Shown piece after piece: positions 1-49,195 of a stretch of DNA of 49,195 nt. The notes beneath the pieces were generated by a model. That model made no database searches and was not told the DNA's origin. It saw nothing but the letters and a program-made list of their open reading frames with translations. The translations under genes were made by a program, and so were the position numbers. Source of the stretch: an uncultured Candidatus Saccharibacteria bacterium (lineage in GTDB: Bacteria; Patescibacteriota; Minisyncoccia; Phycocordibacterales; JAACPR01). Each line of letters starts with the position of its first letter. Positions within the stretch are counted from its first letter, which is position 1. The stretch lies in NCBI GenBank assembly GCA_964589635.1, contig CAZPRI010000002.1:1-49195 (forward strand). Direction: 5' to 3'.

Positions 1-7
1 TTCTGAT

Positions 8-940
8 ATGAAGAAAATGATTCGTGTTGCACATGAAGAAAACGCGAATACTTTTTTGTTCACCTCAAGAAGAGGACTTTCTCCTACGATTGTATGCATA
101 GACTGTGGAACAATAGTCAGCTGTAATAATTGCAGTGCCCCAATGGTTTTACACGGTAAGGAGCCTACAGAGAAACATAATACTTTTTTATGTCACAGAT
201 GTGGTGAAAAAAGATGTGCAGGAGAATTATGTAAAAAGTGTAATGGATGGAGGTTAAAAACTTTAGGAATAGGTAGTCAATTAATTGAGCAGGAAATAAA
301 AAAAGAATTCCCAGATATGAAAGTTTTTGTTCTTGATGGTGATAATGCTAAAACTTCAAAGCAGGCTCATGCAATTGTCGAGGAATTTAATGCAAACCCA
401 GGGTCTCTTATTATAGGAACTGAAATGGCTCTACTCTATTTACGAGATGAAATAGACAATGTAGGAATAGTTTCTATAGATTCAATGTTTTCAAATCCTG
501 ATTTTAATATCAACGAAAGAATTATTAATACAATCTCACATACCAAATCAAAGGCCACCAAGAGATTCATGGTTCAAACAAGAAAAGCAGATGAATCAAT
601 TTTTAAATACATTATTTCTGGAAACCTAGCAGAATTTTTGAGAATAGAACTTGATGATAGAAAGAAATATAATTACCCACCCTATTCTATTCTTGTAAAA
701 ATAATCATTAAGGGTACGGAGGCTGGTGTTGAGAGAGAATTAACTACTCTTCGAGATTTTTTGAAGGAATATGAATTTAGTGAATATCCAATAATAAGAG
801 AAAGTACGAAAACAAAAATTACGAAAGGTGTTCTACTTCGATTCAAGAGAAAAGATTGGCCTAAAAAGGATCTTGTAGAAAAATTAAAACTTTTACCTAT
901 TTATTATAAAATTGTAGTAAATACAGAGAACATATTTTAA
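8..940 (+). CDS. priA: Primosomal protein N' (PriA), C-terminal part; probably cut by the window start
   Basis: RRG motif, four CxxC pairs (CIDC, CNNC, CHRC, CKKC), GIGSQ, IIGTEM, YPPYS; sits upstream of def-fmt. Confidence 0.9.
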   Translation: MKKMIRVAHEENANTFLFTSRRGLSPTIVCIDCGTIVSCNNCSAPMVLHGKEPTEKHNTFLCHRCGEKRCAGELCKKCNGWRLKTLGIGSQLIEQEIKKEFPDMKVFVLDGDNAKTSKQAHAIVEEFNANPGSLIIGTEMALLYLRDEIDNVGIVSIDSMFSNPDFNINERIINTISHTKSKATKRFMVQTRKADESIFKYIISGNLAEFLRIELDDRKKYNYPPYSILVKIIIKGTEAGVERELTTLRDFLKEYEFSEYPIIRESTKTKITKGVLLRFKRKDWPKKDLVEKLKLLPIYYKIVVNTENIF

Positions 941-948
941 ATATACAG

Positions 949-1135
949 CCACCTCCGTCATCATCCTCCAACACCACCGTCACTCTCCAAAACGCCACTA
1001 TCGTCCTCACAACACCCTCCGTCATCCTCGGGTTTAACCCGGGGACCCATGTTTTAAATTATTAAAAAGCATGCCTGAGCGCCGTAGCTTTAGCGAAGGC
1101 GTGGATCCCAGACTAAATCTGGGAAGACGAGGGTG
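949..1135. repeat. Composite palindromic REP/RPE-like element preceded by ~4 degenerate 20-22 bp tandem units
   Basis: Arms GTCATCCTCGGGTTTAACCCGGGGACCCA (1021-1049) and TGGATCCCAGACTAAATCTGGGAAGAC (1102-1128), central GCCGTAGCTTTAGCGAAGGC (1081-1100); left arm recurs at 2920-2973. Confidence 0.75.
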
Positions 1136-1238
1136 AATTCTGGATCTCTGCCGGATATTTTTACCCATTAGGTACAGAAATAATTAAAATTAAATATTTT
1201 CCTTGTAATTTAGGCTTTTTTTTCATAATCTATAACTA

Positions 1239-1733
1239 ATGAAGAAAATTGTGCAAAAAGATGAAAAGGTTCTTCGTAAAATTTCCAAAGAGGTTCCTGT
1301 TTCAGAAATAACATCATCAAAAACTCAAACAGTAATAAAAAATATGTTTGAGTCTCTTGCCAATGAGAGCGATGGCGTAGCGCTCGCCGCACCACAGATC
1401 GGAGAATCATTACGAATTTTTGTTATAAGCCCAAAAGCCTTTAACCATGAGGAAAATCACAAACTTATTTATATTAACCCTGTAATAAAGAAAAAATCAA
1501 AAGATAAGAAAAAATTAGATGAAGGGTGTCTTTCTTGTAGGTGGTATTACGGTAAAACAAAACGAGCTACAAGAGTTACAATCGAAGCTTATGATGAACA
1601 CGGAGATAAATTTGTAGCTGAAGGAAAGAAACTAATTGCCCAAATATTTCAACATGAAACAGACCACTTAGATGGAATACTTTTTCTAGATCATGCTACA
1701 GACTTAAAAGAAATTGAACCCGAACATGAATAA
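1239..1733 (+). CDS. def: Peptide deformylase
   Basis: GVALAAPQIG, EGCLS and QHETDHLDG motifs. Confidence 0.97.
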   Translation: MKKIVQKDEKVLRKISKEVPVSEITSSKTQTVIKNMFESLANESDGVALAAPQIGESLRIFVISPKAFNHEENHKLIYINPVIKKKSKDKKKLDEGCLSCRWYYGKTKRATRVTIEAYDEHGDKFVAEGKKLIAQIFQHETDHLDGILFLDHATDLKEIEPEHE

Positions 1734-2559
1734 TTTTATTTTTTTTGGAACAGACGACTTCTCGATTGAAGTTTTAAATACTCTCTTAGAAAAAGGTTTT
1801 AAACCGCATTCTTGCATTACTCAACCTGACAGACCAAAAGGAAGAAACCTTGTATTGACTGCTCCAGAGATAAAATTATTTTGTCATAAGAATAATATTT
1901 TAGTTTTACAACCAGAAATTTTAAACCTAGATACAATTCCGGTTGCGGATTATTTTGTTGTAGCTTCATACGGAAGAATTATCCCAAAAGAAATTGTGGA
2001 GTTACCAAGACTAGGGACATTAAATATTCATCCATCTCTTTTACCAAAACATCGTGGAGCAAGTCCTATCGAGGCTGTTATTTTAAATAATGAAAAAGAA
2101 ACAGGTGTAACTATTATGTTGATGGACGAAAAAATGGACCACGGACCAATTATCAAACAGAAGAAAGTATCTTTTGAAACTTGGCCAAACAAAATGGCAA
2201 TAAGAAAACAAATGGCAAAGATAGGCGGAGAAATGCTTGTAGAAATAATTCCAAAAATGATTAGTGGTGAGATGAAAACTATTAAGCAAAATCATGACGA
2301 AGCTACTTTTACAAAGATGCTAAAAAAAGCAGATGGAAAAATTAATCTAGAAGATGACCCTGAAAAAAACTATTTAAAATATATCGCACTGAATCCTTGG
2401 CCAGGAACTTTTTTCTTTATCAAAAAAGATGGCAGAGATATGAGAGTAAAAATTAAAGAAGCAGTTTTAGAAAATAATGAATTTCTAATTAAAAAAGTCA
2501 TCCCTGAAGGTAAATCAGAAATGACTTTTAAGAGTTTTGAGAATGGGTATCTGAAGTAA
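1726..2559 (+). CDS. fmt: Methionyl-tRNA formyltransferase
   Basis: FFGT, TQPDRPKGR, NIHPSLLPKHRGASP, MDHGPII; ATG at 1726 preferred over the track's TTG at 1714. Confidence 0.95.
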   Translation: MNNFIFFGTDDFSIEVLNTLLEKGFKPHSCITQPDRPKGRNLVLTAPEIKLFCHKNNILVLQPEILNLDTIPVADYFVVASYGRIIPKEIVELPRLGTLNIHPSLLPKHRGASPIEAVILNNEKETGVTIMLMDEKMDHGPIIKQKKVSFETWPNKMAIRKQMAKIGGEMLVEIIPKMISGEMKTIKQNHDEATFTKMLKKADGKINLEDDPEKNYLKYIALNPWPGTFFFIKKDGRDMRVKIKEAVLENNEFLIKKVIPEGKSEMTFKSFENGYLK

Positions 2560-2814
2560 TTAAATTATTCTAAACTTCTGTTCTACTCTATCTAATCGAG
2601 ATTCACATATTTCAAGCCTTCTTTCACTGTGTTCCCTCATAGATTTTAATTCTTCAAAAACAACCTGGAATTTATCATTATTTTCATCCCTAAATGCATC
2701 AATATAGAATTTAAATTTTTCATCTAGGTAGTCTTTTGTTACATAATCTTGATCTTCTAAATATCCTTTTGTAACGACACCTTCTCTCTCTTTTTTAGTT
2801 AGTTTTCTTAACAT
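2560..2814 (-). CDS. Small hypothetical coiled-coil protein
   Basis: 84 aa ORF with repeated VTKxYL motif; TGaTAAAAT 6 nt upstream of ATG. Confidence 0.7.
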   Translation of the reverse strand: MLRKLTKKEREGVVTKGYLEDQDYVTKDYLDEKFKFYIDAFRDENNDKFQVVFEELKSMREHSERRLEICESRLDRVEQKFRII

Positions 2815-2896
2815 AAATTCATTTTATCATATTTGAAAAATACTACTTTTCCACATATATATTTTCTTTAGAATAATTTTATAAAAAGGCCCTAAA

Positions 2897-2973
2897 CCGT
2901 CATCTTCCGCAACACCACCGTCATCCTCGGGTCCTGCCTACCGGCAGGCAGGTTAACCCGGGGACCCATGTTT
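2897..2973. repeat. Second, partial copy of the 949-1135 element with a 20-bp palindromic insert
   Basis: GTCATCCTCGGGT[CCTGCCTACCGGCAGGCAGG]TTAACCCGGGGACCCATGTTT; identical to 1021-1054 once the insert is removed. Confidence 0.85.
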
Positions 2974-2981
2974 AGAATAAT

Positions 2982-3014
2982 AAAAAAGCCGCGCCCGAAG
3001 GGGCGCGGCTTTTT
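2982..3014 (-). terminator. Intrinsic terminator after the cyclophilin gene (bidirectional shape)
   Basis: A-tract, AGCCGCGCCC-GAAG-GGGCGCGGCT, T-tract. Confidence 0.85.
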
Positions 3015-3031
3015 CAATCTAAAACATTCTG

Positions 3032-3706
3032 TTAGTACAATTCAACCGAATTAATCACCATATCATCAACCGGTTTATCTCCTGGCTCTGTAGGTGTAGA
3101 TTCAATTTTTGAAACTACATCCATTCCTTCAACGACTTTTCCAAAAACTGAATGTTTACCATCTAGGAAAGAGTTATCAGCTGTATTAATAAAGAATTGA
3201 GAACCATTTGTATTTGGTCCTGAGTTGGCCATAGAAATTGTTCCAGAAACATTACTCAAACCTTTCACAAATTCATCTTCAAACTTATATCCTGGTCCAC
3301 CTGTCCCCCAATAAGCTTTTTGTGATTCTTCTTTTGAAAGTGGATCTCCTGATTGAATCATAAATCCTTGTATCACTCTATGAAATCTAACACCATCGTA
3401 AAATCCTTCTTTCGCTAGTGTTGCAAAATTTCCAGCTGTCTTTGGAACTTGCTCCTTAAATAATTCTATTTTTATATCACCTTGATTTGTTTTCAAGACT
3501 ACTCCATTAAATTCTTGATCCATAATTACTTGTTCTTTATTATCTTCTTTTAATACTACTTCATCTTCTTTTTCATAATCAACAACTTCTTCTGAAGGTG
3601 ATCCTGTAAAATCAACTCCGTTATTAGTTCGATCTACAGAATAAGCTAGAGCTCCAATTATTACAATTAAAGCTATTGATAAAAATATTTGTAATGCTTT
3701 ATTCAT
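3032..3706 (-). CDS. Cyclophilin-type peptidyl-prolyl isomerase with N-terminal membrane anchor
   Basis: FYDGVRFHRVIQGFMIQSGDP, SMANSGPNTNGSQFFI, LDGKHSVFGKV. Confidence 0.95.
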   Translation of the reverse strand: MNKALQIFLSIALIVIIGALAYSVDRTNNGVDFTGSPSEEVVDYEKEDEVVLKEDNKEQVIMDQEFNGVVLKTNQGDIKIELFKEQVPKTAGNFATLAKEGFYDGVRFHRVIQGFMIQSGDPLSKEESQKAYWGTGGPGYKFEDEFVKGLSNVSGTISMANSGPNTNGSQFFINTADNSFLDGKHSVFGKVVEGMDVVSKIESTPTEPGDKPVDDMVINSVELY

Positions 3707-4070
3707 TGATATTTCCTCTTCTTAATAATCTTTTAATTTGTCTTGCACCTTTTTTGAATAAATCAAAACTCTTTCCTTTTCCTCTTCTAATTCTCTTTTC
3801 TAACTCCTGTCGCGCCTCATCAATTGAAACGACAATGTCGAAGTTTGTATTCTCTACTCTAATAGTCCTTCCTTTATAGCTGAAATTAATTTCGGTTCTA
3901 TATACTTCACCCTTTTGATGTCGTGCACTTTTCTCAACCTCAACTTCTGCTAAAGGAATTTCATCTGTCACATCAATAAGTCTTTCTACTAAAGAAATTT
4001 TCTCTCTAATAATTGAATCTATATTTTGAGTCACTTCAAAATTTTTGCTTTTGATATTTATATTTATCAT
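3699..4070 (-). CDS. raiA: Ribosome hibernation factor (HPF/RaiA family)
   Basis: INIKSKNFEVT N-terminus, HQKGEVYRTEIN, SIDEARQELEKRIRR. Confidence 0.85.
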   Translation of the reverse strand: MININIKSKNFEVTQNIDSIIREKISLVERLIDVTDEIPLAEVEVEKSARHQKGEVYRTEINFSYKGRTIRVENTNFDIVVSIDEARQELEKRIRRGKGKSFDLFKKGARQIKRLLRRGNINE

Positions 4071-4077
4071 ACATTCA

Positions 4078-4305
4078 TTATATCAAATTTGAATCCTCAA
4101 CCGAAATAAGCTTGCGTGGGCTTGTGTGCCCATTAATTATCCTGATTTTTTTTGTTTGAAAATATTGAGAAAGCATAGAAAGAATTCTTCTATTTGCTTG
4201 GTTATTTTTAGCTTCTTCCTTTACAGATATTTCAAAATATAGGGGTTTTAACTCAATAAACACTTCTTTCTTTTGCTTAGTTAGCACACTAACATGAATA
4301 TACAT
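4078..4305 (-). CDS. DUF167 (YggU-like) protein
   Basis: VKEEAKNNQAN and IINGHTSPRK motifs; start moved to MYIHVSV, 6 nt after TGgTATAAT, because the longer start runs through a terminator. Confidence 0.8.
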   Translation of the reverse strand: MYIHVSVLTKQKKEVFIELKPLYFEISVKEEAKNNQANRRILSMLSQYFQTKKIRIINGHTSPRKLISVEDSNLI

Positions 4306-4321
4306 AAAAATATTATACCAA

Positions 4322-4353
4322 TTGAAAAAACACTCTAAGGAGTGTTTTTTCAA
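4322..4353 (-). terminator. Intrinsic terminator
   Basis: Perfect 14-bp inverted repeat TTGAAAAAACACTC-TAAG-GAGTGTTTTTTCAA. Confidence 0.75.
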
Positions 4354-4359
4354 AAGTCT

Positions 4360-4498
4360 AGGTTACGCATATTTGAGGTTTCTAGCTATTTATTAATGTG
4401 GCACCCTTTGTTTGAAATCGAAGCCTCATAAACAACGAATAAACTATATCGGGTTCCTTTTTAGTATTACTTAATTTAGAACCCAAACAAAGTAACCT
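4360..4498 (-). ncRNA. Candidate structured non-coding RNA, family unknown
   Basis: Closing stem AGGTTAC/GTAACCT, two inner stems and a possible 9-bp pseudoknot; followed immediately by a terminator. Confidence 0.45.
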
Positions 4499-4575
4499 GT
4501 ATTAATCATTATTCCTTATTCACCTAAAGTCAAATTAAAAAAGTGGAAAAACACTGCATGAAATGTGGAAAACTT

Positions 4576-5241
4576 TTAGTTCCTTTGTGGAGGTCTCCAG
4601 AAAATTCTCTCAGTAACAGAGTGTTGCCCACCACTCTTCACTTTGTTAGCATATTTAAAACCTTTTTTTCTACACTTCTTTAGAACTCTCTTGTTTTCAA
4701 ATGTTTTTACGTCTCCACTATAAAATGCTCCGTGGACTTGTGCACCAAAATATAAAAAAACAGATCTAAGCCAAAAAGGAGGAAAAGCAAAGAATAAAAC
4801 TTTCTGAGCCCAATTAGGCGTTCCTCCAGAAACAAGAAAATATGTTTTTAAGTAATCTAATTTCCCTACTGGTTGTCCCACTACATTTTTTTGTGACATA
4901 TCAAGAGCGATACATCTTAACCTATCAATAAGATTTTTTAATTGAGCAGGAACAGAGAAATTATAAGTTGGTGTAGAAATAACTAGACCCTCTGATACTT
5001 TTATTTTATTAATTAACTCTCTAAAATCTTTTTCATGCTCTTGAGGACCATCTCCGTTTTCATATTTATATAAATCTATAGCAATATCACTTAGGTAAAT
5101 TTTTTCAATTTCTACTCCATCAAGCTCTTTCACTCCTTCTATAAAGGAATCCAACATAGTATCTGAATTTCTCCCCCTTGAAGGAGAACACGATAAAGCT
5201 AATATATTTATTCCAGAAGTATCTTTCTCTATTTCAGACAT
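4576..5241 (-). CDS. Flavodoxin-like NAD(P)H-dependent FMN reductase family protein
   Basis: SCSPSRGRNS, STPTYNFSVPAQLKNLIDR. Confidence 0.85.
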   Translation of the reverse strand: MSEIEKDTSGINILALSCSPSRGRNSDTMLDSFIEGVKELDGVEIEKIYLSDIAIDLYKYENGDGPQEHEKDFRELINKIKVSEGLVISTPTYNFSVPAQLKNLIDRLRCIALDMSQKNVVGQPVGKLDYLKTYFLVSGGTPNWAQKVLFFAFPPFWLRSVFLYFGAQVHGAFYSGDVKTFENKRVLKKCRKKGFKYANKVKSGGQHSVTERIFWRPPQRN

Positions 5242-5339
5242 AATTAATCATATCTTATCAGAAAACTTTATTTTGGTCTCCAAAAAAGTGATAGACTTAT
5301 AAATAGATTTGTTTTTTCAAAAACCAAACAACCGCAACG

Positions 5340-6194
5340 ATGAATACAATAAGAAAAATATCTACCAAATGGTGGAGAGAGGAGGCAAATAAACCTGTCA
5401 CCGTGTTGATTCTACTATTCCAGCTTTTGTCTTTTGGCGTTCTGTTCCCTTCACTTTTTAGTTGGAGCGGAGTTTTTATCGCAATTGGTCTATATTGGAT
5501 TAGTGGAGGTCTTGGGATAACACTCTGTTATCACAGATTGTTAACTCACAAGTCCTTTGAAACCCCAAAATGGGTTCGCTACGTACTGACTACTTTTGCC
5601 TGTCTTACCTGGCAAGGTCCACCAAAAACATGGGTTGGAACTCACAGGTATCACCACAAACACTCAGATGATGATCTTGACCCGCATAGCCCCAAACATG
5701 GCTTTACATGGTCTCACATCACCTGGGTCCTAACGAAATCTCCTGACGGATTTGATGCATCTCAATTCGCTAAGGATTTAGACAAAGAACCCTTCATGAG
5801 ATTCTTGGATACATTTTGGTGGCTTCCTCAGATACTTCTTATGATTATCTTGGGAATAGTTGGATGGATAACACAAGACATTCTACTTGGATTATCTTGG
5901 ATGGTTTGGGGTGGTCCATTTAGGACAACTCTCGTCTATCATTTCACATGGTTTGTGAACTCTGCAGCTCACACATGGGGCTACAGAAATTTTCAGACAT
6001 CTGATAACTCGAGAAATCTTTGGTGGGTAGCTCTTCTCTCTTGGGGAGAAGGTCATCACAATAATCACCATGGAGAACCGAGCTCCGCAGCTCATGGAAT
6101 GAAATGGTTCGAGCTTGATCCTACGTATTGGACAATCAATATTATGAGTTGGTTTGGACTTGCGTCGAACATTAAACGGCCAAAAAAATTATAA
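5340..6194 (+). CDS. Membrane fatty-acid desaturase (delta-9 / acyl-CoA desaturase family)
   Basis: Three His boxes HRLLTH, HRYHH, HNNHH; GITLCY, WFVNSAAH, DPTYW. Confidence 0.93.
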   Translation: MNTIRKISTKWWREEANKPVTVLILLFQLLSFGVLFPSLFSWSGVFIAIGLYWISGGLGITLCYHRLLTHKSFETPKWVRYVLTTFACLTWQGPPKTWVGTHRYHHKHSDDDLDPHSPKHGFTWSHITWVLTKSPDGFDASQFAKDLDKEPFMRFLDTFWWLPQILLMIILGIVGWITQDILLGLSWMVWGGPFRTTLVYHFTWFVNSAAHTWGYRNFQTSDNSRNLWWVALLSWGEGHHNNHHGEPSSAAHGMKWFELDPTYWTINIMSWFGLASNIKRPKKL

Positions 6195-6228
6195 AAAAGC
6201 CGCGCCCTTCGGGCGCGGCTTTCTTTTT
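6193..6228. terminator. Bidirectional intrinsic terminator
   Basis: AGCCGCGCCC-TTC-GGGCGCGGCT between convergent genes. Confidence 0.85.
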
Positions 6229-6346
6229 ATTTCTTCTTCTTTGCTGCCTTTTTAGCAAGCATTTCCTTTTTAATTTCTAATCTTTTTTTTGTTTTTTTTG
6301 ATCGAGAAGTTCTATCCTTCCCAACTCCTGTTGCTCTTTTTGCCAT
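6227..6346 (-). CDS. 39-aa Lys/Arg-rich protein, not in the ORF track
   Basis: MAKRATGVGKDRTSRSKKTKKRLEIKKEMLAKKAAKKKK; TATAAT 7 nt before ATG; stop abuts a terminator. Confidence 0.7.
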   Translation of the reverse strand: MAKRATGVGKDRTSRSKKTKKRLEIKKEMLAKKAAKKKK

Positions 6347-6440
6347 GAGCTCCATTATACACGAATCGCTATTGATTTAAAGTGTTTTTTTGATATGATT
6401 TTGAAACACTATTATTTCTGCATAGAAAATTAGTGAATAT

Positions 6441-6512
6441 TCCGTGGTAGCTCAATGGTAGAGCAAACGACTGTTAATCGTTAGGTTACAGGTTCGAATC
6501 CTGTCCGCGGAG
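6441..6512 (+). tRNA. tRNA-Asn (GTT); CCA not encoded in the integrated state
   Basis: Acceptor TCCGTGG/CCGCGGA, D arm GCTC-AATGGTA-GAGC, anticodon arm AACGA-CTGTTAA-TCGTT, T arm ACAGG-TTCGAAT-CCTGT. Confidence 0.97.
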
Positions 6513-8171
6513 CATTATAGGTTGAGAGGACACGAAAGTGTCCTTTTGCCTTTTTACAGAGCCGTATTTTTGAGTTCGAGAATTGATTTTTCGACCTTTT
6601 GCACCTTTAACGTTTTCTGTTACGAATGAATGCACTTCACCCTTTAATACAGGGTTATTTTCAACATCTTCGTTCAGTTCGAGACTTTCATTAACTTTCG
6701 GCATCCACTCCTCCAAAAACGAGAATGTTAACGTGTATTTCGGTTCTACTAACCCTTTTAAGATATTTGCACTCGAAAGTGCGTACGACAAAAATAGTCT
6801 CTTTTGCTCACGTGTAGCATTCTTACTCCTGTATATTTTTTCAGCATTAGTTGCAAGTTCGTGAATGGCAAATCCAACTTCGTAGTAGGCATTATTATTC
6901 GTTTCAAGCTCATTTAGGGCTTGCTGAATGTCCTCTCGCTGACACTTGAAGCTGGTATGTTTCTCATCGTATAACTCAGGACTTATTCTGCCGTCGAGAC
7001 GGTCTTCGTACATCGTATCCATTCTCTGCTTTATTCTAGTGAGCTGGTTCTCTAAGCTTGTTTTCTGTGCCTCATAACAGGCAATTTCTTCGCTATGGCT
7101 CTCTTTTAGAGCTTTCTCTAGTACTTTGAGTACTTTCTCACCCTTAGGGGCAACAGAGACGATTTTAGAGAGCAATGCGTCCTCCAATTTGTCCTGCCAA
7201 ATATACTTCTTAACTTCATCAAGCTGTGCTTTGCACTGTTTGCAACCTCCGTAAATCCTACCTTTTTGCTTCTCGAAGTTAACGGTACTATTGCACTTTC
7301 CACATTTAATCTTTCCTTGCAAAACTTTCATATGTTTCGTCTGATAAGGACTAGTGGTGTTCCGTGTTATTTTCTCTTGTACCTGCTCAAAAACTTTTTT
7401 AGTTATAAGAGGTTTATGTTTTCCTTTATACAAGACACCTTTCCAAACGAGCTCTCCGTAGTAGAAAGGGTCTTTAAGTAGCTCGTGTATTCTACTTTTA
7501 ACAATCTTGTTGCCGTTGGCATTTCTCAAACCGAGCTCGTGCATCTTGTCGGCAAGTGCTTTCGTAGAGTAGTTACCTGTAGCATAAAGCTTGAACATCT
7601 TAACCACCATAGGAGCTACGTCCTCATTAACGATATGGATTTTGTGTCCCTTCTCGCCAATAGTTTTGTATCCAACAGGTGGTTTAGTGGGTAACCAGCC
7701 CTGTGAAATCTTTTCTTTTTGTCCCTTTCTGACTTCCTCAGAAAGATTATTGATATAAAAGTGAGCTACCGCCACCTTCATATCCCATACAAAGTTTTCG
7801 TGGGCTCGTGTCTCTTCATTCACCACAAAGGACTCTTTGACGAAGTGTATTTCTCGCTCTTTGGACTCTTTAACCCACTCGCTCATAATGCCTGCGTCTT
7901 TTGGGTTACGGGTAAGACGGTCAATTTTTTCACACAGTATCACACTGATACCTTCCGTATTTACAAATCGAAGCATCTCGTTAAATGTCTTACGGATTAT
8001 TTTTCCACTTGCTGACTCACTGTTGCGAAAAATACGCACCACCTCATATCCTTCTTTAATAGCGTACTCTTCAAGTAACTTAATCTGGGCTTCGAGTGAA
8101 TAACCCGTCTCTTCTTGTTCTCGAGATGATACTCGAGCGTAAATAACTGCTTTTATCTTTGTAGTTTTCAT
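6486..8171 (-). CDS. Large serine recombinase (integrase)
   Basis: YARVSS catalytic motif, SESAS, KIDRLTRN, PPVGY, zinc ribbon (CGKC...CKQC), coiled coil; last codons are antisense to the tRNA. Confidence 0.95.
   Translation of the reverse strand: MKTTKIKAVIYARVSSREQEETGYSLEAQIKLLEEYAIKEGYEVVRIFRNSESASGKIIRKTFNEMLRFVNTEGISVILCEKIDRLTRNPKDAGIMSEWVKESKEREIHFVKESFVVNEETRAHENFVWDMKVAVAHFYINNLSEEVRKGQKEKISQGWLPTKPPVGYKTIGEKGHKIHIVNEDVAPMVVKMFKLYATGNYSTKALADKMHELGLRNANGNKIVKSRIHELLKDPFYYGELVWKGVLYKGKHKPLITKKVFEQVQEKITRNTTSPYQTKHMKVLQGKIKCGKCNSTVNFEKQKGRIYGGCKQCKAQLDEVKKYIWQDKLEDALLSKIVSVAPKGEKVLKVLEKALKESHSEEIACYEAQKTSLENQLTRIKQRMDTMYEDRLDGRISPELYDEKHTSFKCQREDIQQALNELETNNNAYYEVGFAIHELATNAEKIYRSKNATREQKRLFLSYALSSANILKGLVEPKYTLTFSFLEEWMPKVNESLELNEDVENNPVLKGEVHSFVTENVKGAKGRKINSRTQKYGSVKRQKDTFVSSQPIMLRGQDSNL
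6527..6547 (+). terminator. Element-supplied terminator behind the tRNA
   Basis: AGGACAC-GAAA-GTGTCCT followed by TTT, 14 nt after the tRNA. Confidence 0.6.
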
Positions 8172-8198
8172 AGTGTTTTCTTAGTTATATTTTAACAA

Positions 8199-8480
8199 TT
8201 AGCGCTTAGAACGCATAGTTTTTTGAGATAGTTTTTTAGCTTTCCGCCAACCACTTTTCCCAAAGTAAGCACGACATATTTTGTCGAGAAATCGAGAGAG
8301 CGTTAACTCTTCTACGCGTGCCTCTCTACAAATAAGAGCGTGCCATTCTTTCCGAATACGGATTTGTACTGTGCTTCTTTGTTGCCTAAATCGTAGATGT
8401 GAATGACATAGTTCTTCCTTTGCTTTTTTCTGCGACATTTTGTCGACACTTTTCTGCCAAACGACTTTTTTATCCCTCAT
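8199..8480 (-). CDS. Putative ribbon-helix-helix DNA-binding protein
   Basis: STVQIRI strand followed by KEWHALICREA and TLSRFLDKI helices; directly upstream of the recombinase; start uncertain. Confidence 0.55.
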   Translation of the reverse strand: MRDKKVVWQKSVDKMSQKKAKEELCHSHLRFRQQRSTVQIRIRKEWHALICREARVEELTLSRFLDKICRAYFGKSGWRKAKKLSQKTMRSKR

Positions 8481-8574
8481 ATCTTCTGGGAGTTAGCTTG
8501 TAATGTTATGTACCAGATACTCATTGGGTCGACTCAACCTTTACATCCCTCGTGGGAGACGACACAACTCAGTT

Positions 8575-8658
8575 CTTATTGATGTTCAGATGAGGTCGCC
8601 CGTTGACAAGTCGGCAGTCAGAGCGGGCGCTAACATCTGAACACCAACAAGTGTTCAG
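8575..8658 (-). ncRNA. Long structured RNA hairpin upstream of the RHH-recombinase genes
   Basis: 18-bp stem with two G-U pairs on the minus strand, 4x4 internal loop, CGCCCG/CGGGCG, TGAC/GTCA; competing hairpin at 8637-8658. Confidence 0.55.
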
Positions 8659-8677
8659 TCAGTTTTTTAAGGAGGAC

Positions 8678-8851
8678 TCACTGATTACCTCCTGTATCCA
8701 GTTTTTCTTGATGCCTGATTTGTGCTAAAACGTCGAAATAACCGACTAGGTCGGATAGCATAGTGCGAGCTTCTTCTTCAGTTAGAGTTTGGTTGTATTC
8801 TTCTCTGACTGCATTTTGAAACTCTTTGATTGTTTCAACACTTATCTGCAT
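8678..8851 (-). CDS. 57-aa hypothetical protein, not in the ORF track
   Basis: MQISVETIKEFQNAVREEYNQTLTEEEARTMLSDLVGYFDVLAQIRHQEKLDTGGNQ; amphipathic helical pattern. Confidence 0.7.
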   Translation of the reverse strand: MQISVETIKEFQNAVREEYNQTLTEEEARTMLSDLVGYFDVLAQIRHQEKLDTGGNQ

Positions 8852-8865
8852 CTCTTACAGAATAG

Positions 8866-8896
8866 AAAAACCACCAATTGTTTAGCGAATTGGTGG
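8866..8896 (-). terminator. Terminator-like hairpin
   Basis: CCACCAATT-N8-AATTGGTGG followed by TTTTT on the minus strand. Confidence 0.65.
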
Positions 8897-8981
8897 GACA
8901 CGGTGGGTTTGAAGTTTTATTTAGCGTGTATTTAGAAAGCTATATGAGAAGTATATTCAAAGTTAAACTTTTATTTCCCAC

Positions 8982-9620
8982 TTAGCGGTCTTTTATTTTT
9001 AACGCAACAGTATCGCCTGAACGCCACTCAAGTGAAAGTGTTTTGGTAGATTTTCCCTTAGTAAGTTCACGCTGTATTTCTTTGACTGTGTTTCTGAGAA
9101 CTGTTTTTTTGTCCGCAATATCTACAAAATCATCATCGGGTAAAGCTATAGCTTCAATTACAGAGTTTATTGATTTAGACACTCCAATTACTGGCTCAGT
9201 AAGAAACCTGATTAAGCGTGATTTTCGTGAATACTCATCATCAGATAAAAAGTGTTCTTTCTTATCTCCATTAAAAAGTAGAAAAATGTTTTTCTTTTTC
9301 TTAATAATCTCTAAAGCTTTCTTTGACAGACCCAACTCTTGATTGATTGCTTCTACTAAATGATTGGCGTTTACCTTATTTAGTCCACCATCTTCAAAAA
9401 TACACCACTCTGAGTGCATTTTTTCAGATATGGCGTCCATTTGTTTTTGTGGCACAAGCGATGTTTTTGTAACTTGTGCAATTGCATACAAATCAGATTG
9501 ACCAAGTTCTACTTTTTCATCTGGGTAAGTTAACGCATAACCAACCGACCTGATGTGCTCGAGTGTTTCTTTAGAATAACCTGCAAGCATCTTTTTATAT
9601 TTTTCTATACTAATACTCAT
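8982..9620 (-). CDS. Hypothetical protein, possible C-terminal winged helix
   Basis: 212 aa ORF co-directional with res; LRNTVKEIQREL resembles a recognition helix (weak). Confidence 0.6.
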   Translation of the reverse strand: MSISIEKYKKMLAGYSKETLEHIRSVGYALTYPDEKVELGQSDLYAIAQVTKTSLVPQKQMDAISEKMHSEWCIFEDGGLNKVNANHLVEAINQELGLSKKALEIIKKKKNIFLLFNGDKKEHFLSDDEYSRKSRLIRFLTEPVIGVSKSINSVIEAIALPDDDFVDIADKKTVLRNTVKEIQRELTKGKSTKTLSLEWRSGDTVALKIKDR

Positions 9621-9653
9621 TTTGTTTCCGTAAGCTCATTCTTCAGAAGTTCC

Positions 9654-12344
9654 TCAAGGAGCAACTTTGAAGTTGTCAGCCAAATCCTTGAATGTTTTTG
9701 GCTGATACTTGTCCCAGTCTTCCTGCTTCACATAGAGGGCAGTGTAAGTCTTTCCAGGCACGCGTTCTGTTGCGTCATTGCACCATTGTTGAAGTCGTTT
9801 TATCTTCTCTATATCATCTAAGTCTTCACGACCCTTGGTCTCAATTATGTAAATAGTGGCATTGTCTGTCTTCACGAAGAAGTCGGGATAGTAGTTAGCT
9901 ATAGACCCAGTAGCGGTCTTATACTCGATTTTGAAATGGATTTCGAGGTAGTTTTTAGCAAAGGATACAATCTCATCATCAAGAGACTCTAGCCAGTCTG
10001 CAAACTCAAGTTCAAACTCACTATCGCCAACAATCTTATTGAACACCGATTTTTTAGGGATAAGGTACTTGTTTTGATTTACAACAAACGGGCGAGCTTC
10101 ACTAACTTTGAGATAGTTCTGTACCTCAGTATCGCCGATATCTTGGACGGTCAACTCGTTAATTGCTTTCTTGAAAGTCTCTATAATCGTCTTCTTTGGT
10201 TCAAGCTCAGACAGGTTACGAAGTATATTGGTATCGTTTAAGTCTATTTCAGCTCCAAATAGTTTTGACTGTACAAAGTTTTTTACTTTCTCAAAAAGAA
10301 TTGCATCACTGGAACGAACTAGTCGTAAATCTTTTCTTACAACCTGAACAAAATACGACAGGACATTTTGATATGAGATTGAATGTACTGAGTCAAAAAT
10401 AATCTTGTGATGTTCGCCGTTTTCAATGACGTCCTCAAACACAATCTCTTTTTGTTCCTCCTCAGAAAACTCCTTTGGTGCAACAGGACTGAACTTAAAC
10501 TTATCAATATCCAAATCATTCAGATTTTTGAACTCACGCTGAATACGTGGGGTGAGTATTGGTAACTCAATATCTAAAGCTTCAATATCCTTCTTCACAT
10601 TCTCGTGGTCAACCTCAATAACCTCAGGACCTTTGAGTGGGCTTTTATTACCCATAGAACGAGTATCGAGTGTAACACCCTCCGCTCGAATAGACTCAAC
10701 AAAATCCATAAAGGCAGGTGTACCGACAACACTCACGTATTCTTCAACATCCTGACCAAAAAACATTTTTCTAAGACCTCGTCCAAGTGTTTGTTCGGGC
10801 AAGACTTGTGATTTTGCTGTATACGGACGTAGACCAACGATAGTCGTAACATTCTTTACGTCCCAACCTTCCTTAAGCATCAAGACGGACACAATGGCTT
10901 TGAATGGGCTTTCCATACTGTCTATCTCATTTGATTGTCGTCGAAGTTCTTGCAATTCTTTTTCTTTTTTACCTGTTGCATTTTCGGCAATTTCACCACT
11001 CCTGTTGGTGTGAATAGTCAGTACCGCATCTCTCAAATCTGGGTAAGTTGCCTCAAGATAAGTAGCAACATCATCACAGTTAGTCGTATCATCAACCATC
11101 ACAAAGAGTAGGGATTTCTTTCCTGTTGAAAGATATTCTTCGTACGCCTTTTTCCACTCGATATAACCGAGGTCAATATAATCTTTGTACCGCTCCACAA
11201 AGTTAGAACTTTCATTCTCACTGAGTTGTGCTCGACTGCGTGAGTCTGGTAACACTGGCATTTTTACAACCTCTTGATAGATGGCTTCTACAAGTGGATA
11301 GTCTGAGACTACTTGAGGAAAGATGTAGCCCTTTGCATCTTTAGGCGTAGCAGTAACGTCAATCTGTAACGGTAGACCGCCACCTTTCAGTACGAGTTGA
11401 TTATGAATATCCTCGATTGACTTAAACCAAGCCATCTTTGGGTCGTGGATATGATGAGCTTCGTCGTTAATAATAATAAGTTCATCAATTTCTCGCACTA
11501 TCTCACCAAGGTCTGTTTGGTTAGCATTAGTTTTTGCTACAGCTTTTTCTCCAAGAAAATAGTTAGTTGTATTTTCGTCCTCAAAAGAAGCTTCATCGAT
11601 ATCACCTGCATAGACTCGGTGAATGTTGGTTAAAAAGATGTTACCTGTATCTGAAATATGACCGACATCATCTTGAAAGTGAATGTTGATTTGAAAATCC
11701 TCGTTCCAGTTTTGCCCTTCGTACCCATCATCAGGAAGCATAGGGTCATCATAAAAAATCTTCTGACCATCAAAATCAACCTTGATACGCTCAAATACAA
11801 TGACGTTTGGGGCTATTAGCAAGAAGTTACGGGCAAGTTCTGAGTCTTTTTCGTACATCTTGTGAAAATATGCCCATACGATGATAAGCGACATCACCTT
11901 AGTCTTTCCACTACCAGTAGCCATCTTAACAACCATACGCAACCAGTCCTCGGGAAACATTTGAGCACTCAGGCGACCCATTTTATCGAAACGCATCAGG
12001 TCGTGCTTACTTCGTGCTCGGGCAACATCATAGAGCCAAATCACTGTTTCTACTGCCTCTCTTTGTGCAAAGTAGTACTGAAACGGAAAAGACGTTCCAT
12101 CTGCATTTAGTTTTACGTGAGGTTCAGTAAACCACCACTTCAAAAGTGCTTTGGAGGTCTCTGATGCTCCTTCATAACCACTTTCACGCCACTCTTGTAC
12201 TTCTTCTCGCACTTGAGCCACAAGAGGAGGTAAAAGACGTTCGTAACCACCTTTTTCACGCAAATCCTCTTCAGCAGGAAACCACCTGGTGTTGGCAGGT
12301 GCGGTTGCGAACTTATCTTTTGGAAAATCTTTGTGTAAAGCCAT
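9654..12344 (-). CDS. res: Type III restriction enzyme Res subunit (SF2 helicase plus PD-(D/E)xK nuclease)
   Basis: MATGSGKT, NDEAHH, TATP, LKEGWD, QTLGRGLR, YPDF...IETKG. Confidence 0.92.
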   Translation of the reverse strand: MALHKDFPKDKFATAPANTRWFPAEEDLREKGGYERLLPPLVAQVREEVQEWRESGYEGASETSKALLKWWFTEPHVKLNADGTSFPFQYYFAQREAVETVIWLYDVARARSKHDLMRFDKMGRLSAQMFPEDWLRMVVKMATGSGKTKVMSLIIVWAYFHKMYEKDSELARNFLLIAPNVIVFERIKVDFDGQKIFYDDPMLPDDGYEGQNWNEDFQINIHFQDDVGHISDTGNIFLTNIHRVYAGDIDEASFEDENTTNYFLGEKAVAKTNANQTDLGEIVREIDELIIINDEAHHIHDPKMAWFKSIEDIHNQLVLKGGGLPLQIDVTATPKDAKGYIFPQVVSDYPLVEAIYQEVVKMPVLPDSRSRAQLSENESSNFVERYKDYIDLGYIEWKKAYEEYLSTGKKSLLFVMVDDTTNCDDVATYLEATYPDLRDAVLTIHTNRSGEIAENATGKKEKELQELRRQSNEIDSMESPFKAIVSVLMLKEGWDVKNVTTIVGLRPYTAKSQVLPEQTLGRGLRKMFFGQDVEEYVSVVGTPAFMDFVESIRAEGVTLDTRSMGNKSPLKGPEVIEVDHENVKKDIEALDIELPILTPRIQREFKNLNDLDIDKFKFSPVAPKEFSEEEQKEIVFEDVIENGEHHKIIFDSVHSISYQNVLSYFVQVVRKDLRLVRSSDAILFEKVKNFVQSKLFGAEIDLNDTNILRNLSELEPKKTIIETFKKAINELTVQDIGDTEVQNYLKVSEARPFVVNQNKYLIPKKSVFNKIVGDSEFELEFADWLESLDDEIVSFAKNYLEIHFKIEYKTATGSIANYYPDFFVKTDNATIYIIETKGREDLDDIEKIKRLQQWCNDATERVPGKTYTALYVKQEDWDKYQPKTFKDLADNFKVAP

Positions 12345-12345
12345 A

Positions 12346-14526
12346 CTAGATGTTTATTTCAATTACCTTGGTCGTATCGTTACCAAAAATATCAATCACC
12401 TTAACTGCTATTTTTCGCTTTTCTCCTTTAATAACAGGGACTACGGCTGAAGTGAGGTCTAGTGAACGGTCTTTTTTCGTTCTGAATGACTGCCATTCGT
12501 TCTCAAAAATATAGTTACCAGTCCATTTCTCTATTTCTTCTCCATCTTCTTCAACTCGAACAATCTCTTTTTTACTTTGGAAATCAAAGTCAACTGACCA
12601 ATAATCAATCCAATCAGTCCACTCTTTTGTAAGTACCTCTCGATTGATAACTTCAGAGTCTTTTTCTTTCGTGAGCTTAATAACCTGACCAGCATCAAGT
12701 ACTACTTTTGAACTGCCAGGTCTTAACTTATCTCCAACTGCATCAAGGTCGTCTTGATTATAGAAAACAGCAAAGTCAGTAAGCTCAACTTTCAATTCCT
12801 TCTCATTTCCTCTGCCTGATACGTGAGGTTTGAAATCTACATACGCAAGGTCATAGAACTTAACGTGTCCACGCTCAATAGCACGCCTATCGAACACCTC
12901 ACCTGGAATGATTTTTAGATTGATGTCGATACCTCGACACGTATCCTCACTTATCAGTACGTCCTTATCAATACCCATACCGAACTCAAAACCAAGAATA
13001 TCTATTTTTGTTAACTCTTTCTCACGTGCTTCGTGGCAAGTATCGAGAATAAACTGCATTGATACGGGGTCTGTAAGAGGTCCTACTGCAACAACACGGT
13101 CTCTTTTTTTACCTACAAAATGTTCAAATGAGTCGAGTCCTTCTGCTTTATACGCTTGCAAAATAAGATTTACAAAATCCTTTTCCTTTTGAGCTTCAAG
13201 TTTTTGACGCTCTTCTTTTTTCAGGTCTCCGTCCACTTTTACAAATGCATCTCTTTCATATTTACCAAGGTTAAGTATTTCAAAAGCCCGAAAGTCTTTT
13301 CCTTCTTTTTTAAGCTCACGTTGAACGTTAATCATTCGCTTTCGGGTTGTGTGTACACCAAAACGACCGATGTCTGAACAAATCCATTTTCGACCAAGTT
13401 TTTCTGCAACAGCAACAGTTGTCCCAGAACCTACAAAAAAGTCGCCAACTAAATCACCCTCGTTACTTGCTGCGGTAATAATCCTCTCCAATAACTTAGG
13501 AGGTTTTTGTGTTGGATACTCCAAACTCGAAAGTCTGTTGATGTCAGTCCATACCGTCTCAACAACTTTCCCAGACTTCGCATCGAGATATTGTTTAAGT
13601 GATTTTCGCCCGTCTGAACCAACTTCAATCAAACCTTTCTCCTCAAAATCACTTATGCTTTTTTCAGAATAATCACGAAGCTCTTGTAATCTATATTTAC
13701 CTTTCTCGTCTTCATACTTGTATTGTTTTAATGTCGACTCTTTGTAACCCTCCTTTGGCAGATTAAAAGTTCTTTGTTCAGATTTTGAGTAATAGTAAAT
13801 AGTATCGTGGTTCTTGGGGAATTGACCTAATTTATTGGAAGGTCCAAAAAAACTACCTTTCCTCCATATGATTTCATTTTGAAAACTGTCTTTACCGAAC
13901 ACCTCATCGAGTAATAACTTGATGTAAGCACTTACTCTCCAGTCGCAGTGAACAAAAATACTCCCATCATCAGCCAATAATCCGTGCATTAAACTTAATC
14001 TTTCACGTAGCATTGAAATAAAACTATCTGACCCCTGACCCCAAGTATCTCGATATGCAACCTCTTCAAGTACGGACGGCTGTTTAGTAAGTTCTTCGTC
14101 TCCAATTTCAATTTTTGTTGAAAAATCTGCCCCCACATCAAATGGAGGGTCGATGTAGATAAGCTTGAGTCCACCTTGCTCGTCAATTTCTTTTCTTAAA
14201 GGACCGTTTTTTAGTGAAGACAGAATGAGTTTGTTGTCTCCCCAAATAAGCTTATTTGTCCAACCCTTAACCTGCCGACCTGATGTATCAAAAAGCGACT
14301 CTTGTGCTTCTTTTTTTACTTCAATACGAGGTTCGTCAATGTGCTCAATGGATTGAAAAGGCAAAACTGAGTTCTCAACTTCACCAGTCTTTCCATTCCA
14401 AACTAGTTCTACTTCACGTTCATCACCAAAAAGTATAAAACGGTACTTATCAGGAAGCGGTTTTCCAGCTTCGATAAGTTTTATAGCGTCTCTTTTTTCA
14501 TTATCTGTTAACTCAATTTTTTTCAT
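12346..14526 (-). CDS. mod: Type III R-M Mod subunit (beta-class amino-methyltransferase)
   Basis: GDNK, YIDPPF before DFFVGSGTT, YPTQKP; ATG 14526 (MKKIEL) preferred. Confidence 0.92.
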   Translation of the reverse strand: MKKIELTDNEKRDAIKLIEAGKPLPDKYRFILFGDEREVELVWNGKTGEVENSVLPFQSIEHIDEPRIEVKKEAQESLFDTSGRQVKGWTNKLIWGDNKLILSSLKNGPLRKEIDEQGGLKLIYIDPPFDVGADFSTKIEIGDEELTKQPSVLEEVAYRDTWGQGSDSFISMLRERLSLMHGLLADDGSIFVHCDWRVSAYIKLLLDEVFGKDSFQNEIIWRKGSFFGPSNKLGQFPKNHDTIYYYSKSEQRTFNLPKEGYKESTLKQYKYEDEKGKYRLQELRDYSEKSISDFEEKGLIEVGSDGRKSLKQYLDAKSGKVVETVWTDINRLSSLEYPTQKPPKLLERIITAASNEGDLVGDFFVGSGTTVAVAEKLGRKWICSDIGRFGVHTTRKRMINVQRELKKEGKDFRAFEILNLGKYERDAFVKVDGDLKKEERQKLEAQKEKDFVNLILQAYKAEGLDSFEHFVGKKRDRVVAVGPLTDPVSMQFILDTCHEAREKELTKIDILGFEFGMGIDKDVLISEDTCRGIDINLKIIPGEVFDRRAIERGHVKFYDLAYVDFKPHVSGRGNEKELKVELTDFAVFYNQDDLDAVGDKLRPGSSKVVLDAGQVIKLTKEKDSEVINREVLTKEWTDWIDYWSVDFDFQSKKEIVRVEEDGEEIEKWTGNYIFENEWQSFRTKKDRSLDLTSAVVPVIKGEKRKIAVKVIDIFGNDTTKVIEINI

Positions 14527-14701
14527 ATTTTGATTTTTCAAGAAAAGACTGATATTCAGCTTTTTCTATTCTGAACTCCTTACCAATTTTATACGCCTTA
14601 AGTTTCCCGACTTTAATGTAGCGGTAAATGGTCATAATGTTTACGTCCAATTTTTCAGCCACGTCTTGAGCCGTATAAAACTCTCTCTCGGAGTCATTCA
14701 T
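14513..14701 (-). CDS. Excisionase-like (MerR-type) HTH protein
   Basis: YTAQDVAEKLDVNIMTIYRYIKVGKLKAYKIGKEFRI; overlaps the mod start. Confidence 0.88.
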   Translation of the reverse strand: MNDSEREFYTAQDVAEKLDVNIMTIYRYIKVGKLKAYKIGKEFRIEKAEYQSFLEKSKYEKN

Positions 14702-14744
14702 TACTATATAATACTGAACTTTTCTTTACATAGCAATTTTTTTC

Positions 14745-17177
14745 GTGAATAATAGAAAAATGAAGCAATTACTCCAAGAGATAAAAGAATGGGAGCATAG
14801 CTGGTGGCAGTACTTAAAGTACAGCTACAAACTTACGCTTTGGCTATACATAGCCAGACTCAGAAGAGCTCGTTCTTTTTGGAAACGACACTTTGATATT
14901 TTCCTGAGAGCAAGTTTTATTTTGTTTGCACTAGGAGTGGGACTTGTCCTTCATCTGATTGGTGGTAGTGCATTTACTCAAGATATTTTAAGCAATTATC
15001 TAATTGCTGTAGGGGCTATGGCTGGTGGTGCTATAGCAATCGTATTCACAATATCTATTTTTTTACTTCAAAGTGCCGCCGATTTGTATTCATCTCAGTA
15101 CTTCGAAGTCTATATTCACGACTGGAAAGAGAAAATCGTCTATGTATTGGTTATACTTATAACCTTAGTTTTCTTTGGCACTGGTTTATATGTCGGCGGA
15201 CTAGAAGTAATACCCGAGACCGTAAGTTCCTATATTGTTTGGGTTTCTTTGGTCTTGATAGGAACTATTTTTGCCCTAATAGATTGGCAATATAAAACTG
15301 TTCGACAAAAAATCAGTCCGACAAAAGCAATTAGTTTTTTGGAAGCACAAGGTATAAAGTTTTTAGAGAAAGTACACGAAGACGCACAACGAGTTGCTGA
15401 TATTATGACCACGAGAGACGGAAGTTTAACTGAAAATGAAGCCCTAGCAAGAACATACAATTATTTTTTCCAACCACGTATCACTGACCTCAATAGACAG
15501 CTTGAGAACTTAGTAGAAATATCACTCAAACTTTCCGATAAACAAGAAGTGGGGACGACAAAAAGAGGTCTCACTGCTGTTTATAACGTGCTAGCAAAAT
15601 ACCTAGAGGTGAGAAAGACATCTTCTGTGGCTATGCCGTCAGGTATTGCTTTAATGGCTGTTGAAAGCGATAGTCAACGATTTCTTTTCGACAATTTAGA
15701 CCGCCTCAATAAAGCGGGAGAGAAGTTTATCAAAGAGGATAAGGACGTGCAGGCAACTTATATTCTCAGTATTTACCAGTCGTTAGCAGAAAAAGCAAAA
15801 GATGTAACTTATGTAGGCAGAACGAGAGATAATCCAATACTTGAAAATATAGTGGGTAGTCTCGAGTCATACATTGCAATAGGAATGAGAGCAAAAAATC
15901 TCGAAGTAGTTTTCCAAGGTGCAGAAAAACTTGGAAATGTTGCTGTTCCTGTTGCAGAAGTTGGTCTAAATCACACTCTACAAGGTATACAGAACAAGCT
16001 AAAAGAGATTGCTGTGTATGGAGTTATTGAAAAGCAAAGCATCATTGTAGACCAATGCAATTCCAACATCATAAAGATTTTAGGTCTGGCTTTTACGAGT
16101 GATAAAATAATTGCACAACATCAATTCTCCTCTGGCTTAAAGCATATAGCGAGCATAGCTCAACACGTGTTTATTGCTAGGCAGACTGGCTATATGTCCA
16201 ATGACTTTAGCTCATCATTTGCTATGACAAAGGGGTATGACAACCTGCATCAATTACTGTTTGGCATACTTCAGTACTATCAACAAATCACAGACGAGAG
16301 AGAAAAAGACACTTATCGAGGAAACATTACAGAGTTTTTTGACGAGTTATATCGCAGTCTACGAACGCTCTCTGAAAATCTCAAACATTGCGATAATCTA
16401 CTTACAGAAAGTATCGGGCGACTATTATTTAATGTGAATGATATTATTATTCAACTTATTGAAGACGATGAGTTTACTGATGAGCAAGATGAACTTCGTA
16501 AACAACTGGGTTGGAACGTGCACTTACCATATTGGTTTGTCCATCACTCTGATAAGTTTGATGCTGGGTCAAATAACTTCAGGTCTCTAACAGAAAGTGT
16601 TGCTAAGACAGGTATTCTGGCTTCTGAAAGATTAGACGATAAAGAACTAGCTGAAGACGCTGTGAGTTGTCTTGGTTCTATAACTCAAGAAGCTCTCGAA
16701 AAGAATACTGACAAGTACGGTTATGATGAACCACGAATACTTGAGAAGGCGTGCTACATAGGAATACTTGCCCTAAAGAAAGGTTGGCTTGAGGTGTATG
16801 CTGAAACAGTTATAAAAATCTTAGATTTTCAACCAAAGTATGAGACAAAATACTTCAGCAACATACCTCCTCACATTGATATAGAAAAAATCAGTCCGAA
16901 GAAAAACCAGTTATACGTTGAGATAATGAGATGGCGAGACAAGTTTGATTATAACCGCTTAAACAGAATGAATGGATTACGAGATGATGCTGAGTCAATA
17001 ATGTACGAACTAATAGATATCAGCGACATTGATTGGTTTACATTCAAAGTTTGGGGTAAATGGGACGCCAACAGCCCTATCAACGATAAGATTGAAGAAG
17101 AGATTGAGAAGATGAATAAGAAGCGAGCTTTAGCAAAATTGGCGACGTGTATTAGTGAAATAGTGAAGAAAAAATGA
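14745..17177 (+). CDS. Large hypothetical membrane protein (about 4 N-terminal TM helices, long helical C-terminus; DUF2254-like layout)
   Basis: 810 aa ORF; hydrophobic segments at roughly aa 55-180; true start may be ATG 14760. Confidence 0.7.
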   Translation: MNNRKMKQLLQEIKEWEHSWWQYLKYSYKLTLWLYIARLRRARSFWKRHFDIFLRASFILFALGVGLVLHLIGGSAFTQDILSNYLIAVGAMAGGAIAIVFTISIFLLQSAADLYSSQYFEVYIHDWKEKIVYVLVILITLVFFGTGLYVGGLEVIPETVSSYIVWVSLVLIGTIFALIDWQYKTVRQKISPTKAISFLEAQGIKFLEKVHEDAQRVADIMTTRDGSLTENEALARTYNYFFQPRITDLNRQLENLVEISLKLSDKQEVGTTKRGLTAVYNVLAKYLEVRKTSSVAMPSGIALMAVESDSQRFLFDNLDRLNKAGEKFIKEDKDVQATYILSIYQSLAEKAKDVTYVGRTRDNPILENIVGSLESYIAIGMRAKNLEVVFQGAEKLGNVAVPVAEVGLNHTLQGIQNKLKEIAVYGVIEKQSIIVDQCNSNIIKILGLAFTSDKIIAQHQFSSGLKHIASIAQHVFIARQTGYMSNDFSSSFAMTKGYDNLHQLLFGILQYYQQITDEREKDTYRGNITEFFDELYRSLRTLSENLKHCDNLLTESIGRLLFNVNDIIIQLIEDDEFTDEQDELRKQLGWNVHLPYWFVHHSDKFDAGSNNFRSLTESVAKTGILASERLDDKELAEDAVSCLGSITQEALEKNTDKYGYDEPRILEKACYIGILALKKGWLEVYAETVIKILDFQPKYETKYFSNIPPHIDIEKISPKKNQLYVEIMRWRDKFDYNRLNRMNGLRDDAESIMYELIDISDIDWFTFKVWGKWDANSPINDKIEEEIEKMNKKRALAKLATCISEIVKKK

Positions 17178-17194
17178 ATGTAATGTAATTGTAG

Positions 17195-18088
17195 TTATGT
17201 AACATTGAAGCCCTCAAAACAGGCAAAAACGTCCTCCATTTTTTCTCTCACATCTATCTCATCATCATAAACAATCAACATCTCCAAACTCTTGTGTCGA
17301 CTAAACTTTCGCACGTCTCGAACCTCTAAACTCTGTAGTAGTTTTGTAACATAAAAATGTCTAAAGCCGTGAACAGTCTTCTGTACTCCAACGTCCTCAA
17401 ACATTTTCTGAAACTCACGTTTAATCGTCATTGTGCTTAGTCTGTTACTTTTTCTGTTACCAAGACTCTTGAAGATTGCACCGCTACCAACTTTGTTGAG
17501 TTTTAGATGTTTTCTCAAAGCTTCTACTGTAGCAGGAGCTAGATACACTGGCTCTTTATCATCAGCACCCTTGGCACGAACAAATATCGTCTTGTTAGGT
17601 AAATCAACATCATTCACATCAAGACGAACAATCTCAATCTGTCTCAGCCCTTGAAACGCCAATAAACAAAACAACGCACGTAATCGTGCGTGTTGTGGTG
17701 TGTCTGGGAGTTGATTTAATTGCTCCACGACCTTTTTCATATCTCTGTCTGTCAGTCCCTCTCGCTTATGCTTCTTATTTTGTTTGAACAGCCGTATGTT
17801 TTGAGTAATGTCTACTGGAATGAGTCCGAGACGATTGGTTTCTTTAAGAAAGATTTTTGCTGTTGCAAGATACTTGTTTTTAGTAGAGATGGTGTAGTCT
17901 GTTCTTTTCTCAAGATGTCGTTTGTATTCTAAATAACTATTTACACGGAAGCCCTCTTTATGAATGAAGTCTATAAACATTCCAATACGTGCTGAGTAGT
18001 CTTTACGAGTCGACTCACTTACATCAAGAGAGTCAAAGATTTTCCTCGCTTGAAAGTGCAGGTCTCTTATTTCGATTAAGTGGTTCAT
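17195..18088 (-). CDS. Tyrosine recombinase/integrase
   Basis: GLRQIE, AKG, HGFRH, RHKS, and Tyr in LIVYD: complete R-K-H-R-H-Y set. Confidence 0.92.
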   Translation of the reverse strand: MNHLIEIRDLHFQARKIFDSLDVSESTRKDYSARIGMFIDFIHKEGFRVNSYLEYKRHLEKRTDYTISTKNKYLATAKIFLKETNRLGLIPVDITQNIRLFKQNKKHKREGLTDRDMKKVVEQLNQLPDTPQHARLRALFCLLAFQGLRQIEIVRLDVNDVDLPNKTIFVRAKGADDKEPVYLAPATVEALRKHLKLNKVGSGAIFKSLGNRKSNRLSTMTIKREFQKMFEDVGVQKTVHGFRHFYVTKLLQSLEVRDVRKFSRHKSLEMLIVYDDEIDVREKMEDVFACFEGFNVT

Positions 18089-18468
18089 AAGCCGATATGT
18101 ATTATCTCAACACCACGCTTTTCAAAAGAGGGTGTGAGCATTTCGTATCGATGGCACTGCTTATAATCTTTTTCCGAACACATCACGCAGACATTTTTCC
18201 CAGTGCGAACAAGCTCAACAAGCTCGTCTATGGTTTCTTCATAGTTTTCATTTTCTCCGAGACCGCCGAGATTATCACCTCTGAATTGATATTCGATACC
18301 CTCAATCGAGAGCATCTCATCTAACTTCTTTCTATTGAATTGAGGACAAAATCGAGACCGAGGATAGGTACGAATGTCGACAATAATGTCTATTTCGTTA
18401 TTCTTTAAGATTTTTAAGTACTCTGAATACGCTCGGTTGCTATGACCGATGGAAAATACGGTTTTCAT
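18085..18468 (-). CDS. DUF488 family protein
   Basis: SIGHSNR, VDIRTYPRSR, LGG, MCSEKDYKQCHR. Confidence 0.88.
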   Translation of the reverse strand: MKTVFSIGHSNRAYSEYLKILKNNEIDIIVDIRTYPRSRFCPQFNRKKLDEMLSIEGIEYQFRGDNLGGLGENENYEETIDELVELVRTGKNVCVMCSEKDYKQCHRYEMLTPSFEKRGVEIIHIGL

Positions 18469-18570
18469 ATTATTTTTTAACTATTTAACCCAGTATGGGT
18501 GATTGGTAATATCTATATTATATCAAAAATACGGCTCTAAATATAGGTATTTTAGACACTACTCAATAAG

Positions 18571-19434
18571 TTAATTGCAAAATCCTGGCAAAGTTTCTTC
18601 ATAAGTGCCTTTTGAAGCCACACTTGCACCAACTTCAGCTTCTTCACTATAACCCCACGCCCAGATAGTTACATCGTCCCAATCAATCAGATAATCTCGT
18701 GCTAATAGGTAGAGAGTGTGGTCTACATCTCTCCGCTCTGCATTATCAGGTACAACAATTCGTACACCTATTCTTTTACAACCAGCATAAGAAATATCAT
18801 CTTCTTCAATTATTCTGTAATCGACTTCCACTGGCTCAGGTTCAGATATTTCAGGTAGTTCTAAAACCAAAGTTTCATTAGTATCAGCTTTTTCAATCTC
18901 AATAGCGTATGGAGTAAAGTTTTGGGGTACTTCATATACTAAATATCCTCTCTCTTCTATGTTATGACCCAAGTCTCTACCATCAATAGCTTCAGCTTCA
19001 ACGCCGATACTTCCTCCTCGAGTACTTTCATATACATCGTACGATACGCCCTCGGTATCTATTAAGTTCATACCACTAGAGTAAAGTGTGAGGGTCTTAC
19101 CTGACGTGTTTGTAAAAGTGGTGTCGATTAAAACAAATATGGTGTTGGCTTTTGCTTCGGTCTCACCGAATGAACCTGATAAAGTGTTGTGGTATTCAAA
19201 ATCATTTACTTTTACATCAAGTGTTGCTAGCTGACCAATTTGACCAAAAGGGACGATAACAAGGTCTCGACCATTTTGTTTAGTCAAATCTGCGTTTTCT
19301 TTAGTTGTAGCTTGAACTGGTTCGTTTGTGGTGTTGTTATTTTGAAAAAAGAATAGAAGTCCCATTACAGCAATTCCCACAGCAACTAAAATAATAACTA
19401 ACTTCCTCTTATTGTGTGTTGGTTCGGATTTCAT
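18571..19434 (-). CDS. Membrane-anchored DUF4352-like (Ig-fold) protein
   Basis: N-terminal TM helix; FVLIDTTFTN, LIDTEGVSY, GYLVYEVP pattern. Confidence 0.7.
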   Translation of the reverse strand: MKSEPTHNKRKLVIILVAVGIAVMGLLFFFQNNNTTNEPVQATTKENADLTKQNGRDLVIVPFGQIGQLATLDVKVNDFEYHNTLSGSFGETEAKANTIFVLIDTTFTNTSGKTLTLYSSGMNLIDTEGVSYDVYESTRGGSIGVEAEAIDGRDLGHNIEERGYLVYEVPQNFTPYAIEIEKADTNETLVLELPEISEPEPVEVDYRIIEEDDISYAGCKRIGVRIVVPDNAERRDVDHTLYLLARDYLIDWDDVTIWAWGYSEEAEVGASVASKGTYEETLPGFCN

Positions 19435-19477
19435 TTTTTAGCATTAAAACTTGTAATGCCTAGTGGCACACAAAAAG

Positions 19478-19556
19478 CCCACCACCAGGAGAGCACCTTA
19501 CGGTAACTCCGACCACCGTTTCCAGTGGACACCGAACCAACGACCCTGATGATGGG
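19478..19556 (-). ncRNA. C4/CI-like antisense RNA candidate
   Basis: 12-bp closing stem CCCAUCAUCAGG/CCUGGUGGUGGG, hairpins CCACUG-GAAA-CGGUGG and ACC-GUAA-GGU, unpaired GUUGGUUCGG complementary to two flanking sites. Confidence 0.65.
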
Positions 19557-19640
19557 TTCTTTATGTTGGTTCGGATTTTTGACCATATCCTTAGTAATCC
19601 AAGGGGTTAGGTCATTCAAACTTTATTCAGTTGTGTTTAT

Positions 19641-19664
19641 ATTATATCAAGAAACGGCTATAAT
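19641..19664. promoter_or_regulatory. Divergent -10 boxes
   Basis: TGaTATAAT on minus (19641-19649) and TATAAT on plus (19659-19664). Confidence 0.6.
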
Positions 19665-19671
19665 GCACTGT

Positions 19672-20253
19672 ATGTTAAGTATTAAACATAATCCAAAACT
19701 TTTTTACAGAATTGACCTAAAGTCTATATCCAACCTTGACCAAGAGACAAAAGAGGTTATCCAGCACATCAATTCATCGTGGTCAGATATTGAGTACTCA
19801 AACTATCTTTTTCATAAAAACTTCGGTCAGCTGTCAGACGCTAACGAGAAAGAGATTGGTATGTTTTTTACTTCCTTATTGATATTTAGCAACAGCTTCT
19901 ATACTCATCTCAGCACAGTGTACCTGTTGATGAAAAAACTCAATAGTAAATACCCAAAAAGTACAAAGAGATTACTCATAATGAACAAAAAGTTTTTTGA
20001 AAGAATACAGACAATCAGAAACTGCATTCTCATACACAAAGAAAAGGATAGCTTTTACAAAAATCCTAAAAACTCTATGAGTAGTACTGACCCCAAACAC
20101 TTGATTGAGCAGAAAATGTACGTAATTGAGAATGGGTCGAAAAAAATCTACACACTAAAGCCATTAAAAGACGTGGATATGATGTTCAGACTCGTTCAAA
20201 ACTTTGAACATCTGTTACAGTCTGAAAACTCAAAACTCGAAAAGTCTGCGTAA
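19672..20253 (+). CDS. Putative HEPN-domain protein
   Basis: Helical protein with R-N-x4-H motif (RNCILIH); start set at MLSIKH, 7 nt after TATAAT. Confidence 0.55.
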   Translation: MLSIKHNPKLFYRIDLKSISNLDQETKEVIQHINSSWSDIEYSNYLFHKNFGQLSDANEKEIGMFFTSLLIFSNSFYTHLSTVYLLMKKLNSKYPKSTKRLLIMNKKFFERIQTIRNCILIHKEKDSFYKNPKNSMSSTDPKHLIEQKMYVIENGSKKIYTLKPLKDVDMMFRLVQNFEHLLQSENSKLEKSA

Positions 20254-20697
20254 CTACTTAAATCCTTTTTTACTAAGTAAGAGTCCAATCTCTTCTTTAA
20301 GTTGTTTATTTTCTTCTTCTAGGCGGTCAATCATATCTCTCAGCACCCAGTTAGTAGAAAACTCATTAGGGCGTTTTCTTTCCATAAACCACATAGCCAA
20401 CTTATAGTTTCCTCTAGCTAGTTCGTTTGCTATTGCTTTTCGGGCATTAAAAATTGTAACTGTCTTAAAAAGCTCAAATCGCTCTCGAAATACAGGGTGT
20501 GAGTCTAAAAAACGGTAATACGCCGCCGTCGAAATAAGGGCTAAACTACAAGCTTCTTTTACTGTACAACCTATGGCAAATGCATACTCCAATTTCGAGA
20601 GTACGGCATCTGGATTTTTACCATTAAAAAGTGGTCGACCAACTGTTTGATTGACCTTGAAGTTCTGTATTACTGGTTTATGTAAAAGTGTTTCCAT
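20254..20697 (-). CDS. Phage small terminase-like / HTH DNA-binding protein
   Basis: GRP motif, HTH (GCTVKEACSLALISTAAYYRF), AMWFMERK. Confidence 0.55.
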   Translation of the reverse strand: METLLHKPVIQNFKVNQTVGRPLFNGKNPDAVLSKLEYAFAIGCTVKEACSLALISTAAYYRFLDSHPVFRERFELFKTVTIFNARKAIANELARGNYKLAMWFMERKRPNEFSTNWVLRDMIDRLEEENKQLKEEIGLLLSKKGFK

Positions 20698-20870
20698 ATT
20701 GAAAAACTACGCCTCTACTAAGCTGAGTAGTTGTTTAATGTCCTGCATCGTACCTTCAGGGTCAGGAATGGCTTTTCTCCAGTCATAAGTTCTAAATGCG
20801 TCCCTCCACTGGAGCCACTGTAAAGCAAAGTAAAGTGTTATTTTATATTTATTAATGATAAAATGTTTAT

Positions 20871-20990
20871 ATGTCACAAGTATTCAAAAATATTTTAGTT
20901 ACAATTTCATTTCTATTGCTACTATTAGCATCTTGGAGGTATTGTTCGTTCAAAAAATCTAAAATTTCTCAACTTCTCTTTTTATTTTAA
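20871..20990 (+). CDS. Possible 39-aa hydrophobic peptide, not in the ORF track
   Basis: MSQVFKNILVTISFLLLLASWRYCSFKKSKISQLLFLF; TGaTAAAAT 6 nt before ATG. Confidence 0.4.
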   Translation: MSQVFKNILVTISFLLLLLASWRYCSFKKSKISQLLFLF

Positions 20991-21006
20991 TCCAATTAAG
21001 AGTTCT

Positions 21007-21037
21007 CCTCCTTCGTACAAGACTACGGAAGGACAGG
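21007..21037. repeat. Short palindromic repeat related to the 1081-1100 unit
   Basis: CCTTCG...CTACGG arms match the reverse complement of GCCGTAGCTTTAGCGAAGGC. Confidence 0.5.
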
Positions 21038-21246
21038 TGCACTTGTCCAGTAGGGGGAGTAAGAATGAACATGTGGACATTGTGAACTTTATAAAACACC
21101 TACTCCCCTCTCAATATAAGTTCGAACCCGTTGCAGTTGGCGGAGCCATTGTAAAGCAAAGTGTTACTTAATTCAATAAAAACTAGAGTATAGCACCAAG
21201 CCTAGATATCAAGTTTATTTTCTGAGACATTTGATATAGTTAACCT

Positions 21247-21780
21247 ATGAATAAATTAATTTTGATTGTGGGAATGACTATTATTTTCTTAGCTGTTGTA
21301 CTTACTAGACAGGATACAAAGGTTCCTATACCAGAAGAACTAACAGTAAACACAGAGGAAAATACTGATCATAATGCGACCAGTACACCTAACATATCTA
21401 ATAACAGAACTGTTGATTTAAGTAACCAGGGTCTAGAAAGTATTCCATCATATGTCTTCAATGAAACAGGTACAGAAAAGCTTGATGTCTCAAATAATAA
21501 TTTGACAGGAGCTATCCAGTCACAAATTGGCCAATTGAAAAATTTGAAGATTTTAGACGCTAGCAATAACTCGATGACTGGTGTACCCGCTGAAGTTGGT
21601 CAATTAGAGAAATTAGAGATACTTAATCTATCAAATAATACATTAACTGGGTTACCTAATGAATTAGGAAATCTTAAAAACCTAAAAGTATTGGACTTGT
21701 CTGGAAATGATTATTCGGAACAAGACCTATCCGGAATTAGAAATAACCTCCCTTCAACAGTTGATATTATCTTGAACTAA
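21247..21780 (+). CDS. Secreted or anchored leucine-rich repeat protein
   Basis: N-terminal hydrophobic helix; about five LxxLxLSxNxLxxLP repeats. Confidence 0.9.
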   Translation: MNKLILIVGMTIIFLAVVLTRQDTKVPIPEELTVNTEENTDHNATSTPNISNNRTVDLSNQGLESIPSYVFNETGTEKLDVSNNNLTGAIQSQIGQLKNLKILDASNNSMTGVPAEVGQLEKLEILNLSNNTLTGLPNELGNLKNLKVLDLSGNDYSEQDLSGIRNNLPSTVDIILN

Positions 21781-21820
21781 ACTGGTTCGAACAGGTTCCA
21801 ATATTTAGGGTGAATGGTAA

Positions 21821-22987
21821 TTACTTATTTCCAGCTATTTCAATTCTTGTACTAAAAATATTCATAAGAATAGGACTGATGAGTACAGTAGAAATGCTCA
21901 ACATAACCAATGCTGTAAGCAAAACTTGATCAATAAGCCCTAATGCGAATGCTGCGGAGGCTGTGGCCAAAGTTGTTGAAAGTTGAGGAATTGAAGTAAT
22001 AGCAAATAGTAATGACTCGTTATTATTGAAACCTACAATTTTCGCACCAATCCATCCACTAATAAATTTAGAAACTACTGAACCAAAAATAATTAAACCA
22101 ACAACAAAAGATACGTTTTCTATTTCTGAAAAAACTTTAATATCAGTTTGTAGACCAATCACAATAAAAAAGGTTGGTATAAAAACACCGTAACTAATCG
22201 TTCTTATCTTATCTTTTAATGCTTTTGTTTGTATTGAGCCGGACAAAACTAAACCAGAAAAGAATCCTGCTACAATTGGATGTAATCCTAAGAATTCAAA
22301 AACAAGAACTGTTCCCATCATAATTAAAAAGGTTGATCGAAATTCAAACTGAAACATGTCAGGCTTTTCGCTTGCAACTAATTTAAAATAGCCTCGAATC
22401 ATTTTTATAATAAACCTTAATACAATAAGTGAAACAAGAAGAAGTGGGTAGAAAAGATATAACGGCAAAAATGTTATAGTATTTACATTCTGAAGGACTA
22501 AAGAAAGAGCAATAAGACTTGCTACATCCTGAATGACAGTAGTCATAACAACTGATTGCCCTAATCGAGTATTCAATATTGAATGAGATTCTAAAGATGG
22601 AACAACAACTGCAATTGATGAAGATATAAAAACAACACCCAGGATAAGTGCTGGTAACAAAGGGTACCCAAGAAACAGTGCTACCCAAACCCCGACACCA
22701 AAAGGTATAACACCATTTATAAAAGCCAGTAATGAAAGTTTTCCTTTAAAACCTTCAAGGTCTTGAAACTTTGTTTCAAGACCGGCCATAAACATCAAAA
22801 ATATAAGACCAATCTGTCCTATGAACATTATTGTTGGATTTAATTCCAAAATATTTAGAAAGTTTGGACCCAGTAAAACTCCTCCCCCAATAAGCGCAAC
22901 TACCCAAGGAATATGTGCCTTTCTTGAAAACATAGAGAAAAAAACTCCAGCAAAGAGTGCAATAAAGAATGGGAAAAATTGTTCCAT
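21821..22987 (-). CDS. Cation:proton antiporter (CPA2 family)
   Basis: About 12 TM helices; GLIFLMFMAGLE, SSIAVV, IQD, FIPTFFIVIG. Confidence 0.88.
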   Translation of the reverse strand: MEQFFPFFIALFAGVFFSMFSRKAHIPWVVALIGGGVLLGPNFLNILELNPTIMFIGQIGLIFLMFMAGLETKFQDLEGFKGKLSLLAFINGVIPFGVGVWVALFLGYPLLPALILGVVFISSSIAVVVPSLESHSILNTRLGQSVVMTTVIQDVASLIALSLVLQNVNTITFLPLYLFYPLLLVSLIVLRFIIKMIRGYFKLVASEKPDMFQFEFRSTFLIMMGTVLVFEFLGLHPIVAGFFSGLVLSGSIQTKALKDKIRTISYGVFIPTFFIVIGLQTDIKVFSEIENVSFVVGLIIFGSVVSKFISGWIGAKIVGFNNNESLLFAITSIPQLSTTLATASAAFALGLIDQVLLTALVMLSISTVLISPILMNIFSTRIEIAGNK

Positions 22988-23124
22988 TAGAAAATTATAT
23001 CATTACTTCCAAAAGCATTCTTGCTGCTTCCCCAGAGGAAACATGACAGGTGAGAGGATTATTCGAAGCAAGACTTTGATACTATAAACTCTGATTTACA
23101 AGAAGATACTAATATTATATTGAA

Positions 23125-23856
23125 CTAAAACTCTAACTTCTTCACAGTAGCTCCGGTCTCACTCATATCACCATAGACAGTGACTGTTTTTTCTTCTTCA
23201 AATTTCTCTGGCTTACAAATTTCCTCTTCCTTATCTGAAAGAATACAAATGCTCTCACCATTAAAGAAAAGTGGCACCAAACTTACTTCATTATTTTCAA
23301 CAAATAATATATGCCAATACTCAGAATTAAATTCAAGAGTTGAATCTTTTATCAAAACCCCTTCTCTTTCAAAGGTAAATTCTCGTGGTGGTCCAAATTC
23401 TCCAGCAGAGCACTCAATATCATTAATATACCAACCACCATTAAGCTTATTTAGACTTACAATAGCCTGACCATCTAAACCTTCATCTCTTGCAAGTATT
23501 AGAATTTGAGCCTTTTCTTCTTGCTCGTAAACAGTTCTAGCTGATATTGATGAAGGTATAACACTTTGACATAAGACAGGATCTAGGTCTGTATCTGAAT
23601 TCCCTTTTGCTTTGAATATTTTATTACGAAGATCCTTACTTAAAATCATTGAATCGTTTAATCCTTCCTTATACGGATTTGTATCTACTGAATTTCTAGA
23701 AGCTAACCAAGGGTCATAAAAATCCAAGACTATATCAATGGGTGATTCCATAGAGACTTCTTGTTGTCCGACCTCTTTATCTTTTAGGAAGAACAATATC
23801 AAACTGAGTACAACTAGGACCATCAAAATTACCAAAATTATTTTTTTATTTTTCAT
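23125..23856 (-). CDS. Hypothetical exported protein
   Basis: N-terminal TM helix; DPVLCQ and WYINDIEC recall NTF2-like/DUF3828-type domains (weak). Confidence 0.65.
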   Translation of the reverse strand: MKNKKIILVILMVLVVLSLILFFLKDKEVGQQEVSMESPIDIVLDFYDPWLASRNSVDTNPYKEGLNDSMILSKDLRNKIFKAKGNSDTDLDPVLCQSVIPSSISARTVYEQEEKAQILILARDEGLDGQAIVSLNKLNGGWYINDIECSAGEFGPPREFTFEREGVLIKDSTLEFNSEYWHILFVENNEVSLVPLFFNGESICILSDKEEEICKPEKFEEEKTVTVYGDMSETGATVKKLEF

Positions 23857-23915
23857 ATATCATATTATTGTAGCAAGTATTTCCATTTAATAAACATCTA
23901 AAATTCTTATAGACA

Positions 23916-23958
23916 ACAGATAAAAAAACTGCGCAAACATGCGCAGTTTTTTATCTGT
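23916..23958 (-). terminator. Intrinsic terminator
   Basis: A-tract, CTGCGCA-AACA-TGCGCAG, T-tract, extended by ACAGAT/ATCTGT. Confidence 0.8.
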
Positions 23959-23966
23959 AGTGTGTA

Positions 23967-24404
23967 CTACATTCCTCTAACATCATCACCAACCATGTTT
24001 CGATCTGAATCACTGTTGATAATCATCACACCACTATGTGTTGAAATGTTAACAGAATCTTGGAATGCCCCACTTGATGTATTAGCATTCACAACTGTTA
24101 CCACACCAGACTCATTCACATACATATACTGAGTGTTGCCACTTGAATATACAGAAGTTACATTATTACTACTTCCATCAACTAAGATGACACCACTATG
24201 TAAAGCTAGATTAGGAGCAAGAGTAATTGCATTTGAACCATTATTTGCAGTAACGCTACTTATACCACCAGATGTATTTACATATTCATATGTGGCAGCA
24301 TTAGTAACATTAGAAAATCCTAATACGAAGGCAAAGACAGTCAGTACTCCAAACATTTTTAGCGTATTACCTACTGTGTTTGTGTATTTATTTTTATTAT
24401 TCAT
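23967..24404 (-). CDS. Secreted hypothetical protein with an internal duplication
   Basis: Signal peptide; two copies of YxYVNxSG...HSGVxxx. Confidence 0.75.
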   Translation of the reverse strand: MNNKNKYTNTVGNTLKMFGVLTVFAFVLGFSNVTNAATYEYVNTSGGISSVTANNGSNAITLAPNLALHSGVILVDGSSNNVTSVYSSGNTQYMYVNESGVVTVVNANTSSGAFQDSVNISTHSGVMIINSDSDRNMVGDDVRGM

Positions 24405-24808
24405 AGAATTTGTTATTAGCTAGTAAGCAGCAAGAACATTAGATGTATTTTGATTTACGTATAAATCAGTCAACTATTAAATAAAGATGCAAGACATACT
24501 TCAATTACTGAGGGGCAAGTTAGTAGTTTAGATTTCAGTAAAACATTCAGTGTCATTTCGTTTGTAATACTTCTATATTAGAGACGGAGCATCTTGATAG
24601 ACATTCCTACGACTCTTATACTATATAGTAAATATTAACAAAAAGCAATATAAATTGTACTTATGACACAGTATTAGTCTTTTACCTAATCAATATGACA
24701 ACTCTTGCTATTTCATATCCAAGCAAACTTTTTTCATAAAGTGTGAGGGCAATTGTGATTACAATATGAGTGATATAAGATTAAAAAATAATTCTAGAGA
24801 AATAAAGC

Positions 24809-24836
24809 TTGACTTTATTTCCATAAGTGATACTCT
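24809..24836 (+). promoter_or_regulatory. Sigma70-type promoter of the cold-shock gene
   Basis: TTGACT-16-TACTCT with TG extension; about 85-nt leader. Confidence 0.55.
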
Positions 24837-24927
24837 TTAGGGGTCAAATAACATACGTAAGAAGTGAAGCAGTTTAGTTTTTCGTTTTTGTATTTATTTG
24901 AAGTTACTAATTAACATTCTAAGTTAA

Positions 24928-25128
24928 ATGCAAAAAGGAAAAATTGCTCGTCTTATGGATGCTGGATACGGTTTCATCGCTGTTGAGGGACAAGAAAAAG
25001 ATCTTTTCTTTCACTCAAAAGAAGTTGAAAATACTGAATTCGATGCTCTAAAAGAAAACGATGAAGTAGAATTTGAAATAGCTGAAAGTCCAAAAGGACC
25101 AAACGCTGTTAAAGTTTCAAAGATCTAA
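24928..25128 (+). CDS. Cold-shock domain protein
   Basis: GYGFI (RNP1), LFFHSK (RNP2), KGPNA. Confidence 0.95.
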   Translation: MQKGKIARLMDAGYGFIAVEGQEKDLFFHSKEVENTEFDALKENDEVEFEIAESPKGPNAVKVSKI

Positions 25129-25134
25129 TAAATG

Positions 25135-25169
25135 AAAAAAGGCGGCACGCTTTGCGTTCCGCCTTTTTT
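25135..25169 (+). terminator. Intrinsic terminator
   Basis: AAAAAAGGCGG...CCGCCTTTTTT. Confidence 0.8.
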
Positions 25170-25215
25170 CTTTACTTTTAACTAAAAATGTGGTTTTATT
25201 GCAAGACTAAAATTT

Positions 25216-26475
25216 ATGCTAAAGAAACAACACAAAGAAAAATATGACCTAATCGTAATTGGTGCCGGACCGTCAGGGATGATGGCCGCTGGAGTTGCGG
25301 CTAAAAACGGAAACAAAGTACTCGTTATAGAAAAAAATAAAGAACTTGGTAAAAAGTTAAAAATTACCGGAGGTGGTAGATGCAATATTACAAATGCAAC
25401 ATTTGATATCCAGAAATTTCTAAACAAATTTGGTACAGCAAAACCTTTTCTATACTCCCCTTTTTCACAATTCGGAATACAGGATACTTTTGATTTTTTT
25501 GAATCAAAGAAACTACCACTTATAATTGAGGATGGTGGGAGAGCTTTCCCAAACACACACAAAGCCATTGATGTTTTTAATGTAATGCATAATTTCATAA
25601 ACAACAAAAATGTTGAGATTATAAAAGATAACCAAGTATTTAAAATCAGTGCCAACAAAGAAGATGGCAAAATTACCTCTGTAAAAACAAAAAAAGGGGT
25701 TTATATTGCAGAAAATTACCTAATCGCCACTGGAGGGAATTCTCACCCAGAGACAGGGTCTACTGGGGATGGATTTAAATGGTTAAAAGAGATTGGCCAC
25801 ACAGTCAATAGACCAAGCCCTGATATTGTTCCACTCAGAGTACCCGATAAATGGGTACAAGAACTAGCAGGAACATCTCTTTCCTTTATGAAGATTACTT
25901 TTTTTGTAAATGGTAAAAAAGCTTTTTCAGAAACAGGAAGAATACTATTTACTCATTTTGGAGTTTCAGGACCTCTTATTTTGAATTGTGCGAGAAAAGT
26001 TCAGGATCTTCTACATGAAGGAGAAGTAACATCAAAAATTGATTGCTATCCAGATACAGATATTGGATCATTAGAAAAAAATATTCTTAAAATATTTGAT
26101 AAAAACAAGAACAAATCATTTAAAAATATTGTTAAGGAGATTGTTCCGCAAGGACTATCAAATACATTAATTGGTTTTCACATTGTTCCAAATGTTTCAG
26201 ACAAGGTTAATATGATATCAAAAGAAAATAGAAAGGAAATAGTTGCCATATTGAAGGCTCTACCCCTTCGAATTAATGGTTTAATGGATATGGATAAAGC
26301 AGTTGTATCTGATGGTGGGGTTCCATTAAAGGAGATAGACACACGAACAATGAAATCAAAAATATATAGTAACCTTTATATGACTGGTGATATTCTCCAT
26401 ATTAATAGACCATCTGGTGGATACTCACTTCAGCTTTGTTGGACTACTGGTTACGTAGCAGGACTCCTGAAATAA
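25216..26475 (+). CDS. HI0933/BaiN-family flavoprotein
   Basis: GAGPSG, GKKLKITGGGRCN, ATGG.SHP..GSTGDG, THFGVSGP, GGYSLQ. Confidence 0.93.
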   Translation: MLKKQHKEKYDLIVIGAGPSGMMAAGVAAKNGNKVLVIEKNKELGKKLKITGGGRCNITNATFDIQKFLNKFGTAKPFLYSPFSQFGIQDTFDFFESKKLPLIIEDGGRAFPNTHKAIDVFNVMHNFINNKNVEIIKDNQVFKISANKEDGKITSVKTKKGVYIAENYLIATGGNSHPETGSTGDGFKWLKEIGHTVNRPSPDIVPLRVPDKWVQELAGTSLSFMKITFFVNGKKAFSETGRILFTHFGVSGPLILNCARKVQDLLHEGEVTSKIDCYPDTDIGSLEKNILKIFDKNKNKSFKNIVKEIVPQGLSNTLIGFHIVPNVSDKVNMISKENRKEIVAILKALPLRINGLMDMDKAVVSDGGVPLKEIDTRTMKSKIYSNLYMTGDILHINRPSGGYSLQLCWTTGYVAGLLK

Positions 26476-26506
26476 AAAAGCGGCGACCTTCGGTCGCCGC
26501 TTTTTT
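26474..26506. terminator. Bidirectional terminator
   Basis: AAAAAAGCGGCGACC-TTC-GGTCGCCGCTTTTTT between convergent genes. Confidence 0.88.
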
Positions 26507-27707
26507 ATGAATGCTTTCTAAAGTCCATATCATCAGAGCTTATTAAATTAAGGAGTAGAGCCGAAAATGCAGCTATAACAAACATCCAATTTAAGCCAAC
26601 AAAACCTGCTAATATGAAGCCAAAAACAAACATTAAAAATCTTCCCGTATGAATCATCATCTCCATAATAACTGAATACTCATCGACATAATGTCCTTCG
26701 CGAGCAGATAGATCATAATTTAACGTGTTGTACGGAGTTGCTGTAAATATTTTCGTAATACTGTGATATGCACCAACAATAAATACGTGAAAAGCTGTGA
26801 AAATAAATATCTTTAGTATCCAACCAAGAGAATACATCAGACTACCCCATCTCAGCATTTTTTGTTTTGAAATTCTTTTGTCCATAGTTTTTCCTAAGCT
26901 CAATTGAAGCACAATTGTTATAAGAACAATAAAGGATGATAATAAGCCTACTTGCATCAGGTCTCCATTCAATAATTCAAAAATAAAGATTGGCCAAATA
27001 ATTAAAGTAGCAAAACTTTCAGCACCATCGCCCAAAAAAGCTAGAGCCACTTTTCTCTTCTTTAAACTATAAAAAAATTCTTTAAATGTCTCTGTGTATG
27101 ACCAAGAAAAATTCTCCTTTGTTGGTGGTAATTGCTTAAAAGGAATAATTGAAGAAAGGTAAATAATTATACTAACAATAAACAAAACATCGAATGAGAA
27201 ATTATTAATAATAAAAGCAGATGCAATTGGCAACACAACGGCAAGAAACATCTTAACCGCTTCAAAGGAACTCATCTGTCTTCCTCTATTTCTCTTGTTT
27301 GTAAACTTTGCAATATCAGTCCTAAAAGGTGTCCAAAAAAGAATTCTGAATAATGTTAAACACAAAATACCAATCGGAATATAAATAAATATAGTACTTT
27401 TGTCTACCAGATAATTAGTCACATAAAATAAGGAAAGAAAAACAAGACTCAATCGTAAAGACCTTTGTAAACCGAACTTCTTATCAAAAAATTTAACACC
27501 GATCGGTATCGTCAAAACATACAACAAAGAAGCTAGGCCGTAGAAAGCAAAAACCCATAGATACTGGTTACCAAAGAGCTCATACAAGAAAATTGGAAGA
27601 AATAGACCAAGTAAACCTGATGCAATAAACATAAACATTCTTCCTGTCAAAAGTGAGACGAAACTTGCGGAAACTTCCCCATCAAAATATTTATGCTTAG
27701 TTCTCAT
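26505..27707 (-). CDS. MFS transporter
   Basis: About 12 TM helices in two halves; DKKFG loop motif. Confidence 0.8.
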   Translation of the reverse strand: MRTKHKYFDGEVSASFVSLLTGRMFMFIASGLLGLFLPIFLYELFGNQYLWVFAFYGLASLLYVLTIPIGVKFFDKKFGLQRSLRLSLVFLSLFYVTNYLVDKSTIFIYIPIGILCLTLFRILFWTPFRTDIAKFTNKRNRGRQMSSFEAVKMFLAVVLPIASAFIINNFSFDVLFIVSIIIYLSSIIPFKQLPPTKENFSWSYTETFKEFFYSLKKRKVALAFLGDGAESFATLIIWPIFIFELLNGDLMQVGLLSSFIVLITIVLQLSLGKTMDKRISKQKMLRWGSLMYSLGWILKIFIFTAFHVFIVGAYHSITKIFTATPYNTLNYDLSAREGHYVDEYSVIMEMMIHTGRFLMFVFGFILAGFVGLNWMFVIAAFSALLLNLISSDDMDFRKHS

Positions 27708-27749
27708 TAATATAATTCTACCATACTGGTATAATGACCTTAATAAAAT

Positions 27750-28571
27750 ATGAATTTACAAAATTTTCCCGAAAATGTGAATCTAGAGAATCTTTTAAAA
27801 ATTAAATTTACTAAAAAATTTAAGGTCATTTTTATTATGATTACTATAGTACTTATGATTATCTCTCCTTTCTACTTAATCGCTATGGTGTTTATTTATT
27901 TCTCACTAAAGAAATACCTTGAGCAGCTACAAATACACAGAGCGTTTATGAAGAGTTTTGCGGAAAGAAATAATTTCTCCTACATAGATTTTTCCTCTAC
28001 TAAAAATCTAACAGGTAGACTTTTTAATATTGGTAATTCACGAAGAGTCCTTCATATGGTTTCAGGATTTTTCGAAAAGTATCCCATACAAATATTCAAT
28101 TATTATTACACGGTTGGTAGCGGGAAAAATAGTCATACTTATAGTTTTACTGTGTGCGAAATAGAAATAGAAAGGACTAAATTTCCTCATATATTTCTTA
28201 AATCAGATTCTATGTGGAGATACCAGATGCAAGACTTTTTTGGTCAGAACAAGGATGTGAAAATTAGTCTAGAGAAGGGATTCGATGCGTACTTTGATTT
28301 GTATTGCACACAAGATTACGAGACTGAGACTCTTCAAATATTTACAGTAGATATTCTAGATTATTTATCTAAAAGTGGTAGTAATTTCTCGATTGAATTT
28401 TCAGAAAACAAAATATATATTTATGATGATTTGATAATTAGAAAACAAGAGGAGTTGGATCAACTATATGAAGTAGTGAAGAAAATTTTGAATTCTTCGC
28501 AAGGTCTTTTTGATAGACTTCATGACGATTTTGATTCTCTACACTCTGTTTACAATAAAAAAATCAATTAA
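27750..28571 (+). CDS. Hypothetical membrane-anchored protein (DUF3137-like)
   Basis: N-terminal TM region; LEKGFDAYFDLY, FSIEF. Confidence 0.6.
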   Translation: MNLQNFPENVNLENLLKIKFTKKFKVIFIMITIVLMIISPFYLIAMVFIYFSLKKYLEQLQIHRAFMKSFAERNNFSYIDFSSTKNLTGRLFNIGNSRRVLHMVSGFFEKYPIQIFNYYYTVGSGKNSHTYSFTVCEIEIERTKFPHIFLKSDSMWRYQMQDFFGQNKDVKISLEKGFDAYFDLYCTQDYETETLQIFTVDILDYLSKSGSNFSIEFSENKIYIYDDLIIRKQEELDQLYEVVKKILNSSQGLFDRLHDDFDSLHSVYNKKIN

Positions 28572-29845
28572 AATAATATCAAAAATATATTATATTGTTC
28601 TTGAGTAATCAACCCAAATATTAGGAAAATCTTTAGGACGCCTTCCAGTGTTAACTGTTCTCCATCAGAAGATGATGAACCACCACCACCTCCACCTCCA
28701 CCAGATGAATATGCACTACCAAAAATTTTAACACCAATAGCAGATGAACTTTCTTCATAAGAACCGTATTCTTCATAAGCTCCAGAAAATGAAATTGTTC
28801 CTACTATTGGCACATATCCGCTAAAATCATTAGAATCTCGATACTCCAAGGCAACCCAGTAATCCCCACTAACTAATTGCCAATCTAAACCCTGAACCTT
28901 TCTCCATGAAACCTCATTACTGCTATCAGGAGTAAAAGAAAGTGTGGTACTAAAAACTTCAGAAGCAGTATCAGGTGTTTGACTACCGTCTTCATATATT
29001 ACAATAGAAAGATTTTTAGCACCTCCAGTATTATTAACTAGGTACATCTCCACTTCATCTATTTTCTTATTTTCTGAAAGAGTAAATTTTTGAGCACGTC
29101 CTGTTATGGTTGTGTTATTTAAGGTTCCTCCAGAAGTAGATATTTCGGGCTTACCAGTATAAAAAACCAAATCATAAGAGTCAGAACCAAGAGTATTAAC
29201 ACTAATAGAATCTGATAAAGCTGACTCATTTCCTTCTTCGTCATAAGCAGATACTTTATATTTATAAAGAGTACTTACGCTTAATCCAGTATCCAAATAA
29301 GAAATACCGTCATCTATATCAGCTATTTGAACAAAAGAATCTGATACTTCTTTATAAAGTCTGTATCCCTGGGTTTCTGTATCCACATCTACAGACCTAT
29401 CCCAATCTATTATGATATATGTTCCTGCTGTGTAAGATGCTTCAAGATTCTCTGGGACAGGAGGTGGAGTAATGTCAGCAGAAGGATCTGTCACTGTAAT
29501 AGACACAGTCACCGTATTTGAATAATTAGCACCGTCATATGCTTTATAAGTAAAAGTATCTACTCCAGCGAAAAAGAATTCTGGCTCATAAACAAAAGTA
29601 CCATCTGTTTCAAAAGTTAAAACACCTTCTACTGTTGTTGTGACCAACTCTGCTGTTAATGCGTCAACGTCAGTATCAGTGTCATTATCAAGAACACTTT
29701 CACCAAACAAAGCCAGGGTTTCGTTCATTTCAATTGAATAAGAATCTTCTATCGCAACAGGACTGGCAGCTAAAACTTGACCTGTTTGCAGTATAAACAT
29801 TAATAAACTCCAAAAAAATATTTCCTTTTTTCTTGCTTTTTCCAT
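28568..29845 (-). CDS. Secreted surface protein with cadherin-like Ig and fibronectin III domains
   Basis: Signal peptide; VLDNDTD...DTFTYKAYDG; PPPVPENL...YKYKVSAYD..GNES; Gly/Ser linker. Confidence 0.8.
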   Translation of the reverse strand: MEKARKKEIFFWSLLMFILQTGQVLAASPVAIEDSYSIEMNETLALFGESVLDNDTDTDVDALTAELVTTTVEGVLTFETDGTFVYEPEFFFAGVDTFTYKAYDGANYSNTVTVSITVTDPSADITPPPVPENLEASYTAGTYIIIDWDRSVDVDTETQGYRLYKEVSDSFVQIADIDDGISYLDTGLSVSTLYKYKVSAYDEEGNESALSDSISVNTLGSDSYDLVFYTGKPEISTSGGTLNNTTITGRAQKFTLSENKKIDEVEMYLVNNTGGAKNLSIVIYEDGSQTPDTASEVFSTTLSFTPDSSNEVSWRKVQGLDWQLVSGDYWVALEYRDSNDFSGYVPIVGTISFSGAYEEYGSYEESSSAIGVKIFGSAYSSGGGGGGGGSSSSDGEQLTLEGVLKIFLIFGLITQEQYNIFLILF

Positions 29846-29861
29846 TTCCTTATACTACAAG

Positions 29862-29895
29862 AAAAAGAGTAGTCTTTCAAGACTACTCTTTTTTT
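29862..29895 (-). terminator. Terminator-like hairpin
   Basis: AAAAAGAGTAGTCT-TTCA-AGACTACTCTTTTT. Confidence 0.7.
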
Positions 29896-29897
29896 AT

Positions 29898-30485
29898 TTA
29901 ACCCGAATCAAGCCTGAAGAAAACCTGTATTTCTTCAGAATTAACAAAATATTCATATTCTACAAGTCCAGATTCGTCACTTAAAATGGTTTCTATAGTT
30001 TCCCAATTTTCTAGATCAAACGATCTTTGAACTTTATAGTGTTTGCCAGGATTCCATTTCCAAGAAAATTTCATAATAGTCTGAGGAAGAACCTCAGTAC
30101 TACTCTCTATTTCCTCAGTTGTTTCTTCTGCAAATAACTGATTCATTACCATTTGCACCGTTGGTTTTACAGGAATATCAAAAATGAAAGATACTTCGTC
30201 AGAATAGTCAGACTCATCTCCTTCAGAAGAAAAAGCCTTGACAGCAAAGAAATATTTTTTCGAAGTATCAAAACCCATCACTGTCGCCTTTGCTCTTCCG
30301 ATTCCAGAAGGAAACTGTCTAGTCGTTATGATACGAGAATAATTTCTACTTGATTCTCCAATAAAAATCTTGTATCCAGCAACTCTTGCATCATCTACAC
30401 GATCCCAAGAAAATTGTACTTTCTGAGAAAAAACTGTATGCGATAAAAAAACCATCATCAGCGTTATTAAAAAGAACATCTTCAT
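29898..30485 (-). CDS. Secreted fibronectin III domain protein
   Basis: FSWD, VAGYKIF, YFFAVKAF..GDESDYSDEV; C-terminal YKVQRSFDLENW...FFRL. Confidence 0.78.
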   Translation of the reverse strand: MKMFFLITLMMVFLSHTVFSQKVQFSWDRVDDARVAGYKIFIGESSRNYSRIITTRQFPSGIGRAKATVMGFDTSKKYFFAVKAFSSEGDESDYSDEVSFIFDIPVKPTVQMVMNQLFAEETTEEIESSTEVLPQTIMKFSWKWNPGKHYKVQRSFDLENWETIETILSDESGLVEYEYFVNSEEIQVFFRLDSG

Positions 30486-30546
30486 TCTAATTTTATCTTA
30501 CCACAAAAAAAGAAAATGGCGATAAAAACCCACTTAAATATTCAAC

Positions 30547-31566
30547 CTAATACTCTAAATCTTCATCCAATTCCCCTCTATCAGCCTGAACATCAAAAAT
30601 TAACCATTTTAAAAATTCCTCTCTAGCTTTCTCTACATTTTCTTTTTTACCCTTCCAAATTTTTAATGCAGGACCCTGAATTGCTCTTGCATATGAAAAA
30701 GCTATTTCCCATGGAAGAGGTTCAAGTCTAGCAATAGCATTTAAATTATCTCTGGCCTGTTCTGGGGTTTGACCACCAGATAAGAATACAATTCCAGCCA
30801 AATCCTTTGGAGCAGTTTTTTGCAGAACCCTAACAGTTCTTTGAGCAACTTCTGAAGGAACCATCTCCTCCCCCGAGTCACTTCCAGGAACAACCATACT
30901 TGTTTTTAAAATCAAACCCTTCAAATCAACTCCTTCCTCTAATATTTGTTCAAATACAATCTTGAGAGTCTTTTCTGTCACTTCTTCAGCTTTTTCAATT
31001 GAGTGTGGGCCGTTTAAAATAACTTCAGGTTCAATTATAGGAACCATTCCTGATGTCTGTACTTTTTTTGCATACTTTGCAAGACGTATTGCATTCTCAA
31101 GTATTGCACCTTTTGATGGTAGATCATTTGATTCATCGATCTGAATTACAGCTCTCCATTTAGTAAATCTTGCACCGATTTCATAATATTCATCTAAATT
31201 ATCCCCTAAAGTACTTAAGCCTTCCGTAATTTTTTCTCCGGGGAAATCAGGATTATCTTTTGCTCCTCCATCAACCTTTATTCCAGGTAAAATTCCAAGA
31301 TCATCTAGATGAGTCCCAAATAATTTTCCACTATTTGTCTTTTGTCTAAGAGTTTCATCAAATAAAATAACACCACTAATGTAGTGCTCTATGTTTTCTG
31401 TTGATAAAAATAAATCACGATACTGCCTTCTCATTTCCTCAGAATTTTGAGCTCCTACAGATTCTAGTCTTTTACCTGCAGTGTTATTACTTTCATCAGC
31501 AGCAAGAATCCCCTTACCTCTCTTCATTATTCTTTTTGCAATATCGTGTATTATTTTATTTTCCAT
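30547..31566 (-). CDS. Fructose-bisphosphate aldolase class I
   Basis: GKGILAADES, GIKVD, KWRAV, VPIIEPEV, LKTSMV, FLSGGQ, FSYARA. Confidence 0.96.
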   Translation of the reverse strand: MENKIIHDIAKRIMKRGKGILAADESNNTAGKRLESVGAQNSEEMRRQYRDLFLSTENIEHYISGVILFDETLRQKTNSGKLFGTHLDDLGILPGIKVDGGAKDNPDFPGEKITEGLSTLGDNLDEYYEIGARFTKWRAVIQIDESNDLPSKGAILENAIRLAKYAKKVQTSGMVPIIEPEVILNGPHSIEKAEEVTEKTLKIVFEQILEEGVDLKGLILKTSMVVPGSDSGEEMVPSEVAQRTVRVLQKTAPKDLAGIVFLSGGQTPEQARDNLNAIARLEPLPWEIAFSYARAIQGPALKIWKGKKENVEKAREEFLKWLIFDVQADRGELDEDLEY

Positions 31567-31587
31567 TTAAATATTTTAACATGCAAA

Positions 31588-32262
31588 TTATTCTGTATCT
31601 ATTTTTCCGTCTCTAAGCCAAATTATCCTATCCGTCTCATTACCATATTCTTCTTCATGAGTCACCATTACAATTGTTTGGCCCTTCTTATTCAAATCCT
31701 TTAATATATCTATAACAATTCTCGCAGATTCTCCATCTAGATTTGCAGTTGGCTCATCTGTAAAAATTATTTTTGGCTCATCGACAATAGATCTCGCAAT
31801 CGAAACTCTTTGCTGTTCACCTCCAGAAAGTTGAGAAGGTAAATTATTTACCTGTTCCTCTAGACCAAGTTTTGACAATACCTTTTCTGATTGTTTAAAA
31901 GCATCAATAGTAGACATCCCTCTTACTAATAAAGGCAAAGATACATTCTCAATAGCGGTTAGTTCTGGAACAAGAGCATAGTCCTGAAAAACATATCCTA
32001 AATGATTTAATCTGAATAATGTTTTCTCCTTATTAGTTAATTTCAAGACATCAACACCATCAACAATAATTTCTCCAGAAGTCGGTTCGTCAAGTAAAGA
32101 CATTTGGTACATCAAAGTCGATTTCCCAGCTCCAGAACGACCCATAATAGAAACAAACTCGCCCTCCTTTATTTCTATATCAATCCCCTTTAAAACCTCG
32201 GTAATAATCTTACCGTTTATAAATTTCTTTGTTATTCCTTTTACCACTATTATGTTTTTCAT
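31588..32262 (-). CDS. ABC transporter ATPase (LolD/MacB type)
   Basis: GRSGAGKST, LSGGEQQR, DEPTANLD, VTHE. Confidence 0.95.
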   Translation of the reverse strand: MKNIIVVKGITKKFINGKIITEVLKGIDIEIKEGEFVSIMGRSGAGKSTLMYQMSLLDEPTSGEIIVDGVDVLKLTNKEKTLFRLNHLGYVFQDYALVPELTAIENVSLPLLVRGMSTIDAFKQSEKVLSKLGLEEQVNNLPSQLSGGEQQRVSIARSIVDEPKIIFTDEPTANLDGESARIVIDILKDLNKKGQTIVMVTHEEEYGNETDRIIWLRDGKIDTE

Positions 32263-32346
32263 ATTGTTGATGTTATTTTGTCGTCTTGTTGCCAGTCTTC
32301 ATCAGAATGTTGTAAAATATACTCTTCATAGTATCCTTATTTTGCA

Positions 32347-33603
32347 TCAATCTCTACCTAAAATTGAATCAAGAGTATTTTTCTTTATGATAATTCTGGC
32401 TGGTAAATACCCCGCTACTCCTGTAACAACTAGTAAAATGGCGACTCTCATAAAAGTTAAACCAAAAGGAGCAACCAAGATACCATCAGAGAACGGGAAA
32501 TCAATTGGATTAGCCGCAACATACGGCACAAGTACACCGTAGACCATTATTAGACCTAAAACAGAACCTGTTATCGCATAAACCATAGATTGAAATACGT
32601 ATGACAATTCTAAGGTTTTACCGTCTACACCAATAGCTTTCATAATTCCGATATATTTTCTCCTTGTAATAGCATTTATAAAAATTACAATAAACACAGT
32701 AATTGCTGCAACGACTAAACCTATAGAAGAAATTATTGTTCCAAGTAAATTAAAAGTATTCTTTATATCAACTAGAAATTGAGGCTGAGCATCTAAATAT
32801 GTTTGTATTTTTGCATATGAACCATACCCATCTTTCTCAAGACTATCTTTAATCCACTCTGGGGAATAATCTTCGCTTGCTTGTATTGATATCTCACTAA
32901 CATTCAAATCATCCCTACCAACAATCGATCTTAATTGAGAATCCAACATAAATACCCTCCTATCAACCTCATCAACCTTGTTTCTAGCAATACCTTTTAC
33001 AAAAACTTCCCTTTCATTTTCTCCAATTTTAATTTTTATTTTATCTCCTACTTTTACATCAGATAAAACAAGAAAACCCGGTGAATCAACTGGCAAATAT
33101 TTTTCTAGCAAATATGCTCCTAAAATTACATGATCATAGTCATCTGGTTCCAAGTATTCACCTTCAACTATTGAATCAGAAAGTTGTGTAAGTTGATTCT
33201 CTTTTATTGGATCAATTCCTGCAATAATTGACCCTACCAATTGCCTTTTGTCTTCAAAATTTGTTCTCTCTTTATAATTAGCTTCGACACTTCCTGAAGC
33301 CAAATACCTGGCAGAGTATCTTTCTACACCGGGGAGATTCTCAATGTTTGCAATTATATCTCTACTATTTTCTATGTAATCTTTTTCTTTTAATGTTGAA
33401 ACAATTACGTCACTTGTATAGTAATTTCTGTTGGCATTCTCCGATCCCTCAATCAATCCAACCAGAATACCTGAAACAGCGACTAAATTCATAAAGGTTA
33501 AAAGCATCACTGCTACAATCAATATGTTTGACCATAGTGACGCTCTTTTTAGTTGTCTATAGCCTAGAAACCAACCAACTTTTATTGAATTAATATCAAT
33601 CAT
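32347..33603 (-). CDS. ABC permease (FtsX/MacB family)
   Basis: One TM, large extracytoplasmic loop, three TM; RRKYIGIMKAIG. Confidence 0.9.
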   Translation of the reverse strand: MIDINSIKVGWFLGYRQLKRASLWSNILIVAVMLLTFMNLVAVSGILVGLIEGSENANRNYYTSDVIVSTLKEKDYIENSRDIIANIENLPGVERYSARYLASGSVEANYKERTNFEDKRQLVGSIIAGIDPIKENQLTQLSDSIVEGEYLEPDDYDHVILGAYLLEKYLPVDSPGFLVLSDVKVGDKIKIKIGENEREVFVKGIARNKVDEVDRRVFMLDSQLRSIVGRDDLNVSEISIQASEDYSPEWIKDSLEKDGYGSYAKIQTYLDAQPQFLVDIKNTFNLLGTIISSIGLVVAAITVFIVIFINAITRRKYIGIMKAIGVDGKTLELSYVFQSMVYAITGSVLGLIMVYGVLVPYVAANPIDFPFSDGILVAPFGLTFMRVAILLVVTGVAGYLPARIIIKKNTLDSILGRD

Positions 33604-33605
33604 AG

Positions 33606-35039
33606 TTATTTATTAGGAATCAAAATATTATCACCGACTCGCAGACCTTCCGTGACAGCAATCTTTCCTTTATTATCTTTCTCTCCCGTTTCAATATTAA
33701 TTCTTTCTAGCACGCCATCTCTTACAACCTCCACAAAATCAACACCATCATTCTGTATTACAAATGTTGGGATAATTATCTGATCAAATATTTCTTCTTT
33801 TATGATCTGAATATTTGTAGACATTCCAGGTCTCAAATCGTCAAAAGGGGTTAATAAACTTATCTTAGTTCTATAAGTCACCACACCATCTTTTATTGTC
33901 TCTTTTGGATCTATGTGAGTAACAACAGCATCAACAACAGTATCTTCACCCAATGCATCAAATTGAAGCATAACTTTATCTTCAATATCAATTCCAACAA
34001 TACTCACTTCAGGAATAAATGTTTCAACTTCAAGTGGAGAGTTTGAAATAAGAATAAATGCACTATCACTTGAAATTACATACTTCCCTATCTCAAGATT
34101 ATTCTGTGTAATTACACCATCAAAAGGAGCCCTTAAAATATACTCACCTGCTCTTGCCTGTGCCTTATAGACCGAAGCCTGACTATTTTGAATATTTGCA
34201 TTTTGAACAGGAACATCAGATTGCAAATTATTCAGTGCATTGAGAGCTGAATTCATTTCTAAAATTATGGTTGAAATAGTTGACCTACTCGACCCTAGAA
34301 CAGACACATATGAATCAATTTGAGCTTGAGTCACTACACCATTAGGGTTAAAATCAGATGATTTAGATGAAATCAAAGATAAAAATTCATCAATCTTTTT
34401 AATTTTATTTACGACAAAATTATAATCTTCATAGGACACATTTTCTTTACTTAATGAATCATTAAAAATACTCCATTTTCTCAGGTCGTCTTCAGCTTCT
34501 TCTCTACCATCATTTAAAATTTTTCGATCTGAACCAGGACTAATTATAAAATCGGCATTTATTGTATCCGCATCCTTAAAAAAGGTATCAATATTATTTC
34601 TTACAATATAATCAGCATTTACATATGCCTTATTTAAAGTTTTTACCAAAGCATCCTTGGCAATAGTAATTTGTGAATTGCCGATGTTACCTCCGTTGAT
34701 TTTATCTAACTGAGCTTGTGCACTTAGTAGATTTGCTCTGGCTTCTTCCACCTCACTCTGAACCTCTGACGAATTTAATACTGCAAGAATATCTCCAGCA
34801 AGAACTCTATCTCCAACATCTTTATATACTTTTATAACATCGCTTGATGCAGAAAAGGATAAACTAACTTCCTCCGCAGGAACAACTTTTCCTGATATTT
34901 CAACACTTTTCACTAGACCAGTACTTTCAGCTTGAACAGTCTCATACTCCCCATTTCTCCCAATAAAGAAAATAGCTATACCGATTAAAAATATAGTAGG
35001 GATAGCGTAAATAAAAAATTTAGTCTTAAATATGTTCAT
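33606..35039 (-). CDS. Efflux membrane-fusion/adaptor protein (MacA/HlyD-like)
   Basis: SGKV, VGDRV, long helical hairpin, LRAPFDG, LRPGMS, GLRVGD. Confidence 0.88.
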   Translation of the reverse strand: MNIFKTKFFIYAIPTIFLIGIAIFFIGRNGEYETVQAESTGLVKSVEISGKVVPAEEVSLSFSASSDVIKVYKDVGDRVLAGDILAVLNSSEVQSEVEEARANLLSAQAQLDKINGGNIGNSQITIAKDALVKTLNKAYVNADYIVRNNIDTFFKDADTINADFIISPGSDRKILNDGREEAEDDLRKWSIFNDSLSKENVSYEDYNFVVNKIKKIDEFLSLISSKSSDFNPNGVVTQAQIDSYVSVLGSSRSTISTIILEMNSALNALNNLQSDVPVQNANIQNSQASVYKAQARAGEYILRAPFDGVITQNNLEIGKYVISSDSAFILISNSPLEVETFIPEVSIVGIDIEDKVMLQFDALGEDTVVDAVVTHIDPKETIKDGVVTYRTKISLLTPFDDLRPGMSTNIQIIKEEIFDQIIIPTFVIQNDGVDFVEVVRDGVLERINIETGEKDNKGKIAVTEGLRVGDNILIPNK

Positions 35040-35059
35040 GCCACTTATTTTACCTCAAA

Positions 35060-35392
35060 CTAAAGGAAAATATAACTAGACCAACCCAGAATATTCAATA
35101 TAATAAAAGACCATATTGCTATTTTTTTTGAAATATCGAATCTTTTACTAAGTAGAACTGCAAAATAAAATCCAACAAAAGTTACAATCACATCTGAAAC
35201 TCTGTTTGTTGAATACTCAAAAACCCTTACAAATATTTCAAAAAATTCCCATAACGTGGCCACTATCAGGATAAACAAAAAATTTACATATTTTCTGTCT
35301 GGCTTTAAATAAAAAAACAGTATTACTCCAAAAAGAAAATGAGATAGGCTCCATAAATCTATATAAGGATGTTCAACAAATAAATCAATCAT
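35060..35392 (-). CDS. Small membrane protein
   Basis: Four hydrophobic segments; DLWSLSHF, WEFFE, SD motifs. Confidence 0.7.
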   Translation of the reverse strand: MIDLFVEHPYIDLWSLSHFLFGVILFFYLKPDRKYVNFLFILIVATLWEFFEIFVRVFEYSTNRVSDVIVTFVGFYFAVLLSKRFDISKKIAIWSFIILNILGWSSYIFL

Positions 35393-35452
35393 GAGTATCT
35401 TTATATTCTACCAAATTGACAAAATTTATCTTATTGCTAATGTTAAAAAAGA

Positions 35453-35605
35453 ATGTCTAATATTGTAAATTATCTTTTCTTGTTCTTTCTAATTTCCCTA
35501 GGTCTGACAATCACATTAGCCTCAAAAATAAACTTTAGGAAGACTAGAAGGTCCCTTCGTAGATTTAAGTGGAGAATGATTAATAAATACAAAACATACA
35601 GATGA
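35453..35605 (+). CDS. 50-aa single-TM basic protein, not in the ORF track
   Basis: MSNIVNYLFLFFLISLGLTITLASKINFRKTRRSLRRFKWRMINKYKTYR; TTGACA-16-TAATGT at 35416-35443. Confidence 0.5.
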   Translation: MSNIVNYLFLFFLISLGLTITLASKINFRKTRRSLRRFKWRMINKYKTYR

Positions 35606-35674
35606 AGGTCTGTATGTTTTTTGACAATATAAACTTAATGTTGTATTTTTAAAAAGAATCGCACAAACAAACAA

Positions 35675-36274
35675 ATGAACATACTCTTGCCGAAATCTAC
35701 CTTTCTCAAGATGATTGAGGAACACACATTCAAGTTTTTTATCGCTCTTCTTTTCATTATATGTCTATGTACCTTTATTCGAAGTAGACATACCAGTATT
35801 AATTCTGTCTGGATTCATGAAAAAGTAACAATCTGGAACGAAGACAAATTCACTAATAGTGAGTTTGATTCAAAGAATGATTTTGTAGTTATGGATTTCA
35901 ATCAATGGAAAAAATTATCCAAACTAATGGACTCGCCGATTTCGATTGACGTCAGTAGATTGAAAAAAGCTGGCGAAGTATCGTACTTTTTTTCTGATAA
36001 GGATATCTATTTCATCTCACACAAAAGGATTGACCTTTCTTGGAAAAGAGATATCTTCTACGAAATTACAGCTAGAGAATTTGATACCATAGATAGTGTA
36101 GACCTGACAATTAAGGAGCGGGAAAACATTATTGCACTAAGAGATTCTCTTATCATCTTCCTGATAGGAATAGCTTATTGGATAATTATGCTTTACTGTG
36201 TACTTATCTATAGAGTATTTTCCTATGGAATAAAACTTCTCAAAAAAAAGACCCTTAAAAAGGGAGACGCGTAG
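35675..36274 (+). CDS. Hypothetical membrane protein (2 TM)
   Basis: 199 aa ORF ending at a terminator. Confidence 0.6.
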   Translation: MNILLPKSTFLKMIEEHTFKFFIALLFIICLCTFIRSRHTSINSVWIHEKVTIWNEDKFTNSEFDSKNDFVVMDFNQWKKLSKLMDSPISIDVSRLKKAGEVSYFFSDKDIYFISHKRIDLSWKRDIFYEITAREFDTIDSVDLTIKERENIIALRDSLIIFLIGIAYWIIMLYCVLIYRVFSYGIKLLKKKTLKKGDA

Positions 36275-36281
36275 TTTTTTG

Positions 36282-36312
36282 AAAAAAGGCGCGACCTACG
36301 GTCGCGCCTTTT
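36282..36312. terminator. Bidirectional terminator
   Basis: AAAAGGCGCGACC-TAC-GGTCGCGCCTTTT. Confidence 0.85.
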
Positions 36313-36315
36313 CCT

Positions 36316-37119
36316 TTACAACAATCTTGCTTGTGCAAGAGCCCCCCAAATTCCATTTAATGATCCGAGCTCTGCCATCTTAACTCTTGGAACTTCTGGA
36401 AAAATTTCCATATTATCCCTTATAGCATCCTCAATTTCTTCCATATCAAGATCTTTAGAAATACCTCCTCCCATAACTATGGTATCTGGAGACCACAACA
36501 TAGAAACATTATGTAAGGATATTCCAAGCAATCTTGTTATTTCTGCATACACTTTTGGATCAGTGATTTCCTTAGCAGGGACATTATATTTTTTCTCCAA
36601 ATTTTTTCCACCAATCAAATCTTGTAGATTTTCATCTGTTTCTGTATTCATAATAAGATGACCTGGTTCAAAACCAAATGTACGATTCTGAATCTTCTTA
36701 TCAACTACAAGTCCGCCACCAACACCAGTAGAGACTGTTATATATGCAACAATTTTACCATCCTTTCCCGCTCCAAACGTAGCCTCTCCAAGAGCAGCTA
36801 AGTCTGCATCATTAAAAATTTCAGGCCTAACTCCACAAATTCTTTCAATATCATATGTAATCATTTTTTTCTCCCAGTCAGGAAGATTTGGAGATTTTAG
36901 TAGTTTAACCCTATCTTTATCAAAAACCCCTGCGAGGCCCCCTACAACTCCTTGTATCTTTTTGCCTCCTGTAATTTTCTTAATATTTTCACTTAGTAAA
37001 ATTATTCCTGATGAAAAATTTGTATCAGTATCAAATATTAAAGGCTCATCAAATGATGATAAGTCCTCTGAGACAGCAAGTCTTGTCTTTGTTCCACCGA
37101 TGTCAAAAAGTAAGTACAT
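36316..37119 (-). CDS. ROK family sugar kinase
   Basis: DIGGTK, SPNL, NDADLAALGE, STGVGGG, EPGH. Confidence 0.92.
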   Translation of the reverse strand: MYLLFDIGGTKTRLAVSEDLSSFDEPLIFDTDTNFSSGIILLSENIKKITGGKKIQGVVGGLAGVFDKDRVKLLKSPNLPDWEKKMITYDIERICGVRPEIFNDADLAALGEATFGAGKDGKIVAYITVSTGVGGGLVVDKKIQNRTFGFEPGHLIMNTETDENLQDLIGGKNLEKKYNVPAKEITDPKVYAEITRLLGISLHNVSMLWSPDTIVMGGGISKDLDMEEIEDAIRDNMEIFPEVPRVKMAELGSLNGIWGALAQARLL

Positions 37120-37150
37120 GATACTATTATTATACTAAAGTAATACAAAT

Positions 37151-37339
37151 ATGAAAAATAAGATATATAAAATAATAAGAAAGATTATTGGAATAGTTTT
37201 TATGATGGCTGGAATACTCGGAGCACTCATTCCAATACCGCTTGTCCCATTTTTTCTATTATTTTTTATAGGGCTTGGAATTTATGGTGTTGATAAAGCC
37301 AAAATAGAAGAACTCAAAAGAAGACTACTAAGGAAATAA
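37151..37339 (+). CDS. Small membrane protein
   Basis: 62 aa hydrophobic hairpin GILGALIPIPLVPF. Confidence 0.65.
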   Translation: MKNKIYKIIRKIIGIVFMMAGILGALIPIPLVPFFLLFFIGLGIYGVDKAKIEELKRRLLRK

Positions 37340-37372
37340 AAAAGCCGACACGTTTACGTGTCGGCTTTTTTA
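37337..37372. terminator. Bidirectional terminator
   Basis: TAAAAAAGCCGACACG-TTTA-CGTGTCGGCTTTTTTA. Confidence 0.88.
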
Positions 37373-37383
37373 TTTAACATAAA

Positions 37384-37635
37384 TTACATTTCTGAATCCA
37401 TTGAAGGTACTTCCTCTATCTTTACCTCTTTAGTAACAGAAGTACTTTTAGTATTACAGTCCTTCATCTTAACAATAAGTAGAACTGCTGAAAGTCCAAC
37501 AAGAATATAAACTATTCTTGATAAAATACTATCCATTCCTCCAAGAAACCAACTTCCAAGATCATTTCCAAATAATCCAACTAGAAGCCAGTTCAACCCT
37601 CCTACTAAAACAAGAATATGTGCAATTTTCTTCAT
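37384..37635 (-). CDS. DUF378 family membrane protein
   Basis: LVLVGGLNWLLVG, RIVYILVGLSA. Confidence 0.9.
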   Translation of the reverse strand: MKKIAHILVLVGGLNWLLVGLFGNDLGSWFLGGMDSILSRIVYILVGLSAVLLIVKMKDCNTKSTSVTKEVKIEEVPSMDSEM

Positions 37636-37705
37636 ATTTATTTTAAATTAATACTAACATTATTATTATAACCCTTTTTTTAGAAATAAATCTTGAGTCT
37701 CCACA

Positions 37706-38887
37706 TCAGACAAATCTCATTGTTCTCTTCAGAATCATTTTCATTTCATCAGTACCACATACCAATATTTCTTTTTTTGAATCATGAGAATGTATCATGA
37801 AATAATCTGAATTTACAGAATTATCTGAATTTTTCTCTACATCAAAATAGAATCCCAACCACTGCAATTCCTCCAAAATGAGTTCTCTGATAAAACTTGC
37901 TCTCAAACCAACTGTTCCAGTAAAAACAATCATATCTACACCTTTTGAAACAGAAGCCATTTCTAGAATTGATTTAACTATATTAAAGACATATACCCTT
38001 ACGGCAAACTTAGCATCATTATTTCCTTTGAAACTTTCCTCCCGTAAAATTCTTAAATCACTAGATATACCACTTAGTCCAAGTAGCCCTGATTTTTCAA
38101 ATAAAAATTCTATTTTCTCATTGTCTGATAACATCTTCTCTTCCCTAAATAAATCCATCAAGAGAACTTCGTCCACATTCCCACTTCGAGTTGCCATCAC
38201 AGGACCTTCTAGAGGAGAGAATCCCATAGTATTATCTAAAGATATTCCGTTATTTATAGCTGTAATACTAATACCACCACCAAGATGACAAATAATCATT
38301 TTCTTATTTTCGATAGAAGATTCTTCTTTAATTTTTTCCACTACAGATTCGACAGAGATCCCATGATATCCGAATCTTTTATAATCATATGTATCCTGCA
38401 ACTCTTTTGAAATTCCATAATATTTTGATTCCTCTTTTTTTGTATTATGAAAAGCTGAATCAGAAACTCCAATTTTCTTTTGTTCACTATACATTTTTGA
38501 CACCTTCTTAATTTCTTCAATAACGGGAGAAATATGCAACTCATCAAACTTTTCTACATTTTTAATATTCTCAATAAAATCCTCATCTATAATTCTATCT
38601 TTTTGAAAATATGTTCCAGGAGCAACAATTCGGAAAGCCACAGACACAATGTCATCTGATTGAATATTCATATTTTCAGACAAGTAGTTACTCAAAAATT
38701 CTATTGAATTAGAATAATCCTCTTTACTTACAGAACCTTTCTCAAAACTATTTTCTTTTTTTATTGTAACAATATATCCCCCTTCCTCTTGCTCAAAATG
38801 AAAAAAAGCCAATTCATGTGTTGCATCAAAAATAGAATATTTTTTTGAGGCACTTCCAATATTTACTACTAAGATTTTTGTTCCCAT
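37706..38887 (-). CDS. ackA: Acetate kinase
   Basis: VNIGSASKK, DSAFH, RFGYHGIS, CHLGGG, MGFSPLEG, TRSG, TDE. Confidence 0.92.
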   Translation of the reverse strand: MGTKILVVNIGSASKKYSIFDATHELAFFHFEQEEGGYIVTIKKENSFEKGSVSKEDYSNSIEFLSNYLSENMNIQSDDIVSVAFRIVAPGTYFQKDRIIDEDFIENIKNVEKFDELHISPVIEEIKKVSKMYSEQKKIGVSDSAFHNTKKEESKYYGISKELQDTYDYKRFGYHGISVESVVEKIKEESSIENKKMIICHLGGGISITAINNGISLDNTMGFSPLEGPVMATRSGNVDEVLLMDLFREEKMLSDNEKIEFLFEKSGLLGLSGISSDLRILREESFKGNNDAKFAVRVYVFNIVKSILEMASVSKGVDMIVFTGTVGLRASFIRELILEELQWLGFYFDVEKNSDNSVNSDYFMIHSHDSKKEILVCGTDEMKMILKRTMRFV

Positions 38888-41250
38888 TATTTTTTATTAT
38901 TCCAAACCCAATTCTCTATATCATCAGGGTCAACCCCATATTCTCTTATGTATTTTGAATGATCCTTGAGTTTTGTTTCATATTTTCTAATGATATCTTC
39001 CTTCCTACTTTTTTCAATTTGTCCTTCCTTTGCCAGCATATTCACAGCATCCATCACCAAATGAAAACGATCAGTCATGTTTCTAACCTGCATATCGAAA
39101 GGTGTTGTTGTTGAACCATTTTCAATATAACCATTCACTTTAAATCTTTGACTTGAATCATAATAATCAAAAAGTATCTGCTTCATCGTTTGAGGATATC
39201 CATGAAAATTAAAGATAACTGGCTTGTTTTCTGTGAAATATTCATCAAAATCAACAGTATCCAGCATGCAATCATTCGCACCGATTCCTGTAGAACCGAG
39301 TGTGTTTATATTAACAAACCTAACTCTAAGATTTGGAACTTCCTTTTTTAGAATCTCAACTGCAGCAAGAGCTTCTCGTGTCATATAGTCCCCTACTCCT
39401 GCAAAAACAATATCTGGATTTTCATCGGAAGCAAAATCCCAAATAGCAATTCCCTTTTTAAGATCTTCTTTTGCCTGATCCACTGTCCTCCATCTTGGCT
39501 CCAGTGTTTTACCAGCAGACAAAACATTTATCTCATTTTTAGAACTCAACATTCTCTCTATAACTGCAAGAGCAGTATTCCCATCAGCAGGTAAATACAC
39601 ATTCACAAAACATCCTTGCTTTTGAAGTGCAGCATCAATGAATCCTGGATTTTGATGAGAGAAACCATTATGGTCTTGTCTCCAACCAGAAGAAGTTAGA
39701 ATATAGTTAAATGAAGGAACATCTTTTCTGAACTCAACTACTCGAGCTATCTTCAAGAACTTTGCGTACTGGTCAAACATGGATACAACTACCTGAATAA
39801 ATGCTTCGTATGAAGCAAAGACACAATGTCTACCTGTTAAAACATACCCCTGCGCTAAGCCTTGAAGTGAGTGCTCAGAAAGCATTTCCATAACTCTACC
39901 ATCATATCCTAAATCATCATCCCAGCTCTCATGTGGCCACACAAAGGCTCTAGTGGTTGTCTCAAAAACTTTATCTAATTTATTTGAATATGTTTCATCA
40001 GGAGACATTAATCTAAAGTTCCTTGCGTCTTTATTTAGTTTAAATACATCGTTTAAATATGCGCCAACTCTTCTCATAGAACTTGAACCGACTGTACCTG
40101 GTTTTGTAGCATCTTCAGCATGCTTATGTAAATCAGGAAGTATTAACGGTGTGTAGACTCTTTCACCACCAAAAGCATGTTTATTCATCCCAATTCTCTG
40201 ATCACCTTTTGGTACCAAATCTAGAATATCCTGATCAAATCCTTTATGTTTATCAAAAATTTCTCCAAACTTATAAGACGAGAACCATTCCTGAAGTGCC
40301 TTCCTCTCTGACTCATCTTCTCTGGCATTCTTAATTGCCACTTGGTGAGACCAATGATTCCCTTCTATCTTTTTTCCATCAAACTCCTTAACACCCGTCC
40401 ACCCTTTTGGTGTCCGAAGAACAATCATCGGAAATATTGGCCTAGATCTATCACCTTCAGAAGCCTTCTTTTTGATATCTTTAATCTTTTGAAGCGAATC
40501 ATTCAAAACATCGTACATTTTTTCATGTATTTTGTTTTCGTCATTTTCATCATGTTCTACAATAACAGGATCATACCCATACCCTTTATATAAATGAATC
40601 AATTCTTCATCACTCATTCGACCGAAAAAAGTTGGGCCAGAAATTTTATATCCATTTAAATGCAGAATTGGTAACACTGTTCCGTTTGTAACAGGATCTA
40701 TTAATTTATTTAAATGCCAGGCTGCTGCAGAAGGTCCTGTTTCGTTTTCTCCGTCTCCAACCAAACAGACAGTAATTAAATCTGGATTATCCAAAATTGA
40801 GCCGTATGAGGTAGACAATGAGTACCCTAATTCACCCCCCTCAAGGATTATCCCTGGGGTCTCAGGAGACGAGTGGCTTGGAAAACCATATGGCCAAGAG
40901 AAGTTTTTTGAAATGTATTCAACTCCAGATTCATCGTGTTTTGCTTTAGGGTAAAATTCACCTAAAGTCTTTTCAATAAAAAGGTTTGCTTGAACTGCTG
41001 GGAATCCGTGGCCAGTACCGACAACATACAAAATATTTAAATCAAATTCTTTAATCAACCTATTGAGATGCGCATTTACAAATGATATACCTGGACATGT
41101 TCCCCAGTGTCCGAGCAATCTGGGCTTTATATCCTCAACCCTAATTTCTCTTTCAAGCAAATAATTTCCTTGTAGGTAAATTTGAGTTGCTGTTAAAAAG
41201 TTTACTGCTCTTAGATATTTCTTTATTTTTTCAATTTGTTCTTGTTTCAT
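38887..41250 (-). CDS. xfp: Phosphoketolase (Xfp family)
   Basis: LLGHWGT, EGGELGY, GDGE, LHLNGYKI, SPDET.SN, QDHNGFSHQ.PG. Confidence 0.96.
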   Translation of the reverse strand: MKQEQIEKIKKYLRAVNFLTATQIYLQGNYLLEREIRVEDIKPRLLGHWGTCPGISFVNAHLNRLIKEFDLNILYVVGTGHGFPAVQANLFIEKTLGEFYPKAKHDESGVEYISKNFSWPYGFPSHSSPETPGIILEGGELGYSLSTSYGSILDNPDLITVCLVGDGENETGPSAAAWHLNKLIDPVTNGTVLPILHLNGYKISGPTFFGRMSDEELIHLYKGYGYDPVIVEHDENDENKIHEKMYDVLNDSLQKIKDIKKKASEGDRSRPIFPMIVLRTPKGWTGVKEFDGKKIEGNHWSHQVAIKNAREDESERKALQEWFSSYKFGEIFDKHKGFDQDILDLVPKGDQRIGMNKHAFGGERVYTPLILPDLHKHAEDATKPGTVGSSSMRRVGAYLNDVFKLNKDARNFRLMSPDETYSNKLDKVFETTTRAFVWPHESWDDDLGYDGRVMEMLSEHSLQGLAQGYVLTGRHCVFASYEAFIQVVVSMFDQYAKFLKIARVVEFRKDVPSFNYILTSSGWRQDHNGFSHQNPGFIDAALQKQGCFVNVYLPADGNTALAVIERMLSSKNEINVLSAGKTLEPRWRTVDQAKEDLKKGIAIWDFASDENPDIVFAGVGDYMTREALAAVEILKKEVPNLRVRFVNINTLGSTGIGANDCMLDTVDFDEYFTENKPVIFNFHGYPQTMKQILFDYYDSSQRFKVNGYIENGSTTTPFDMQVRNMTDRFHLVMDAVNMLAKEGQIEKSRKEDIIRKYETKLKDHSKYIREYGVDPDDIENWVWNNKK

Positions 41251-41274
41251 TGAACTAATTATAACCTAAAATAA

Positions 41275-41303
41275 AAATGCGGCGACCGAAGGTCGCCGCA
41301 TTT
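41275..41303 (-). terminator. Intrinsic terminator
   Basis: AAATGCGGCGACC-GAA-GGTCGCCGCATTT. Confidence 0.8.
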
Positions 41304-41327
41304 ATTTAATAAAATGGAGAGGTAGCA

Positions 41328-41450
41328 CTAGAACATTGTCAATTTAAAAGTTGATGGTGCCTTTACATAACTAATTACCTTTTGTAGCACTCTTAATTTT
41401 TTACTTTGCTTCCTTATTCTATTTTTTCTAGTTTGTAGGTCAGTGAACAT
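41328..41450 (-). CDS. Possible 40-aa basic peptide, not in the ORF track
   Basis: MFTDLQTRKNRIRKQSKKLRVLQKVISYVKAPSTFKLTMF, between a consensus promoter and a terminator. Confidence 0.45.
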   Translation of the reverse strand: MFTDLQTRKNRIRKQSKKLRVLQKVISYVKAPSTFKLTMF

Positions 41451-41479
41451 AAATACTGGTGGTTATTTCTAATACTTCT

Positions 41480-41596
41480 ATTTTATAAAATATGTAAACT
41501 GTGTCAAGTTTTACAGAGTTACATATCTGTGGAAAACTTTTTGACAAAACATAATAAAGATATAAAATATAAGTATTAAAGGTAACAAGGGTAACA
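41480..41596. promoter_or_regulatory. Back-to-back sigma70 promoters with candidate operators
   Basis: TTGACA-16-TAAAAT on minus (41480-41507) and on plus (41541-41568); GGTAACA direct repeat at 41581-41596. Confidence 0.7.
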
Positions 41597-42222
41597 TGCA
41601 TAAGATACAGGAAAAACTTCTAAAATTGATAGAGCAAAAAAATATAAGCGGGATGACTCTTCGTGAAATTGGAAAAGAGATAGGTGAAACTATGCCTCAA
41701 AAAATAAAGCACCACCTTGCACAACTAGAAAAGAAGGGTTTCTTATCACTTGATCCAAAAAACAAAGGGATTAGTAAACAAAAAACATCCCGTACTTCTA
41801 CCCTATTATCTATCCCAATAGTTGGTACAGCCAATTGTGGACCTGCTACAATTTTTGCAAACGAGAACATAGAAGGATATTTAAAAATATCAAAAAATAT
41901 CTTAGCTAAATGTAAGAACGTTTTTGCTATTAAGGCTCAAGGATTATCCATGAATAAAGCATCTGTTAATGGTCTAACGATCGAGGATGGAGACTTTTTA
42001 ATAATTGACTCAGAATATAAATCACCAAAAAGTGGAGATGTTGTTCTATCCATTATTGATGACATGGCCAATATAAAAAAATACATTTGGGATGATTCCA
42101 ATAATCAAGTCGTTCTTGTGTCAGAGTCAACTAGAGACATACCTCCAATTTATATCCATGAAGATGACTCTTTTATGATAAACGGCAGAGTAATTCAGGT
42201 GATCAAAAAGCCAAAATTTTAG
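41596..42222 (+). CDS. lexA: LexA-family repressor (HTH plus S24 peptidase)
   Basis: TLREIG...HHLAQLEKKG, IPIVGTANCG cleavage site, GLSM (Ser), NIKK (Lys). Confidence 0.82.
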   Translation: MHKIQEKLLKLIEQKNISGMTLREIGKEIGETMPQKIKHHLAQLEKKGFLSLDPKNKGISKQKTSRTSTLLSIPIVGTANCGPATIFANENIEGYLKISKNILAKCKNVFAIKAQGLSMNKASVNGLTIEDGDFLIIDSEYKSPKSGDVVLSIIDDMANIKKYIWDDSNNQVVLVSESTRDIPPIYIHEDDSFMINGRVIQVIKKPKF

Positions 42223-42259
42223 TATACTTAAAATCTTACTAAATTAAGTAGACAATAAG

Positions 42260-42652
42260 ATGAAAATAATTAATGAATTTAAGGATTTTGCAGTAAAAGG
42301 AAACGCTGTCGACCTAGCAGTCGGAGTAGTTATTGGAGCAGCATTTGGTAAAATAGTGACATCACTAGTTTCAGATATCATTAATCCTTTACTTGGATTA
42401 CTAACAGGTGGAATAGACTTTTCAAATAAATTGATAGTCCTAAAAGCATCAACAGAAACAGCCTCTGCTGTAACACTTAATTGGGGGAATTTTATTAGTG
42501 CGACTATTAATTTTCTAATTATAGCATTCTCAATTTTCATTGTTATAAAGCAAATGAATACTCTTAAGAAAAAGGAAGTTAAAAAAGAAAAACCAAAAGG
42601 GCCAAGTGAAATAGATTTACTGACTGAAATAAGAGATTCACTTAAAAAATAG
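42260..42652 (+). CDS. mscL: Large-conductance mechanosensitive channel
   Basis: [35 protein letters not shown]. Confidence 0.97.
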
Positions 42653-45298
42653 CTTTCTTAATTCTTCAACAAATACCAGTATAAGACCAGCAACCAGAAC
42701 GTAAGACCAATCACTAAAACTGATTGGTCTTATTTCTAATATGTTCTGAAGAAATGGATTATACATTGCAAACAAGAACATAAATACTGAAACAAAAATT
42801 CCACTTAATAAATACTTATTGTTGAATATTGAAACCTTAAAAATAGATTTGTCACCAGACTTAATATTAAACACATTGTATATTTGTAAAATAGTTAATG
42901 TTGCCAAGACCATTGTATGAGCATAAACAATATCACCATTTACATTATTTAAAAAGAAATAAAGTGACACTGTGGTCATAGTAGCAGCAAGTATAAATAT
43001 TTTTACAAGTGATCTCCTATCTAACAAATATTTTGATGGCTTCCATCTCTTAATAGTGGAGAGTTTTTTGTCCAAGGGTTCAAATGCAAATCCAGCAACA
43101 AGAAAAGAATCAGTGACAAGATTTAACCAAAGAATCTGGACAGCAGTAAGTGCCACAGGGAGCCCTAATATTACAGAGAACATAATTACAAAAAGTTCCG
43201 CAATATTAGTAGATAGTAAATATTCTGCAGTCTTCTTAATATTTGTATAAATATTCCTACCTTCAAGAACACCGGAAACCAAAGAGCCCATATTGTTATC
43301 CAACAGTATAATGTCAGATGCTTCTTTTGCCACATCACTAGCACCAAAACCCATTGATACACCTAAATCAGCCTTAACGAGCGAAAGGACATCATTTACA
43401 CCATCTCCAGTCATCGCGATTGTGTTTCCATTTTTCTTATACAAAGAAATAATTTTTAATTTCTGCTCTGGAGTAACACGCGCAAAAACAGAAGCTTTTT
43501 TTATACTATGAAGTAATTCTACTTCATTCATCTGACTCATCTCCTTCCCTGTTATTGCAATGTCTCCATCCTTAAAAATTCCAACCTTCTTTGCTATACC
43601 AATTGCAGTATCTTTGTGATCACCAGTAATCATAACAGCCTTAATACCAGCATTCTCTATATCTTTAATTGAAGCTTTTGCGGTACTCCTTATGGTGTCA
43701 CTAATTCCTACAAAACCAACAAAAACAAGTCCTAACAAATTATTTGGATCAACCTCACCTTTAGGATTCTTTTGGTAGGCCATACACAACATCCTGTAAC
43801 CCTCTTTTGTGAATTCTCCAATTTCACACATTATTTTCTCTAGCTCCTTTTCACTCAAAACAACTTCCTTACCATTAACCAAAACATGAGTAGAAGAGCC
43901 AATTACCACCTCAGGAGCACCCGACACATATAAAAATCTATCCTCTCCAACTCTATTTATTGTCGAATGATGTTTGTAATGCATATCAAAAGTAATCTCT
44001 CTTTCAATAGGATACTGTTTCAAAAATTCTTCTTTTATAATGCCAAACTTCTCTCCAAAAACAAGAAGTGAGACCTCTGTTGGATCTCCATATGTTGATT
44101 CCCAAATATCAGCCTCCTTATTGTGTGAGAAATCCCCGATAGCAGTAGTAACAGAAATCTTAGTCAGTGTCTGTAAATCTGTCTCATTGTAAATATCTAC
44201 AACCTCATCATTAAAAAACAATTTTCCTTTTGGTTCATATCCATCCCCAGAAATATAGAAAGTTTTTCCTCCAACAAATACCTTCTCAACCTTCATTTGG
44301 TTTTTTGTAATTGTTCCTGTTTTATCAAGAGCTACTATATTTGTCTGACCAAGAGCATCAACAGCCTGAAGTTTCTTTACAAGAACGTTTTTTTTACTCA
44401 TTCTATAAAACCCTGCTGCCAATACGAGAGTGAGTACTACAGGCAAGCTCTCAGGAATTGCAGAAACAAACAAAGCAACAACAATTAGAAAAATTTCCCT
44501 GAAATCCATATTATTACCAAGTCCAAAAATTAACGTAACTAATGAAAAGAAAATAACAAATGCCAGAATAATTTTTGATAAGTTTCTGATTGTCTTTTTG
44601 ATGGGCAAATCTGTCTCTAGCTCACCTATCTGTTTTGCAACTTTTCCAATCTGCGTATTTGAACCAACACTAACAATAATAACCTTCGCTAGACCTGAAA
44701 CTACATGAGTTCCTCTAAAGACCATATTTTTTTGATCCGAAATTTGTAAAGTTCTATCTTCAAGATCAACCATTTCTTTTAAGACTGTGGCAGACTCTCC
44801 TGTCAAAGAGGATTCATTTACTCTCAATGTATTACACTCAAAAATCCTGGCATCTGCCGGAACTTTGTCCCCGTCCTTCAAAAGGACCACATCGCCCACC
44901 ACCAAATTAGAATCCTCTATCTTTACCCTCTCTCCGTCCCTTAATACTAAAGCTTCTGACTTAACAGATTTTTGTAATACCTCAAATACTTTTCTTGCCT
45001 TATCTTCTTGCAAAAATCCTATTATAGAATTTATTAATACAACAGAAATAATAGCCCAAAAATCAATATAATCCCCAAGAAGAAAAACTATTGTGGCTGC
45101 TCCCATTAAAATATAATTAAAAAGATTATTAAACTGAGAAAGGAAGAGAGTTAGGTATGTGGCCTTTTTATTCTGTTTTATTATATTTTCTCCGTACTTA
45201 TTTCTGTTTGAATCTATCATCCCAGAAGAAATACCTTCTGGACCTGAATTAAATTCACTGAAAATTTCCTGTACTTTTTTGAAGGCATATTCATTCAT
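42638..45298 (-). CDS. Cation-transporting P-type ATPase (type IIA-like)
   Basis: [38 protein letters not shown]. Confidence 0.95.
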
Positions 45299-45417
45299 TT
45301 AGACTTATTCTAACATTTAAAATAAAAAACCCCGCCCTTGGGTGGGGGTATCTACAAACCTTCCACACAACATACCAAAAAATATACTTAAAATCCTTAA
45401 AAAATTTCATAAGAAAT

Positions 45418-46101
45418 TTATATGAAATTTATTTTATTTATAAATTCTCTACCAATATTAATAAAATCTTCGTCAACATTTCCATTTAAATAAAACTGAT
45501 CACCTTCCAAAGGATTACAGAGGTTCAAACTTATCTCATTATCCCCATCAAAACACACAGTTTCTCCATCTTTTACTTCTGAGGATACCCAAACAAAACC
45601 GGCGCTACTCCATTTTTTTGGAAACTCTTTAGGAATAGCCATTATTGCCCAAGTTTCTCCAGCTCTTGTCTTGTATTCCCTAATATCAAAAGTAATCCCA
45701 TTTATATTAGTGAGTTCTGTCTGCTCGAAATATTCAAGCCTATCTGGTCCCTGCAATATCACGCCCTCAGGATAGACAGAAAAATGACTCTGATTAACGA
45801 AATGATCAAAAGGTAATTTATTATCCTTGTTCCTTAAATAAAAATTATATATTTTTCCTATCTCACTCTCATCCTCAAAAAAATCAAAATGCTCTGGATA
45901 TTCCAATTCTAATGAAAAGGACTTATCTTGTATTTCAATCCAATTAATTTCATCAACAGTATTTGGTATTTTTTTTGATTCTAAACCAAGATCTCCTTTT
46001 TGATTCAAAAAGTAAAAACCCACCATAACTAAAATTACAGAGATAACTATAAGCCCTAACATAAATTGGTTTTCTTTTTTTGTGAAAATATCTTTAATCA
46101 T
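45418..46101 (-). CDS. Hypothetical exported protein
   Basis: N-terminal TM helix; LEYPEHF. Confidence 0.65.
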   Translation of the reverse strand: MIKDIFTKKENQFMLGLIVISVILVMVGFYFLNQKGDLGLESKKIPNTVDEINWIEIQDKSFSLELEYPEHFDFFEDESEIGKIYNFYLRNKDNKLPFDHFVNQSHFSVYPEGVILQGPDRLEYFEQTELTNINGITFDIREYKTRAGETWAIMAIPKEFPKKWSSAGFVWVSSEVKDGETVCFDGDNEISLNLCNPLEGDQFYLNGNVDEDFINIGREFINKINFI

Positions 46102-46843
46102 TTTTTTCCATTAGTTCCTGGGGATCTTTTTCTACAATGTCTTTTTGTCTTTCATCCTCCTTTTCCTTCCTAATTTCTTCCTCTATTTTTTTTATAATAT
46201 GAAATCCTGTTTTATAGAAACCTAGCATTGAAAATACAATCATTGAACCCATAATTATTCCAACAAGATTAAACAGGAATATTAATAGAAAATATCTCAT
46301 CAAATCAAACTGGAGGGTCGCAATCCAAATACCAACCATGGATAACGGCGGAACTAAAGCAACAGCAATTGAAATTCCAGGTAATATATTTGTTATACCC
46401 TTTCTAACCCAAGCAAATGTCGCTGCAGTACCAGCAGCAAATGCGACAAGAAAATATAGAAAAGCAGACCGCAAGGAATTATCAAATAATGAACTTCTAT
46501 AAAAGTCTCCATTCTCTGGTACAGAAAAAAGTACTCCTGCGACAAAAGAAATTACAATAATTACCAAGGAAGATTTCAGAATTAATTTACCTGTTCTTCT
46601 TAGAACCTCAGGTTTTGACGCAGCTATACCAAGTGCAACTAGAAGAATAGGATTCAACAGTGGAGTAACTAACATTCCTCCAATTAAAATAGATGAATTA
46701 GCTAACAATATACCTGCAGCAATAATTATTGAAGATAGTACAAGTAAAACATAGTATTCTCTACCCGATTTACTCTCTTCGATTAGTTCATCCACTGCTC
46801 TATATTTATCACTTATAGAAATTGTTTCTTTATTGCTAGTCAT
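46094..46843 (-). CDS. DUF389 family membrane protein
   Basis: IGGMLVTPLLNPI, LPGISIAVALVPPL. Confidence 0.88.
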   Translation of the reverse strand: MTSNKETISISDKYRAVDELIEESKSGREYYVLLVLSSIIIAAGILLANSSILIGGMLVTPLLNPILLVALGIAASKPEVLRRTGKLILKSSLVIIVISFVAGVLFSVPENGDFYRSSLFDNSLRSAFLYFLVAFAAGTAATFAWVRKGITNILPGISIAVALVPPLSMVGIWIATLQFDLMRYFLLIFLFNLVGIIMGSMIVFSMLGFYKTGFHIIKKIEEEIRKEKEDERQKDIVEKDPQELMEKND

Positions 46844-46867
46844 TTATCTATTTTATACTCTTATTTT

Positions 46868-47827
46868 TTAATTGGAAGCTAATCTTTTTTTAAAATCCTC
46901 TATAGTTGGAACATTTTCAGGATCTATATCTTGTTTCTTGGCTAGGGATAGTGCTGCCCAGTCAGCCAAAATAATAGCTGAAAAAACCTGTTCTTCTCTA
47001 GAAACCTTTTCTAGGTGTACATCTAGAAAAGGAACACCTTTCTCTTTATAAATCTCTTTAGTTATTTCCATTCTTCTTTTTACTCTACTATCATCATTTT
47101 CATCTACTAAGAAAATAACAACGAATGTATTATTAAATACATCCTGTCCAAAACCTTGCATCTCATTATGATTTAATTCAGGAAACACATTATAAAAAGA
47201 AGGAACCTTTGCTGTCTCGTTGAAAGTTATTTTCCAGTTGTATGCAATATGTAAATTTCTGTTTGAAGAGTAAATAATTGGAATTTTTCCATTCAATTGA
47301 ATAGCTATCTCTTCTGCAACCTCTTTGAATGATTCGGGATTAATTTTTTCCTCCAAAAGATTAAGGGTTGCAATGGCTTCTTCATCCCCTAGAAATCTTA
47401 ATATTGCCAGTGCAAGATATCCATCGGCCTGACGAGGCTGTATACCTGAATTAGGAATCTTTATGTATGGAACATTATTTAAATCAGCTTTTTCAAGCAG
47501 TTTTCCTCCAGTAGTGATGACACCTAAATGCAAATCTCTTTTATATGCTTCATCAAAAAAACTCAGAGTCTCTTCTGTGTTACCAGAATAAGAACATGCT
47601 ATTAGTAAACCTCTAGCAAGAAAATCCTCTTCATAAGGTGGTAACCCGTAATCTTTATGAACATAAATATCTATTCCTGGTTTAATAGTTTTTATTAAAT
47701 CAGCTGCTAAATGTGATCCTCCCATTCCACATAAAATAATGTGATCAAAATCTTTTAAATATTCTGCATTTTCAATTTCAGCCTCAAAACTGAATTGTTC
47801 ATTAAATTTTATTATTGATTCTTCCAT
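46868..47827 (-). CDS. Bifunctional phosphoglucose/phosphomannose isomerase (SIS family)
   Basis: CGMGGS, SYSGNTEET, QPR, NETAK, FPELNHNE. Confidence 0.92.
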   Translation of the reverse strand: MEESIIKFNEQFSFEAEIENAEYLKDFDHIILCGMGGSHLAADLIKTIKPGIDIYVHKDYGLPPYEEDFLARGLLIACSYSGNTEETLSFFDEAYKRDLHLGVITTGGKLLEKADLNNVPYIKIPNSGIQPRQADGYLALAILRFLGDEEAIATLNLLEEKINPESFKEVAEEIAIQLNGKIPIIYSSNRNLHIAYNWKITFNETAKVPSFYNVFPELNHNEMQGFGQDVFNNTFVVIFLVDENDDSRVKRRMEITKEIYKEKGVPFLDVHLEKVSREEQVFSAIILADWAALSLAKKQDIDPENVPTIEDFKKRLASN

Positions 47828-47846
47828 AATATTAAGATTATAACAT

Positions 47847-48503
47847 TTATCTTCTCATATTCCTCTCGATTGCCCTGTATTTATTCTCAATAATGGTTAA
47901 ATCCGATTTTAAGGCAACGTTTTCTCTTTTCAGTGCAGCCTCCTTCTGAGATAGACTTTCAAAATTCCTTCTTATATTTTCTGTCTCCTTTTTTTCTCTT
48001 TGAAAGAGCTGTATCAGTCTACTAATTACAGTATTTTTATTTCTTTCAGACCTTTCCTTATTTCTTTCCAGTTCATCATCTTTTCGCTCTAGTTCTTCTA
48101 GATCTCTTTCTTTTTGAGCAATCTCCTTTTTTAATTCTTCAATAGAGTTATTAACCTCAGAGAGGTTAAAATCTATTTTTGAAGTATCCTCCTTTAATTC
48201 CTTTTGTTCTTTTTTTAAATTAGACTCTGCATTTACGTCTTCTTGCTCTTCTCTTCTTAATATACTTTCAGATCTTCTTATTTCACTCTCAAGTCTTATA
48301 AGTATATATTTAACTTCCTCTAGTCTCCTTTTTTTAGATTCAACCTGTCTTACCATTGTTGCTAAATCCATTTGTCTTCTTTGTAAGGCGAGTCTCTCCT
48401 GTTCCCGCTTCTTTTGATCCTCGTTTGGTTCCAAACGATTAATCGCCCCTTGATGTAGACCACTTTTTCTTATTTCCTCTGCCGATGGTAATTCTCTGGA
48501 CAT
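47847..48503 (-). CDS. Hypothetical coiled-coil protein
   Basis: 218 aa, E/K/R-rich heptad pattern. Confidence 0.7.
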   Translation of the reverse strand: MSRELPSAEEIRKSGLHQGAINRLEPNEDQKKREQERLALQRRQMDLATMVRQVESKKRRLEEVKYILIRLESEIRRSESILRREEQEDVNAESNLKKEQKELKEDTSKIDFNLSEVNNSIEELKKEIAQKERDLEELERKDDELERNKERSERNKNTVISRLIQLFQREKKETENIRRNFESLSQKEAALKRENVALKSDLTIIENKYRAIERNMRR

Positions 48504-48505
48504 AT

Positions 48506-49189
48506 CTAAATTATATATTGATCTTGCTTATAAACACCAACGCCTACATACTCAGCCTCTCCACGTATTATTTTTTCATAAGGCTCACAACCCTTACATC
48601 CACCCAGAGGACAAGTGAACTCCTTTTTTTCTCTGGCATTCTTAATTTTTAGAGCTACATCTAGTATTTTATTATGAGATTCTTCAATGTCAGGTAATTC
48701 CTTTTCAGTTAGATTATCGTCAACATCTAGATACCAATAAAAAGCACCTGTTGTTTTTCTACTTTGACAATTTTTCATCAGTAAAACATATATTGGCAAC
48801 TGAAGAGAATTATCATCTTCCTTATTTTTACCTGTCTTGAAATCTATAATGTGCACACTATCATCTTCTGGTATATATCTAATCCAATCTATCTTTCCGC
48901 ACAAGAGAATCTCATCCTTTTCACTTAACCAATAATGAGGAAGATCTTCCTTAATTTTAATAGTTTTATCAAGAAAAATTTCAGGATTCCTGATTGCAGT
49001 TTCTATCATTTTAATTCCTCTATCAAAAAATTTCTTCTCAGTTTCCTCATCTTTAAAGCCCCCCTTTTTTCCTGAAACACTTTTCCACCTCTCCTTAAAC
49101 ATTTCAATTAAATCTCTATTCATTCTCTCTTCAGTTTTAAATTCAGTAAGACCTTCCAAAATATCATGTACCGCAATCCCAAGAGACAT
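48506..49189 (-). CDS. PD-(D/E)xK nuclease (RecB/AddB-like); N-terminus probably beyond the window end
   Basis: GIAVH, GKIDWI, IIDFKTG, QLPIY, C-terminal CxxxxCxxC. Confidence 0.85.
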   Translation of the reverse strand: MSLGIAVHDILEGLTEFKTEERMNRDLIEMFKERWKSVSGKKGGFKDEETEKKFFDRGIKMIETAIRNPEIFLDKTIKIKEDLPHYWLSEKDEILLCGKIDWIRYIPEDDSVHIIDFKTGKNKEDDNSLQLPIYVLLMKNCQSRKTTGAFYWYLDVDDNLTEKELPDIEESHNKILDVALKIKNAREKKEFTCPLGGCKGCEPYEKIIRGEAEYVGVGVYKQDQYII

Positions 49190-49195
49190 ATAAGG

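What the first reader, a model, noticed from the sequence alone, without database searches (positions are those of the whole stretch)
6486..20815. Integration recodes the recombinase C-terminus (split gene across att)
Seen: integrated, the gene reads ATG CTC CGC GGA CAG GAT TCG AAC CTG TAA (..ML-RGQDSNL*, 561 aa) using antisense tRNA sequence. Joining the two GGAGC cores gives ATG CTC CAG TGG AGG GAC... = ..ML-QWRDAFRTYDWRKAIPDPEGTMQDIKQLLSLVEA* (588 aa; tail at 20707-20811), open and in frame. Known: some phages place attP inside an integrase or repressor gene so integration changes the product. Inference: circular and integrated forms make different recombinase isoforms, which could set directionality or stability without a separate RDF.
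Basis: partly seen in the sequence, partly recalled or inferred. Interest (0 to 1): 0.85.

Follow-up and report, generated by a model that had tools for sequence, protein, structure and literature searches.

The report
Recombinase gene split by its own integration site
A mobile island in a tiny groundwater bacterium carries a recombinase gene that spans its own insertion site, so inserting into a tRNA gene swaps the enzyme's last 34 amino acids for a few tRNA-derived ones, and many related elements do the same.

Summary
A 14.3-kb island (window 6514-20811) sits in the 3' end of tRNA-Asn in a 590-kb Patescibacteria-type genome. Its large serine recombinase gene (6486-8171, minus strand) ends in 7 tRNA-antisense codons. 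The 34-codon piece at the far end (20707-20811) is the missing conserved C-terminal tail. A profile built only from database proteins hits this one place in the window (E 1e-15). In 79 related loci plus the window, 35 recombinase genes run into an antisense tRNA-Asn or tRNA-Gln. Fourteen of these show a detached tail 6-14 kb upstream on the same strand, joined through a shared GCTC core.

Two further features emerged. The recombinase's last codons also encode, on the other strand, a covarying terminator hairpin placed just after the tRNA. The tail's FRT codons copy the tRNA T-loop motif 5 bp further from the core, which is the known attP/attB geometry of serine integrases. The tail is under protein-level selection.

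The functional claim, directionality without a separate factor, is untested. A conserved ribbon-helix-helix-like gene sits upstream. The principle is known for tyrosine integrases (Mx8, SSV); I found no serine-recombinase case in print. This is a new variant of a known kind.

The parts
6441..6513 (+). tRNA-Asn(gtt). This is the integration target (attB left arm, B). It is still intact in the integrated state.
   Evidence: ARAGORN. No second copy of this tRNA sequence matched in the own genome.
6510..6513 (.). Left copy of the shared core GAGC (GCTC on the recombinase strand). It covers tRNA positions 71-74.
   Evidence: GCTC is present at 32 of 35 recombinase/tRNA junctions.
6492..6498 (.). 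T-loop motif TTCGAAC, which starts 11 nt from the core in the tRNA arm. It is the candidate zinc-ribbon-domain motif of attB.
   Evidence: the best match lies at offset 11 in 31 of 32 junctions.
6523..6557 (+). Intrinsic-terminator-like hairpin plus T-run, 10 nt after the tRNA end. It lies inside the attP P' arm and is dual-coded with recombinase codons ..KDTFVSS.. on the minus strand.
   Evidence: 11-pair stem, 6523-6548. Covariation in 28 family members.
6486..8171 (-). Large serine recombinase, integrated isoform of 561 aa. Residues 1-554 are the body and the last 7 residues are tRNA antisense.
8199..8480 (-). Conserved 93-aa gene directly upstream of the recombinase. It is ribbon-helix-helix-like (a lead only) and is a candidate regulator or directionality factor.
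8982..20253 (.). Cargo of the island:
- orf212
- type III restriction (9654-12344) and methylase (12346-14541)
- 810-aa unknown protein (14745-17177)
- tyrosine recombinase (17195-18088)
- DUF488 (18085-18468)
- DUF4352 (18571-19434)
- others
20254..20697 (-). 147-aa small-terminase-like gene that starts 10 nt after the tail's stop. In the circular form it would lie directly downstream of the full-length recombinase gene.
   Evidence: PHROG 4102, E 9.4e-14.
20704..20811 (-). Detached C-terminal tail of the recombinase (34 codons plus stop). It corresponds to the attP P arm plus a distal peptide.
20790..20796 (.). T-loop-like motif in the tail, within the FRT codons. It is TTAGAAC here and TTCGAAC in most relatives, and it starts 16 nt from the core. 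That is 5 bp further out than in the tRNA arm.
   Evidence: Geometry as in PMC3783163.
20812..20816 (.). Right copy of the core (GGAGC; the family core GAGC is 20813-20816). The host flank then reads CA.., so the empty site would carry an encoded CCA end.
20817..20873 (+). Host flank (attB right arm and beyond). It is also found beside degenerate tail remnants in two other genera.

Best explanation
The finding is the integration module of a family of tRNA-targeting mobile islands of Patescibacteria. The attP site of a large serine recombinase lies inside the 3' end of the recombinase's own gene.

Shown by sequence:
- Crossover occurs in a 4-base core: GCTC on the gene strand, which is tRNA positions 71-74.
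- The circular form, and the inner copy of a tandem array, encodes a full-length enzyme with a conserved ~34-aa helical tail.
- After integration into tRNA-Asn (tRNA-Gln in a sister clade) the body is fused to 2-21 tRNA-antisense codons. The tail is left 6-14 kb away at the other end of the island.
- The gene's last body codons also encode, on the other strand, a hairpin plus T-run that lands 10-14 nt after the tRNA. This replaces the host terminator that integration displaced.
- The tail's first codons carry a copy of the tRNA T-loop motif 5 bp further from the core than in the tRNA. This is the attP-versus-attB zinc-ribbon-motif geometry of serine integrases.

Inferred:
- The full-length enzyme, made only from the circle, carries out attP x attB integration.
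- The tail-less enzyme, made from the integrated copy, is the one available for excision, probably with the conserved upstream ribbon-helix-helix-like protein.
- The tail is a selected peptide that modulates the activity or stability of the episomal form.
- In the circle the small-terminase-like gene becomes the gene directly downstream of the recombinase.
For: The enzyme is a large serine recombinase.
- Pfam gives Resolvase (E 6e-25) and Recombinase (E 1e-16), plus a weak Zn_ribbon_recom match.
- An AlphaFold model of the uninterrupted homologue P0102 (mean pLDDT 87) matches full-length serine integrases in the PDB (best E 1.6e-17 over 545 columns).

The split is a family trait.
- Among the 120 best homologues, C-termini either stop 1-2 residues after ..LL, or read tRNA-antisense peptides (..QDSNLRPID), or carry the tail W(R/Q)DAFRT(Y/F)DW...LLALV.
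- One search found 284 relatives in genome contigs and kept the best 80 (79 loci). In these 79 loci plus the window, 35 recombinase ORFs end inside an antisense tRNA: 22 Asn and 13 Gln.
- All 33 tail hits with E < 1e-3 are on the recombinase strand.
- 14 of the 35 also have a detached tail 6-14 kb upstream.
- GCTC is present at 32 of the 35 recombinase junctions and at 14 of 14 tail junctions.
- The host side of the tail junctions consists of diverse terminator hairpins.

Tail fragments are common in public data.
- The tail profile found 271 proteins (E <= 1e-3) among 1.84 billion representatives.
- Of the best 150, 149 are under 300 aa with the tail at their end. Only 11 of the 150 have recombinase body sequence upstream.

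The tail is a selected peptide.
- The stop codon falls at the same place in 31 of 33 tails.
- The invariant Leu at position 28 uses 5 different codons and Thr at position 8 uses 4.
- Codon-position diversity in the distal tail is 0.57/0.42/0.68 and median dN/dS is 0.47.
- The tail is predicted helical with pLDDT 78-86, behind a disordered linker.

Att-site geometry fits serine integrases.
- TTCGAAC is the best match at offset 11 in 31 of 32 tRNA arms and at offset 16 in 14 of 14 tail arms.
- This matches the 5-bp shift described for LI integrase (PMC3783163, passages read).

The terminator is supported.
- A terminator-like site is called at 6523-6548.
- In 28 family members a 9-pair helix is paired in 90.1% of cells against 67.6% in shuffles (0 of 500 shuffles as high). 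The covariation score is 0.739 against 0.301, and slid controls give 0.12-0.30.

Tail docking on the body has weak support only.
- The complex prediction score is 0.48 and the best of 3 controls is 0.00.
- That mark was reached by 58 of 80 solved complexes and by 2 of 110 mismatched pairs. At 0.60 or under it was reached by only 7 of those 80 and by both mismatches that passed.
- The runs agree in at least 74% of contacts and the partner's pLDDT is at least 70.
Against: - No circle junction and no empty site was seen for this element. The four runs laid were assembled contigs only, with no joint 6513>20817 or 20816>6514. No close relative with an empty site was found among 40 relatives.
- Nothing shows that either isoform is made or active.
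- The first ~9 tail codons show codon bias (CGA 26 of 30 Arg, TTT 21 of 24 Phe, GAC 19 of 21 Asp). That part of the conservation is therefore DNA-level, not peptide-level.
- dS is saturated (median 1.6), so the dN/dS value is rough.
- The terminator alignment used 28 of the 32 anchored junctions. I left out L017 (mis-anchored) and L057, L069 and L078, where no hairpin was evident by eye.
- The complex prediction is weak by the tool's own calibration, and no contacts were given.
- The terminase-like gene directly after the tail is seen in only 3 of the cases examined: the window, L022, and weakly L069.
Confidence: 0.75

Rival explanations
1. Integration lock. The tail is required for any catalysis or synapsis. 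The integrated, tail-less enzyme is therefore inactive, a mild version of the archaeal 'suicidal' integrases. The island is fixed unless a second element or a tandem copy restores a full-length gene.
For: - Degenerate remnants without a recombinase lie next to tRNA-Asn in two other genera (L098, L099).
- Tandem arrays occur in which the inner recombinase is rejoined to the neighbour's tail (L078, and upstream copies in L022, L035, L058).
- 139 of the 150 best tail-bearing representatives are detached pieces.
Against: - The truncation removes only 34 of 588 residues, behind a disordered linker. All recognised domains remain.
- 27 detached tails keep an open frame, and the stop codon is conserved in 31 of all 33 tails. 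This argues that integrated copies return to the circular state often enough for selection to act.
Confidence: 0.15
2. Compaction by-product. attP overlaps the gene end only because the element must place a terminator and an attP arm next to the tRNA. The tail peptide has some constant role or none, and the isoform change has no regulatory meaning.
For: - Both attP arms are dual-coded with DNA-level signals: the terminator hairpin and the T-loop-like motif.
- The integrated C-termini are arbitrary, from 2 to 21 residues. In 17 of 32 junctions only two residues follow the Leu encoded by the core.
- The linker before the junction varies in length.
Against: - The distal tail, 40-100 nt from the core and outside a 50-bp attP, keeps invariant residues with free synonymous change and a fixed stop.
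- It is predicted as confident helices.
Confidence: 0.2
3. The right boundary is elsewhere and the in-frame tail is a chance open frame.
For: The shared core is only 4-5 bases. No empty site was recovered.
Against: - The profile hit is unique (E 1e-15).
- 14 of 14 family junctions have the same architecture.
- The G+C step coincides with the boundary.
- In three runs a contig matches the right flank from 20811 onward but is preceded by other letters (table 5c).
Confidence: 0.02

Closest known systems
Myxococcus phage Mx8 integrase (intP/intX)
   Same: attP lies within the integrase coding sequence. Integration creates a gene with a new 3' end, and the changed product remains active with altered specificity (PMC6070905, passage read).
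   Different: - Mx8 Int is a tyrosine recombinase; this enzyme is a large serine recombinase.
- Here the swap removes a short conserved tail behind a linker.
- The gene end is also dual-coded with a tRNA terminator and a T-loop-like attP motif.
SSV-type ('suicidal') integrases of archaeal viruses and plasmids
   Same: The att site lies inside the integrase gene, which gives a compact module (PMC8371274, passages read).
   Different: - Those are tyrosine recombinases.
- Their gene is split into fragments on integration.
- That review describes them as exclusive to archaea.
- Here 554 of 588 residues stay in one frame, in bacteria.
Integration-dependent immunity of mycobacteriophages (BPs/Brujita type)
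   Same: attP lies inside a coding frame, so integration removes a C-terminal segment and changes the protein's behaviour (PMC3694055, passage read).
   Different: - There the gene is the repressor and the removed segment is a degradation tag.
- The integrase is a tyrosine recombinase.
- A degron role for the ..LLALV end here is only my conjecture.
Characterised large serine integrases (LI/A118, SPbeta, phiC31, Bxb1, TP901-1)
   Same: - Same domain order and fold.
- Short att sites with a zinc-ribbon-domain motif 5 bp closer to the centre in attB than in attP (one search compared).
   Different: - In the papers I read or listed, attP is not described inside the integrase gene.
- From recall, their targets are mostly protein-coding genes; here the target is a tRNA 3' end.
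tRNA-targeting islands and satellites (tycheposons, PICI-like elements)
   Same: A small island beside a tRNA with defence cargo and, here, a small-terminase-like gene. In tycheposons 27 of 937 carry a large serine recombinase (bioRxiv 10.1101/2020.12.28.424599, passages read).
   Different: - No split recombinase gene is mentioned in the passages I saw.
- The hosts are cyanobacteria, not Patescibacteria.
- No helper phage or packaging signal is known here.

Membership tests
Large serine recombinase (serine integrase) | N-terminal resolvase-type catalytic domain with a conserved serine | tested here: met
   PF00239 E 6.2e-25 over residues 8-158. S15 and S16 are invariant in the 30-sequence alignment.
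Large serine recombinase (serine integrase) | Recombinase domain (PF07508) following helix E | tested here: met
   PF07508 E 9.8e-17 over residues 183-271.
Large serine recombinase (serine integrase) | Zinc-ribbon domain with cysteines and an inserted coiled coil | tested here: met
   - PF13408 scores only 22.8 bits, under the 25.3-bit cut-off, but C290 and C293 are invariant.
- The model of homologue P0102 has long helices at 360-392 and 398-448.
- That model matches full-length SPbeta-type, phiC31 and Bxb1 integrase chains (E 1.6e-17 to 7.7e-13).
Large serine recombinase (serine integrase) | Short attP/attB with a half-site motif shifted 5 bp toward the centre in attB | tested here: met
   TTCGAAC lies at offset 16 in 14 of 14 tail arms and at offset 11 in 31 of 32 tRNA arms. 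The rule comes from PMC3783163. Only one arm of each site was compared.
Large serine recombinase (serine integrase) | 2-bp staggered cleavage at a central dinucleotide, and unidirectional integration | not testable with these tools
   Only a 4-base shared core (GCTC) can be defined. Which two bases are exchanged is unknown.
attP-inside-integrase systems of the Mx8 type | attP within the integrase reading frame, so that integration gives a gene with a new 3' end | tested here: met
attP-inside-integrase systems of the Mx8 type | Tyrosine recombinase catalytic domain | tested here: not met
   The split gene has serine-recombinase domains only. The island's tyrosine recombinase (17195-18088) is a separate cargo gene.
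SSV-type suicidal integrases | Integration fragments the integrase gene so that no complete enzyme is encoded | tested here: not met
   554 of 588 residues, with all recognised domains, remain in one ORF.
Integration-dependent immunity | attP inside a repressor gene, with the removed C-terminus acting as a degradation tag | tested here: not met
   The split gene is the recombinase, not a repressor. Whether the tail acts as a degron was not tested.
Phage satellite (PICI-like) | Own small terminase or capsid-redirecting genes, plus dependence on a helper phage | tested here: inconclusive
   One small-terminase-like gene (PHROG 4102, E 9.4e-14). No other phage-type hits among the 6 island proteins scanned. 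A helper phage is not testable.

The most novel reading that the evidence does not exclude
The detachable tail is a built-in directionality switch for a serine integrase. The full-length enzyme, encoded only by the circle, is competent for attP x attB. The tail folds back on the zinc-ribbon/coiled-coil region and keeps the enzyme off attL x attR, or alternatively acts as a degron that limits the episomal enzyme. The act of integration then rewrites the gene into a tail-less enzyme that can excise, with at most a small ribbon-helix-helix helper. In this reading the recombination product itself encodes the change of direction. This would be the first serine-recombinase example, and it would be spread across Patescibacteria and possibly further: distant relatives of 31-33% identity in viral contigs also end in tRNA-antisense peptides.
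Probability: 0.2. Interest if true: 0.85.

Novelty: new variant of a known kind. Interest (0 to 1): 0.62.

Why it matters
- Serine integrases are major genome-engineering tools, and their one-way behaviour and its reversal by separate factors is an active structural question. A natural family in which integration itself edits the enzyme's C-terminus offers a simple, testable pair of isoforms (588 and 561 aa) with defined attP, attB, attL and attR.
- The case shows unusually dense dual coding. One stretch serves as protein, as attP arm and as antisense tRNA terminator. This explains how an element can sit in a tRNA gene for which I found no second copy in a 590-kb genome without harming it.
- Patescibacteria have almost no genetic tools. 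A native integrase with a conserved tRNA target could be one.
- Gene callers currently report the detached tails as hundreds of orphan mini-proteins. This finding explains them.

Tried and rejected
- **Reads test of the circle and the empty site.** The look-up of sequencing runs listed 24 runs, all kept as assembled contigs. No RNA holder was listed. Read laying on window 5500-21500 with X1, X2, X7 and X12 gave no joint 6513>20817 and none 20816>6514. Contigs drop rare forms, so this says nothing either way. The listed joints with sides of 22-32 letters (6406>16044, 7108>7225, 10461>21061, 13302>14038) and the 14532>6224 entry of table 5c I take as spurious or foreign. X12 record 15 spans the right junction (20528-20910). 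X1 contigs stop at 6524 and 20820.
- **Exact search in metagenome contigs.** A search for the tail-end stretch, to see what follows it, found 0 matches.
- **Empty site in relatives.** 40 relatives were searched with each flank. They are too diverged and none has an unoccupied, syntenic site. G002 and G009 instead show about 2-kb inserts without a recombinase, followed by a degenerate tail remnant and the same flank.
- **Tail-only word search.** The search for homologous proteins on P0102 residues 505-552 returned only the query. The word index cannot reach such a short region.
- **Viral contigs.** Of 33 relatives, only 3 are close (41-48% identity). Two of them (L105, L106) lie at contig ends and end in tRNA-antisense peptides; L107 breaks off inside the recombinase body at its contig end. 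No tRNA or tail was called in any of the three, so there is no evidence for packaged circles.
- **Small-terminase-like gene after the tail as a family rule.** Rejected. Only the window, L022 and weakly L069 show it. Other elements have unrelated genes there.
- **Central dinucleotide.** Symmetry of the two attP arms points to GC or CT within GCTC. I could not decide between them and make no claim.
- **Supplementary files** of papers were not consulted. Those of the tycheposon paper and of large surveys of serine recombinases might list elements of this type.
- **Literature.** Searches found no description of a serine recombinase whose attP lies inside its own gene. This holds only for the held library.

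Full report
**What is in the window.**
- tRNA-Asn(gtt) lies at 6441-6513 on the + strand.
- Converging on it, the minus-strand ORF 6486-8171 encodes 561 aa. Pfam finds Resolvase, Recombinase and a weak zinc-ribbon match, so this is a large serine recombinase.
- Its last seven residues (RGQDSNL) and its stop are read from the antisense of the tRNA's acceptor and T arms.
- At the other end of a region of raised G+C (37-41% against 30-36%), 20707-20811 on the same strand reads a 34-residue open frame, QWRDAFRTYDW...LLSLVEA, followed by a stop.
- GGAGC stands at both junctions (6509-6513 and 20812-20816).
- The window is contig C2 of a 590-kb, 93%-complete genome. Homologues are labelled Paceibacterota, Nomurabacteria, Kaiserbacteria and the like, so the host is a Patescibacteria/CPR bacterium. 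The runs that hold the sequence are labelled aquifer and hot-spring metagenomes.

**Is the tail the missing end of the gene?**
- Among the 120 best homologues the C-termini fall into three kinds. Some stop one or two residues after ..LL. Some read tRNA-antisense peptides such as ..RRQDSNLRPID. A minority continue uninterrupted into W(R/Q)DAFRT(Y/F)DW..(F)P.PE.......LLALV.
- The window's right-end frame aligns to that tail directly after the ..ML where P0001 departs.
- A profile made from six of those database proteins alone hits the window once, at this spot (E 1e-15). The next best of 1902 frames has E 1.3.
The 5-base core alone would not have shown this.

**The family.**
- A scan of one genome per species found 284 stretches that encode a relative. 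The best 80 were kept, giving 79 loci.
- In these 79 loci plus the window, 35 recombinase ORFs end inside an ARAGORN-called antisense tRNA: 22 tRNA-Asn and 13 tRNA-Gln.
- Many of the rest lie at contig ends or end in similar peptides without a called tRNA. I did not resolve those.
- All 33 tail hits (E < 1e-3) lie on the recombinase strand.
- 14 of the 35 have both junctions within the fetched DNA, with the tail 6-14 kb upstream of the tRNA junction.
- Anchoring on the core shows GCTC at 32 of 35 recombinase/tRNA junctions and at 14 of 14 tail junctions. On the host side of the tail junction lie unrelated terminator hairpins, often preceded by the antisense of CCA or CA.
- The window's empty site would read ..GGAGCCA, an encoded CCA end that integration removes. 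A CCA-adding-enzyme family gene is present elsewhere in the genome.
- Uninterrupted genes occur in tandem arrays. There the body of the element further from the tRNA is joined to the tail of the element next to it (L078; upstream copies in L022, L035, L058). They also occur in a few single copies (L021, L062, L071).
- In the 1.84-billion-protein library the tail profile finds 271 proteins (E <= 1e-3). 149 of the best 150 are under 300 aa with the tail at their C-end, and only 11 of the 150 have recombinase body sequence upstream. Detached tails are common and have been called as orphan mini-genes.

**Peptide or DNA signal? Both.**
- The stop codon is at the same place in 31 of 33 tails.
- The invariant Leu at tail position 28 uses five codons and Thr at position 8 uses four. 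Distal codons differ most at third positions (0.57/0.42/0.68). Median dN/dS is 0.47, although dS is saturated.
- The AlphaFold model of the natural full-length homologue P0102 puts three helices in the tail at pLDDT 78-86, behind a linker with pLDDT below 50.
- The first nine or so codons are codon-biased (CGA 26 of 30 Arg, TTT 21 of 24 Phe). The reason is visible: the F-R-T codons spell TTCGAAC, the T-loop motif of the target tRNA.
- That motif is the best match 16 nt from the core in 14 of 14 tail arms and 11 nt from the core in 31 of 32 tRNA arms.
- A half-site motif 5 bp nearer the centre in attB than in attP is exactly what was shown for the zinc-ribbon domain of LI integrase (PMC3783163, passages read). 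This independently supports the assignment of attP, attB and the crossover point.

**A second overlay.**
- The last body codons (..K-D/E-S/T-F-V-P/S-S..) contain a stem-loop preceded by an A-run. On the tRNA strand this becomes a hairpin plus T-run 10-14 nt after the tRNA.
- The window's copy is called as a terminator-like site at 6523-6548.
- In 28 of the 32 anchored junctions a 9-pair helix is paired in 90.1% of cells, against 67.6% in shuffles (0 of 500 shuffles as high). Seven of the nine pairs show changes on both sides. The covariation score is 0.739 against 0.301, and slid controls give 0.12-0.30.
- I left out four junctions: L017 (mis-anchored) and L057, L069 and L078 (no evident hairpin).
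- The element therefore appears to bring a replacement terminator for the tRNA whose own terminator it displaces. No second copy of this tRNA was found in the own genome.

**How it most likely works.**
- Shown: the gene architecture, the state-dependent C-terminus, the att geometry, the terminator structure and selection on the tail.
- Inferred:
  - The full-length enzyme is made only from the circle or from tandem arrays, and performs integration.
  - The tail-less enzyme is what an integrated single copy can make, and would perform excision.
  - The conserved 93-aa gene directly upstream (13 of 79 loci) may take part in excision. It shows a strand-helix-helix conservation pattern and ribbon-helix-helix leads from the Atlas that fall under the Atlas's bar.
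- A docking test of tail against body gave weak support only: score 0.48 against 0.00 for the best control, with the calibration counts given in the For line.
- The 147-aa gene that starts 10 nt after the tail's stop is small-terminase-like. Circularisation would place it directly behind the recombinase gene, but this arrangement is not a family rule.

**Comparison with what is known.**
- attP inside an integrase gene with a changed 3' end is documented for Mx8.
- Genes fragmented on integration are documented for SSV-type archaeal integrases.
- Removal of a C-terminal segment of a repressor is documented for integration-dependent immunity.
- All three involve tyrosine recombinases.
- By domains and fold the present enzyme is a member of the large serine recombinases, and its closest solved relatives are only distant.
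- Seven literature searches found no serine-recombinase example. This is limited to the held library, and supplements were not seen.
- I rate it a new variant of a known kind. It is well supported as an architecture and open as a mechanism.

**Verdict.** Interest is 0.62. The bold reading, a self-rewriting directionality switch, has about a one-in-five chance and would be of high interest if true.

Noticed in passing
window 20931-20967: A 37-nt motif in the right flank recurs at 97% identity on another contig of the same genome (C24:7052-7088). It also recurs at 84-94% in six related genomes (G006, G018, G011, G007, G023, G021).
   Followed up: no
window 6183-6235, also 2976-3014: A ~40-50-nt sequence just downstream of the desaturase gene matches itself in both orientations. 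It recurs on contigs C3, C8 and C10 of the genome and in relatives. It looks like a dispersed palindromic repeat or shared terminator.
   Followed up: no
window 14745-17177 (+): The 810-aa cargo protein has no Pfam, PHROG or PADLOC match. It is nevertheless carried by two other elements of this family, in L009 and L078 (phmmer E 0 and 3e-289).
   Followed up: partly
window 17195-18468 (-): A tyrosine recombinase and a DUF488 gene travel as a pair. DUF488 matches the PADLOC candidate PDC-M45B (E 2.8e-29). Both are found together in L011, and the recombinase also in L004.
   Followed up: partly
L098 (G002:C24) 884-2990 and L099 (G009:C6) 1803-4190: In two other genera tRNA-Asn is followed by about 2 kb without a recombinase. 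After that come a degenerate tail remnant and the same flank sequence as window 20822-20840. These look like decayed elements at the same site.
   Followed up: partly
L014 50-148 and 645-740; L043 554-655 and 1192-1260: Two tails lie in a row at the far end of one island. This suggests successive integrations with loss of the older element's body.
   Followed up: no
L108, L109 (IMG/VR contigs): More distant serine recombinases (31-33% identity) in viral contigs of 19 and 44 kb also end in tRNA-antisense-type peptides (..DLDSNQD..QRDSNPRPNDS). The arrangement may therefore reach beyond this family.
   Followed up: no
window 6442-6521 and 20811 (runs X1, X2, X7): Contigs in the same samples match the tRNA up to 6521 and then continue into a different hairpin plus T-run. 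Other contigs match the right flank from 20811 but are preceded by 17 other letters (tables 5c and 7). I read these as related elements at the same tRNA in co-occurring strains. This is an inference only.
   Followed up: no
G000:C22:8700-9623 (L002): The genome has a second serine recombinase, 30% identical over residues 4-311, in a 527-aa open frame.
   Followed up: no
L054 2767-4353; L038 3400-4374: Cargo directly after the tail in other elements includes a reverse-transcriptase gene and an ABC-3C-type SMEK/CTD12 protein. This is consistent with defence cargo in the family.
   Followed up: no

Follow-up and report, generated by a model that had tools for sequence, protein, structure and literature searches.

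C4-type RNAs carry two antisense elements, a' and b', which are exposed in hairpin loops. In the P1 system these have upstream copies, a1/b1, and downstream copies, a2/b2; in P4 the copies are called seqA and seqC. The mature RNA is about 77 nt long and is released by RNase P. Both P4 CI and the C4 RNAs of P1 and P7 are described as hairpin-like RNAs and as RNase P substrates (PMC5499578), and one c4 target is described as lying over the ribosome-binding region of the gene that follows (PMC12197685).

The window analysed here is a stretch of 49,195 nt from an uncultured Candidatus Saccharibacteria bacterium. A preliminary description read one minus-strand locus in it as a C4/CI-like antisense circuit. 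Part of that reading holds: there is one antisense stretch with an upstream and a downstream copy, and the downstream copy lies on a gene start. The family however is a different one. Minus-strand positions 19490-19613 match Rfam LOOT (RF03000) with 75.6 bits, against a curated gathering cut-off of 46.4, over the full model (positions 1-121, E 1.5e-12). A cmscan search of 19300-19800 returned only LOOT and three chance-level matches at E ≤ 10. With no C4-type Rfam match (C4, RF01695) at that threshold, C4 membership was rejected.

LOOT stems from the Weinberg/Breaker collection, and the Rfam 14 paper (PMC7779021) draws it under the heading of a ‘metagenomic-based RNA’. The searchable literature lists or draws it and gives no function; the motif's description is in the supplement of PMC5737381, which lies outside that scope. 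Rfam classes LOOT as a small RNA gene. Its loci occur in Patescibacteria/CPR bacteria, which have very small genomes, with up to 5 copies per genome. To our knowledge, almost nothing is known of gene regulation in these bacteria.

Aligned to the consensus structure, the locus has the four consecutive LOOT hairpins P1 to P4, with P2 divided into an outer helix and an inner one, P2b. At this locus P2b is weak: it has 3-4 bp, and the Rfam alignment marks non-standard pairs in it. P1 (19581-19613) is the 5' hairpin that had been placed at 19580-19614. Its internal loop, CCUAAC/UAUGG, is like the 11-nt GAAA-tetraloop receptor, whose canonical form is given as CCUAAG_UAUGG (PMC11381326). P3 (19513-19528) is CCACUG-GAAA-CGGUGG with its loop at 19519-19522, and P4 (19490-19510, also seen in fold prediction) has a GUAA loop at 19498-19501. 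Both tetraloops had been read correctly. The LOOT signature, a CCUAA...AUGG internal loop in P1 and a GAAA loop on P3, is therefore found here, and nothing sets the window copy apart from its family.

The family was studied in a first set of 62 loci; one more, L063 (32.4 bits, at a contig edge), was left out of all counts. Both P1 loop motifs are present in 58 of these 62 loci, and all 62 have GAAA in the P3 window. The P1 loop reads CCTAAC with [AG]TATGG in 35 loci and CCTAAA with GCATGG in 18. The P3 helix is 96% paired across loci, with covariation. Beyond the Rfam model, the window locus has a further helix past the 3' end, a promoter element with a 5' motif, and a copy of one P2 arm at the start of the gene behind it.

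The promoter at the window locus is an extended -10, TGATATAAT, at 19649-19641 (TG 19649-19648, TATAAT 19646-19641), as previously noted. A simple scan of 19250-19800 listed no minus-strand promoter and no minus-strand terminator; the extended -10 is missing from its list because there is no -35 match. Downstream, at 19624-19634, ACAACTGAATA matches a conserved 5' motif and probably forms the first bases of the transcript. In 40 of 62 first-set loci and in 50 of the 77 loci of a second set, the 60 nt ahead of LOOT contain this motif, ACAAYYNAAW, mostly at 15-18 nt from P1. In 36 of 62 homologous loci the conserved ACAAC is preceded, at this same distance, by a -10-like hexamer.

The gene presumed to be regulated is at 18571-19434 (ATG 19434-19432). 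Its product, of 287 aa, has a membrane anchor at the N-terminus and a DUF4352 domain (Pfam E 3.3e-10). Behind this gene, the same strand carries a DUF488 gene (18085-18468, E 1.6e-17) and a tyrosine recombinase gene (17195-18088, Phage_integrase E 1e-20). The operon's first gene has been exchanged in another genome from the genus. The proposal that LOOT controls a surface protein is borne out for the DUF4352 locus only: the 61 downstream proteins scanned are highly diverse and had no common function. Many are of mobile-element or defence type, for example HNH, Imm_superinfect and methylase.

The 15-nt sequence AAATCCGAACCAACA occurs twice, at 19578-19564 and at 19431-19417, the latter directly after the DUF4352 ATG, exactly as the preliminary description had it. 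The cores of these sites are two copies of CCGAACCAAC, here called a (19565-19574) and a2 (19418-19427). The latter covers ORF positions +8 to +17, or codons 3-6. The antisense stretch a', GUUGGUUCGG (19541-19532), is indeed complementary to both. What does not hold is the role given to the upstream site (19564-19578) as an antisense target. It equals the 5' strand of LOOT consensus helix P2, which pairs a with 19532-19541. This means that the upstream complementarity, while real, is an intramolecular helix of a known family. It has 10 bp and zero G-U pairs.

With a computed energy of -17.8 kcal/mol, the duplex of a' with a2 is more stable than the 1% tail of non-cognate pairs, which is at -16.6. 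Counting both strands, the genome of 589,627 bases contains the 10-mer 4 times, with 3 occurrences in the 160-nt LOOT locus and the fourth inside a long ORF. For neither of this genome's two LOOT copies was a further start-site target found in it. The extra matches of both arms are inside long ORFs, FtsW-like and ATPase-like frames by their residues.

Direct repeats of 10-15 nt, 147 nt apart, could also be a target-site duplication or recombination sites around an inserted element, and the region could encode a leader peptide. The nearby integrase and the exchanged operon gene are in keeping with the former, and a 62-aa open frame (19431-19619) that crosses LOOT in the window with the latter. 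Even so, these readings are very improbable. The upstream repeat is inside a conserved RNA, between P1, which carries the receptor for the P3 loop, and the remainder, on which ground target-site duplication was rejected. A complement that changes along with the repeats would also be left unexplained. The leader peptide was rejected on the stops that occur in all three frames across LOOT in 40 of 62 loci.

The further helix, P5, is formed by strand b, ACAUAAAGAACCCAUCAUCAGGG (19544-19566), and strand b', UCCUGGUGGUGGGCUUUUUGUGU (19468-19490), which is mostly past the 3' end of the Rfam model. It has 23 bp here and 17-23 bp in the family. The closing stem already described, CCCAUCAUCAGGG (19556-19544) with UCCUGGUGGUGGG (19490-19478), is part of P5 and has 13 bp, 3 of them G-U. 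P5 was found in 61 of 62 loci. Its pairing is 87%, against 38-47% in slid controls, and none of 500 shuffles came up to what was observed. The parts of P5 (covariation helices 3 and 4) are 94% and 86.5% paired, and the compensatory pairs include CG 41/UA 21 and CG 28/AU 17/GC 15. RNAalifold predicts the helix unaided. Together with the covariation, this makes the 79-nt three-way junction a real fold.

There are in other words two folds, and both covary. In the Rfam fold, here state A, a' is held by a in P2, and P2b is formed. In state B, the three-way junction, P5 takes the strand that P2b would need as well as the last nucleotides of a, and a' is unpaired. The CCC...GGG of b also forms P2b, and because of this shared strand P2b and P5 are mutually exclusive. 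In 35 of 62 loci P5 enters arm a by 1-6 nt, accompanied by matching changes. The overlap of P2 and P5 is just 0-2 nt in 48 of 62 loci, and 2 nt at the window locus. The computed energy of state A minus that of state B, which ignores pseudoknot and tertiary terms, is -0.8 ± 4.0 kcal/mol, and for 49 of 61 loci (L046 left out) the difference does not exceed 5 kcal/mol. Once P5 is open, CCACUAGG (19459-19466) can pair with CCUGGUGG of b'. This hairpin, P6, reaches a score of at least 7 in 26 of 62 loci against 9.2% of cross-locus pairs, which is moderate support, and it is put forward as a suggestion only.

Across the 62 loci, P2 is 9-14 bp long and nearly all Watson-Crick, with 48 distinct arm sequences. 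A cis copy was counted in this first set if at least 9 nt of a locus's own P2 5' arm recur within 150 nt downstream. This is the case in 36 of 62 loci; the controls gave 1 of 62 upstream, 0 of 62 for the reverse complement and 7 of 3616 for non-cognate arms. The second set was collected by the P1/P3 pattern, using 80 of 119 matches; 3 were too near the locus end and were dropped, which left 77. Here a copy was found in 29 of 77 loci, against 0 of 5456 non-cognate pairs. After removal of 6 duplicates between the sets, 61 of 133 non-redundant loci have a cis copy, as do 18 of 51 arm families; the 18 families are the safer figure, since many loci are related and both sets come from one species-representative collection, so that locus counts overstate independence. 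In these 18 families a, a' and a2 change together, which is the loop-target co-variation that had been asked of homologues.

The copies sit on gene starts. In 61 of 62 loci, an ORF that encodes 40 aa or more begins after LOOT on its strand. Of 38 loci, 31 have the duplex of a' with the copy stopping 0-6 nt short of the start codon, and in 6 it overlaps this codon or comes after it. In the second set, the ATG is 0-5 nt past the copy in 22 of 25 loci. At the window locus a2 comes after the AUG, unlike at most loci.

No cis copy of at least 9 nt was found in 72 of 133 loci, and only some of these have a terminator. Either the mechanism proposed below is not universal, or there are further types of platform that went unrecognised. 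For 24 first-set loci without a cis copy, folding of the spacer gave no common alternative.

Taken together, LOOT is fairly likely to be a cis-acting bistable 5' leader, which here would control the DUF4352 gene. It has what such a leader should have: it is 5' of a same-strand gene, and it combines mutually exclusive, covarying folds with an expression platform. In state A, the start region would be free and the gene translatable. In state B, the freed a' would pair with a2 and block ribosome binding. Which state is ON, that the pairing is within one molecule, and that there is a signal to respond to are all things we infer. Candidate inputs are co-transcriptional folding kinetics, Mg2+ or temperature by way of the GAAA-receptor contact, and a protein or ligand. 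A conserved unpaired pocket that would point to a small-molecule ligand is not evident in LOOT.

LOOT could instead be a static RNA, a structured leader or a free small RNA, with P2 and P5 combined in a pseudoknot, that serves stability, termination or protein binding, while the start-site copy has no regulatory role. Its Rfam class, the many loci without a cis copy and the small P2/P5 overlap would all suit such an RNA; with merely 2 nt shared here, the two helices might partly coexist. Against it are the cognate start-site copies, which go far beyond the controls, the strand shared by P2b and P5, which cannot coexist, and the near-equal energies of both folds across loci. There is also no linker between a and the 5' strand of P5, so a full pseudoknot would probably be sterically strained. 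On balance a static RNA is decidedly improbable.

A stronger rival, though still an unlikely one, stays closer to the C4 picture. The three-way-junction form (about 19556-19468) could be freed from the leader by termination or processing. It would then be a diffusible antisense RNA whose target is a2 in transcripts of the operon that it comes from. The variable arm would then be an address, which prevents cross-talk between modules or competing mobile elements. The layout of upstream copy, antisense, start-site copy and key-lock covariation is shared with c4. Mobile-element or defence genes are frequent downstream, and the DUF4352 operon has its integrase. All LOOT pairs from the same genome that were compared have different arms, in genomes with up to five copies. 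Chance explains this about as well, however: a rough estimate from family sizes gives around 1 shared pair expected, with 0 seen.

How such an RNA would be released is a further matter. The long stem of P5 is followed by GCCA here, which recalls the RNase P substrates among the P4 CI and P1/P7 C4 hairpins (PMC5499578). This tail is not conserved among the 62 loci, with [AG]CC in 14 and GCCA in 3 (counted by eye), and an RNase P-type RCCA tail was rejected. The upper P5 stem followed by CUUUUUGU could also terminate transcription. The U run, though, pairs with an A-rich strand, and because this pairing covaries it is part of the helix; P5 with its U run was rejected as a plain intrinsic terminator.

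Other evidence against this rival concerns the antisense itself. LOOT gave no C4-type match, and in place of the two loop elements of c4 there is a single 10-nt stretch, which in state A is a strand of the consensus helix and in state B is part of the junction. A search for start-site targets in trans gave none in the window's own genome and none for three orphan copies (in G010, G107 and G011). Extra 10-mer matches for G107, G011, G010 and G031 do not adjoin start codons, and G010 has no further site.

A subclass of 21 loci, which would use a terminator/antiterminator rather than a copy on the start site, also bears on this choice. A hairpin with a U run is found in 13 of these 21, against 9 of 112 other loci. 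In 12 of the 13, the P4-P5 junction of LOOT is an alternative partner for the 5' arm of this terminator hairpin, which would again make state A the ON state. Such a terminator/antiterminator arrangement, as predicted from these pairings, would fit a two-state leader acting in cis better than a free antisense RNA.

If LOOT is a cis-acting bistable leader, then a catalogued orphan gains a concrete mechanism, in which a variable helix is copied onto the start of the next gene. It would imply widespread RNA control of accessory, surface and defence genes in reduced CPR genomes, and offer a natural model for programmable RNA locks.

More tentatively, and we regard this as possible rather than likely, LOOT could be a portable CPR cassette of promoter plus leader, an individually addressed ‘toehold’ lock whose barcode helix is copied onto the start of an accessory gene. 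Many unrelated genes, of surface, defence and mobile-element kinds, could then be switched jointly by one conserved sensor core, in which the GAAA-receptor clamp is combined with the exchange of P2 and P5. Interference between copies or rival mobile elements would be prevented by the barcodes, or these would give key-lock immunity in trans as in P1/P7.

With c4 of the P1/P7 immI operon and P4 CI, LOOT has in common that the antisense would come from the transcript that bears the target, that one target is on the ribosome-binding region, and that key and lock differ between related elements. It differs in its hosts, which are bacteria with very small genomes (the pattern matched just 1 viral contig), and in its genes, which are diverse and not antirepressor or replication genes.

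Riboswitch and attenuator platforms also have three segments whose 1:2 and 2:3 pairings are mutually exclusive, and riboswitches likewise join a conserved RNA to a translational or terminator platform, with competing folds near in energy. Unlike in a riboswitch anti-RBS, the sequence that would be blocked in LOOT is not a Shine-Dalgarno motif. The sequence of the LOOT switching helix, moreover, is new in almost every locus, and it is copied onto the start site.

The elements read in the sequence by the preliminary description are all present on the minus strand. They begin with an extended -10 (TGATATAAT, 19649-19641) and a 5' hairpin (19613-19581). The 15-mer AAATCCGAACCAACA occurs at 19578-19564 and again at 19431-19417, directly 3' of the ATG at 19434-19432. 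Both copies share a 10-nt core, to which GUUGGUUCGG (19541-19532) is exactly complementary. A closing stem of 13 pairs, 3 of them G-U, joins 19556-19544 to 19490-19478, and GAAA and GUAA tetraloops lie at 19522-19519 and 19501-19498. The ATG opens a 287-aa ORF with DUF4352 as its sole Pfam match (E 3.3e-10). The 10-mer is found four times on both strands of the whole 589,627-base genome, three times within this locus and once inside a long ORF.

The RNA is a further member of a known family, LOOT (RF03000). The full Rfam 15 model matches 19490-19613 (minus strand) and scores 75.6 bits, well over its gathering score of 46.4. Over the whole window the only RNA matches are LOOT and one tRNA. A C4/CI-like RNA had been proposed. 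A permissive scan (E<=10) of 19300-19800 found no C4-type family, and besides LOOT returned three chance-level matches. What was described as a first target and an unpaired GUUGGUUCGG are the 5' and 3' strands of helix P2 in the LOOT consensus fold. The closing stem is absent from the Rfam model, which stops at 19490.

The original description of the LOOT motif reportedly rests on marine metagenomes and treats it as a likely small RNA. In the Rfam 14 paper (PMC7779021) LOOT is named in a figure legend, the Rfam 15 paper (PMC11701678) lists it in a table, and the CaCoFold paper (PMC7657543) gives it one sentence, about cross-covariation. It goes unmentioned in the main text of the discovery paper (PMC5737381). 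The literature search, covering that paper by its main text, therefore found no printed function, and as far as searches show, no functional model for LOOT is in print.

The same genome holds a second copy at G000:C26:6055-6186 (plus strand, 73 bits; locus L002, about 1501-1690), upstream of a gene whose product, a membrane protein of 222 aa, has a tRNA_anti-like domain. LOOT is present in 43 of 151 genomes of the same order (0.4-1.1 Mb each; 63 matches in total) and in none of 14 control genomes. Set A comprises 62 loci, with L063 left out (32.4 bits, contig edge). The conserved-base pattern of hairpins P1 and P3 matched species-representative records, at least 119 of them, and nearly all are labelled Patescibacteria/CPR (for example Paceibacterota, Nomurabacteria, Parcubacteria, Saccharibacteria). 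Among about 2.9 million viral contigs it matched just 1. Of 80 loci from these pattern matches, 77 were usable and form set B. Removing 6 duplicates leaves 133 non-redundant loci; both sets come from one species-representative collection and include close relatives. A few pattern records (L087, L089, L098, L119, L154) carry non-CPR labels (Gammaproteobacteria, Gastranaerophilales, Methanoregula, Flavobacteriaceae). Either mis-binning of contigs or genuine transfer may account for them.

P2 is 9-14 bp long and almost purely Watson-Crick in 62/62 set A loci, with a widely varying sequence (48 distinct arms). A downstream copy was counted when at least 9 nt of a locus's own 5' arm recurred no more than 150 nt downstream of LOOT. 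Such a copy exists in 36/62 set A loci. Searching upstream gives 1/62, the reverse complement 0/62, and the arms of other loci 7/3616 pairs. In 30/62 loci the duplex energy lies past the 1% tail of non-cognate pairs. A convincing second site, called a2, is found in 38/62 loci. Its duplex ends 0-6 nt 5' of the start codon in 31 of these 38. In 6, the window's included, it overlaps the start codon or comes directly after it, and in 1 it lies 12 nt upstream.

Set B behaves alike, with a downstream copy in 29/77 loci versus 0/5456 non-cognate pairs, and an ATG 0-5 nt past the copy in 22/25 non-duplicate loci. Pooled, antisense and targets do co-vary in homologues: the own-arm copy is there in 61/133 loci, spanning 18/51 arm families, the cautious figure for how many cases are independent. 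The paralogue is an example, with P2 arms CCCGGUUGA/UCAACCGGG and a matching ACCCGGUU a few bases 5' of its ATG. A repeat scar or a peptide fits the data poorly, and we give such explanations very little credence.

LOOT as a coding sequence was ruled out because 40/62 loci have stops in all frames.

Identical arms also recur across genomes ahead of unrelated genes, for example CCGUCCAAAGUA in 13 loci and ACCCGCUAGAG in 13 (L015, L019, L021, L035, L041, L076, L090, L097 and others). Leader and start-site copy seem to move as one unit.

The closing stem turns out to be part of a covarying long-range helix, here called P5 (19544-19566 with 19468-19490). Its strands are AUAAAGAA and CCCAUCAUCAGGG, right after the P2 5' arm, and UCCUGGUGGUGGG and CUUUUUGU, past the Rfam 3' end. 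A contiguous core stem of 8-18 bp exists in 61/62 set A loci; with its outward extension P5 typically reaches 17-23 bp, and 23 bp in the window. On a MAFFT alignment its two parts have 94% and 86.5% paired cells. Compensatory pairs are many, for example CG 41/UA 21, CG 28/AU 17/GC 15 and AU 38/GC 21. None of 500 shuffles reached the observed values, slid controls were 38-47% paired versus 87% observed, and RNAalifold found the helix unguided. Because P5 pairing covaries, the 'U tract' is one strand of a helix.

P5 shares a strand with P2b, the inner Rfam hairpin. In 35/62 loci it reaches 1-6 nt into the P2 5' arm, with matching changes, and arm and helix adjoin without a linker. Therefore the Rfam fold (state A, with P2 and P2b) and the three-way junction (state B, with P5) are mutually exclusive, at least partly. 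Subtracting the computed energy of state B from that of state A gives -0.8 +/- 4.0 kcal/mol, and the difference is within 5 kcal/mol in 49/61 loci. In the window, LOOT alone gives -52.3 and -54.9. The duplex of the freed P2 3' arm with a2 adds -17.8 kcal/mol there, and state B plus this duplex is stabler in 37/37 loci with a site, in a sum that ignores pseudoknot costs. A static RNA, with no such switching, is a poor fit to the data and improbable.

The best-supported reading, which we consider somewhat probable, is that LOOT is a cis-acting bistable leader. State A would be the first to form during transcription and would leave the start free. State B with the a2 duplex would be the stabler end state, hiding codons 3-6, and some signal would set the balance.

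The target-copy details of the c4 and CI systems are a1/b1 and seqA/seqC. A mechanism like theirs, as proposed earlier, describes the layout well; the comparison draws on parts of PMC12197685, PMC8546580 and PMC5499578. The earlier interpretation is partly supported. Against it stand the failed C4 match and the search for trans targets, which found none in the own genome (both LOOT copies) or among the tested orphan copies. As a mechanism it is possible but rather unlikely.

LOOT loci have further conserved parts. The P1 internal loop reads CCUAAC/UAUGG in 35/62 loci and CCUAAA/GCAUGG in 18/62. The canonical GAAA-tetraloop receptor, written CCUAAG_UAUGG (PMC11381326), differs at one position. 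GAAA is in the P3 loop in 62/62 loci, and a tertiary contact between P1 and P3 may reasonably be inferred. Upstream of LOOT, two elements recur at fixed distances, a -10-like hexamer and ACAACTGAATA. In most loci the second (19634-19624 in the window, minus strand) lies 15-18 nt ahead of P1, about 7 nt past the -10, and it is probably the transcript 5' end.

An inverted repeat at 19641-19664 (minus strand), ATTATA N12 TATAAT, has the -10 hexamer as its 3' arm. Other loci (L001-L062) have up to 9-10 bp, for example TGATAGCAA N3 TTGCTATCA. Repeats of at least 7 bp occur in 16/61 loci versus 5% of shuffles, and the element may be an operator. A listed 242-aa plus-strand ORF (19525-20253) overlaps LOOT antisense. 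Its real start is likely the ATG at 19663, giving 196 aa with no Pfam match; this start leaves a 228-nt divergent intergenic region holding the LOOT promoter and RNA.

On the minus strand, LOOT is followed by DUF4352, DUF488 and a tyrosine recombinase in a single block (17195-19434). In a same-genus genome (G001:C4:18427-20523), DUF488 and recombinase stretches about 73-84% identical lie downstream of a LOOT with a different arm and a different first gene, a zinc-ribbon membrane protein. From these sequences it looks as if leader and first gene were exchanged as a unit. Downstream proteins (61 scanned) are diverse: HNH 5, Imm_superinfect 3, DNA methylase 2, tRNA_anti-like 2, SNase 2, T5orf172 2, DUF4352 1, along with numerous small membrane proteins that match no family.

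A LOOT subclass of 21 loci has the P2b CUGAAC...GUUCAG. A hairpin plus U run separates LOOT from the gene in 13/21 of these (L004, L011, L014, L079, L098, L107, L108, L111, L112, L127, L130, L147, L154, all with a canonical terminator hairpin) versus 9/112 others. In 12/13 the terminator 5' arm can pair instead with AGCUGGCG at the P4-P5 junction, accessible only with P5 open. This subclass may carry a terminator/antiterminator platform, on evidence that is limited because many members are close relatives. Its logic, on the same limited evidence, would be that of the start-site copy, with state A ON and state B OFF. Known cis-regulatory leaders likewise combine one conserved RNA with a translational or a terminator platform, and LOOT is like them in this.
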